From Cycas panzhihuaensis (Eukaryota > Plantae > Cycadophyta), in the NCBI GenBank assembly GCA_023213395.1, contig CM041465.1:146761741-146825740 (forward strand): a stretch of DNA of 64,000 bases, given 5' to 3'. Below are positions 1 through 64,000 of the stretch, one piece after another (within the stretch, counting starts at the first letter, position 1; every line of letters starts with the position of its first letter). Both the position numbers and the translations under genes were made by a program. A model generated the notes under the pieces. That model did not search any database. It was not told where the DNA came from and worked only from the letters and a program-made list of their open reading frames with translations.

Positions 1-1004
1 AGCTTACATGATGATCATAATTATGATGTGATGATATAATTATTATACAATTATAGTCATATTATAATACCTAATTCTATTGTACAAATTAGAATAAGCA
101 TAGTGTTAATCAACATTGTATACTATGTTTCTCTTCTTATAAGTATTCATGATTGGGTAGATAAGTGAATGATTTTGCACTCTTGTTATATGTCTATTTG
201 AATAATACTATTCTTAAGTATATGGTTGGTCAACTAAACACCTAATATTTTTTTATACCTAGTCATGAATGGGTCATATGTTGAGTAGTGTTGAGGTTCG
301 ATCCAATCACATATCGGGTCTATTGTAATGGACTAATATTGATCAACAGTATAGTATAGAGTGATTAAAGATGTCTCACTCAATAAAAGGTATAATATAG
401 AAGGAGGAGAACCTAAAGTATATTTATACAAGGAAATAATGGGGAAAAAAAAATTAATCTCAAATTCTTTAAGGTATTTTCTTATACATAAGAGAATTAT
501 GACGGTAGCAACAAGTGCAGAAATAACTTCTAACAACAATAATAATTATATCAACTTTTAGCAATAATAAGTCTATTTTATAGCATTATATATATCAGCA
601 CAAAATAATCCCTAGATTTTATTTTTAGTTAGCCCTAATGAATCATGTATACAAGGGATGTCCTAGCAACTAACAGACTCATGAATCCATTATACATGTG
701 CTCTAATGGATGGTTGTATCTTATATAGACTTCTAGTTAGAAGGATGATGAATTATATACCCAAGGAGCATTTTAATAACTAACAGATGTAGCTGCCAGT
801 TACCCATGTGTTTCAGCTAATGTTCATACCCTCATATAAACTTCATTTTCATTGTAGAAGTATGGAATCATATCCAATATGACCATGGTTTATTTAGTCT
901 TTTATATGATGATGTAATTAGGTCTTTTTAGTGATGTTTGTTAGTTACACCATGATTTTCCTATGGTATAACATACAATATGTATGAGGGCCCCAATGGT
1001 GTAG

Positions 1005-1126
1005 TTGAGTAGATAGATCATTTAGTAGAAAGAGGAAACTCTATAAAATATAGAAATAAGAGATGGGATATTGAGTAGATAGATTACTATAGCAAAAAGA
1101 GGTGACTCCATAAAACATAGAAATAA
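1005..1126. repeat. Diverged direct duplication, period 66 bp
   Basis: TTGAGTAGATAGAT...AGAGG..ACTC.ATAAAA.ATAGAAATAA starts at 1005 and again at 1071. Confidence 0.7.
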
Positions 1127-1430
1127 TAGGGCACGTCAAGGGAGGATAGACAACGTAGGGGAGAAGTACACCATCAAAGGTTTTCTCAACAGATTATGAT
1201 CATGCTTTGACGTTATTATTTCTACCTAAACAAATATAGTAAGACTTTTTGGAAAACAAGGTCACCTATATATTAGAATATTATTGATTTCAAAATTTTA
1301 GGGGGATAAAGGATGAGGAAAAAAATTTAAAATTTTATGGTCTAATGAGGATGCTTGATAATTTTATGTTAGGGGAGATGTGTGTAGAAAAAACTTGAGT
1401 TTAAAAGTATAAATTAAAGGTGTAATAAAA

Positions 1431-1550
1431 AGTGTAACTAGGGACCAATATTACAACCTAAGATATGAATAAGGGCTAAGATTTCAACCTAGAGTACAAT
1501 CAAGGACTAGGATTGCAACTCAAAAGTACAACTAGAACTATGATTATAAT
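1431..1550. repeat. Degenerate ~30-bp minisatellite, about 4 units
   Basis: Head-to-tail units resembling GTACAAYYAGGGACTAGGATTRCAACCTAGA. Confidence 0.6.
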
Positions 1551-1683
1551 TATGATAAATGATATAATTATTGTTATTATTAATAAACAATCATTAGTGA
1601 ATTAGTTAAAAGTTAGTTAGGAATTAGTTGGGAATGGTTAGGAGGAATGACTATAAAATGAGCATCCATGTATATTAAAGGAA

Positions 1684-1732
1684 TGTGTATGTGTGTGTGT
1701 GTGTATGAGAGAGAGAAAGAGAGAGAGAGAGA
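1684..1732. repeat. Compound (TG)n(AG)n microsatellite
   Basis: tgtgtatgtgtgtgtgtgtgtatgagagagagaaagagagagagagaga. Confidence 0.95.
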
Positions 1733-2294
1733 TCATTAGGCTTTTCTTCTTTTCTTCCACTACATTTCTCATTATGATTGGGTTGAGGTCTCTTTAATTA
1801 TTATACTTTGGGCCTACACCTGACCCTTCTTAGGTTAGTGTAGTCCCCTTATTAATAATAAAATAAGATTTTTCTTAATTTCTTGAATAGTATGTTAGTA
1901 TTATAACCATGTGGCATTAGTAAGGTGATTATTATTCTACTTGTGTGTTTCCTTTTTACTTTAATTCTATCTATGGTAAGTAGGGAGCACATAATTAGAA
2001 CTAGGGAATAATCTCATATAAGATTGAAAAAAAAAAACTTTGATTTCTTATTTATCATGAATTTTATTCAATAAAATCATATTATTAAATAGCGCTAAAT
2101 TATCACTAAGTGTAACATCATTTTCCACAATGATATAGGAAAATTATCCTCCATATGACATTTTGGTTCCCCCAAATAGTATCATTACTCCTCCTAATGG
2201 TACCATTATTCTACCTAGTAGTGTTTTATGGAGCACTACTCCTCCTCATAATGGGGGTATTGGTGCTTTAGCCTGAAGGGGAGAAGGGGAGATA

Positions 2295-2685
2295 ACAATA
2301 TATAAGTTTTTAAATTTGAGACATTTATCCATCCAAAAACTCTAATAAACATCGTCTAAAATTAGGAAATTGATTTAGAGCAAAAAAACTCCCAAATCTA
2401 AAACCTTTTATTTTTAGTAAATTGTTAAAGTTCTCCAAATCATAAAAAAATAACCCATAGATAGTTTAAAATATCATGAACTCCATAAAAATGTAAATGA
2501 AATAAAAAACTAGTCTCTTACTTATGAAAATGATGGTAATCATCATTATAAATCATGTCACAATGTGCATTTTTTGAAGAGTTACTATTAAAAAACAGAA
2601 AGGCCCAAATGGACATCTAACTCAAAAGTTATAACCCAGGCAAGTTGACCTTTCAAATTTGGAACTTATAGAAGCTCTTATATCA
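2295..2685 (-). repeat. CRM 3' LTR (left end unresolved)
   Basis: Aligns with 22250-22757; ends TATCA on the plus strand, adjacent to the end of integrase. Confidence 0.7.
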
Positions 2686-2689
2686 TTCT

Positions 2690-5600
2690 TAATTGCTTCA
2701 AAAGAACCTAACCTTTATAAGTTGCTATGTTGAAACTTTGCCACTTACCCATATTGAGTTTCTTTAATTTATTTTTAGAAATTTAAATATTGTCCCCTTA
2801 TTGTAACCCCTTTTATCGAACTAAATACCTATTGTATCTACTTTACTTTATGTACATTATTTTTCTATCTAATACCTACTCAAAATTTTCTTTCTTAGAT
2901 ATTTGTTGTTTCCAATTCACCTCCTATGATTCATCTTCTATTTTATCTTCTCCTTCATGAAATGCATACAAATCAAAAGCATTAAACATAGATAAAATGT
3001 CAAATTTATAGGTCAATTCATCTTATAAGCATTATCATTGATTTTCCTTACAAGTTTGTAGGGACATATCATGTTATATTTAAGCTTGTTATATATAGCT
3101 TGAGGAAATATATCCTTTCTCAAGTATACTATCATGAAATCCCTCTATAAAAATACTTAGTTTCTTCTGCTAAAAAATGTTGTTATCTTATACTTATCAT
3201 TATTGTCCTATAATTTTCCTCTCAGCTCATTGTGCACTTATTTCATGTATTCTACAAAGGCTTTTACATTGTCACTTATCCCATCATCAATAGGTAAGTG
3301 GGCCAAATCTAATACTCCCTTACGATTACTACCAGACATAATCTGAAATGGTGACTTACTTATAGTTCTATTTATAATGTTATTATCAGAAAATTTATCT
3401 TATATTAGTGTCAAATCTTATTACTTATATTTCTCTCTAATAATACTCCTTAATAAATTTCCCAAACTCCCATTTACCACTTCTATCTACCCATTAGTTT
3501 GTGAGTGGTAAGCATTACTAAATTATAACTTTACTCCCAATTTCTTCTATAATATTTTTTAAAAATAACTCAGAAATTTGATATCCCTATCCAAAGTGAT
3601 GGTCTTCAACACCCTATGCAACCTAGTAACCTCCTTGAAAATTAAATCTATTATTTTTTTTATATTATTGATCTTTATACATGTAATAAAATAAGTTATC
3701 TTTAAACATGTATTAATAACAACAAATATAGAACCATTACCTCATTGGGTGTTAGACAACCCTGGCATAAAATCTATGCTCAAATTTATCCATGGTCCCT
3801 TTGAAACTAGTAATGGCATATATAGTCTAGTATTTTATACATGATCTTTAACTACTTAGCAAACCATATACCTTGCCACATATTTTGTAATATCCCATTT
3901 TATCTTTGGCCAGAAGTATTCTAGCCAAAATATCCATATATTTTGGCCAAAGTGTCATCTAAGTTCTCCATTATGTAATTCCCTTATAATGCCATCCCAT
4001 ATGGACCCAACTTAAATGCATGGTTATTTTCCTTTAAATAGATATGCATCTTGCATAAAATAAGCATCATACTCAGATCTACTCTCTTTAACTAAAGGTT
4101 CTTGCAATGTTTCACAACTCTGCTAAAATATGGATTAGTACTATATAAATTTTTTAAAGTATCAAACCAAACTGCTTCACTTACCATAGTAGTTAATGGT
4201 ACTACCTTTCTCCTTAATGCATTAACAACTTGATTTTATTTTTTTGATTTGTGCTTCAATATGAAAGGCAATCCCTATAAATATAATACCCATTTTGCAT
4301 ATTTATCATTCAACATTTTTTTTTAACATTTATATAACTTAATGTTTGATAGTTTGTAAATAGAATTAATTTCTTAGATACAAGATAATACCTACACAAT
4401 AGCATAAACTCTATGTCATAGATGGAATACTTTTTTCTCATCTCATTCAAAAGTGTGTGACATATCACAGTTAGCCCCAAACACTTTCCTAAAATATAGT
4501 AGTACCAACATAGATGCCTCTATTATCTTTTACTTTATCAACTTGAAGTTATGCTTTATTGCCTTATTATAAACAAACTCTTTTCTCTTAGTACAATCTA
4601 TCAAGCGAGCAATGATACCAATAAAATTTTTGATGAACTATCTATAAAATGTAGCTAAACTATAGAAGCTCTTTGTCTCTTTATATTCCTAAGTATTGGT
4701 TGATCATCATCCATACATAACACATCTCGGGATATTACAAATCCAAAAAATACTAAGCTACTATGCATAAACTTGCATTTCTTCAAATTTACATACAACT
4801 TCTCTACTCTTAACATATTTAACACTATCACTGGATGTAATAAGTGTTCCTCCTTAGTTCTACTATATATCAAAATAAACAACTATAAACTTACTAATAT
4901 ATGGTTACTTATGGTGTTTATTAACTTCATGAATGTACTTGGAGTATTTGATATCTTGAATGGCATGACTAGCCATTCACACAGCCCATCCCTTATTTTG
5001 AACATTGTCTTTCATTTGGATCCTTCCCTAATATGAATTCGATAATAACCATTTCTTAAGTTGATTTTGATAAAGTATGATACACCTACCAGCACATCTA
5101 ACAAAACATCCATTCAATGGATTAGAAACTTATATCTAATTATGATTTTATTGATTGTCCTACAATCAACATAAATCCTTTAAGAGCCATCATTATTTGG
5201 AGCTACGAGTGCAAGAGTTGTACATAGGCTCATGCTTTTTCCTACTATCCATTTATTTATTAATTCACTAATATATTAGTTTCATTCTTCATTTTCCTTA
5301 TCACTCAATCTGTATTCAATTTGATTTAGTAATGCAGACCCTGGAATCAAATCAATCTAATGTTAGATGTCTCTCTTTGATGAGAAACCCTCTCATAGCT
5401 TATTAGGCATGATATAATTATATTCTTGTAATATTTAAGCTACCTCTTATGATATCAATACTAATTTATCATCGTTTTCCACCTAATTTGTCACTAAGGC
5501 ATAACAAACCCTTGTCTCCCTTACTTCCCTCATGAATTTCTATGTAGTCAACATAGTCTTTGTCTACTCTTTTTCCTTCATATGTAATAATATGATCTCC

Positions 5601-6490
5601 ACATTATCCTTCCAGAAGATGAGTATTTTTTCTCCCATCATAATAGGCATTTCTATCATACTATCATGGCCTCCCTAATAGTACATGGAATGCATCTATT
5701 GGGAGAATATCATATCATACCTTATCATGCTATGTTTACCCAATAATAAATTTTATTAAACACCTTTTATCTACTACCACCTCACTCTGTTTCTTCATCT
5801 AATACTTTTGTAAAGGGTAGGATGCCTTTTATACTATAATCCTAATTTTTGTACCATCTCAACAAATACCATATTTTTACAAGTTCCACTATTAATAATA
5901 AACTTATAAATCTTATCTCATTATGTGCATCATATCTAAATGATATTGTTACATAGCCATGATTTTTTATTTTATTTTGCTCTCTTTTTCCTACACTTAA
6001 CTTTATTTCAAAGCAATCAATTTTTTTCTTAATATTAGGTTCTCTCTAATGTTTATTGTAATGTTTGTAAGTTATTCCAATTCTCTAGTTTGAGTCAAGT
6101 TCAATCTTAGCTACTTTCCTAGGCTTCTTGGTTAGTCGTGATAAAAAGATATTCATAGACAATAGGGATCCTAAGTGTGTTACCTACTCTATCAAATCTT
6201 ATAGCCCTGTAGCCTTCTTAGAAACCTTGACGTCTTGGGTAGTTTTAGAAATCACTCTACTCTTGTCTCCCTTTAGTTATACTCTACCTCTATATTTAAT
6301 TAGATAATTCTCTATGTAAGTAGTTAAAGCCACCCTTGCCTTTAAATGGAGTTATTAGACCATTCTTTACTATAGATAACTTCCAAGAAAGGTTTCTACT
6401 TTATTTTTTCTTGACTATTAATAAGAATTAATAAGCATATTTAACATCATTAATTCTGAGCATGCTAAGTTCATATTGAATAGAAAATCT
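2690..6490 (-). pseudogene. CRM gag(C-term)-PR-RT-RH-INT pseudogene
   Basis: Motifs as listed for the element; many stops and frameshifts; ORF 4655-4882 (YSRTKEEHLLH..KLYVNLKKCKF) is an RT fragment. Confidence 0.9.
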
Positions 6491-9400
6491 TGTTGGATAT
6501 ATTGAATATTTTGTAAGTGTTATATGGGTATAAGCATTATACTTAATCCCCTTTTATGGAGTTTATGAGCATGTTGTAAGGTCATTGATTAGAGAATCAA
6601 TAAGGGTAGTGGCCCTCTAGGTGGGGGTTTGGTGGTAGAAATCCCTAAAAAAAAATTGAGTGTCTTATGGTGGTCTTTTTTGGCCCATAATTTATGCCCA
6701 TTATATTATAAAATCACAAAGTGGTATCTTATAAAGTTAGATCCATATATTCTTTTATAATGGAACATGTAAAAAGGTTGGATGAGTCTGATGATTTGAT
6801 ATGAAGAAAGTTAAACTTTTTATCCCTATAATTCTTTAATTATTGCTTAGATTAATAAAAGAACTATGCTTAGACTAGAATCTCTTAGTATTTTTTGTTG
6901 TGTACATGGTCTATTTATGTTATTTATTCTTTAAATGATTTAGAGTTCTGTTAATACATTACTTTCATGGTTATATTTTCTCTTCATTTGATATTAGAGG
7001 TTAGGGTTTTAGTTATGTGAGAAGTTATTTAATAAATTAGAGCCTTATCTAGTGAACTTGAGTGTGAAGATCATGACAAGCACTGTGAAGATAGAGATTG
7101 AAAAGTTTAATGGCCAAAACTTTGAGTTATAGAAGCTAAAGATGGAAGATATCCTCCTTAAGAAAGATCAGTGGATTGTTATAATAGAAACAAAGCTTAT
7201 GAATATAGTTATTGAAGATTAGAAAAAAAATGATAAAAGTGTAATCAGTTTAATAAGGTTATGCCTTTTAGATATGGTGTTGCTAAACATTGCCATAGAG
7301 TCTATGGTCAAATATCTATAGAATAAGTTAAGGGCTCTATATAAGACTAAGTCCCTAATTAATAATCTACTTTTTCATAAAAAGTTATATTCACTCAAGA
7401 TGAGTGATGTCGATTGTAGATCATCTCACCACATTTAATACTATTATGGGCTAGCTTATTTTAGTTGGGATAGTAATGTTTGAGGAAGACAAGTATATTA
7501 CCCTATTATGTCCATTTCTTGATTCCTAAGATTATCTTGTAATGATGATTAGCAATACTGATGCTAATACCTTAAAATTTGATGATGTTTTAACCACCCT
7601 AGTATTAGAAGAGATAAGATGAAAATCTTCTGAGAATTATTCGAAAGAAGCATTAGTAGTGAGAGGTAGAATATTAGATCGTGACCAATAAAGGCCTAGG
7701 AATAGATGACCAAAATCTAGACAAAAATCTAAATCTCCAAATAAGGGCCTCTTAGTATGTTGGAGATGTGGGAAGGCTAGTCATTTGAAGAGCTAGTGTC
7801 AAACTAAGGTTAAAAAGAAAAAGTTATTTAAAGTCATTTCTTTCATAGTAGAAAAAACTTCTAATGAAATTAATGATGATATTTATTTGGCAACCTTAAG
7901 TAAGTTGTTAAATGTTGAGTCTTGGTTAATTTGACTCTGGTACCTTGCTTCATATTACTTCCTATAAAGAGTATTTTTGTGAATACAAAAGTATTGATAG
8001 AGGTGAAGTATTCCTTAGGGATCATTACTCGTATAAAAGTATGGGTCGTAGAAGGGTGAAGGTTTAGTTTAAGGATGGAAGGGTTAAAACTTATCATTGA
8101 TATAAGTCATATTCCTAGTTTGGCTATGAGTCTATTATCTATTAGTCAATTAGGTGATGTAGAAATAGAGGTTATTTTTAATAAAGATAATTATAGAATG
8201 GTTTGAGAAGCATTAGTGTTAGTAAGAGAGGTCTAATTTGGAATACTACATAAGCTTAATGCAAGCATTATATGTGTTGGTAGTTATAGTTTGGTTGTTA
8301 CAGAAAGTAGTAATAATATAAGAAAAACCCAAGTATCACTTGATAGTAAAACTATGTTGTGGCATTAGAGATTAGGCCATATTAGAGAGAAAGGCCTCCA
8401 TGATTTATTCTTTAAAGGTATAGCAGAAGACATCTCTATAATTAATGGCTCGTTTGATTTTTGATCTCTATGAGCATTATGTTTATGGCAAATAAAATCA
8501 AATCAAATTTCCTTCAAGCTTGAAGAGAGTAAAGGGTATTCTATAATTAGTGCATGGCGATATTTTTTGATCTATTGATGTACTCTCATTAGATGGCTCC
8601 AAATATTTTATCTCATTCATAGATGATTTCTCGAAAAAGACATGGTTATACTTTCTTAGACAGAAATCTAAGGTCTTTAATAAATTCAAAGAATTTAAGG
8701 CCTTGGTTGAGAATTAGAATGACAAGTGGATCTAAGTAGTGAAGATTGATAATAGAGGTAAGTTTTACTCAAAAGAGTTTGAACAATTCTTAGCAGTATG
8801 GAATAACAAGGCATAAAATAACTCCCTATATGCCACAACAGAATAGGGTTACTAAAATAATAAATATGACTTTACTAAAGATATCAAGGAATATGCTCTA
8901 TGTTACTAATTTAAGAAAGAAATTATAAGCTGAGGATATGATGACTATAAGCTACCTGATAAATAAATCATCAATAATTACCTTAGTATACAAAATATCT
9001 AAAAAAATATAGTTTGGTAAGAAGCCATCTTATAATTTTTTATTGTAAAGATTTTGTACATATTCCTAGCATGTAAAGGTCTAAGCTTGATTTCAAAGCA
9101 CAAAATACTATTTTCAATGGATATGGTGGTGGTGTTAAAGGGTATAAGCTTTATAGCCCTAAAATACAAAAAGTTATATATAGTTATGATATTATCTTTA
9201 AAGAGAAGTTCAAATCTCTAAAGGAGGATGAAGAATCAAAGGAGGAAGACTCTAAGAAGGTATAGTTAGAAGTAAAGGATGAAGATTTAGCATTACAATA
9301 TGAGTCACTTTAAGAAGAAGGACCAATTATAAAGGCAGCCCAACTTTAAGAACTACACATCTTGAGGAGATTAATTCATGAGAAAAGATAACTTAATAGG

Positions 9401-11573
9401 TATATTCTTGAAAACTTTTATCACTTCTCTTTTGTTTTATCTACTATAGATAATAAGGCATGTATTGTTCGGTAGGTTCTAGAATTAAAAGAGAACTAAT
9501 TCTATATGAAAGCCATAGAAGAAGAAATGATAGATTTAGACAAAAATAACAAAGAGAATTTGGTGGATTTATGTAATGATAAAAAATCTGTTGATAGTAA
9601 ATATATCTTCAAGAAGAAGTTTTAGATGGATAGTACTATAGAAAAGTACAAGGCCCACTTGGTAGAAAAGGGTTATTCCTAGGTCAAGGGAATAGATTTT
9701 GGTGAGATATTTTCTCCTATTGCAAAGATAACTTTAATTAAATTTTTGTTGGCTATAGAAACTACTTATGATATTGAGGTGGATTAGATGGATATAAAGA
9801 CTACATTTCTTCATGATGACCTTCAGGAAGAAATTTATATATCGTAACCTAAAAGTTTTGAAGTTGATGAGAAGGATAATATACTGTGCAAGTTGAAGAA
9901 GTTATTATATAGTTTTTAAAAATTACTAAAGATATGGCATCAAAAATTTGATTCATATATGTTAGTGGATGGATTTATGCGTAGCAAAGCAAATCATTAC
10001 ACCTATTATAAATAGGTTGGTAATCACTTTGTTATTCTAGCTTTATATGTTAATGATATACTTTTAGTTGGTAATAGTAAAGAAATGAATCGACTTATAA
10101 AAAGCCAATTGGGATCTCATTTTAAGATGAAGGACCTCGATGATGCATATTTTATTTTAGCCATGGAGATTAAAAAGGATAGAAGAAATACAAAGATTTA
10201 GCTTTGTTAGAGGCAGTATATTGAGGTGATATTATAGTATTTTAGTTTGCATTATGACAAACTAATTAATATTCCTCTTTATATTAGTTTAAAATTATCA
10301 GTTGAATAATTCTCAAACACTTACCAAGAAATTGGAGACATGGCATTTCTCCTTTATATTAGTGTAGTTGGTAATTTGATATATGTGATGATCTGCACTC
10401 AACTAAACATTACCCATACAATGGAAGTAGTTAACAAGTACATATCAAACCTAGGTAGGGAGCATTGAATGATTATGACAAGGATTTCAGGTATCTGTGA
10501 GGTATATTAGACTATGGAATTTATTAATAAGGAGATCTCATAGAGAGTAGAATAGTGAACTTAGAAGGATTTATTAATGTTGATTAGGCTAGAGATCTTG
10601 CTAGTGCAAGATCTACAAGCAGGCATGTTTTTACCCTATGTGGTGGCATAGTCAAATAAATGAGAAAAAAATAACAAGTTGTATCACTTTTTAGCACAAA
10701 AGTAAAGTATATAGCAACTACTCATTTATGCAAAGAAGTGGTTTCATTACAGAGATTGTACACAAATGTCAGATTCAAGTAGGATATTACGAGGATAAAT
10801 TATGATACTCAAAGTATAATCTACTTAGTGAAAAACCCTATATTTCATGCTCAATTGAAGCATATTGATGTGCAGTCCCATTTTGTGAGAGAACTAGTTG
10901 AGTACTGCAAAGTAGACTTATAAAAGATTAATATACAAGAGAATATTATAAACTCATTGACTAAGATTGTTAACATAAAAAAATTTAAATAGTGTAGAAA
11001 GGCAATGGGTGTTTGTAATTTTGGCATTCAGTAGTTATGTATACAGACTTCTTATAAAGCATTCAATGTGTGGGAGATTATTGGATATGTTGAACCCTTT
11101 ACAAGTGTTACATAGATATAGGCATTATACTGGAGCCCTTTTGTGGGGTTTGAAGGTCTTTTGTAAGACCCTCAGTTAGGGGATCTAGGAGGCTAGTGGC
11201 CCCCTAGGTGGGTGTTCTACAATGGGAGCCCTTGAGAAAAAATTTTAAGTATCTTATAAGGATCGTTTTTGGCCCATGATTTATGCCCATTGTATTATAA
11301 AACAACAAGGTGTTATCATGTAAATTATATCTTTATATTCCTCTATAATGGCACATGCAAAAAGGTTGAACGAGACTTTAATGATTTAATAAGAAAAGAG
11401 TTGAGGTTTTCATATTTGTAATTCTTTTGATGTTGCTCAGATTAGTAAAAGGTATATGCTTAGACCAAAATCTCCTAATGTTTATTGCATGTTTAGTTTG
11501 TTTATTTTATTTGTTCTTTGTATGGTTTACAGTTCTGTCAATACATTGCTTCCACAATTATATTTTCTCTTTA
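6491..11573 (+). mobile_element. Full-length degenerate Ty1/copia element (Tork/Tnt1-like) inserted in CRM gag
   Basis: 5' LTR 6491-6986; PBS TGATATTAGAGG 6989-7000; PPT TGGGAGAT 11071-11078; 3' LTR 11079-11573; TSD AATCT/AACTT. LTRs roughly 75-80% identical. Confidence 0.93.
7073..11030 (+). pseudogene. Copia gag-pol pseudogene
   Basis: MTSTVKIEIEKFNGQNFEL*KLKMED; CWRCGKASHLK knuckle; integrase LVHGDIF..FIDDFSKKTW; RT MDIKTTFLHDDLQEEIY and LYVNDIL; RH FHAQLKHIDVQSHFVRE. Confidence 0.9.
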
Positions 11574-12956
11574 AACTTTGGGTTATTTATATATTTAATA
11601 GTTATTTGCTCTTATGTTTCTTCATACTCTATCTTAATAGACAATTTATAAAATTTATTAGTATAAATCTTGGATGTTTATCTTTCTCTACCTCAAATAT
11701 TAAATTTTTTTAACAATGCCTAAAAGTAGTCTACTAGAAGGAATTTCTTCTTGAGCTTCTTTACCATCTTACTCCAAGTTTGAATCTTATTCTTTTTGCT
11801 TCTTATCCTCTTATTCTGTAACTAGTCCCATAATATCATTGCATGACCTTTTAACTCAGTACATGTAAGTTTCATTTTTTTCTCCTCTATCGTTTCTTTC
11901 TATTCAAAGAATTTCTCTATACTATTTAATTAATCAACCAACTTTTTAAGTTTTAAGTTGGCAACATACTCTAGGATATCAAGCTTCTGATAAAATTAGA
12001 ATTAATCTAATAAATAGAAAACGCATGATATGATCTTTATTCTTTATATCCAATAAATATACATTTATTAAATATATTATGAACACATTCAAATGAACAT
12101 AATATGTGAATAGGGATTATATATTGACTTTAACTCAAAATAATAATAGAACAAATTAATTAATAGTTGATACAAAAAAATTGCCAGAGTTTCTTCTCTC
12201 ACCAAATATGCAACCCATGCTAGTTGTTAAGTGTAGACATGGCTTTAGTTTATAGAGAGCTCAATGTCTATCACATTACAAATGGTAGATGTGAATTGGG
12301 TCTTATATGCTCTCACTTCATTAGACCTCATATTACATATATCTCATTGAACAGTTATGAGGTTAAAGTAGGGTGATAATCATCAACTAAAAAGTACAAC
12401 ATTAAGTTATCACTTGAATATATTTACACTTTTACATAAAAATACATAAATGTGTCAATATATTTTAACATCCTCCCTTAATGATAGCTTTATTAATCTT
12501 GATGGTGAGATCACACTAAAACTTTTTAAATTTAGGATTACTAAGTACTTTAGTGAAGATATTTACAACCTAGTTTTTAATCAAATTATACACATGATTA
12601 ATATAATTTATTTTTATAATTAACATATTTATTTTGTAAAGCTAATAATAATTAATTAGCTTATTTCCTGAAGGCAATTTAGTGAGCTTCTAAGTATACA
12701 TATTTTCATCTATAATAGCTTGCCACATTTGGTCTTTAACTACCTTCTCAAAGGTAGAAGGCTCGAGAGCATTGAGAATTTATATCATTAAAGTAAAATT
12801 TGTAGTATACTTGTACTTTTATTACCCTTTTAGTTTCGAGGATATAAAGGTATATATGTTATGACTTACAAGTAATACTATGACAAAGGTGGCAATGTAG
12901 ATGACGATCTATAAGTAGGTGGAGGTGTAAGAAAGGTAGAAGATGAACTTGGATTA

Positions 12957-13370
12957 TATGAAGTTGAAGGAGTAGATGGGTCCATAATTGGTGCAAGAGA
13001 AATTTCAGAAATATCATCATCGTCATCATCTATTAGAAACTGTATATAATATTAATCTAAGTTCTAATTGTCTTCTACAAATATAATAACCCAAAATGAA
13101 TATGTCTATCTTCCAACATGATCATATGCCTTGTAAGCCTTGCAACTAGGTACATAGTCTATGTATGAAGTTGAAGAAGTAGATGGGTCCACAATTGGAG
13201 CAAGAGGGACTTCTGAAACATCAACATCATCATCATCTATCAAAAACTATATTTGAGATTGATCTAAGTCCTTATTACTTTTTACAAATATAACATTCTG
13301 AGATGAATATGTATGTCTTCTAATATGATCATATACCTTGTAAGCCTTGTAACTAAGTACATAGCCTATG
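12957..13370. repeat. 207-bp (69-codon) tandem duplication in Copia integrase C-terminus/linker
   Basis: Copies 12957-13163 and 13164-13370 both begin TATGAAGTTGAAG and end TACATAG.CTATG; about 80% identical. Confidence 0.9.
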
Positions 13371-14520
13371 AAGATATATTTTAAGCTTTTATCATCAAGT
13401 TTCCTTATGTTATCTTTTGCAATGTACATATAGGTCGTACAACTAAATTTTCTAAGGTGTGAGACTATAGGCTTTTGTCTTAACCAAGCCTTCTCGAGTG
13501 TCATATTTTCATGGATGAAGTCAAGCTCTTATTTGTAAGGTCAGAATCAATATAAATAGTTTCAATGCAAAATGAATTAGTAATATGTGTAGCATTCACC
13601 ATTGCTTTTGCCTTGTTCACTAATGTTTGATTTATACATTCAACAATACCATTTTGTTGAGGAGTATGAGGGACTAAGAACTAGTATTTTATGCCATTTC
13701 TTTATAGAAATTGGTAAATTGATTCAATGTATACTCATCTCCATTATCTGTACATAATATCTTATTTGTCATATTAGATTCATTTTCCACTTCAACTTTG
13801 AACTTCTTGAATTTGTCAAATGCATCAAACTTATTATTTAGAAAGTGAACTCAAACTTTTTGAGAATAATCATTAATAAAAGTGATAAAATACAAATTGC
13901 CATTAAGTGAAGGCATTAGCATGGGTTTACAAATGTCTGAGTGAACTAAACTTAATGGTTTAGTTGCATACTAAGTTTGCTTAGATTGAAATTGTTCTCT
14001 GTGTTGCTTACCAATAATGTAGGCTTCATAAAAATATTTATTATGTTTGATCTTGGGTAACTCATATACCATTTGAAGTCTAAACATAAGATTGAGACTG
14101 TATATTTTGATGATTAAGGCATTGATTCCATAGTTGATCCTTGGTACACTTTCTAATAGGTTGCTCCTAACTATGAAAATATTCACCCTATATTTTAATA
14201 GGTGGGTCATCTATAATAATATTTTTTTTTTTATCTATATGAGTAAATAACACAATAATGCATGAGTTCTGATTCTATATAAAGGAAAGTGGAATACCAT
14301 AAAGCTTGTAAAGACCATTGTCTTCATATCATATAGCAATTATTTATCCAATTGAGTGGTGTAAAATAATGTAGGTTCCCTAGCTAAAGAGTATATTAAA
14401 GTTCTGCTAATTAATCTAACTAATAGAGAGCAAATTATATTTCATACTAGAAATATAAAAGATATTGATGATACAATGATTAGTATTTAGATTTTTTAGG
14501 GCTATGAGAGCTTTCCTAAT

Positions 14521-17500
14521 TAAAGTATTTAGAACATGGAGACAGAGCGGAGCAGAAATCAAATAATCAATTCATTGTCAATCTATAAGTATAACAAACT
14601 ATTACATTCAATCCATTATATGAGAGCATATACATATTTCCCAATAGAGGTGGTGTCAAAAGATTCCAAGGTTTGCCACCCCAGTAAATATATAGTTTGA
14701 GGGAGGAGAGAAACCTCTTCAACCTCTAAAATTTAAAATACATTAAAATAATACTTAACCAAGGTAACACTTAATCTTACCTTACTTACCTTCACATGTG
14801 TAAATGATGGAAGTAGGGTGATGAACATTAACCTCAATATTCTTCCCCTTAATGGTCATAATGAACATCTTTATTTTTCTTTGAACTTGTAATACATATA
14901 TTTGAGGTAGACTTTGAGTTAGTACTTGACCAAATATTTTTTTACTTTGTCTTCATCTTCATACATTTTGTTCTTGTATCGTGGTTTCCTTTAACATGGT
15001 TTGGTTTAAGCGATCTCCAAGTGAGTGTGACTTACTTCAAATAGGAATGAGTGGCTACACCTTTGACTTTATCTTCTAGAATCTTTGTTTTATGAGTAGT
15101 GATCATGTCAAAGGTACATACATCTTCATGTGCATCAATGCGATCATTTGTTTGAGTTGAGTCTTCTACATTAGTCTTTTCAACATAAAAAACATGTTTT
15201 GATATCTGTCTCATATGTTCAATGTCATTATAATTAAATTTATTTACATTGAGGGTTTCTCCCCCATAAATAGATTCTAGTGTATCCCAAATGGATTTTG
15301 ATATAGTTAATTCTTTAACATGAATGAATACATCGTCATTTATTATACTAAAGATTAAAGTTATGATTTCATTGTCCTTTCTTAAGTTTTCTTTAAAATT
15401 TTCTCCTTCCTCTAGATAACCACATGCAATAAAATTCTAAATATCTTTTGAAATGAGAAGTGTTTTTAATAATTCTTTCCATACATGAAAATTAGTCTCA
15501 TCAAGTGTGGGAATTAGCACATCATCCAAATAAAATGCCATTTGTAATATGTTTAGTTTATGAGCTCAAATAAGTAAATGAAGACTTTAAATATGTGAAT
15601 AACATAAAATGGACAATAAGTGATGTTTAATATATATATAAATCCCTTAATCAAGGTTGGCGAGTAATACGATCAAATGCATATCTTTTTAGACAAAAGG
15701 TTTTCGTTTACATACAACTAAATCAATTAATGCTTTTATGAAAGCAAGGATCTATATGATCTATATACTCATTTTAGGTTTTAACAATGCAAAATTGAAA
15801 TATATTTGTCTTTAATGATGAAATGATAAATAATCAATGATAAGGAATTGCTAAAGTAAAATGAATGACCTTTATCAATATAAAAGTGAAGTATGCTTGA
15901 TTATGAAAATAATTAGATATCCTTTTGAAAGTAGTAGATCCTTTTGAAAGTAGTAATGAACTGAAAGTCTAAAGTGTAATCTTTGCTTTAAATGATAGAA
16001 ATATCTGAAAAAAATAATAAATTTCTTCCAAGAAATATAGAAAATAAATAAATAGAACACAAAATGTACCTATTTAATTAGGTAGCTCCACTTAGCTTAA
16101 TTACTAAAAAATTAGCTTCTTACTGTAAAAAAAAAGGGCTTGAAAATATAAACAAAGAATAATAAAAGCTTCAAGAATAAACTGTTAGTAATCAATAAAG
16201 TAGATATAATCTTTTGAGATAATATAATCCTTGAAAAATTATAGGATAATGCCTATAAAGACTCAACAATAAGCTAAAGATAGCTAACTTCAAACACCTA
16301 CCAAATGAAGTCAAAATTAAGTGAAATTTATCTCAAACTAAAGAATATTAAATATCCTTTCTGACATATTTGACCATTCAGAAAACTAATTCCTATAACT
16401 CAATATTTTAAAGAATAAGTAAAGAGAGCCTTTTTAGGGCTTGAATAGGAGCCACAAGGCTAAAATATTAAAAAAATAGATTATAACTTTATAAAAAGGT
16501 GTAAAAATACTTACTTATAGATTAAGGACCTTTTAATATGACTTATTCCAAAAAAACTTGAAGAAAATGCTTCAAAAAATACGGAATAATGAACAACTAA
16601 TCTTAATTTAGCACTTTAATTTTACCAGCCTGTAATATCTATAAAAAGGCTTTAAATCACTTAAAATATTATATCAGTGTGAAGAGAGCTAAATTAGATT
16701 TCCAACAAAGCTAATGGTTTAGAAAATAGATATCAAATAAGAAAAATATAGTAAAAATAGTGAAGCAGCCTCTTTATATTTAATAAACTAGAGGCTGAAG
16801 AATGAGGTGACTTCAAACTATTAAAAGCTGATCAAAACAACTCCAAAACTAGAAGATGACTATTCCACGGTGAAGCTCGTGAAGTCATGATCTCGATGAG
16901 ACTAGTTTCGTCAAAATCTAGTACTCTAATGAGGAGTTACAGATGAAAATACGCCAATTACCCTTTTTGAATAAAATAAATTAAAAATATATAAAAAAAA
17001 ATTTTGTAAAAGGTTGATTAACCCCTTTTAATAGTGAGCTTAAGGTCACGTGTAAAAGTATGTGGCTGGGGGCTAATGCCAAAGGGGCCTAGTACCCTTA
17101 CACCCAGATTTTAAATTATTTATAATACAACTAAATTTTTAAAACTTAAAAATAAATAAATAAATATTTTTGAAAAAAACATTCGTTAATGGCGCTGCGT
17201 TGAGATTTTAAAAAATGACTAAATGAGGATCGAAATCAATTACAAGTTGATCGAATCCTTTCCCACAGATGGTGCTAAGATTTTTACACACTAGAAATAT
17301 AATTATATATTAAAAATTAAAGAGAAAAAAAGAAAAAAAGAAAGGAAAACTATGATACAGAGATGGCTAGCGCATAGATCAGGCTTTGAAGACGACAATG
17401 TTGTAGTTCTGAAAGATGAAATCGGGACTAAGGCTATTGATGTAGCTTGTTCCAAACTCGACCACGTAATCAATGACTACTATAGTCAAATAGTGTTGCC

Positions 17501-18992
17501 CAAAACTAAAAAGCTTTTGAGATTTAAATATCAACAGAAAGCTCTTAAGATGGAAAATTGGTAAGCAAACGATGGAGGAGGCACCTAGGGATCCAAGAAC
17601 CACAAAAATGGCCAGCCAGTCTAGATCTTCTTCAAGCCCTACACAAGTTCCTTCCTTCTTTACACATATGAACACAAGCGAATGAATAGATCCAATTTGA
17701 GAGAATGGAGGCGATGAGGCACAACAGAGGTGATAAGGCACAACGAAGGCGGTTTTGATAGCTCGTAGAGCTCTAAAGGTGGTTTTGATGGGCCTAGGAA
17801 AGACAATAATACCGTTTCTAACCAATAGATCGCCTGGTAAATAACATTTGCCTAGTTTGTTTGTAGAATTTGACTCAGAACTGTTGTCATTTGGGTTTGT
17901 TCCCGAATGGTCAAATTTCAATGGAGGATATACAGATAAAGGAATCAAAACCTAGTTACAAAGGCACGAGGAGATTAATGCAAAAATATTTAAGATACAT
18001 ATATATTTTATATAAAACAGACATCAAGGAAAGTATAAGAAGCAATCTCTTTGGCTGGAGAAGAGTCTACTAAACGTAAAGCTACGAACCGTAAGTCTGT
18101 AATCTCTTTGGGATCGATAATTACTATTGGCTGAGGAACAAAAAGGAGATTAAGAGGAAGACAATACCAAGAACACAAGAAGTTGATATGACTATTGCAC
18201 ACAGTTTATATGTAATATATCAAATGTAATAAATATATGTATATAACGTAAGCCTTATGAATGTTAAAAAATCAAAGTGAGGAGTGTGGAGATGGAGCTT
18301 TAACGACCACATAGATCTGAGTAAAGATGAAGGCACAGATGATCTCCAAACTCACAAATGATCTCCAAACTACCTTGAAACGAGATGGCTAATAGGTATA
18401 TCACTAAAGAATATAGTCACGCAAATGGAGCCACAAATAAGAGAAAGTATATCAAAGAGATATATATATTTATATTTGAAACATGAAAAACCTGGTAACC
18501 TGGTTATATGGAAGTGACCAACTTGTAGACAGTTGCCTTCCGAGGATGAAATCTCCTTTCAGAGGAGGTGAAACTTCAAACTATTTTCTTCAGTAGGTAG
18601 ATGGGCTTGCTAGGAATCCAACAAGCAATCATATGCTACACTTTTATCAAGCAAATGAAGAGTTAGATCAGTAAAAATGAATATCAACCAACCCTTTGGC
18701 TCTGATACCAAATGAAGGATTTAGAACATGGAGAGAGCGGAACAGAAATCAAATAATCAATTCATTGTCAATATATGAGCATAACAAACTATTACATTCA
18801 ATCCATTATATGAGAGCATGTACATATTTCCTAATAGAGGTGGTGTCAAAAGATACCAGGGTTTGTCACCCCAGTAAATATATAGTTTGAGGGAGAAGGA
18901 AAACCTCCTCAACCTCCAAAATTTAAAATACATTAAAAAAATGTTTAACTAAGATAACACTTAACCTTACCTTACTTACCTTCACATGTGTA
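14521..18992 (-). mobile_element. Non-autonomous gag-only LTR retrotransposon (TR-GAG-like, Copia-type gag)
   Basis: 3' LTR 14521-14839; PPT 14840-14853; perfect PBS TGGTATCAGAGCC (18698-18710, minus); 5' LTR 18713-18992, outer ~37 bp lost; LTRs about 90% identical; no pol. Confidence 0.88.
15032..15541 (-). pseudogene. Short Copia-type Gag with one premature stop
   Basis: MAFYLDDVLIPTLDETNFHVWKELLKTLLISKDI*NFIACGY..SKSIWDTLESIYGG, in frame with ORF 15032-15214. Confidence 0.8.
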
Positions 18993-21900
18993 CACTTACA
19001 TAGGCCTCATTATTATCCAGTTGAGTTTTATAAGGATTGCAAATCATATTATCTTTTTCTATATTCAATAATCACATGCCTAGGTTTTCCACATGAAAGA
19101 TAGGTAATATTTTATCTTCTCTATTGATTTTTAGTTTACTATATTTATTGGTTCAAATTCATAGAACCAAACTGTTATGCGAGTGGTTGCTATTGAGACT
19201 AATTTCTTCCTTGATTTCTAACTGCAAATATGAGGGCAATGTTAGAAGAAGATATTGTTCATTAATAGTTCAATATACCTTCTTCTTTAAACAGTAAACC
19301 TTCCAAAGTATTAAAGTCCATGGTAGAAAAGTCATTAGATAATGAAAAAATAAAACTATTGTACATGGAGAGAAAGACATTTATAATACTAGAAACATGG
19401 CCATGGTTGGAAGAAAGAGCTTCAAAAGTGTTAAACTTATTCCTAATGGACTTCATTTTTGTCATATGAGAGGGAATAGAGCTAGTAAAAGGTATGGCAT
19501 ATAAACGTACTTTTAGTATAATTGTTGTAGAGTCGCCTTTTCACTCATAAAATGAACATATAATGTTCTAAATTTCATTAGAAATGTTTACTATCTTAAT
19601 AATTTAGTCTATATTGTCCTTCATGGCTAAGTGAAGAGAGGATAGAGCTATATTATCTTTAGCTCTAAAAGTAGCGAGAGTAATAGGGTATAGAGGAATC
19701 TTGATGTTGGAGTTGGTCAAGTGACATATGGAAGTATGTTTGGCTATACCTCCAAATACATAAGACCAAAAATCATTCATGATTAAGATGTATTTAACTT
19801 GTTTATTTCAAGATAAAAGATTATTACTAATTAATAGTTTAATAGTATTTGAAATTAACATTTGTGGTGCTATTATGAACTATCTACCTAGTGGGCTACT
19901 AAGCTATAATGTTAAAGTTTCAATATCTTCAAAAGAAGCATTCGATTAATATTATGTCTAATGGAACCTGCCCATAGATGGTAGTTCATAAACTCTATAT
20001 ATGTTAGTACATGAGCAAGTTAAACTCGATATACTTTAGTACATAAGAATATAAGGCTCAATTGCCCCCATAATACTATTTATCCACCTATACTAGATTT
20101 ATGTTAATGATAGATTTGATAAAAGACTAAAATCAAGGCACTCACCCTCTCTAAGTCTAGCCTAGTTTTTAAGTACCAAAGGAAGAATTTATATCTCAAT
20201 TTGTCATTCAATACACCTTATAGCAAGTTACCGCCTAACCTATTTGTCGAGGAAAATATAATTCACGTGTGCAAGAATGATTACTTTAGGGATCCTAGCC
20301 ATTCTCTTTGTAGGATTGGTAGTTTATATAATTTAATTAAAAAATTACCTTATTTAATATTTTGAGTTCAAATTTCTTATTAATATGGTCTTATTTAAAG
20401 ACAAGAATATAAAATTTTAATGATTTTAAAATATGAGACTTGATTTTAAAAGTAGCAAATAAATAATAAAGTATAAATGAAATGGTTTAGAGTGCTCAGT
20501 AAGGAAGGGTCCATTAGTAAAAGGTGGCAAAATAATCCTTTCTTAAATACGAAAAACACCTACAACAACAAAAGACCACACGCCATTAGCTAAAAAATGA
20601 GTGGAAAATGTTTCTCTATTGTGAAACCCTTACAAAATAGAAAGATTAGCTTCAAGTTTAAATATCTAATAAATAATCACATAAAAAATATATAAAATAC
20701 AGCCTAAAATAATGGCCTTTGAATTATGATTTCAATGGTTCAAATATAATCAAATTCTAATATCTGTATCAAAAGTTATGATACTTTTAAAGAGACTTCT
20801 AAAGTTCTTAGACTTTAACAGTATCCTTTAATAAAATACAGATAACTTTTTACTTAGACTTTCGATTGACCTAAAACACTTTTTTTTTTTAAGTAAACAA
20901 AAAAACATACAAAATTTAAAAATATATAAGGTTATTTAAATATTTATAACTAAAGTTACATCTATTTAAAATTGAGATGGAATATTTGCCTTCAAAATTG
21001 GTGATGAAAAATAAATAAAAATTAAATTTATTGTAATATTTTATTTATTACCAAAAAATTTATAGTGTGACCACTCAAAATTTGTAAGATGAGTCATTTC
21101 ATCTCAAATTTACTATTACTTTTTAGAAATTTTGGTATTTATACTCTAATATATGTCTTCAAACCCTATTACCTCCTTGTAAGATGCGTATTTGTTAGAG
21201 AAAGTAAGAGAAGCAATGCTTTGATATAAAATGATAGAATTAAAATTAACGTAATAATTAAAAAACACACAATGGAATCTTTTTTCTCTATATCTAACAA
21301 ACATACATTCATCAAATATATTATAAACACATTCAAATAAACACAATATATAAATGGGAATTATAAATTAACTCTAACCCAAAATAATTAAGATCAAATT
21401 AATTGATAGTTGATATAGAAGTTTGGTAGAGTTTCGACTTTCACCAAATATGCAACCTATGCTAATTATTGAGTGTAGACATGGCCTTAACTTATAGAGG
21501 GCTCAATGTATATTACATTACAAATGGTAGATATGGATTGGACCCCACATGTTCACACTTCATTGGATCTCATATTACATACATCTCATTTGATAGTTAT
21601 GAGGCTAAGGTGGTGTAATAACCCTTAATTAAGAAGTATAATAGTAAGTTATCGCTTGAATACATTTACACTTTTACATAAAAAGTACATGAAGGTGTTA
21701 TTATATTTTAATCGCTTCACCCCACTATTTTTTTCTTCCAAGGCTTTCAACATTCTCTTTTTATAAGATGGTGGTTCTTGTGGTCCATCTTCCTTAAGCT
21801 CTACTCTAGGTTATGGTTTTGTTTTAACATTATTGTCATACTTTTTCAACCTAGTCCATTCCTCAAGAAAATCTCTTATTGTCTCAACACCACCTCGGTG

Positions 21901-22249
21901 AACTCTTCTATCTTTCTTTAAAGCTCTTGCATGATCCTATTCATTTATACATTTTCTTTACTATTTGTTTTATCTTTCAAGTTATTTAAGTTCTTCTTAC
22001 AAATAGTTTCAATATGCTTATAATAATTTTCAAATAGATTTCAAAAGAAAACAGAAAACTCACCAATAGTTTGTTGTAAACTTCTTCTTCCTCTCCCTAA
22101 AGTGGTGATTCCTTCAACAATACATATGTTCAAAGAAAACAAATTATTTTCCAAGTAAAAGTATAAGCAAACTTCATAAGAATACCTTTTTTTTTTCTTT
22201 TCCCTAACATTTATTCTAAAACTAGAAAAACTCTAACAAAAAAAAAAAT

Positions 22250-22757
22250 TACAATACATAAATTTTTAAATTTGAGACCTTTGGCCATTCAAAAATTCTA
22301 ATAAACATCTCCTAACATTAGGAAATTGATTTGAAGTGAAAAGGCCCCAAAATCTTAAATTTTTTATTTTTAGTATATTTTTAAATTTTTTTCAAATTGC
22401 ACAAAAATTAAACCATGAATAGGTAAATACAAGTGGGCTTCATAGAAATATAAGTAAAGTAAAACTTGTCTCCTATAATTTAATAAATCTATATTTATAA
22501 AAAATATATATAATATAATTTATTATTATAAAAATTATAATCTTGAAATACCATTTTGGATCCTTGAATGATCAATTTTGGACTTAAAAATTTTATGAAT
22601 AAGGCAGTAATTGGTATCATGAATTATGCCATGGCATATACTTTTCGAAGAGCTATAATTTTAAGAAAAAAGGGGCCCAAATAGATACTCAAATTAAAAA
22701 TTACAACATAGATAAGTTGACCCTTCAAATTTAGAATTTATAGATGTTCCTACATCA
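22250..22757 (-). repeat. CRM 5' LTR
   Basis: Homologous to 2295-2685 with an extra ~120-bp AT-rich block; plus-strand end CCTACATCA reads TGATGTAGG on minus. Confidence 0.7.
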
Positions 22758-22899
22758 TGACATATACAATTACATAGATTTTGAAGTAAGATATACTACA
22801 CAAGTTATAGGAAAGTCACTTATATACCTCCTTGGAGTGTTATTCTATCATGTTCTTACATACCTCATTAGAGTATTACTTTTTGAATCTCCCTTTCTT

Positions 22900-24900
22900 G
22901 AGTAAATAGATAGATTTTAGAGTTGTGATTTAAAATATTTTTCAATTCTTTGTGTTTGCTTGGTATTTTTTAATATTTTCTCTCTTCTTCTATATCATAG
23001 ATTGTAGGAAACTTGACATGCTTATTTCCCACTAGCCATTTTATCATAGGGGTGGTTGTATTCATCTCACTTTCAATGGACATGGTTAATAATCTTGGGG
23101 GCTTCATTCTCTAATCTATGTGATTAATTAATAAGTGATTGTGATGGTTTCTCTCTTCATCTCTTCAACACAAATCTCATTTGAGGTCGGTTATCATTTA
23201 TCTCTTATACTTTTCATGATTTTAGCTTGATTTAATTGGAAAAATAATGAAATTATCTATAAAAATTTAATTCATGTGGAGTGAAGTCTTTCATCGATAT
23301 TTATTTCTTTAATTTTACAATTCATTTTATATTCTTATTTTATTAACCTCACCTTTTAATGATTGGGCAACCAAATGTGGTGAATTCTCATTAATATTTA
23401 TTTCTTGACATTCTTAAGTTTTTATAGCATTCATTTTATTTCGTATTCATGTATTTTACTTCTTGATTTCTAGTTTTTTTACTTTGAAATTTTCATGTTC
23501 TACCCTCTCTTCTGTTAAGCTAGACTCTCACAATTACTAGTTTTCTTTCACACTTAAAATTATTTAAATTTTAAAAACTCCATTACATCAAAGTGTTTGC
23601 AGCATAAAAAATGCATTTTGACTTCATGTCATACAAGCACTTTCATCACATTTCTAGCTTTCATTTTATTTTTAAATTTTCACCTATTTCATGACCTCAA
23701 TAGAGCTACATTCCCATATATTCATAATAGCCATTCTTGACTTCATTAGACCCTATAAATACCAATATCAAAGATTTTGCTTCCCTAATAAACCCATATT
23801 TTGTTGGAACATGTAGCCTAGAGAAATCATCAAGATTACTTCATTTTTAGAGTAGTTTCACTTTGTTTTAATCTACAAAGAACCTATTCTCACCCATAAC
23901 CCATTCCAAAATCTAACATAATTGAAATTACATCGTATCCAACTATCTTAGGGCTCCAATAAGTCTTATTTTATCAAATTTATAACAAATCCCAATATCA
24001 CCCTTTGTCTCAATCCTTTTCCATTAGATCCCTCTAGGATTTAGACCTTGTTTTAAGCTAGCTTTTAGCCTAAAGTTTGTCCAATCACTCATCTTTATTT
24101 CCCAACTATTTCTAAACATTTTAGGACTATATTAAGTCTAATAATACCATATTTGTTATAATGTTAAAATCATCCATTCATATTATGTGCTCTCCATTAG
24201 ATCCATTAGGTATCTATTAGTTTTTCAATCCCAGTTGATAAGACTCAAATATTATCAAATGGTTTCCATAGGCTTTCCATTCATTAATTACAAATTTAGG
24301 CCTATTATAGACTTTATTTTTGTTAGGTTTGTATTATCTTTAGGATAACCAAAGTGTTTCATAGGTTTTGAACCCATTTTCAAACATAATTTCAATCTTG
24401 CTTTATATATGTTTGTTCGTCCTTTGACCTTACACAATATAATGTCGATAAAATTCATAATAAAATTCATATCACATCCAAATTTTTAGCATTTCATTCC
24501 CCTTATGCTTAGGATTTCCCAAACACATTTCATGCCCAATTATTCTAGTTTAAGCTAATCCTTCTATTTGGTTACTTTTCCTTATATTTTAATGATTGTG
24601 GGTGCTTTTTGATGCTTTTTCATTTATTTTCTCTAATCTTCCACCTCATTCAACTTAATTCACAATTCTTATTTTCGATTACAGCTTGGGGTTAATTGCT
24701 CATGGAGATTTACACAAGGTCTATTGTGGCTCTTATTTCTTGCAAGTGCTATTATTAGTTACCATTGATAATGTGCTAAACTCAAAAGCCAAAAAACATT
24801 TTAATTCATTTTATTTTTGTTTCTAGACTTTCTAACAGTTCCATGGTATGCTCCCCTTCTTTTAGCTTTCCCATGTGTTTCTTATTGCATGAACATGTAA
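22900..24900 (-). pseudogene. Highly decayed gag-like remnant (possibly SIRE-type Copia)
   Basis: Eroded zinc-knuckle-like segments (ICYKFDKIR ~23970; CLGNPKHKGNE ~24500) and AFEFS ~24780; no boundaries found. Confidence 0.3.
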
Positions 24901-25168
24901 GTACCACTATTTTCATCTTAAGGTAGTTAATGCTACCTACCTAATTTTCCCTCATTTTGGTGTTTGCCTAAGGTCACAGTGGACACCCTAATGATCATAT
25001 AGGGATAAATAGGCAACTTCAATCCAACAACATTAAAGAGTGATGTTGAGTTCTCTAGCAACTTAATGATCTCTACGACCAACATGATTGGCATTAGTGG
25101 GAGGCACCTCATAATACAATGGATCCCCATTCTGATCCTAGGCTTAAAGCGTCTTCTAAAGTTGTAGT

Positions 25169-25210
25169 TAGTGGGCCATTCTCTACATCTAGTGGGCCAT
25201 TCTCTACATC
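25169..25210. repeat. Perfect 21-bp tandem duplication
   Basis: TAGTGGGCCATTCTCTACATC twice. Confidence 0.95.
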
Positions 25211-25981
25211 CCAAGTCAAAAGCTAATTTCTCAAAGGTATACTGCATAGATATACAAATGAGAGCCAATCCTCTTCCCACATGATTATTGCATAGCCATG
25301 TCAACTCTCAAGTCTAGTTAGGCATAGGCAGTCCTCTTAAGTCACACCAATCCTTTAAATTAACCCCTTTATTCATAACAATTCATCTATCCACGTTATA
25401 TGTGGTTGAACAAAAATCCAATGCAAGACACTATCTAATTCAAAAGTGAAGTGTAATGATTTACAATGTCTCAATCAAAGAAAGACCTCTTCGAAGGCCA
25501 TAAGAGAACAATAAATTATTAGTTGTTAAATAGAAAATTTATAGATAATCAACAAAATAATATGAAAGAATCACATTAGTCGCCCTCCCAAATGACACCT
25601 CTTGATTTTTCAATGATCTATCATGGAGTAGTGTAATAAACTTTTCCTCCAATCACAAACATGGATGCCTTCCACAAAAAATTAGGCATTTCAAAAATAC
25701 ATAAAAGTTTATAATTTTGTTATTTGATGATTACTTGGATGTTGAAATAAAGCAATTTCAAACTAAAGAAACATAATCCGCTTAAGAATCAAGCATGGTT
25801 ACACCATAGGACCAACTTTAGTTTAACAAAAACTGAAAAATCGACTTTGAGTAGCCCAACCTTGGGTTGAAATCGACCTTAATCATCAAATTGGACCCAA
25901 GCATTTAGATCATAAAGCAAAATACAATAGGCAACACTTAAGCATATCATCAATCCCAAATCTACCCAAATTGAGATTAGA

Positions 25982-27076
25982 GTTTGATCCTCCACTTTAA
26001 GCATAAAGGCTAACGAAGATATGCCCAAAACAAGGTGGCAGTCCCATGGAGGGAGTGGTCCCAATTGAAACTATCCATAGAGACATGGAATCTCCCCAAT
26101 GTTCTCATCTTCTTCCCACATTCCAACATTAATGATAGAGCTCATATGTGAAACCTCTCGATGTTCTTGTCTTCTTCCCGCCTTCCAACACTAATAACCA
26201 AGCTCCATTTGGTGAAGATTCTAAAAATGACGAAGCTGGAGAGGGGAAATGGGAATTCCATCGGACCCTATTTCCCCTTTGGGCTCTAAAAAATTCGTAG
26301 CATTTCTACTATGATATCTCTAGAAACTCCCTTCCATGGAACCTCCACCAAAGTCAAAATGCAAAGAAACCTACACAAGTAGCTAACACAATGTCACTTG
26401 TAGACCTGAGTGAGTATAATATCCCATCTCCACAATTGGGGTTAGGGTTTGATACTCCACTTTAAGCATAAAGGCTAACCAAGATATGCCCAAAGTAAGG
26501 TGGCAATCTGATGGAGGGGGGTTAGGCTTTGAAAAATCTAGTGTGGGGGGTCCCATGGAGGGTCGAGGTAGTTGCTAGCAAGAGAAGATGAAATCTTCTC
26601 TAATTCCCATGAAGCAAATATTGTTGAAATCCCCTGTGTTCAATAATCTAAAAAATGGGGTATTGAACTTAGTGGTCCCCGTTGAAACTATCCATACAAA
26701 CATGGAACCTCGCTAATGTTCTTCTTGCATTCCCACATCCTAGCACTAATGATAGAGTTGAGACATGGAACCTGGCAAAGCTCAGATGTAGAACCTCCTC
26801 ATTGTTTTCATCTTTTTCCTGCATTCCAACACTAATGACACGAGTCCATCTAGAGAAGGTTCCAAAAATGACAGTGGTAAGAGGGAAAATGGGAATTCCA
26901 TGGGGGCCCATTTCCCCTTTGGGCTCCAAAAAAGTCATAGCATTTCTGTTATGATTTTTTCCTAAAGCCCCCCTCCATGGGACCTCCACCTAAGTCAAAA
27001 TAAGAAGAAACCTATGCATATAGCTAACACAACGTCACTTATAGACCTAGGTGAATATAATTCCTCGTGTCCACAA
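25982..27076 (-). mobile_element. Tandem duplication of a probable LINE ORF1 fragment (copies 25982-26435 and 26447-27076)
   Basis: Both copies start GTTTGAT.CTCCACTTTAAGCATAAAGGCTAAC and end TCCACAA. Minus translation LVEVPWKGVSRDIIVEM..GIP resembles L1 ORF1 ARILVEVD..KGLP..DYEGIPFRC. The duplication is certain, the LINE call tentative. Confidence 0.55.
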
Positions 27077-28030
27077 GACACCCCTACAAACCACCAACCC
27101 CCTCCCCCACCCCACCTTTATGGTAAAGAACAAAAACAAAAAACAAAAACAATTCTTATTTCTTGAGATATGACTCTACCACCACCGTGGAGAGTCTTAA
27201 GTGAAGGTAAGTATTCAAACAAGGAGATGGAGAGTATTTTAAAAAAACCTACAAACCTTTAGTTACCACAAAGAGGACAACCAGAAAATCCTCAACCTAA
27301 GCACGCTATCTTAAAGCCGTCAACCCTAAAACGAGGCATAACGAAAATGATTGCCTTTGCAAGGTGATTTGTCGATCTACTAAAGTTACCCTTTGGCAAG
27401 CTTGCATTATCTATAGGAAGCAATGTACACAATAATTGACCCAGCCTGATGGTTAAGCTTTTGGAATACACCTGAATTCGAAAGGAAGGTTTGAAAAGAG
27501 ATAACATCCTCACCCCACGCAAGAGAAAGGTATTATCACTTGCCATAAGATTGGAGTCCAATTATGTCTGGTTGGGGAGGTAGATTTTACGATATACTTG
27601 TTGCCTCCTACATAACATGAAGACAAAGGAATTATAATAGGACACATAGCAAGCAGCAGCAGGTCAAATGCCAGGCTTTCTAGCCCACCACAATAGCTAT
27701 ACGTTCATAGAAAAATACTAGTCAAAGAGATTGGGAATTATGAATATGCATCATGTGGTTCTAGCATTTCATTGATATAACAAGGACAAGGAGGACATTT
27801 GATAAAAAATGAGAAATCAGAATCTAATAACTGATCAGTTTTGGAGATCCCCAGAAACTGTAATAAAGGAATTAAGGAAAAACAGATTCTACTCAGACTG
27901 GGCTCTGTGCCCTGCAGAAGTTCCTTAAATGCCCTGATTCAAATGGATTCAGTGATCTGCCAAGGCATTGGAGAGCATTCCATCTTTTTGATGTGGTGAA
28001 CTTGAGGTACATTGGCAAGGTACATTTGGG

Positions 28031-28270
28031 NNNNNNNNNNNNNNNNNNNNNNNNNNNNNNNNNNNNNNNNNNNNNNNNNNNNNNNNNNNNNNNNNNNNNN
28101 NNNNNNNNNNNNNNNNNNNNNNNNNNNNNNNNNNNNNNNNNNNNNNNNNNNNNNNNNNNNNNNNNNNNNNNNNNNNNNNNNNNNNNNNNNNNNNNNNNNN
28201 NNNNNNNNNNNNNNNNNNNNNNNNNNNNNNNNNNNNNNNNNNNNNNNNNNNNNNNNNNNNNNNNNNNNNN
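28031..28270. other. Assembly gap (240 N)
   Basis: Run of n. Confidence 1.
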
Positions 28271-29522
28271 ATAAACTCAAGTCTTTTACATAAACAAGTC
28301 CATGAAATGTTTAGAACTATATCTGAAAAGTACGAACTTAAAATTGGTTGAAGGTGTGAAATTCCATTGTGCATTGTACACAAGGTTCAGGTCCAAATTA
28401 ATCGAGTATTTCTCAAGGAGTGGAATGGCTCAGCTGTGCCTGTTATTCATGTGTGGACATTATCAGAGGAAGCATCGTACAAGTTGCAGTAAGAAACTGT
28501 GTAGCTACCCATAAAATGATAATTTCGGATGTTAAAATTTGTGAGGGTTGCCCAATTATGCCATAGGAAACGGCTCTAATTCAGTGTTTTTCTGGTACGT
28601 GTATAGTCTCACTAGGCAAGACCAGCAACAACCTGAAAGAAAGATTTAGACTCAGCAAGCAAATTACTGAAATGATTTGGTCGTGGAAAACAGAGGGTTC
28701 AAAATGTGAAGTGGCACGGTTTCTAGAAATTTATATATGACCGTTAATAAGATGTAGTAATGAACTACTTTGGACGCAAGGTTTCACTGCATCTCTAAAA
28801 CTTTCACATGCTTCTTATACAATGGTTCGGTATATAATGAAGATAAGGGTCAGGCTGTGATGGCATTCTCATTGCAGTGTAGCCTCTAGATTTACACACT
28901 CTGTTTACTCATTCGGTCTAACAGTGCATTGTATTTTCAGAACCAATATTTATTCCTTCTTCATAAGTTTTTTTGAGACAGCCCTTCCACTAAGGATACT
29001 TCGCTGCTTAACTCTTTGGTTATGGAAGCGGTAGAGATCGTGTTGCCGTTGCCGTAACATCAGAATACAATTTGTCAGCGACTGGCTGTAAATGCTTGAG
29101 CCTGAATTCCTTTTATAGTGAAGGTTATCTTGCCACAACCCATAATTAGTTCAGAACTATATTGCTAGTTTCTCGGCCCCATGGCCTGTCACAGATAACG
29201 AGAATAAAACCATTTAAACATAGTTATTTATTGAGTTTCTTCAATTGTCTTGTGTTACACAGATTGTGAGGCCCTCTTATTTATTCTATTCAGATGAGGC
29301 GCATGCTACCTATGCAACTATGGAACAACAACCCAGTACTTATAGCTGCAACTTCTATATTGGTCGGCCTATACAGTTTACATGTATATTCAGGCAAGAA
29401 ACTCAAGCTAAACCGTCGTCTTAGTACATTACAAACTTGCATGAGTCTTAATACTAAGGCTAAGGCTATCTTTGTCTTCATTTATGGACAGGGTGTGAAA
29501 GCAGCTCCAAATCAGCGTGGAA

Positions 29523-30524
29523 TCAGAAAAGAGTGGTCTTGCAGGAGAGAGTAGATGGATTCCATATAGCAGGCAGAAGGAAAGTCCTTCCATTAATACC
29601 ATAAGCATTGTAGCTTGCTTTAGTCCTTTTATCAATCAGAAGGTCTCCGGGGTAGCCGGGATAAGCGCCCTTGCCAAAGATGCCAGTACAAGCCGTCACA
29701 GCTTCAAGAGGTGCTAGAGCATCGCCCTGGTAGTATCCAGTATTGAAGGGATTGGAAACACTACCGGCCAAGATTGCTGCAATGTTGATGATCATTCCGT
29801 CAATCCCAACATCTCCGTTGGGCGGAAGCAGAGGCGGGGTGGGAGGCCCGTACAGAGGTACTGCAAAAGGCCATGCGCATTGGCCAGGGCACTGAATGCC
29901 AGAGTTGCCCACCCAACCTAACAGCACCTTTGTCCTGTTAGAAAGGCTCACAGAATCATGGAACCCGCAAGAGTTCATGCAGAATCTTTCCACATAGACA
30001 TCATCTGCAGTCAAAACCAGGTAAATTCCCTTGGGGACTATAGGAAGAAGCCTCTTTATCAATGCTCTTCTTACCAGCAGCTCTATTTGATTCCTTTTCA
30101 ACGTCTTTCCTACCGAGTAGGATGCATCCGAGGCCTGTTTTGCAATCCTGACGGAACCCGCAACACTTGCTTTGGATGAATCTTTATAGCCTTGCAGGGT
30201 TGCCCACCAATTGCTCACGGATAGTTTACTTTGCTCGCCCGCATTGGTTACTCTCAGAGATGCAAAGAAATCAGAAACGGGTGCCTTCTGAGCACGGCTA
30301 AATTTCCCATACCAGAGAATGCAGACATTGATGCTACTGGGCCCGGTAAGGAGGGGTCCTCTGTGATACTGCAGTACAAGAGGCACGTCCGGGACCAGCG
30401 CAGACGGCCTCCTGCCGCCATTGTGGAACATGGGTATTTCTGAACTGGCAACCGAGACTTGCTCGAAACAGAACACCAGCAGAAAACCCACCAGGCAACC
30501 GCCCAAGCCGACTTGATTTCCCAT
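29523..30524 (-). CDS. EXL2: Protein EXORDIUM-like (Phi-1/phosphate-induced protein 1 family), secreted, 333 aa, intronless
   Basis: Intact ORF with signal peptide and Phi_1 motifs LQYHRGPLL, LWYGKFS, VSNWW, IYLVLTADDV..FCMNSCGFH, WVGNS..QCPGQCAWPF, PPNGDVGIDGM, NPF..GYYQG..APLEA, GIFGKGAYPGYPG, ASYNA.G.NGR.FLLPAIW. Family assignment is secure; the EXL2 subtype is inferred from GIFG/YPGYPG. Confidence 0.97.
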   Translation of the reverse strand: MGNQVGLGGCLVGFLLVFCFEQVSVASSEIPMFHNGGRRPSALVPDVPLVLQYHRGPLLTGPSSINVCILWYGKFSRAQKAPVSDFFASLRVTNAGEQSKLSVSNWWATLQGYKDSSKASVAGSVRIAKQASDASYSVGKTLKRNQIELLVRRALIKRLLPIVPKGIYLVLTADDVYVERFCMNSCGFHDSVSLSNRTKVLLGWVGNSGIQCPGQCAWPFAVPLYGPPTPPLLPPNGDVGIDGMIINIAAILAGSVSNPFNTGYYQGDALAPLEAVTACTGIFGKGAYPGYPGDLLIDKRTKASYNAYGINGRTFLLPAIWNPSTLSCKTTLF

Positions 30525-30755
30525 GTCGAGCCCTTCAATACGTTGCCTGTACTACTATTTGGGTTGGAAGATAGTACTCCCGCCCCGAGCCTGGCCTAAA
30601 ATGTACCAAGAAGATGATACTCGCAGGGTAATAACAGTGAACCACTTCCACAAGAGTGCAGGGAGAGCTACCTTCTACCTTCTGATCCAGGATGATGAGT
30701 CTCAGCAATTGCCGATACGCTCGACTGGTGTATAAAATCAAATGCTTGGGCTTTC

Positions 30756-30761
30756 TTTATA
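30756..30761 (-). promoter_or_regulatory. Putative TATA box of the EXL gene
   Basis: TATAAA on minus ~230 bp upstream of the ATG; CCAAT at 30861-30865 (minus); no ATG in the intervening leader. Confidence 0.6.
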
Positions 30762-31022
30762 AGCGGGAGGCTCAAAGGCGGAAGCATGTGCTTGCGGATA
30801 GGAAAGAATCCTTGCCAGAAGGCATCCGCAGCAATCCTGGGAACTCGAAACGGATTTTACATTGGTTGGGTGGATAAAAGCTGGACCCCGGGGCTACAGA
30901 CGGTCAATCATGCCGCCGCCTCAACGAAGACGGCTTCCATTATAAGTTCCAGATCACAGAAAGTTGTGGGCCTGCCGGTCAACCAGACCCCGTGTCGCCT
31001 GGTCCTGTAACTCATAATGCTC

Positions 31023-31030
31023 GAATATTC
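31023..31030. promoter_or_regulatory. P1BS (PHR1 site, GNATATNC) next to ABRE-like ACGTGG
   Basis: GAATATTC inside palindrome CGAATATTCG, ~500 bp upstream of the EXL ATG; TTACGTGG follows at ~31036. Confidence 0.45.
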
Positions 31031-32605
31031 GGGGGTTACGTGGAGCGCTGCTTACCTGGCGTCGGACCAATCTCTGGCTGTGTTGGACGGGCTGGAGTTA
31101 ATTGTATTGATTGTTTGGAAGCTATTGCCACGAGATAAAAACTAAAACGAGAAACTTGCCCGTGCCTGCCAGTAGTGCAGTGCAATGAATGGAGAGTCCG
31201 GAGAATTCAGAGATCCAATCCAGCTGGGATCTGCCACCGTGTTCTTGGGCCCACTCCGTAGTGGATTGTTGGGAAGGTCTTTTGTAGCCACTTTCAAAAC
31301 TGGGTGGCCGCCTACAGCTGCTCTGCGGGCCTACCCCATTCCTCTCAAGGGAAGGTGTCAAAGTTTCAAACCTCCTAAGGTCACCTTTCAATGCCACTTT
31401 TACTCTAAACGGATTTGGTTGGGAGGGTAACGTCGACCACGTTAAGGGGATGGGATTCAGGAGGCTTTTGGGTAGAGAGCTCGTCGAATCTGCACCGCAG
31501 ACACACCAAAAACAAAAGGACGGTTCATTTCCGGCAACCTGAATTATCGAATATATAAAATATTGCCGCCATTAAGTCCTTTGTCATGTGAAAGATAGAT
31601 TGATCGATTCGAGATCGCAACTTGTAATACGGCTTAGTCCTAGACTTGGATTGGCTTGTATGGAAAATCTGATTGCGGTACCTCCCCGGTACTGGGCCAG
31701 ATCTCTTTTGTAGCCTGGGAAGAACCGCAAGATAACAGAAGACTAATGACCTGCCGACAGCTTGGGTTGCCGTCATTTTATCGATATATGTGTACAAATA
31801 TGCATTGTACAACTTTACAGCTGCATTCGGTAAAATAATGGAGAGTCTTTAGGGCACGTTTTTGTTTTGTTTTTTTATCATAAATTCGATCGTCAGTTTT
31901 GGAATCGTCAATCCAGGCTTCGTGGATTGCATATTGCAGGAAATTTCATGGATCACCAATAATATGGTTTTCATGAAAGTCAACATAACCACATATGTGA
32001 GTTTGTCTTCAACCCAAGTTTGAAATAGTTAAGCATTAAGGACCGAAGGTTAAGATTGCTTACAATAAACAAATTGTCATTGAACGGATCATTTTGACAC
32101 ATGCATAGATTGTTAATATTTAAATTATTTTTTTATATCAATTTCAACTCTCTTTCATCCAATCGTATAGTACTAATATATCTACAAATCTCTATATATA
32201 TCTCACAATTAATAATAATATGTAATGAGCACTACACTGATTCCTAATGTTATTGTTGCTATTTATTAAAGTAGCTATATATTACGTGGTTGTAATTTTT
32301 GTGAGGTATGTTTTCTAAGGAATAAGTTTAAGAAATAGCCTCTTCATATCTTTATCTCTACTAATAGTGAACCATATATTAGTTGACAACTTAAATTTTG
32401 ACGGTCATTTAATTATTTATACAAATCTTATAACTTTTAGCATTTTTCACAATGTTGCATTGAATGAATCCATGTTGTCACATGTATATCTCTTCATGAC
32501 AAAATAGTAATATAAATTAAGAATGCTTATAAATATACAGCATTAAAATTAATATGAATGTTACGGTCCCCACAACTTAAGGATGCTATAATCTAGTATA
32601 TTAAT

Positions 32606-35600
32606 TGAAGTGATCATAAATTAAATTCACTATTTTAAACAAAAAAAATGCTCAAATAAAAATTCAATAGGCAAAATTATTCCTAGCACCAAATACCAAA
32701 TAAAATTATGACTAGCCAAAAAATAAAACTTGGATAATGAATTGAAGTTTTCCATTATTTATAGATGTTAATATATTTTCCTATTAAAAAAATAATTTTA
32801 ATAATAATATTAATAACAAAATATTAACTTCTTAATATAAAAATATATTTATATTTAATTTAAAAATATTGACTCTTTAATAATAATAATAAAGCTAACT
32901 TCTAATAAAATACTAATTCCTCCTCAATAAAATAAAATAACTACAATTAATCCCTTCTTTAATACTTTGCCCACAAAGTATTATAATATTGTTTTAAAGT
33001 ATAGAGCATATATTTCCTCATGTATATCTTCAATCCTCCACTTACCAAGGTCATTATATCATAGACTTTTAGTTGTCTTTTATTTCATTTTCTTAAAACA
33101 ACTTATATATTTCTTGTTTGTGATAACACCCTATTTAAGATAGCTTTTTTATAAGCTTTTGCATTTGAACAATCTTAGGACTTATGTGCACTGACCTCAA
33201 CTTACTTGAGATCTTGTCCTCTATTTATATATAGTATTTGTTTATAGTTATCCTTAAAGGGAAAATAGGAAAATATAAAAGAAGGACAAGGATTATAGAA
33301 ATGATATTCAGAAAATAAATATGAGAATTTTTTAGAATAAGGGGTTAGAGTGTAAAGTTGATGAGGTAAGTTCAATTGAGATTTAATTTATGAGTGATTA
33401 GATTGTGAATGATATGGAAGAGTTGAAGGGAGGTGATGATGGGTATGAATTAGGTAATAATATAAATACATACTTTTGTTATGATATATGTAAGAGGTAG
33501 TAGGAAAAAGATAGTAATAAGGGATTGAGGTTATGGTAAATGTTTTATATAGGTACATCTCAAGGAGGGTAAAGGGTATTGATGAGTTATATTAGAAGGA
33601 AAACTAAGGAGAAGCATATATAAGGAATTCATAGGGGACCATGATATATGAAGAACATGTTAGAAAAGAGATAGATAGGAGGAATTTGTAGATGATGAGG
33701 ATGATGTTATATAGAATGAAAGGTAAGTGAATTTAAATCTATACGTGAACTTAGGGTTTAAGGAGGTTAAAAAGAATGGGTAAGGAATAAGAGTTAAGCA
33801 TTCCTTATGGGAAAATGACTTAGTTAATAATATGTAAAGGTGGCTTGTGGAGCAATGTAAAAAGGTTGGTGGTAGGGAGAGTGGGGATATAGAAAGAAAA
33901 AATTAAATGCTTTTTAGAGGGGGTATATAATAATAGTACCAGAGGTTGAAACTTATTAAGAGGGGGTTGGAAGATGAGACATATAGGAAGGGTAATATAA
34001 AGATTTTCTAGAGGATGGGACATGAATAGTTATGTAAGGTGAAGTGCATACTAGGATGGCTAAGGGATTTTTAAAGTCTATAGAATTAAGAGAACTAAAA
34101 GAAACAAATAAGTATAAAACAAGATCGAAATTTAAAATGACTACCTCTCTAAACATATTATATACCTTAAGTTCTTTTTCAAGCTTCTTATTAGTGGGCA
34201 TATCCTCACTTAATTCATGCATGTTACTTGTCCTTTCATCACATCACTCATTAATATACTCTTCATTAGGTTGTTCTTCAACTAGCTCAACTGGCTCTTC
34301 CCTTGCGTCTTTTATAAGAGCTTCCATATAAGCTAGACTTTCCTGTTGGGTATTGTGACAACAATTATGGGGCTAAAATTATGGCATGTTTTCGGCGTGG
34401 TTTCCCTCCCAAATCTTTCTCGAGGGGTTCCAAGGGGGGCGGGAGCCCCCCTTGGCCAGGGGGTGCAGGGGGGTATGGAACACCCCCGCTCCCGACCCGA
34501 AAAATTAGCCATGTAAACCTTATCAAAATGTAAAGAGGATCAGGGTCATTCGATACAAATACCCTAGATTCTACGGTTGAGATTTAGGTCTTGGATGTTC
34601 CTCTCATGTAGCCTATTTTAGGGCTTTTCTTATTATGTTGTAATATAATGCAATGTAACTGTGATGAGGGTGGTGGCTAATTGTTGTTCCTGAGAGCACT
34701 CTGTAACTGTGATGTATTGTTTTTCCATTCTACAACAATAAAGATCGATACCTTTCCTATGTGGATGTTTCCCTAGCACACTGTTAGGGTTTTACCACGT
34801 TATATCGGGTGCATATGTGATGTTTGGCTTTCATTTTCTTGTTACTATATAATCTCTGATTTTAGAACTTGCATGTAATTTTAAGTTTCGATTTCTGTAA
34901 CTAGTTGTAAGAATGTAATAGATCTTGGTGGTAGTTAAAGGGTTGGGACTTCATATTCTCAACATTTTCTAAATTGTATTTTATATTTTTTATATTCTTT
35001 CTTGTATCCCTTTGAATATGTCTTCTATTCGATATTTATCTTTTAAGTTTTTAAAGTCTTTATATATGAAGTCTTTCCAATATTTATCCCACCATGTTAT
35101 AATTCTTTCATCAAATCTTGTAAGAAATATTTATGAAAAAATATCTCCAATTAGGGCAATAATCTAAAAGTATACTAATGGCCTAATCCCAAGCTTATCC
35201 ATCTATATATTCCTTAATATATAAGGAAAATAATATTCTTTCCATGTAGGGTTGAATATTAAAGCCCCTTTTGACCTTATCCAATTACTTTATAAGTCAC
35301 ACTCCTCCATCTATGCTAAAAATATGAAATATATGGCTCTATCTTTAGATATTAACATTAAATAATAATGACTATATTAAATTATCTCTAAAATAGATTA
35401 AATAATAATTTAAAATTATGGCATTTAAATCAAGATTCTAATGATTTAGATAAAATCAAAATTTGATACCTGTAATAGAAATTATGCCCCTTTTAAGGTG
35501 GGTCATGATTAGGATTTTCGGGAATTACATTGGTACTTATTACTAAAATGTCGATAACATTTAACTCTAATGTCTAATGGATTTGAAACTACTTCCAAAC

Positions 35601-36239
35601 AAAAGTAGATTTTTGGACACAAATTCATGAAAATTTTGAGGTTAATTAGATACTCATAACCAAAGTTATCTTCACTTGAAGTTGTAGTAATAAATTTTAA
35701 GCTTTAAAAATAATGATGGACGATATGTCGAAATAAAACTCCCTATAATTTTTGTAGCTTTCACTCTAAAACCTATAATATAACCACTTAAAATTTATAG
35801 AATAGATTTAGTCATCTTAAATCTATAATTACTTTTTCAAAATTTGCCTGTTTACACTCCAAAAAATGCAGATCTTTAGTAGGCAAAAAATAAAGCTCTA
35901 ATACCATTTAGAGTGATCCTAAATTATATGTACTTCCTTAAACAAAAAGAAAAACCTAAATAGGCAAAATTGCTCCAAGTACCAAGTTCCAAGTGAAATT
36001 AGGATTGATCCAAAAGTAAAACTTATATAGTAAATTGAATTTTCCCCTATTTATAGGTGTCAACATGATTCTTTAGTAAAAAATCAACTTCAATAATAAT
36101 ATTAATGATAAAATACCCAACTTCCTAATATAAAAATTAACTTCTTTTTAAATTTAAAAATATCAACTTCTTAATAATAATAATAAAACTAACTTCTAAT
36201 GAAATAGTAACTCCCCCTCAATAGATTAGGATCATTACA
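32606..36239 (-). mobile_element. Non-autonomous Ty3-type LTR element nested in the 5' LTR of the 32559 element
   Basis: 3' LTR 32606-32945; PBS (plus GCTCTAATACCA) 35895-35906; 5' LTR 35909-36239; TSD TTAAT both sides; gag-like IFLTRFDERIITWWDKYW ~35100; eroded chromodomain-like tail ~32960-33140; no RT or integrase core. Confidence 0.88.
34344..34964 (+). mobile_element. Solo LTR (621 bp)
   Basis: TGTTG...CAACA; TSD TTTCC/TTTTC; retains CpG; same family as 41092-41730. Confidence 0.9.
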
Positions 36240-39200
36240 TTAATGATATAGGTTAAGATAATAGAGTTAGTTGTGGTTAGTGTTAGTAGCACCTTATAAG
36301 GTTGCATTATGTTTAAGAGTGCACGTGAGTTAATTAAGTGTATTAACATGAGGGTTAATAATGTGCACTAAAATTAGTGATGTTGTAGTTAGTGTGAGGA
36401 TTAAGGGTAATGAGTCTATGAAGTAGTGTACATATTTTATGTATAAATGCACCCTCTTATGCATTGTAAAGTTTAATGATCATTTTATCAATCAAATTAT
36501 TATTCTTTAATGAAGTTCAATATGCTAATTTATATTTACTTACTTGAATTTTCTTAGGGTTTATTATTAAATTATTGTGGATTTTGAGTAATATATATGA
36601 GATCTATTACATGTGGTATCAGAACTAGTTACAAGTTTTGAAAATCAATGTATTAATTTTCACTTATTTTTTGTTAGCTTTATATTGTTATTTCTATTAT
36701 CTTTTATTACATACTTTCATTTTGTGCATCATGTGCTTGTAACTTTATTGAGCACTTCTTTATGTAGCTTATTTGTGTATATAAGCATGGCTATTATGAT
36801 TGTAACCATTTATTTGAGAAATCTATAGACTCGTAATTGTAATCATCTTTTTTATTTTTTCCATAAATTTGGCCCAAAGTCTCTACTCAAATTGAGTTCT
36901 CTTTTAGTCCCATTAGACATCTATTCATTTTATGTTCCACTATAGATCCACACCTTAGTTTCTACCTTTGTTGGATTATAGCAATCATTATTCCAACATA
37001 TTTATCATGTAAGCAAGTGTATTTTCTTCCATCTATTATGAGTGATCTAATAGTGAGTGCATGGTAACTCTATATGTTAAGAACGCATTAGTATTATTTA
37101 TGGTAAGTAACATTGGATTCTTGAAGTCTAAATTTAATCTGCAACTACCATGGATTAAATCCTTACTTCCATTTGTATATAAAAGTTTCATAATATCGCA
37201 AACCCTACATAAATGTGCTCATGGAGAATGAGTGACCTTTTTACACTTATTTTGAGCAACTAAATATTAGATCTCAATGTTTTTCAGTGTTTCAAGACTT
37301 ATATGATTTGTCTTTACCTAGAGAAGGAAACCCATTAACTTTTGTTTTGTGATCCATGCTTCAAATCATTCAATTTTTGTTGCCAAAGTCATGTAAGTTC
37401 ACTAGTCAACTCTGTTGAATATAGTCAATGTGAAAAATAAAGCAATGATTAAAATTATTCACTTTATTTATTCTAAGGTTATATGGTTAATTAAACTATA
37501 TGTGAATGTGATTATCAATCCACCTAACCCGTCACATAATGTCACATAGGGCTTCTTCATGATCGAGAGCTAATGAATAAAAGGGGTTAAAGATAATTAA
37601 AGAAACCATATGGGAAATTTGATATCTATGTGTATATTTTAGCCTATATTCTATTCATATGAACTTAGAATTCAATTCTATCTAATTCGATAGAATTTAT
37701 GTTTTGAAGGCTTTATTTTAAGCTATTATATGACCTATTTTGGAGTTCTTTCATACTATATATTAAAGTTTAAAATCAAGTCTTTTAGTTTTATAATGGA
37801 TTATATTGTATGCTTTCCATTATGTTGAGGTCATTCAGATGTTGGCAAAAAAGCCATTGCTTTTGAGGTCATAGTATTTTCTTCATAGTTAATATCTTCA
37901 AAAACAAAAAGAAAACATTATTCATCATTCTAAATAACCTCATTAAGTTTAAGCTTAGTGGCTTTATTGATCTTTAAGAGTGAATCACTATATTTATGAT
38001 ATTTTATAAGGATTCACTCTATGATGAGAATGAAGATAGTTAAATCTTGACTGCCTCTAATCATTTGGATAATCACCTCTATTGGTGGGCAAAAACTTGG
38101 TGCTACACATACCACATATGCAATTGGAAAGTATTCATTTCATGTCTTTACCAATATGTTATGGAAAAGATATCTCTTTGTAAGGAATGAAAGCTAGATA
38201 TAGGGAAGTGAGAAAAGGACCATCTTGATAAACTAAAAGTGACTCTATCAAAAAATGAAATTGTGGAAATTAAATCTCATTAACTCCTAAGTATCAAGGT
38301 AAGTTTTTTCTTTTCATAGACTTTTAATGAGCATATTGAAGTCCCTTCCTTACCTACATCTCCACCAAATAATAATGGGATCATCATTAAGTCAGCCATC
38401 TTGGAAGAAGTCACTATGTTCCCTGCTATATAAGGTGAATATTTGGATGATAAGGAAAATCCTCTTTCCCCACAAGGTGGTAATTTGGATAATAATATGG
38501 TCTTTCTTCTTGAGATCTTTTAATAAAATACTCATAATCCTAGCACAATTAAGGGGAAACCACAATCTTACAATTTACAAGTGCATTTGGGTCCCTACTT
38601 TTATGGTTCTCTAATTTATTATATCATGGGTCTTTATTTCTTTGATCATGATATCCAGTCAAGGGGACCACACTATTTTGATTCCTAAAATTAGTTAATA
38701 GGTACCATACATCATTTCTCACCATCAAGTTATGCAATAAAAATCTCTTCCCATTAACACTAGGACCAAATAGCTACCTACAAAATTTTAGTAGTAGTAA
38801 GGGGTGCTTATATCAAATTTTGATGGTTGAGAGCAACCATCTTGTAAAGGGAAGGGGAATGTTATGGTCCCCACAACCTAGGAATGGTATAGCCTAGTAT
38901 ATTGATGTTAAAAATTAAGATAATAGAGTTAGTGATTATTAGTATTAATAGAATCTTATGTGCTTGCATTATGTTTAAGAGTGTATAAGAGTTAAGCAAG
39001 CGTGTTACCATGAGAGTTAATAATGTACACTAGAATTAATATTGTGGCAGTTAGTATGAGGATTAAGGGTAATGAGTATATGAAGTTGTGCATATTTTAT
39101 ATATAAATGCACCCTCCTACATATTGTAAAGGCTAATGACCATTTTATCAATCAAACTATTATTCTCTAATGAGGATCAATATGTTAATTTTCATTTGCT

Positions 39201-41091
39201 TACTTGATTTTTCTTGGGGTTTACTATTAAATTCTTGTGGATTTTAAGTTATAGATGTTAGATCTATTATAATGAAGTATAAATCACAAATATTTTATAC
39301 TAAATGCATGTACTTTTATAAATTTAATGAGCACATTTGACACAAATACATAAATTGTAATACCTTCACCTTGTATACATTATATATTTTATTTTTGTAT
39401 GTTTATTTCATGATATGATATAATCATCTGTTGTGTTATAAACCAAAGCCAGGTAAAGTATTTTACTAGATTTATGGAGATGCACCTAAAAGAACTTTCA
39501 TGTTTCATGAATATGATATCATGTAAGTTTAGAGCTCATGAGGCTATATATATGTGGATATCCTAGAGACTAAATGCTCATGCAAAAACAAATGATATAA
39601 ATATCAAAGTCCACTAATAATATGGCTAGATTACTTAAAGATTAAAAAAATAGGAAGATACAATATAATTATGAGAGGGAAACATATGAGGTAGCATTAG
39701 AAACTTATGGGTTATAGTTTTTTGAAAGTGAGTGTATGGGGTTTAAAAATTAATGTTATTAATGACTATCATTTTGACAAGGTAACTAGCTAATAACATT
39801 ATTTAAAAAATAAGTTTAGGAGATATGAGACCATGGCCCTTGTGATACAATTTTATAATATAATTAGAAGGTGATGAATTCTCTAATCATTTCTAGAATA
39901 CAATTAGAAAAGGAGATTTCTCTTAATAATCACCTAAAAGTCAAAATTATACTTACCTCTTCATTTTACACATACCTATATACATACTTACATGATTATG
40001 TGCATTTTCTCCTTCTTTATTCTCTCTTTATTTTGTATCCTTCATTCATCCTTTGTTCATTCTTTTTTATCTAATCTAAGTTATAAAGGTATCTAGTTCC
40101 TATGCATTTTGGCTTAATGCACAAGAAGTTTTGTTTATATGACTAATGGGGATCTTTATTCCTTATTTTTAATAATTTATTCTTGAGTTCTTTTTCTTCT
40201 CATTTTCTTAGAGTTTGGAATCATCTAATTTGTGAGGAGAAATGACATGACGTAGGGTTTTGTTATTTAAATGAAATAGTGATGTACTTTTTTTTTTCTT
40301 TAATGTATGCAATGGTGGAAAATGATGCTCTCTACTATATTAGTAAGTACTATGCAATGCTCATATTTTTCTATATAGCCCCAGTAGTGATTCTATGAAC
40401 TAAGAGGGGTTTTGTTAATATTTGTGACTACAAGTACCTAACTTTAATATGATTCTAAGGAGAATAGGTGGATTCCAAGGGGGTTATTATGTGATTGCAT
40501 CTCATATCTGGTTACACTCTTACCATGGCATGATTCCATGTGTCATATTTTAATGTGAATCCTAATCTTAGTAAGACTTTAAGATCACTCCCACCAGGGG
40601 TACCTAAGACAACTAACATCAAGGAGGTCCTAGGGTGTGGGACCTAGAATGAGGTCCTAAGTGGCCCATGTAGGGCACTTATTCACCACTTAGGTGAGGA
40701 TTCAAGATATACAAGCATAGTCTTCTTCCCTTCACTTAGGGTTTTGGAGGAATAAGGGGATGGCAACGTTTCCACTTCCTCTAGGCTTTTAGACAACTGA
40801 AGTATGTCTTCCTTTCCCTTTACACCATGATTGGGCAAGTTCCTTTGACAAGGGACCAATGTGGCATGAAAGAAAAAGGACAATAAAAGAAAGGAGTGAA
40901 GGGACCAAATGAGCGTAAGATCACTTGGTAGAATAATGAAGGTATGGTTTTGTTATATTGTTATATTAGCAAAATGGTGTAGATGTAACTTTTGAAGGAG
41001 AAACAAAAAGAAGATAATGTGAATAAGAGGAAAAGGAGGAGCAAGAAAAGAATAAAGTAAGAAAATAACCTTACTCTTATTTACTCTAACA

Positions 41092-41730
41092 TGTTAAAAA
41101 AACCTTATCTAAATAACCTAAAACACTAACCACCAAGATCTAACTATTTTGCAATAATAAAAAGGATTTGAAACTATAATAAATATAAGCATAAAAAACT
41201 AGAGATTATTTAACATATATAAGAAAGCATACACATTACCTAGTACATCAATTTCAATGTGGTAAAACCCTAACAAAGTGCTATAGAAACATTCACACAA
41301 GAAAGGTATTGATCTTTATTAGTCAATAATGAAAGATTATATATGTAGTCACCACAAATTTTCATAGCAGTAACAACTAATAACTGCCCACTTGTAATGC
41401 AATGCAATACAATATAATGTGATATAATTACCCTAAAAATAGGTTATAAGAGAGGCACACCAATCGTAGCCATGAGATCTAGGTCTTTTGAAGAACAACC
41501 TAGATTCTCTTTACAATTTGATAGGTTTTAAGCCATAGCTTTTTGCTTTAGGGGATACTACCCCTAAACCCCCACTTGTGGGGTCGCATTCCATGTCCCC
41601 CACACCCCTCTTAGCTAAGGCAGGTTACCGCCCCCCTTGAATCCCCCCGAGAAAATATTGGTGAGGAAACCATACCAATAAAGGCCCAAAAAATTAAAGC
41701 CTTCTCATAATTATTGTCACACATCTAATA
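41092..41730 (-). mobile_element. Older solo LTR, same family as 34344-34964
   Basis: Reverse complement aligns (TGTGACAA.AATTATG..TGGTTTCC..CAAGGGGGGCGG..TGTTAGGGTTTTACCAC..GATCTTGGTGG); TSD TAACA/TGACA. Confidence 0.85.
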
Positions 41731-44666
41731 TGACACTCTTTTTCTTTCCCCTACCTTTCCTTTTTCTTTGCTTTTCATAAAATGATAAACATACCAAATG
41801 AAGAAAGGTAATGAGAATGTAACTAAGAGGAAATAAAGGGGAAAAAGTAAGGGATCCTTTCCAATGTGAAAACCCTTACTTTCAACTTTTTTTACAAAAA
41901 AAAAGAGAGACTAACTTCCCTTTTATAAGTTAATTTCTTCCTACTTTTCCTTATGGCTAAAATACTTTCTATCTCCCTTATTTTCTCTTTTAATAATGAA
42001 GTAACTTGAAAAAGAACAAAGGGGGCAAGGAGTTTCTATAAGAGGGAATAAGGTAAGAATGTTAATAAGAAACAAAATAACAATAAGGAATTTGGAGGAA
42101 GTGCATCTAGATTTAATTAATGGTTGGAGGCATCTTTCCCCGTCCTTCCTTCAGATGCTCCTATTATAAAATGCCAAAAGTAACAAACATGAAATAGGAG
42201 GGGAGAAAGGCACCTTAGAATGGCACAACCTCCCCTATGTAAGTGGTTTCCCTAGTTGTAATAAGGAAAACCTCTACAACAAACCATACAACTTAGTGGA
42301 TGTATGCACAAATGGGAAGGAGGGATCATACAAATTCTTACCCTGCCTTCTACAATCAAAGCAAAAAGAAACTACCAATTCGTATAACTCTACCTATGCA
42401 ACTTCGTGAAAGAGCATGGAAGGAAAGAGTGAAATGAGTCTCATAATCAAGAAACCATTGGCACATTTGAACCAAGATCACCAATGGAGGGATATTCGTC
42501 AAATTGGGCATATCACTCATATGCTTTTGATTCCTATCCTAAAAAATCATATCCTCTTCAAGATCCTACCCAAGAGGGCGAGGACCCTATTTACTGCCTA
42601 GGTGATTAGACACATCTGAATTTTTGCCCCTACCCTATGTAGGGTGTAAGGGGACACTTCCCTATGGACCACTCTCATTTTGATGAGAGAGCCCATGATG
42701 ACCGTCTTTCGAGTTCTGCTTAATATGAGCCCTCTACCTCATATGAGCAAGCTTAAACTCCTCCTAGTGATGTAGTAGAGGCATTGAGGAAATGTTTCAA
42801 AGCCATGAGTACCCAACCACCTCTAAAGTGTTTAGAGCGCTTCCTTTAGAGCATTACTTCACCTTCTTCCATCTCCATTCCACTTGCATTGTCCCAATCT
42901 ATGTCCTCTTTGGCAACGGGACCTATTCTTATAGCCCCTCCACCCATGAGTGATCCCTTGACCCAAGGGATGCCCCATGGGATGTTAATTACATAAATAG
43001 GTTTAAGCATACCTCCCCCTACCCAATCAATGGTGTCACAATCAATTGTGGCCCATGCCCATTTAATTCAACCCTGAGTCCCTTCACAATCCCACGCTTC
43101 AGGTTATGGAGGATCCATCCCCATTCACCCTTGTCCATAACACATGGACTCTTTGCTCTACGTACCCCTAGGTTACATATCCTAGCCTTGGGCGCATTGA
43201 GTGATAAACCCTCTTTTATCCTATGGGGTAGATCCACTCCATCCCTATGGGGTTACACCCTATGTATGTGAACCCTATGGGCAAAACCTCGTCCCTTACC
43301 CTACACCATCTTCTATATGTATAACTTCGTACACGGAGCCTTTGTAAGAGGGATCTACTCCCCCTCCTATCTCACATCCCTATGTGACATCATCTTAGGG
43401 TACATATCCATGGATTTCTATTACACATGCAAGGTGATATCCTCTCACCCAACTTCTTATGTGGTATACCCCCAAATGAGGGTAGCCCCTTCTTGTCAAA
43501 TAAGTGGGGACCCTTATGCTTCTTACACTTATCCTTCCTATCCCCCAAACAATGGGAGTGGGTATTCATACCTATCTCCCTCTACTTCTTAAGTTGATTT
43601 ATTAACTCAACCTAGGATCCATCCTTTCATTGATTATCGATCAACTCCCTTATCCATCGAGGCTCTCAGGACCAACCTGTCACCTCATCCTTTTGAAGTG
43701 CCTAAGTTTGATGATACTTCCTTGCAAGACCTGACCAAGCATGTTAGAGGCTTTTCCATAGCATGTATCGATTATTGGGCTTATGACCAAATTTTAATAG
43801 AATTACTTCCAAGATCCTTATAGGGAGATGCATTGAAATGGTTCTACCATCTCCCTACCCATTCTATCTTTACCTTCTAGTAGTTAGTTGATGAATTTGT
43901 CAACTACTTTAATGTAGCCCAACCCTTCAAAAGTGAGGTCAAGGCTCTCTTATCATTGAAACAAGGTCACGATGAACTCAATCATGACTTTGTGAGACAT
44001 CTCTATGATCTCCTTCACTCCTCCAAGGCCACCTTGCCTAAGGAATTTGTTAGGAATATTAATGTTATCTTTATGTCACATGTCAATATTATAAATTTAA
44101 GTTATTAAAGTTAATTTTATAAAGTTAATATTTGATAATTATTAATTATGTAAGCTCATTGAAATGAGTGACTACACATTCCAACGAACCTCTTACTCCT
44201 TAAAAATATCTTCCTAGAACTTAGGAGGTTGACTGAAGGAGGTTTTACCTAGTGTAGGTTGGTTGGGTTAATATTCTAAATATGTATTGTATATATCAAT
44301 GAGTTAATATAGCATTAGATTTAGAGGTGGTTTTTCTTCCCCAGAAGGGGTTTTTCACCTGCCACATCATGTGTATCTGTGCAATGTCTTTTTGTTATTG
44401 TTCTGTGCTTTGCATTTTATCCTAATGTTGCATATGATACCTATTTCAACATGGTGTTAGGGTTGCCTCTCTATCTACATGTTGTTGTAACTATAGGGTA
44501 TGCAAGAACCATAGGTTATCTTCCAACACCTCCAAGGCATTTCTTATAGTATTCAAATTCCTAGTCTCTACAAACTTATCTGCTTTTTGTATGAAATCAC
44601 CACATTGTATTGTAGGATCACCATTCTAAATGTGTTGGTGTTGTTGTTGTTACCGTTTCTATCCAG

Positions 44667-45047
44667 AAATGGGAATATGCAAATGTCTTCCAGCGTTCTA
44701 ATCTTACGAATTCTGGTAATGCCGTTATTAAAAACAACCAAGAAATGGTCATTGCTAACTTCCATGCATTCAACGATAATTCCAACTACCATCTCCTCTT
44801 TAACCCTGAAGTCAATCACGTAGGTCTCGAGATCAAACATGGAAAGCTTCAAATGAGTCGCCATTAATAACAAGCCGTCACCACCGATCTGGACACGGCC
44901 GATGCATTCTACTTATTCTATGAGCAAATGCCATCCCCTCAGAGCGTTAGGTTCTGTTATACCTCCAGCATTAAACAACAATTCTTCCGTCACGGTGTTC
45001 CATATGTGGCAAGCGTGACACAGAATCCCTGCGTATAATCTCCTCAC
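44667..45047 (-). pseudogene. SAP: Captured fragment of STERILE APETALA (F-box/WD40-like, C-terminal half)
   Basis: One frame with one stop (44913-44915): LYAGILCHACHIWNTVTEELLFNAGGITEPNALRGWHLLIE*VECIGRVQIGGDGLLLMATHLKLSMFDLETYVIDFRVKEEMVVGIIVECMEVSNDHFLVVFNNGITRIRKIRTLEDICIF. Colinear with recalled SAP LFAGVPGRAFHIWD..EE..FVGG.LTDPEAVMGWH.LTE....GR.R..DLRN..GLIV..DA.......G.ASVRRV.T...CEF. Confidence 0.8.
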
Positions 45048-45184
45048 TCTTCATTTCAATGTTTAGAGACTTTTTTTTTTCTCCCCTTCCATCTACTTTC
45101 TTGCTTGCAAACAAAAATAGGGTCCTATCAAGGCGATCACATCCAAGCTGAGATTTTAAACAAAACCCAATTGGCCCTTTGTCA

Positions 45185-45437
45185 CGTGGTATGGTGACCT
45201 ACGGTATATAGAGTGTAGGAAACATTGTCATGGAGGTCAGAAACATTGCCAAGGAAATCACTGGGGTTTGAAAACAAGTAAGCATTGACCATGATCCCAA
45301 ACAATGCTCGATGCCATCCCCAACATCACTACCACATGTAATGCAGAGGGATTTTACCAGAGGGAAGAACCAGATGCCAAGGCAACAACGATTGAGAAGA
45401 AAGACAAAGCTATCGTCCAACGCCATCCCAACGCCAT
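45185..45437 (-). pseudogene. Captured 5' fragment of a secreted/receptor protein gene (possibly malectin-like CrRLK1L kinase)
   Basis: MALGWRWTIALSFFSIVVALASGSSL (signal peptide), then across frameshifts LCITCGSDVGDGIEHCLGSW and AYLFSNPSDFLGNVSDLHDNVSYTLYT. Confidence 0.4.
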
Positions 45438-46430
45438 CGTCGATCAAGTTGAATTAAAGCCGAAGAATGGAGAATGAGTGAATGAAATTCCATCGTCGCC
45501 ACCATTCGAAGAACCCGCAACTAAGATAGGGTTTCATCCTTAAGATAAACCCAAAAACCAAATAAATTTCATCCTAAAGTTTTTGCAAACACAAAAAATA
45601 CTCCAACTTAATTTATTAATCATTCGGGTCTGTGCATCGCTCCCCGCCCCTACTCCCCCACTTTTTTTTTTTTTATAATATTGATTGAAGCAAAATTAAT
45701 CACCCCCTTGCCTTTAGTTAAATCAAAACATTAGTTTTTTAAATATTCTCAAAAAAATTATTTATGCAACTAATTTACAACACTTGATTTCATTCAATAA
45801 TCACTCTATTTAAATTTTCCTTTTTGTTATTAAAAGATAATTAAAGGGTAATCATCACTATAAAAATTAGGCTAAATAACCCCTTTCACTACTCTTAAAT
45901 GAAATCATTAATTATATAATCCATTATAAGGTGGTTTTGATAATTGGAGCATTAAATGCCCTAATCATAAGCTTGAAAAGTATTAACACTTGTCTTTAAT
46001 CTTTTTCATTTATAACTTGTAACTTGTTTAAATTAAATTTTCTCTCATTTATCCTTTTAAGTCCTTTCTTTATCACTAGTCAACTTTATACAAATCAATG
46101 CTATGTCTCTTTACTTAATTAATAAATAAAGTTATAATAATAATAACTTTTTTCTAGAAAAGGGAGTATTTATCTTTTTTTTTCTCTAAAGGGAAGGTAT
46201 CTAAATAAAATATCTCAAATAATAGTAATGATTTCAAGCTCTCTTATTTTTTAAAACTAAAATTACCATAAATATTTGATAAAATATATTTATTAATTAT
46301 TAATGGTAAATTAAAAGGATTGCTCTAATGTTTAGTGTTTTTTCTTATGACTTATTCACCTACATTTTATACCAAACATATTCAATTTTTTCTCTAAAAA
46401 GATTTCTAAACGTCATTCCTAATTCCCAAT

Positions 46431-49400
46431 ATGACACTTATGCTAGGAATAATCACTTGTATACCAATTCCAATTTTAAATGGCTCAAATTATGTCGACT
46501 AGAAAAATCGAATATCCCATCAACTTAAACGACAAAAGATATGACGATATGTTACAAATGAATTTACAAAACCAAAAGATGAAAAATCAAAAAGCTATAT
46601 GGAGTCCTAGGCACTATCTTATCGTCTCTTTCACTAGACATTAGTCAACAATTCTCTGATTCAGACGGTCTTGCCATTATCTAGAATACTCTCAAGGAAA
46701 AGTACGATAAGGTCGACTCTCAGCAATTGGCTATCTTAGAACAACAATTGTATGATCTCAATTATGATGACTTTTCCAAAGTCAAATATTTCTTATCAAA
46801 AATTTAATTTATCAATAAAGAATTAGGAAATTATATTAAATCTTCAATAAAAGTAAGTGATAAAGAAGAAAAAGTTGCACATGCCAAAGATGACGATACA
46901 CTCATCTGTCTAGCAATAAACAAACTTTTGAAGCATTTTAATCTCTTCAAGACTGCTAGACAGCAAGATGGTAATCCACCAGTAACCTTCAATCAGCAAA
47001 CAAATCAATTGATAGAACACCAAATAATGTTGATTCAAACCAGAAAATTAAAAGATCTTTCTCAAGCTTTCTTTTCAAAATCAAAGACACAAAATGAAAC
47101 TAAACATCAAAATAATTATAATAGTAATCCTAAGTTTAAGAAACCTCACAGAGGTCCACCAACTACTTCTCAAAATAATACTACGTATTTTAGACCACCA
47201 AAATACCAAAATACCTCTAAACAGTCTGTTTTAAAATGGAACACTGTAAATCCTTCACAGAACATTAGTTGTGCTTATTGCCATAAAAAATGACACACTA
47301 TTGATGTCCGTAGAAATAGAATAGCTTTAGAAGCTTAGAAAGCTTCTAAGGGAATTCAATCACAACCCCAATCTCACAATCATTCTTTAACTGATATAAT
47401 ATCTGCTTTTATTGCTCTATCTAGTTTATCACCACAATGGATTCTTGACTCTGGTCCTTCCTATCACATGATAGAACACTAGGAGTATTTAACCACTTAT
47501 CAATCTGATTCTAACTCTAAAGAAGATATTTCTTTTGGGAGTAGATCTCAACTCAAAGTGAAAGGATCATGTGATGTCACTCTAAAAGATGGTTCAATCA
47601 AGGACATATTCTACGTTCTTGGTTTATTACCAAATCTTCTTTCTGTTTATCAAATTTTCCAGAAAAACCTTGTTTCCAAATTCTGGAAAGATAAATTTGT
47701 TATTAAAGAACCTTTAAATAAATTCAAATCAATTGCCTTTGGACCTGTTGACTACAAAATAGGTCTCTATGACCTAACTAGTGTACAACATACTAAAACA
47801 AACTCTTTTAGTGCCTTTATAGCTAAATCTGACCCAGTCAGTAAATTATGGCATGTACAGTTTGGCCATACTAGCTATGGCAAACTTCAATATTTAAAAA
47901 GGCATAATATGGTTCATGGTCTTCCCCCCTAACCACTATCTATGGTGTTTGCAAAGCCTACAGAATAGGTAAGCAACACATGGATCCCTTTCCACATCAA
48001 ACTTAATTTAGAGTGAAAGTTCCACTTGAACTTATTCACTCTGATATATGTGAACCATTCCAAGTATTTTCATACTCTAGAAGTCATTATTTCATCACAT
48101 TCATTGATGAATTTTCAAGAAAATATTAGGTGTACACACTCAAGACTAGAAATCAAGTGTTTGACATCTTTGTTAAATTCAAAACACTTGTTGAAAAGTA
48201 ATCTAACTCAAAAATTAAAATTTTTAGATCAAACAATACTAAAGAATACTTAAGTAGCAAGTTTACTTCTTTTTGTGAAAAACACAGAATTTGATTTCAG
48301 TATTCCGTTACTTATACTCCTCAACAAAACTATGTTACTGAATGTAAAAACCATACTCTCGTCAAAATGACATGATGCATACTACATGCAAAGAGTCTTG
48401 ATTTAAAGTTATAGGTAGAAGAAATTGCTTGATCTAACTATCTCCTAAATCAGCTACCTAGTAAGTCTTTACAGAATGTTACGCCAGAATAGAAATAGTT
48501 TAGTTGTAAACCCTCAGTTAAACATCTTAGAATCTTTGGAAGTATTGCTTTGGGACACATTCCTAAAGAAAAATGTAAGAAACTAGATCCTAAAAGTTTA
48601 AAATACATCTTCGTTGGCTACAACGAAGAAAGCAAAGCCTATAGACTTCTAGATCCAATCACGCATAAGATCTCAATCTTACGTGATGTAATATTTGATG
48701 AAGAAGGATCCACATCAAATTCTACTCATAGAACTTCCCATTGAAAATTTGTTAACCAACACTTATTTGGTTAACCCTTCAGAAAAATAAGTTGACTATG
48801 AAATGATAGTCCTTATCTATGCAAGTCAAGAATTGGACTCTATTTAAAGCAACTATTATAGATCCTTCCTCCCAACCTGTTTCTTTAGATCAACCAATTA
48901 CTACAGAAACTTCAACAAACAAATAACCTATATAGGCAAAGAAAACTCTCTCTGATGTTGGATCTGATGTAGGTAATCCTTTAGATACTAGGAGAACATG
49001 TTCTCAAAAACTATAAACTAATTATGTACTAATGGCCAAAATAATGGCCAATGATGATCCTAAAATATTTAAACAAGCTAGTAATAATCCCATATAGTAG
49101 TAAGCCATACAAGTTGAAATAGATGCTTTAAAAAAGAATTCAACTTGGAATCTTGTTACTCTACTACCAAGAAAGAATCTAGTTGGCTGTAAATAGGTAT
49201 ATCAAACTAAGTTTAATTCAAAAGGAGCTGTTGAAAAATATAAAGCTCGCTTAGTTACAAAAGGTTCTCACAAATTGATAGTATTGATTATAATAAAACC
49301 TTCACCCATGTCACTAAAATGAATACTATCAAAACTGTTATCACTCTAGCAGCTAAATTTAGTTGGGAAATCCATCAAATAGATGTTAAGAGCACATTTT

Positions 49401-50593
49401 TAAATGGTGATCTCAAAGAAGAAATCTATATGACTTAACCTCCTGGCTTTATTGACAATCCTAACTTGGTTTGCAAGTTAAAGAAATCAATCTACGGGTT
49501 GAAACAAGCTCCTCGAGCTTGGTACATAAAAGTAGATGATTATCTTACTCAAAATGGATATGCTAGATGTATTAGTGACCCTAATCTTTACTTTAAACAT
49601 GAAAATAATAACATTACTATATTAATTCTATATGTTGATGATATCATTATCACAAGAACCTCCACCATCAATATTCATCAACTAAAATTGGCCTTGATGA
49701 ATAAATTTGAAATGACTGATTTAGGTCTTTTACATTATTTCCTCATATTACAAATTTATCAAACTGATTCAAAAATAACAATATCCCAACCTAAATATTT
49801 CTTAAACTTAATCAAAAGGTTTAACATGAAAAATGCTAAACCCGCACCTAATCCTTTATAATCAGGAGTTGAGTTATCTACTAATTGTTCTACACCACTT
49901 TGTGATTCGATATTATATAGGCAACTCATTGGAAGTCTAATTTATTTAACCCATACTCAACCCAATATCTCCTACGTTGCTCTATGTTCTAGATATATGT
50001 AAAAACTGCATAAGTCACATTGGAAAGTCGCCAAACAAATTCTCATATATCTTCAAGATACTGTTTTTTAAGGCTTAACTTATAATTTTTGTAATAATAC
50101 TTTAAAATTAATAGGATATACTAATTTAGACTGGTAAGAGACTCTGATGATAAAAAATCAATAGTTGGTTATGTTTTTTTCTTAGATTCCTCACCTATTA
50201 CTTGGTCTAGTAAAAAGATGTAGGCTCTAGAATTATCATCAACATAAACTGAATATCGAGCACTTGTTGAAGCTAGTAAAGAAACATTGTGGATCAAATC
50301 TCTTTTAAGTGAACTTGGTTTGTTTTCTAACTCTTCTATTAAACTTAAAGTTTATAATCAAGGTGTTATTGTTATTGCTACTAATCCTGTTGCTCATTCA
50401 AGAACTAAGCATAGAATTACATCAATATTTTATATGTAATCTTGTTACTGATGATATTATTCATTTATCTTATTGTCCTACTAATCTACAAGTTGTTGAC
50501 ATTCTTACCAAATAATTGACAGAAGTGAAGTTTTTAAAACTATGAGATTTATTGAAGATAAAAGAAGCCTCCATTAAAGGGGGATCAACATGA
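46431..50593 (+). pseudogene. Copia gag-pol pseudogene
   Basis: IPILNGSNYVD*K; CAYCHKK*H; WILDSGPSYHM; LWHVQFGH; LIHSDICEP; KLDPKSLKYIFVGY; KLKKSIYGLKQAPRAW; LYVDDII; QVVDILTK. Confidence 0.93.
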
Positions 50594-53500
50594 TGAAGAT
50601 CTTTTTTATCTTCTATATTATACAAAAGCTAACATTAAAAGGGGATGTTAGGAATATTAATGTAACCTTTATGTCACATGTCAATATTATAAATTTAAGT
50701 TACTAAGTCAGTTTTATAAAGTTAATATTTAATAATTGTTAATTATGCAAGTTCGTTGAAATGAGCAACTACCCATTCCAACGAACCTCTTACTCCTTAA
50801 AAAGCTCTTCTTAGAATCTAGGAGGTTGACTGAAGGAGGTTTTACCTGGTGTAGGTTAGTTGGGTTAATATTCTAAATTTGTATTGTATATATCAACGAG
50901 TTAATATAGCATTAGATTTAGAGGTGGTTTTTCTTCCCCATAAGGGGTTTTCCACCTGCCACATCATGTGTATCTATGCAATGTCCTTTTGTTACCGTTT
51001 TATTCTTTGCATTTGATCCTAATATTACATGTGATACCTCTTTCAACATAATTGAAGAGAGATATATTTGTTAATGCTCTTCACCCTGAAGTCCACGTGG
51101 AAGTCCTCAAAATGGGGGTGATGACATGTGACTCTACCATAGCCAAGTGTTTGGCATTAGAGGCCATTGAGATCTAGTTAGGTCTTAAGAAGCCTCATTG
51201 AAAATCATAGCATTGTAAGAAAAACCCTCCTCTGTGTGACCAAAAGTTCCAACAACAACCTCTAAGGTCTTCTACTAGTATAATTAAGAGGACCTTGGAT
51301 CCCTTAACCTTAGTCATATATTCTTTCGAATGTATGATCAAAGAACTGAAACTTTAGACTTCTCAACCTAAACCTCTCAAACAATGCCACTTAAGTGTGG
51401 GAACACCCAAACTTCCTAAGGAAGGAAGGTGAGACCTCCTTCTGAGAAGAAGTGATGTTCTGTGCATGGGGAGTGCCTCTATGAGGACTTACAATATTGA
51501 TCAAAATATCTTGAGCTTGCACCACATTGTGACACCTCTCCCAAGAGGGATTCTAAGCCCAATTTAGATTAGCATGTTTATAGGATCCTTTCTCAAACCA
51601 TGGGAAATAGGACCAACATATCTAAAATAGGAAGGCAAGGAATAAAGGACAATCTCCTAACCTTTTTTCTAATTAAGTAAAGTGAAAGGGCTGAAGAGAT
51701 TCGTCTTCTTTACCTAGTCTTAGGTCCCAACATCCTTCATCTTCTCAACCCAAAAACAAATGGAAGAGAGTCATCTAAATGCTTAACACCACTGCCTTGT
51801 ACCTTTTTGCAAGATCCCAAGCTACAAAGGAGGCTGATAAAGCCTCCACCTTATAACAAATTCCTTCCATAGACAATCTACCTACAAAAATCTCTATGGT
51901 CTCCAAGACCATTCCCATCTACCCTAGATGCTATGATTTTTGAAGAGCACTCCCCCAACCTATAGGGAAGGGGAAAGCCTTTTTTATTATCAAAGAGATC
52001 CACACGTGGTTGCTGGCATATCTATAATGGACATCCTATGAAGTTGCCTTGAGCAACGAGCCCTTCTCCTGGAAGCCCTAACTCAAAAGGATGTCCCCAT
52101 CCATTTTGTTAGTACCACTTCAAATGGGGTACCTGTCATCACATTTGACCCTAGAGACCTCCCTCTTACAGTGAAAGGGAACACCAATAGCATTACCCTT
52201 TCACTATCACTATAGATACCCTAGATTGCACCATAAAAAGGATTGTTATGGATAATGGTTCTTTGGTTAATTCCATGCCTATATATATGGTAGAAAAGCT
52301 GGGGATAGAGTCCCTCGAATAGGTCCCATGGAGGTGCCAAGGCTATGATGGTAGTGAGAAGGCATCCTTGTGGATGATGATGTTTCTCCTTACCTTAGAA
52401 GATAAAATCATCCAAATGAACATTATAGTCCTTGACATAGATGTGGACTACAACCTTTTGTTAGGACGTCCATGGCTTAACTAAATGGGAGTCATTTCCT
52501 CCTCTAGCTAGGGGCAACTAAAATTTTCCCATGAAGGGAAAATGAAAGTTATCATTCATGAGCCTCCCCCTAGTTGACCACCTCACCAACACTACTAAGC
52601 AATCTTTAGGATGATGAGGTTGAGGATCCGTCCAACCCATCGATTGCTCATCCTATTGATGATTAAGACTATCGAGAAGAAAGGGAATCACATCCCTCTC
52701 ATGTGAACTTGATTCACTTTGCCTCTAATACTATTTAGAGCTATGGATACCTAGTCATCTTGAGTGATCAACAGTCATATGACAATGACGAGGAACCTCC
52801 CCACCCAATATCCCTCCTTAATGTGTGAAGAGGGCATTTACCTTACCCTTTCATATATCTTATGCCTCAGTGTAGGACCCACATCAAGGTAGCTCCCTCT
52901 CTCATTTCATCCTAAGATCAATACGCTATTAGTCCCTTAACATGCGTAGATCCATAACCTACATAATAGCACTCTACTCCCCAATCCTTACCATCCTCCA
53001 TAGATGATGAGGATAAGGAGTGTTTTTTTCCATTAATGAGTCTATTATTTATGACTTGGATCCTAGCTAGCTCTCCTCTCCATAAGATAGGATGTAGCGG
53101 CATAGGGGGTCACGCTCAGACTTCTCTAAAGAGTCCCCTCATTATGTTGATTGGTGGGTTGATTACTACGAGCCCGTCACCCCTCCACCTGCTTCTCAGT
53201 TCTTGCCTAGTAAGATTATCCATGGGATATATTTCTTCAAGAATGACCAAGTCCTATTAGAGCATCTAGTGGGTGCCATGCCTAACTTGCCTTCTAGACA
53301 CCATAAACTTGGTTTTCGGAAGTGTTTGGATATTGGGTTATCACTAGCCAAACTAAACCAATGACCCCTCCCCATCCATTGATTGATAAAGCTCCTTTCC
53401 ATTTTGAGGGAGGAAATACCATGCATGTAGGGGCAATCAAGGACATCACCCTTGCCCCTAGTAAGGTCATCAAGGTTAGGGTAGAGTGCTCTCCCTAAGA

Positions 53501-56500
53501 GATGGGGAAATATACCCAATTATTCAAGGAATTTTGTGATATTTTTGCATGGGATTACTCAGATATGAAGGGTATAGATCCTAGCATTATCACCCATAAT
53601 CTTACCACTATCCTAGGTGCTTACCTCATGTAACAAAAATAATGCTCCTTGCACCTGAAATTATCAACTGTAGTTGAAATAGAAGTAGAAAAATTGCTTG
53701 ACATAGGCCTTATTACTTCCATAGACTACCTTAAATGGATTTCTAACATCGTGCCCATCACCAAAAAGAATAGGATGATTAGGATTTGTGTCAATTTTCG
53801 AGATATTAATAATGCTTCTTCAAAGGACAACTTCCCTCTCCCTTTCATTGATCAAATTATTGATCAAACTGCCGGTTTTAAAGTCATGTCCCTAATTGAT
53901 GACTTCTCTAAATACAACCAAATTCAAATATCCTTTGAAGACCATCATAAGACGGCCTTTACTACTCTATGGGGGATATTTACCTATGAAGTTATGTCCT
54001 TTGGACTGAAGAATGTAGGCGTTACTTACCAAAGGGCCATGTAATTTATATTTCATGACCTTATCAACAAAACTCTTGAGGTTTTTATGGATGATATGAT
54101 AGGTCTCTCATGAAAAAAGGCCAATCATCCCACAGACCTTAGAGCAATCTTTATAAGGTATCATAAATACCATATCAACTTGAACCTGTTGAAATGTATC
54201 TTTGTAGTTATGGTTGGCAAACTTCTAGGGTTCCTTGTTTCTAAACAAGGAATTCAAATAGATCCCAATAAAGTCAAGTCCATCATTGAGATGCCTCCCC
54301 TAAGAACTCAATAATAAATCAAGTTATTCTTGGGAAGGTTAGGGTTCCTAAGATGTTTCTTAGCGAACTTGACCATGAATGCCAAACCCCTAACCAATTT
54401 ATTAAAGAAGTGGGCTCCATTTGTTTGGACTCTTAAGGCCCAAGAAGTATTTTAAAAGCTCAAGTGAGCCCTTATTTTTGCTCTTGTATTAGTTCCCCCT
54501 CTCTTTGATTGTCCCTTCATCTTATACACCTCAATGACTAACAAATCCTTAGATGCCATGCTAGCCTAGGAAGATGACTCTAAAATTGAAAGAGCTATCT
54601 ACTTCATTAGTTATACATTGGTGGTAGTAGAACTAAATTATCTACTAGTTGAAAAGGAGTACTTGGCACTAGTCCACACCACTAAAAATTTAGGCACTAC
54701 CTCCTTGGTAACACTACCTTTGTGATCATCCAATCTAATCCATTGAGATGCATCCTAACCTAGTCAAACTTGATAAGAAAGGCAGGCAAATAGGTTATTC
54801 TCCTTTAAGAATATGATCTTAAAATCATTAACAGAAAATCTAAGAAGGGGATGATAGTTGTAGAACAATTGGAAGACACTCTCATCTCTAATTCTCTTAG
54901 GGTTTTGGTTAACAATTCATTACCTGATGAACCCATCTTAGCTCTCCATCATATACATTCCTATCCATTGGTTAGCAACAAATGGTATGGGGATATAATC
55001 AAATATCTCACTTAACAATAGTATCCCACTGATGCTAGTGATAAAGTAAAATCATATGTCGGGGCTTTTGCTCAAAAATACTTCCTCATGTAAGATGTAT
55101 TGTACAAATGGTCTTTTGACGATGTTCTCCTTCATTGTGTTAATCCTGAGGAGATCAACTAGATCCTCCATGAATACCATAACAACATTTATGGAGACCA
55201 TTTTAGAGGCTAGTTAGTGGCCCAAAGAATCCTTCAAGTGGGGTATTATTGGCCAACCTTGTTCAATGATACCCATGTTTATGTGCAATCTTGTGGTAGA
55301 TGCCAAGAGCATGCCAACATTATTCACCAGCCTTCTAAGTTATTATATACTATCATGTCTCTATGGCCTTTCTCCTAGTGGGGATTAGATTTGATTGGAG
55401 CTATCACTCCACCCTCCTCAGCTTAGCATAAATTTATCTTAACCACAATAAAATACTTCACTAAATGGGCAGAGGCTATTCCCTTATCCTCTACAACTAG
55501 CAAGATGATCGTCACTTTCGTGTATCAACACATCATTTACCAATTCGGGGTTCTAGACTTCCTTATCATAGATAATGGAACTCTATTTTCTAAAAAGGAA
55601 ATGGATGAAATTTGTGAGAAATTCAAGATCTCTCACAAGACCTTATCTCCTTATTATCCTTAGGCCAATGTCCAAATCGAATACTTTAATAAAACCCTAA
55701 TCAACATTCTAAAAAAAATCATTGCTCAATCCCAAAAGGATTGGACATCCAGCTCCACTCGATTTTATGGGCTTACCAAACTTCAATCTGCACCACCATA
55801 GGAATGATGCCATTCTCCCTAGTTTATGAGACGAAGGTAGTTTTGCCTTTAGAAGTCAAAATTCCTTCTTTGAGGGTATCCCTCAAAGAGGTTGTTGATG
55901 AGGAGTGGCATTGCCAGGCCCACCTCCTTGATCTCAAAGCTTTGGATGAGAAACACTTGGCCACATACCAAGCCAACCTAGCATCCAAGGCTAGGGCACA
56001 AAGGATACATAATAAGTTTCTATGTCCTCGCCCCTTAAATCCCAAGGGCCAAGTCCTCAAATTAGAGTATATATATAGCTACTTATCTAAATTTGGCCCC
56101 AAATATGTGGGTCCTTTTATCATCCTTAAGAACCTTGATAATGACACATATAGAGTAGCCATGTTGGAGGGCCTTGAGTTTGACAACGCCATAAATGATA
56201 AATTCCTAAAGAAATTCAATGGTTAACTCTTTCTCCATCTAGGTAGAAAAGGAGTTATCCCCTTTTGCTATGAGATGAGCCTGAACTACCATTCAATTGT
56301 GACGTCGAATACCCTCACTAGGGGCATGGCATGCATTCAAGCTTTATATTAGCCCTACTCATTGACAGGATTAGCTATGTCCCTTTCTGAAGGCATCATA
56401 CCTTCCTTTAACAAGTGGAGCCCCTTCTTCAATTCATGAGTAGTGGTGGATATATCACCATAGGGAGATATTCCCATGCCCATGATTGATCTTTTCTTGA

Positions 56501-57099
56501 TCTAGAGCCATGAGTTGGATCAAGCCCCGTAGGAGGTAACTTTACTCACCTATGAGTGTAAGTACTGCCTAGAGAGGGCAGTCATTAATAGAGCTTGTCT
56601 TCTTTCTTGAGACTCTTAGGGTATCCATACTCATTTGGTCTTTTCTCTTCCTAGATTGTCATCTTCCTTTCAAGGGGTGTGCGGTCCTCATACCTAGGCA
56701 TCGTATGAAATTACCTAGTTAGCTAGGTGATTATGTATGCCTTGTGTGCTCCAAGCTATAAATAAGAAATATAACATAACAAAAATCTATACACATCCAT
56801 CATATATATGTGGGTCCTTACATCCATAATAATCAAATAAATAAATAACTCATATTAAAAGGGGGCGGGTGCCAATTTGGTCCCAATCTCTATATATACA
56901 ATAATCAAGTGATAGTTTAAAGTGTGTTGGTATAATGCACCCTAGGAAGCTAGAATCCTTGCAAGAAGGTATGTAGACATCTACATGTATAATGTAGAAC
57001 CCCTTCGAGGTCTAAAGCTTTCCTCTAATCAAAATTGCATGATACATAAAACCTTGTATAGTAATCTATGAAATCAAGGGGTATTTCCCTCTAGTCACC

Positions 57100-59082
57100 C
57101 TGCTTCCTAGTCTAAAGACCATACTCCTTCGAGGCTCCTCTTGGATCATCTCAAGGTCTTGACCTTGCTCACCTTATCTCATGCATGACCCTCATCCCTT
57201 GGCCTCTTGTGGGGTGGTGTCACTGTAGCTATGCAAAGAGACCGAGATGCCATCTAGTCTACAAGCTAGTCATACTACACCTAGAGGCAATCTCGCTCCT
57301 CTTAGACTGCCTTTAGCTAGGTCTTTAGGACCATAATCCTTATCTCTACTCTTAGAGCTCCCTAGACCACTCTATCCCCTACTTGAGTCTCCATATCTTA
57401 CACCTAATCTTGTAGCTAGTCCCTCTCTATTTGTAACCAATCTCTCTCTATTTATAGGCAAGCATCCCTTGTTTACCTCTCTTGGGCTTCTGTAACCCAT
57501 ATGTCTTGTACATAGACGATGGGAGCTAACGTGGTTTTATGTGGTCATGTTGACCTTAGCTCCCTACTATCTATTATAGGAGGATGCCCCTCCTCATATA
57601 CCCATGGGAATAGCTCCACTATGGCCCTACTAATCAGCTCTCTAGTAATACCTCCTCTTGCTAACCATGTAAATCCATGTGTAGTGTGGGGTGTGTGAAT
57701 AAAAATTTAAAATAATAAATAATGATAATATCATAATTCTCTCAAGAAGATGAATGTAAGTTAAAGGTATAACTAAAAAGGGGAAGTACTCACCTCCTCA
57801 ATCAACTGGTGCCTCTTGAGCCTCTCCCTCCTCAGCTCCTAAGTTCTCTGCCCCTATAATGACTACAACTATCTCTCCTATCGTAGCTAATATCACATCC
57901 ACCTTTAAGATAATAGGTACCTCACCCTCACTAACATCCTCTCTCAACTTCACTACCAAGTCCCCTATAGTCTCTCCATCCTCCGTATTGCTATCCCAGT
58001 GCATGGTGTAATATAGTCAACTCATATAGTTATCTATCGTGAGCATGTCTAATGTTGTGGTTGCAATTGATCTTCTCACTGGCTCTTCTACACTCCTAAA
58101 TCCTGATGGCCATTGATGGAGGAGAGGATTGCTAGATGATATTGGTTGTGGCCCTACTACTGGTCCTACTCCTTGGAAGTGATAAAAAAACCAATATTAT
58201 AACTGTTGGAGTATCCTGTCAGACCCTCGGGTGTTTCCAACTCATCCTTAATAAGCTATGTAGGTGTCCTCAACCTGGGTCGAGCCTAACATATTTGTGG
58301 GTTGTGGCAGGATCAATTCCACCTAGGTATTTTGGTTTAACGACAACTTCAACATGGTATGAGAGCTAAGGCCAGTATTCGAATCACCTCGAGTTCAGCT
58401 TAGGGGTAGGTGTTAGAGTATCCCGTCGGACCCTCGGGTATTTCCAACTCGTCCTTAACCAGCTCCATGGGTGTCCTCGACCTGGGTTGAGCCTGGCATG
58501 TTTATGGGTTGTGGCTGGATCAATTCCATCTGGGTCTTTTGGTTTAATGGCAACTTCAACAATAACAAGGAGCAGTAAGAGAGTCTTCCACGTTCATTAG
58601 CTTGAATGTGGTCGAGTTAGGCAGTAAGGTTGGCCACTATTAAAGTGGCCCAATTGAATCTCTATCCCACCTCGCACCTCCTCATGATGTCCATCCACCC
58701 TCTAGGGACATCTCTATAGTTCTATTTTTGAGATATCTAGAACATAATAGAAAAATTAATCATCTTCCTTACTCAAGGAATGTTTACTAGTACAATCGTC
58801 TTAAGGGATAGTCCTCTCCTATCCTAGCAGCCCCTACCATAAAAGAATCGGGCCGCCTTCTTATGTGTCACATTGGTGTTGGGTAAAGTCCTCAATATGG
58901 TTAGTCCTCTACTAGTTAGGACCCCCACAATACTTCGTACATCTATTAGGGTAATGGTGACGCCTCCCACTCATAGGAGATGGAAAACATGTCAACAACA
59001 ATCCCAATGTGATATAATATCTATGATAAGGGCCTAATCTCAAGTGTACTACCATAAGCCGATAATCCATTGAAACACTCTC
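57100..59082 (-). pseudogene. Antisense Plant Mobile Domain (MAIN/MAIL-like) gene of the old Tat element
   Basis: DIISHWDCC*HVFHLL*VGGVTITLIDVRSIVGV; RFNWATLIVANL; CSLLLL*YWFFYHF (rejoined across the TRIM); acidic segment; GTGAGT donor at 57793; coiled-coil IERDWLQIERD. Confidence 0.8.
58204..58561 (+). mobile_element. TRIM (terminal-repeat retrotransposon in miniature), 358 bp
   Basis: 151-bp LTRs 58204-58354 and 58411-58561; PBS TGGTATGAGAGC 58355-58366; PPT AGGGGTAGG 58402-58410; perfect TSD ATAAC. Confidence 0.96.
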
Positions 59083-61941
59083 TGCGGGGCGGTGATCCAA
59101 CGCCTAGCGGAAAGGGCATAAAATAATATGCTAAGTAAGCTAGATAGCGAGGATCATACCTCGCAGGACGTCCGTCTTGGAGCGCTGCACGGATCGCAAG
59201 GTGCCTGGTTGCTTCCAGGTAGCCATGCAAAGACGAGGCCTTCCTACCCTTCGGATGGCCGGGAAGGAAAGGGAAACCTCGCGCGTTGCGGCTTCTCAAG
59301 GCAATGAGAAGGCGACGAGGGGGGCAACCAACCTAATGTGTAACGGATGTGAAGTAAAGTGTGGCTAAGGGGTATAACATAAACAGGTCTTCTATTCCTA
59401 TGCTATGCAAAGTAAAGAAATAGCGCGAGGAAGTAAATGTGAAATAAAAGATTGTTTTCCTTTTTCTTTATGTTTCCTTATCTATCACGGTAAATGTAAA
59501 GAGACGGAAAAAAGCGTAAAGGAAATACGACAGAAATGCGAAGAATACATGGATCCGGCGTTCGAGTAGAAGCACCGATTCCCCCTCTAGGTTGCGCTCC
59601 TTTCCTCCTTCCTCCGTGCATGCGACGTCGATCGATAGTGATGAAGGGGGTTTATTTACCTCCCCTTGAGCATGCAAGAACTAGGTAAAATGAAAGGAAG
59701 AAAAGCAGAACTCAAAACAAAAGGGGAGAAATATTGTGCGAGAGTCGACCAGCAATGGGTTGATCTCGCGCACCACTTCCTCCAATGCGATCCTGCGAAC
59801 AAACAGAGAGAATGCCTTCCTCTCAGGAGAGAGGCTACGAAGCACGACAAGGTATATATATATATGGAAACGAAATCAACTAAGCTAAATAACTTGAGTT
59901 ATGCACCAAAACGTAGCAAAAATGAAACAAAGCCGCATGATAAGCATATAAACTGTCATGCACCATAAAGCATACTATATGGGACTGAGTATAGCCTCGG
60001 GATGGCTAACTCACCCATGAGAGGTCTCCACGGGGTTCGGGAAAGCAATGCTAGCAGGCAACAAGGTGAGACAGGTAGTGGCAGGTTACCTACACCAAGA
60101 GGAAGGCTCAAACCAACTCTCTTAGGCTTCCCTAGCTCTGTTTCCTAAGAAAGCGCGGGTGGTAAAGGGAGAGAGGACAAGGGACGGAACCCTTGGGGAG
60201 AAGGACAGCAATGGGGGACGGAACCCCGCCTATCTCCCTCAAATCCTCGTGTGAAACCCTTTATACCGGCTAACTCAAAAAAGGGCGAAAGAGAAAGCTA
60301 AGAGGGAGAGGATGAGTCTTAAGGAAATGTAAGAAAATGTACCCAATCTAGGATAGCGCTATAGCAAGCTACAACTAGCTAAGATTACTTTCATTGAATG
60401 ACAAAGGAAATATCAAAGAAAGTGCATGCAAAAAGGGGAAAAGAGCTTGCAAGTAGAACAATAAAAAGCAAGGAAAAAAGCACCAACAAGAGACAAGAAA
60501 TACCTTGAATGAGAAAGAGCATGTATGCATGCACTTGGCTACTTGGAGCAGCAGCAACAAGCAATGTCTAAGGGCTGGTTTTGAGTGTCTTTTGTAAGAG
60601 AATGGAAGGAGGAAGCTCCATGCAAGTTAGGAGCTAGAAGTTGTCCTTTGGAGTAGTCTCTCTAGTGAAGAAATCCCTTGGAGCTTTGAGTATTTGTGAG
60701 GGAGAGTGGAACTTACGGTGGAGAACCGTAGGGGGCAGCAATGGCCCTGCAACTCTAGTTGGTAGCAGCCCACTTCACCTCTGTTCAACTGCTGTACATG
60801 AAGTTCTTCTATTACTGTATCTTTTCCTTGTCTTTTTGTGAAGAGTTGCTCTTAGAAATCTTGAAAAGTGAGCTCTAGAATGATGCAAATGAGAAGAAAA
60901 AAGGCCTTTATGCCTTAGGCATAGTAAGTGAACGTTGGGGGCATTGGGGCACCTCCAATCGTATGGAGCCACGCGGTAGTTCTGCGAAAAAAACGTGGAC
61001 ACTGTCGTGTGGTTCTTTTTTTTAAATTTCGAACAGTCGTACCGCGGCGAACTCGGTACCGCTACAAACTCCGCGGTACCGCCTAGTTTACCGCGGTATC
61101 AACCCGAAATTTAAAAAAAGAGAAAAACATAACATAAAAATCAGGTTTTTGGGGCAAGGTCAAAGGCTAAGCTTGAAATACATCAATTGGGAGAAGGCCT
61201 AGGCAGTGGGCAAGTACCCAAAACGATGCAAAGAGTCCTAACTAAGGATTAAATCGAACTTAGAAAGGATGGCAACGCAAACGACATGTTGCAGCATGAG
61301 CAAGCAAACTGGCAGAAACGATCCCGGGAAACTGTGGAGACACCATGGGTGGCTGTACGCCATACGGGGCGTAACATTCGCTGAGGAATGCCCCCGCTGT
61401 GAGTCGTCATAGGCTGAGGGGTGCCGTTAGGCACATGCATTATGAGCAGCAACAAACAATGATGCAGGTATATGTCAATCAAACTATTCTAAATTACCTT
61501 AATTAATCATGGGTAAGAAAAGTAAGAACATATACCTGAACAAACCTGTGTCGATGCGTCTCGAGTCCATTCCCAATAGCTGGGAAACACGCCTCGCAAG
61601 AGAGCCTCACTGCTCGGAAGCGTAATGTGATGGCGAATGCTGACAATCAAGAAATATAAGTAGCACATACATATATATATAAAACAATAAAGAGCGGCAC
61701 GTGGACCAAGGGCATAGGCAAGTGTCGTGGCGGAACGCGTAGACAAGGGAGACGGAAACGAGGGCAACGTAGGGGCTGCCTACGCGTCCTCTAATCATTG
61801 ACCTGAAACTGAAATAAGTAGTAACACGAGATGCCCCCGTTGCCAAGGTGCAACGTGAAGTGAGAGGGCATCCAACAAAGTAGAGCAAGCACATCTAACT
61901 AACAGCATTGGAGGTTTGGGCACGGGCCAGCCGGGCAAGTC

Positions 61942-62360
61942 TCAAGGGCGGTCGTCAAGAAGAGGGAGGCGACGCTCAAGGATGAGGCGGACGAGGCTGT
62001 CGGCCTCAGCATTGAGGTGCCTCGGAATATGCTGGATATCCACTGACGAGAAACAAGCCAGGAGAGACCTGGCAGCAGACGCAAGGGTTCTCAAGTGAGG
62101 GCATCGCACCTGGTAAACCTAGGTGAGATGGGACACCACGACCTGAGAATCGCAAAACAACACAATGGAACCGCGATGGAAACGAAGAGCATCAGTAAGG
62201 GCCTCAATAACGGCCATGTACTCGGCTTCGTTATTGGTAGCCTCGGGAAGAAAGACTCCGGAACGTAAGTAGTCATGTCCAGAGGGACTACGAAGAATCC
62301 ACGCAATGGAAGGTCCGGTTGCTGGTGACTTCCACCATCGGTGAAAACGAGGAGAGACAT
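61942..62360 (-). pseudogene. Stand-alone archaeal-type RNase HI (aRH); one frameshift, one stop
   Basis: MSLLVFTDGGS/ATGPSIAWILRSPSG..ATNNEAEYMAVIEALTDA..LFCDSQVVVSHLT*VYQVRCPHL..IQHIPRHLNAEADSL; all four catalytic acidic residues present. Confidence 0.92.
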
Positions 62361-63384
62361 GGTCGGGTACTAGGCTCTGGAAGTGAACAAATAGTGATGC
62401 AAGCAAAAACAAAGACTCGAATAGCAAGCGTGAAGTGGGCCAAGAAGGGTAGGAGGACCTAGCAATGAGGTTACCTGAGAACGAGAGCAAGCAATCAGGG
62501 CACTGACTGGGAGTAGGCGGAGAGAAGGCACCCTGAAGTCCCCAAAAGTTGCTTCGGGAAGCAAAACATGCCCTCAGACGGGGGAGCATTTCCTTTGGGT
62601 GGCCCTAGGGGCGAAAAAGCGCTGCGAAAAAGAGTCCGGGGTGACGAATCGAGCCAAACGAGTATAAACTCGGGCATACACGGGAGTAGCGCACAAAACG
62701 ATGAGAAAGGGCCCTGCCAAAAGTGCGAACATGAGGCGCCATAAATGCCCTCGCAAGAGGATGCAAGAAGGGCATCCATGGAGCACAATAGGCGGCAGGG
62801 CCAGAAGGCAAAGGTTATCAGCGTGATGAGATGGTCCCAACAACTGTCACGAGGCCAAAAACGGAAGTAGTGCCCGCCGGGGCCCCTGCCTATATAAGGA
62901 AAACGAATGAAAATCGGATTCATTTTCACCGGCTCTCGTGTGAAACCAGAGCTTTTTCCTTACAACGCGGAGCGTTACTCGATTTCAGAGGCACGCCGAA
63001 GACGATCTGACCGTCAGATTTGCGCGAGGAGATAGTCATCACGATCGCGGGGACACTATGGCGACCGTCCGGCCAGATCCAGTGAGTGGATCTAACGAAA
63101 CCTTTGTCATTTCAAAATTTAAAAGTTAATTACTTTTTAATTAATTTTTAATACTTTTTATGCCCCTTATGGGCGATTAGAGACCTCTCGGAGTCCGAAT
63201 CGACCTGAGAAGAGGCAGGACCCGCATTAGCACTGTCCCGGTGGCCCCACATGGGGTCCACCATAAAATTTCGATTTTCCAGCCAAAACCCCTTTTAGGG
63301 GTTGTTGGCATCGCGCCAAGATCACCAAGACCGTGATTTTGGCCACGGGATCACAGGAGGGAAAAAGAGCACCACGGGGCCCAT

Positions 63385-63414
63385 TCCAAATTTAGCGGTA
63401 CCGCTAAATTTGGA
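63385..63414. repeat. Perfect 30-bp palindrome
   Basis: TCCAAATTTAGCGGT|ACCGCTAAATTTGGA. Confidence 0.95.
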
Positions 63415-63510
63415 GCGGTATGCAGGCAGAAAATTAGAAAAATAAGAAAAGGGGGCCCAAACAGCCCTCAAAACCAGAAAAGAAAACCAACAAGACGGCT
63501 ATGAGCCTAG

Positions 63511-64000
63511 ATGACTGCTAGGAGACTAACTCGATCGACTTTTGTCGATTGCAGTGCTATCGCGGTGGATAACTGCGAGAACGTCGGCATGCCCATCCTG
63601 AGTTACCTGGAGATGTCGACGGAGGCAGACAGGGTGATCTTGAAGAGATGCGGCCTGTACAAGGCCTTGAAGACCCCCCAGTTCGCATCAGATCAGCGGC
63701 TCCTAGTGGACATAGTGTCGCATTGGGACAGGAGGAGGCACGTGTTTCACTTGCCTCAGATAGGAGATATCACCATTGCCCCGGAGGATGTTAGACGGAT
63801 CCTAGGGGTGCCAGCGACAGGGAGACCCGTGAGACTGAGGAGGTTGCCTAAGATCGAGGCAAAGACACCGGAGGTGGCCTGGGCCTCACGGGAGACAGTG
63901 GCAGAGGGGAGCTCCCCTTCAAACAGTACTCATGTCAGGGATTCCTCGGGCGAGGAAGCTCATTTTGCTATGCATTCTGTTCTGGATCTCTCGGAGACAG
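63511..64000 (+). CDS. Plant Mobile Domain protein of the young Tat element (partial; probable frameshift ~63860-63900)
   Basis: Open to the window edge: RCGLYKALKTP..DQRLLVDIVSHWDRRRHVFHLPQIGDITIAPEDVRRILGVPATGRPV; a shifted frame GIPRARKLILLCILFWISR matches the old copy. Confidence 0.85.
   Translation, partial: MTARRLTRSTFVDCSAIAVDNCENVGMPILSYLEMSTEADRVILKRCGLYKALKTPQFASDQRLLVDIVSHWDRRRHVFHLPQIGDITIAPEDVRRILGVPATGRPVRLRRLPKIEAKTPEVAWASRETVAEGSSPSNSTHVRDSSGEEAHFAMHSVLDLSET

What the first reader, a model, noticed from the sequence alone, without database searches (positions are those of the whole stretch)
44667..45047. Copia retrotransposon carries a captured STERILE APETALA fragment antisense in its 5' leader
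Seen: about 127 codons with a single stop, about 200 bp downstream of the PBS, inside an element bounded by LTRs and a TSD, and richer in GC/CpG than the element's gag-pol. Known: SAP/SOD3 is an F-box subunit that degrades PEAPOD/KIX repressors and controls organ size; my recalled SAP sequence aligns colinearly (HIW..EE..F..G..TEP.A..GWH.L.E..GR). Inference: the fragment was transduced and replicates with the element, so the LTR-driven RNA would be antisense to SAP mRNA and could give trans-acting small RNAs or methylation cross-talk on a developmental regulator.
Basis: partly seen in the sequence, partly recalled or inferred. Interest (0 to 1): 0.9.

Follow-up and report, generated by a model that had tools for sequence, protein, structure and literature searches.

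The report
Old Copia carrying antisense SAP fragment
A decayed Copia retrotransposon carries, backwards in its 5' leader, dead pieces of two host genes (the organ-size regulator STERILE APETALA and a chloroplast dicarboxylate transporter); the call is correct, but this is an ordinary case of gene-fragment capture by plant transposons.

Summary
The minus strand 45038-44667 (weaker homology to about 44595) encodes an internal part of STERILE APETALA (SAP). It matches Ginkgo Gb_09541 residues 325-448 at 60% identity without gaps (tblastn E 2e-45), with one in-frame TAA.

The fragment lies about 140-210 bp behind a degenerate tRNA-iMet primer-binding site. The host element is a Ty1/Copia element with 404-bp LTRs (K2P 0.096), a polypurine tract and a 4/5 target-site duplication. 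The fragment is richer in GC and CpG than the backbone.

New here:
- A second antisense host piece at about 45378-45217 comes from chloroplast dicarboxylate transporter 1 (DiT1; E 2.6e-19 against PDB 9mcr).
- Two of the window's eight homopolymer runs of 10 or more bases sit in this leader, on the side expected for poly(A) tails of the captured RNAs.
- The SAP piece is a decaying pseudogene. It lacks the F-box, keeps 38 of 55 gymnosperm-invariant residues, and its changes are mostly G:C>A:T.

Capture of gene fragments by LTR elements, and the cross-talk model, are already published, including about 400,000 fragments per gymnosperm genome. Unchecked scan notes report similar antisense leader cargo at other loci of this genome.

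The parts
44043..44047 (.). left target-site duplication, GAATT
   Evidence: Read from sequence. Matches 4 of 5 bases with TAATT at 51049-51053.
44048..44451 (+). 5' LTR (TG...CA)
   Evidence: 90.9% identical to the 3' LTR. K2P 0.096, 27 transitions and 9 transversions. CpG o/e 0.11.
44453..44465 (+). degenerate primer-binding site, TGGTGTTAGGGTT
   Evidence: Read from sequence. 9 of 13 bases match the tRNA-iMet PBS TGGTATCAGAGCC, which occurs intact in another element of the window. All mismatches are transitions.
44595..45047 (-). SAP-derived pseudogene fragment, about 150 codons. It corresponds to Ginkgo SAP residues about 321-470 of 531 and has no F-box and no C-terminus.
   Evidence: The core 44667-45038 gives E 2e-45. 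The tail to about 44595 rests on the uncorrected alignment and the MAFFT alignment.
44913..44915 (-). single in-frame stop (TAA) inside the SAP fragment
   Evidence: The position is conserved in all eight gymnosperm SAPs compared.
45071..45080 (+). T10 run, which reads as A10 on the strand that is sense for the cargo genes. It lies between the DiT1-containing segment and the SAP fragment.
   Evidence: One of only 8 homopolymer runs of 10 or more bases in 64 kb.
45217..45378 (-). DiT1-derived fragment (chloroplast dicarboxylate transporter 1, the 2-oxoglutarate/malate translocator), 54 codons
   Evidence: phmmer against PDB: 9mcr_A residues 188-241, E 2.6e-19. Weak Pfam Na_sulph_symp hit. Flanking frames give no DiT1 hit.
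45662..45674 (+). T13 run, the longest homopolymer in the window. It reads as A13 on the cargo-sense strand, at the boundary between the AT-rich segment and the GC-richer segment.
   Evidence: composition.
45675..46470 (.). AT-rich remainder of the leader (GC 0.20-0.25). Origin unknown: native leader or further non-coding cargo.
   Evidence: No protein similarity found.
46470..50620 (+). decayed Copia gag-pol
   Evidence: Pfam gag_pre-integrs (47558-47932), SH3_retrovirus (48550-48744) and RVT_2 (49466-49861). Many stops; the longest ORF is 131 aa. The gag start near 46470 is judged by eye, and Pfam gave nothing on those short pieces.
50637..50645 (+). polypurine tract, AAAAGGGGA
   Evidence: Read from the alignment.
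50646..51048 (+). 3' LTR
51049..51053 (.). right target-site duplication, TAATT

Best explanation
This is one old, dead Ty1/Copia insertion (44048-51048). Its unusually long 5' leader of about 2 kb contains a composite cassette of host-derived sequence, all antisense to gag-pol.

Shown:
- The cassette holds an internal, F-box-less part of SAP of about 150 codons and a 54-codon piece of chloroplast DiT1.
- Both lie inside one LTR pair with a target-site duplication.
- Both are decaying pseudogene pieces.

Inferred:
- The pieces were acquired through RNA. Reverse transcriptase switched onto co-packaged polyadenylated host RNAs while making DNA rightwards from the PBS (plus-strand synthesis). This would explain the antisense orientation, the position just behind the PBS, the stacking of pieces from unlinked genes, and the T runs at the PBS-proximal edge of two segments.
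- The cassette was then copied with the element at least until this insertion.

The cargo most likely has no function today. At most it once supplied small RNAs matching SAP, as in the published TE-gene cross-talk model.
For: SAP identity. DiT1 identity.

Single bona fide Copia insertion.

Pseudogene state:
- One stop.
- No SAP residues before about 321 or after about 470 anywhere in the window.
- Only 38 of 55 gymnosperm-invariant positions are kept, against 84-100% in leave-one-out controls.
- 11 of 15 single-step changes are G:C>A:T transitions.
- The terminal branch is 0.67, against a median of 0.22, inside the gymnosperm SAP clade.

Decay predating this insertion:
- Post-insertion decay (half of K2P 0.096) predicts about 10% of residues changed, while 31% are changed at invariant positions. 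Binomial P is 1e-5, or 0.004 if 6% lineage change is allowed.

No sign of a separate insertion event: no TIRs, no Helitron-like hairpin, and no flanking direct repeat of 7 bp or more.

RNA origin:
- T10 and T13 are two of only 8 runs of 10 or more bases in the window. Both fall in this 2-kb leader, on the strand and side expected for poly(A) tails.

Precedent:
- Bs1 and LTR-mediated retroposition give partial, multi-gene chimeras (PMC5131818; PMC13317346).
- Maize Sirevirus captures show no orientation bias, and 15% carry two or more fragments.
- TEs carry about 400,000 gene fragments per gymnosperm genome (PMC13477047).
Against: - No second copy of the element or cargo could be examined, so propagation with the family is unproven.
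- The excess decay could instead reflect an unsampled, divergent host lineage or an already dead donor. P rises to 0.15 if 14% lineage change is allowed.
- CpG o/e of 0.95 in the cargo is high for DNA that has supposedly sat in a methylated transposon for a long time.
- There are no frameshifts in about 150 codons despite an estimated 15% divergence.
- The DiT1 piece is exon-sized with non-coding flanks. That fits genomic DNA or unspliced RNA better than mature mRNA.
- The SAP segment has no T run at its PBS-proximal end.
- The plus-strand switching mechanism is my inference. I found no paper describing it.
Confidence: 0.65

Rival explanations
1. Later, copy-specific insertion. After this Copia integrated, one or more polyadenylated RNA-derived or other DNA pieces were inserted into its leader. 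Possible routes are LINE-mediated retroposition, cDNA or filler capture at a double-strand break, or a Helitron carrying gene fragments. The cargo then never travelled with the element.
For: - The poly(A)-like runs on the cargo-sense strand also fit LINE-type retroposition.
- The high CpG content of the cargo relative to the backbone fits a younger arrival.
- No second copy lies in the window.
Against: - No cargo-specific TSD of 7 bp or more, no TIRs and no 3' hairpin.
- The SAP piece has no poly(A) run at its 3' end.
- The cargo appears more decayed than the time since LTR divergence allows.
- Three co-oriented pieces would need three hits in 2 kb, or a pre-made chimera.
Confidence: 0.25
2. 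The LTR-driven transcript is antisense to SAP mRNA and acts in trans, through 21-24-nt small RNAs or RNA-directed DNA methylation, on the host SAP gene, so the cargo modulates a developmental regulator.
For: - The orientation is antisense and the homology is real.
- Cross-talk siRNAs and raised donor-exon methylation are documented for TE-captured fragments in maize and gymnosperms.
Against: - No expression, sRNA or methylation data could be obtained.
- The element is old, with degenerate LTRs and PBS and a broken gag-pol.
- The cargo has probably diverged about 10-15% or more from its donor. Muyle et al. note that cross-talk decays with divergence.
- The published data show that important syntenic donor genes keep their expression.
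Confidence: 0.06
3. The minus-strand frame is a conserved accessory ORF of this Copia lineage (a domesticated SAP-like protein), not a pseudogene.
For: The frame is remarkably free of frameshifts over about 150 codons. Antisense accessory ORFs exist in plant LTR elements.
Against: - There is an in-frame stop at a conserved position.
- 31% of invariant residues are lost, with a deamination-type spectrum.
- It has no start context, no F-box and no C-terminal blades.
- No related short proteins exist in 5.8 billion sequences.
- Known antisense accessory ORFs lie between pol and the 3' LTR and lack host homologues.
Confidence: 0.02

Closest known systems
Maize Bs1 and 'LTR-mediated retroposition' (Elrouby and Bureau 2001/2010; Tan et al. 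2016, PMC5131818)
   Same: Partial host-gene sequences from two or more unlinked genes sit between the LTRs of one LTR retrotransposon. The acquisition is presumed to be RNA-templated, by reverse-transcriptase template switching. The chimera can be copied onward as a pseudo-element.
   Different: In those cases, and in the standard minus-strand switching model, the captured sequence has the same sense as the element and usually replaces internal ORF sequence. Here both pieces are antisense, lie in the leader just behind the PBS, and gag-pol is retained. Junction microsimilarity could not be checked because no donor DNA was available.
Gene-fragment capture by maize Sirevirus (Copia) elements and the epigenetic-conflict model (Muyle et al., bioRxiv 10.1101/777037); capture in gymnosperm genomes (PMC13477047)
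   Same: A Copia element carries exon fragments. A minority of such elements carry two or more fragments. There is no sense bias. Capture is extremely common in gymnosperm genomes.
   Different: Those studies rest on siRNA, methylation and donor-gene data, and none was available here. They do not describe a PBS-adjacent position or poly(A)-side homopolymer runs.
Antisense accessory ORFs of plant LTR retrotransposons (Grande gene23, RIRE2, Retand; PMC7264820)
   Same: An extra reading frame antisense to gag-pol inside an LTR element.
   Different: Those ORFs lie between pol and the 3' LTR, are conserved across copies and have no host-gene homologue. Here the frames are clear host-gene pseudofragments in the 5' leader.
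Pack-MULE and Helitron gene-fragment carriers
   Same: Mosaic of fragments from unlinked host genes, with a potential source of cross-talk siRNAs.
   Different: No TIRs, no Helitron termini or hairpin, and no separate TSD were found. The carrier here is a Copia element with LTRs, PBS and PPT.

Membership tests
Ty1/Copia LTR retrotransposon | Two direct LTRs ending TG...CA, flanked by a 5-bp target-site duplication | tested here: met
   LTRs at 44048-44451 and 50646-51048, 90.9% identical. Flanks GAATT and TAATT match 4 of 5.
Ty1/Copia LTR retrotransposon | PBS next to the 5' LTR and polypurine tract next to the 3' LTR | tested here: met
   TGGTGTTAGGGTT at 44453 matches 9 of 13 bases of the tRNA-iMet PBS, and all mismatches are transitions. 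AAAAGGGGA at 50637-50645.
Ty1/Copia LTR retrotransposon | Domain order gag - integrase - reverse transcriptase (RVT_2) | tested here: met
   gag_pre-integrs at 47558-47932, SH3_retrovirus (integrase end) at 48550-48744, and RVT_2 at 49466-49861 with E 1.8e-29.
STERILE APETALA (SAP) gene family | Significant, colinear sequence similarity to proteins named SAP | tested here: met
   E 2e-45 to Ginkgo Gb_09541 and E 3e-33 to Cryptomeria XP_059076802.1. The alignment is colinear with 8 gymnosperm SAPs, and an ML tree places the fragment inside the gymnosperm SAP clade.
STERILE APETALA (SAP) gene family | Complete protein with N-terminal F-box and full C-terminal repeat region in an open frame (a functional member) | tested here: not met
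   Only residues about 321-470 of 531 are present. No match to the N-terminal 320 or the last 60 residues exists anywhere in the window. There is an in-frame TAA. It is a fragment and pseudogene, not a SAP gene.
Retrotransposon gene transduction / LTR-mediated retroposition | Host-gene sequence located between the LTRs of a single element | tested here: met
   SAP at 44595-45047 and DiT1 at 45217-45378 lie inside the LTR pair that shares a TSD.
Retrotransposon gene transduction / LTR-mediated retroposition | Cargo shared by several family copies at independent sites (it has been retrotransposed with the element) | not testable with these tools
There is only an indirect age argument.
Retrotransposon gene transduction / LTR-mediated retroposition | Same-sense orientation and microsimilarity at junctions, as expected for switching during minus-strand synthesis | tested here: not met
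   Both fragments are antisense to gag-pol. Microsimilarity could not be tested without donor DNA.
TE-gene epigenetic cross-talk (Muyle model) | 21-24-nt siRNAs mapping to both cargo and donor, with raised methylation of the captured part of the donor | not testable with these tools
   No reads, sRNA or methylation data were available, and the donor locus is not in the window.

The most novel reading that the evidence does not exclude
The arrangement is antisense, directly behind the PBS, made of stacked pieces from unlinked genes, with T runs at the PBS-proximal edge of segments. It may be the signature of a distinct capture route. In this route reverse transcriptase switches onto co-packaged poly(A)+ host RNAs during plus-strand DNA synthesis, just after the second strand transfer. 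The route may operate recurrently in a Copia lineage of this genome. Unchecked scan notes list many other Copia leaders in this genome with antisense host fragments next to the PBS. I found no description of such a route in the papers I read, which report same-sense transduction or no orientation bias.
Probability: 0.2. Interest if true: 0.6.

Novelty: new member of a known kind. Interest (0 to 1): 0.27.

Why it matters
As a single locus it matters little. It is one more dead gene fragment inside a dead retrotransposon, in a type of genome where such captures number in the hundreds of thousands. It should be masked, so that it is not annotated as a SAP or DiT1 gene or pseudogene family member. 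If the position and orientation pattern proves systematic across this genome, it would point to a specific, so far undescribed step of reverse transcription at which host RNAs are captured. It would also give a large natural data set for testing how antisense cargo affects transposon silencing and donor genes.

Tried and rejected
- Pfam on the two SAP pieces gave only sub-threshold noise: DUF1719 and Zn_ribbon_LapB.
- The search for homologous proteins with the 114-aa piece found nothing in its 63-200 aa length range. This says nothing about longer relatives.
- The ESM Atlas search on the DiT1-containing ORF gave no usable hit.
- I searched for signs of a nested transposon around the cargo. 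There were no long TIRs, no GC-rich hairpin, and no flanking direct repeat of 7 bp or more above chance.
- PDB searches with four frames flanking the DiT1 piece gave no further DiT1 or other host homology.
- The bacterial-type promoter and terminator scan is uninformative for a plant element. A TATATA/G-box/CCAAT cluster near 45170-45215 overlaps the DiT1-containing reading frame, so I do not claim it as a promoter.
- Pfam on short frames around 46410-46999 did not confirm the gag start.
- I checked a second LTR element (14.5-19.0 kb) for similar cargo. Its 189-aa ORF has no Pfam, PDB or Atlas hit.
- A chance ORF is rejected on the E-values.

Full report
**What is there**

Read on the minus strand, the frame from 45050 down to 44571 stays open for 160 codons, apart from one TAA at 44913-44915.

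I searched the 114-residue piece below the stop with phmmer against 1.84 billion cluster representatives. It returned three proteins only. The best is annotated 'transcriptional regulator STERILE APETALA' of Cryptomeria japonica, XP_059076802.1 (E 6.8e-19).

Back-searching the window with tblastn gave the following:

| Query | SAP residues | Window | Identity | E-value |
|---|---|---|---|---|
| Cryptomeria XP_059076802.1 | 238-363 | 45038-44667 | 52% | 3e-33 |
| Ginkgo Gb_09541 | 325-448 | 45038-44667 | 60.5%, no gaps | 2e-45 |

- About 130 further proteins named SAP by their sources also match this stretch.
- Without composition correction, and in a MAFFT alignment, the colinear match continues through the poly-Asn region to about 44595. 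That corresponds to Ginkgo residue about 470 of 531.
- Nothing in the window matches SAP residues 1-320, which include the F-box, or the last 60 residues.
- The stretch is therefore an internal SAP fragment, not a gene.

**The carrier**

- Direct repeats at 44048-44451 and 50646-51048 are 90.9% identical, with K2P 0.096 and 27 transitions to 9 transversions. They begin TG and end CA.
- The flanks are GAATT on the left and TAATT on the right, a 5-bp duplication with one mismatch.
- The 5' LTR is followed by TGGTGTTAGGGTT. This is the tRNA-iMet primer-binding site with four transition mismatches. The intact motif TGGTATCAGAGCC occurs in another element of the window.
- The 3' LTR is preceded by the polypurine tract AAAAGGGGA.
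- Pfam finds gag_pre-integrs, the integrase-end SH3 domain and RVT_2 in that order, which is the Copia order.
- All ORFs are short, 131 aa or less.
- By eye, gag begins near 46470, so the leader is about 2 kb, which is unusually long. Pfam could not confirm this start.
- The SAP fragment begins 142-214 bp behind the PBS and is antisense to gag-pol.

**Composition**

| Region | GC | CpG observed/expected |
|---|---|---|
| SAP stretch 44661-45050 | 0.43 | 0.95 |
| gag-pol | 0.31 | 0.27 |
| LTRs | - | 0.11 and 0.40 |
| Window median (95th percentile) | - | 0.22 (0.89) |

**A second captured piece**

The neighbouring GC-richer block contains an 84-codon minus-strand frame at 45202-45453.
- Its residues 26-79 (about 45378-45217) match chloroplast dicarboxylate transporter 1 (DiT1), PDB 9mcr_A residues 188-241, with E 2.6e-19. 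Pfam gave a weak Na_sulph_symp hit.
- Four flanking frames gave no further hit, so this piece is exon-sized with non-coding flanks.
- The cargo is therefore a chimera of at least two unlinked host genes, both antisense. This agrees with scan note s1-819594.

**State of the SAP fragment**

- At the 55 aligned positions that are invariant in eight gymnosperm SAPs, the fragment keeps 38. In leave-one-out controls each real SAP keeps 84-100%.
- Of the 15 differences reachable by one base change, 11 are G:C>A:T transitions. This is the spectrum expected for silenced, methylated DNA.
- In an ML tree the fragment falls inside the gymnosperm SAP clade. Its terminal branch is 0.67, against a median of 0.22.
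- It is a decaying pseudogene fragment.
- The host is probably a gymnosperm that is not represented, or only distantly represented, among the SAPs retrieved. I could not name it.

**Age argument**

- Half the LTR divergence (about 0.048 per site) predicts about 10% of residues changed since insertion (simulation). At invariant positions 31% are changed.
- The binomial P is 1e-5. It is 0.004 if a further 6% of lineage-specific change is allowed, and 0.15 if 14% is allowed.
- This modestly favours decay that began before this insertion, meaning the cargo was already travelling with the element. It does not prove it.

Two observations pull the other way and remain unexplained:
- The cargo keeps a high CpG content.
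- It has no frameshift in about 150 codons.

One stop is compatible with 10-15% divergence (P 0.4-0.6).

**Was the cargo inserted later?**

- I found no long inverted repeats around it, no Helitron-like hairpin, and no flanking direct repeat of 7 bp or more above chance.
- The window holds no second copy of the element or cargo.
- The decisive test is counting family copies with and without the cassette.

- The window has only eight homopolymer runs of 10 or more bases. Two of them lie in this 2-kb leader: T10 at 45071-45080 and T13 at 45662-45674, the longest in the window.
- Both are T on the plus strand, which is poly(A) on the strand that is sense for the cargo genes. Each sits at the PBS-proximal edge of a segment.
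- The Poisson probability of two or more such runs in 2 kb is 0.026, or about 0.007 with the strand requirement.

This is what one expects if DNA synthesis moving rightwards from the PBS copied poly(A)+ RNAs starting at their tails. That would be plus-strand synthesis after the second strand transfer, with switches onto co-packaged host RNAs. The model also explains the antisense orientation and the position next to the PBS.

The model is my inference.
- The standard minus-strand switching model (PMC5131818) predicts same-sense cargo.
- The SAP segment itself lacks a T run.
- The same runs would also fit LINE-type retroposition into the leader.

**Known context**

- SAP is the F-box protein that targets PEAPOD and KIX8/9 for degradation (PMC8836299).
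- Capture of gene fragments by LTR retrotransposons is long known, from maize Bs1 and from rice and sorghum surveys (PMC7264820; PMC3726574; PMC13317346).
- In maize Sirevirus (Copia) elements, 3% carry fragments, 15% of those carry two or more, and there is no orientation bias. The siRNA and methylation cross-talk idea is the published 'epigenetic conflict' model (bioRxiv 10.1101/777037).
- A 2026 study reports about 400,000 TE-captured coding fragments per gymnosperm genome, with Copia examples and donor-exon hypermethylation (PMC13477047).

**Leads from the scan**

These are unchecked first-reader notes from the same genome, and I count them as leads only.
- Many notes describe different host fragments (enkurin-like, HIG1, hnRNP U-like, F-box/kelch-like, VPS13 with an inositol transporter) 'captured antisense' in Copia leaders, several 'directly behind the PBS'.
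- If verified, they would make the position and orientation pattern systematic, and that is the only part with real novelty potential.
- I could not read those loci.

**Verdict**

- The identification as an antisense SAP fragment inside a Copia element is correct.
- The cargo is chimeric (SAP plus DiT1) and dead.
- Propagation with the family is plausible but unproven.
- A regulatory effect on SAP is untested and unlikely for this old copy.

Noticed in passing
window 29523-30524 (-), and 30700-31800: An intact 333-aa ORF matches Pfam Phi_1/EXORDIUM (PF04674, E 3.9e-112). A CpG-rich stretch (o/e 0.9-1.1, GC up to 0.53) lies just upstream of it. This is probably a real, unmethylated host gene with its promoter.
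   Followed up: partly
window 14541-14802 and 18731-18992: A second LTR pair (92% identical, 4.2 kb apart) belongs to a minus-oriented element. It has a perfect tRNA-iMet PBS (TGGTATCAGAGCC on the minus strand, next to about 18720). Its 189-aa ORF (17379-17948, minus strand) has no Pfam, PDB or Atlas hit. It is nested inside older repeat pairs at 12181/21423 (83%) and 2292/22248 (82%).
   Followed up: partly
window 45071-45080 and 45662-45674: T10 and T13 runs, two of only eight homopolymers of 10 or more bases in 64 kb. They lie at the PBS-proximal edges of cargo segments and read as poly(A) on the cargo-sense strand.
   Followed up: partly
window 45170-45215: CCAAT, CACGTG (G-box) and TATATA lie within 45 bp, about 160 bp upstream (in the minus sense) of the SAP fragment. 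The cluster overlaps the end of the DiT1-containing frame. Other scan notes mention an 'antisense promoter-like module' in similar cassettes. I did not test this and do not claim it.
   Followed up: no
window 53649-56226 and 58900-63000: Gypsy-type domains are present: RVT_1 at 53649-54044 and a weak, below-cutoff Tf2-1 SH3 hit at 55741-56226. There is also a minus-strand RNase H / RVT_3 ORF at 62119-62589, inside a long CpG-rich block (o/e about 1.0-1.3). Other scan notes cover this region (s1-819538, s1-819648).
   Followed up: no
protein P0002 (188 aa, Logan contig of about 1.4 kb): A SAP C-terminal half begins with Met at a non-native internal position (equivalent to Ginkgo residue about 345) on a short assembled contig of unknown species. 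It could be a partial transcript or another truncated SAP copy.
   Followed up: no
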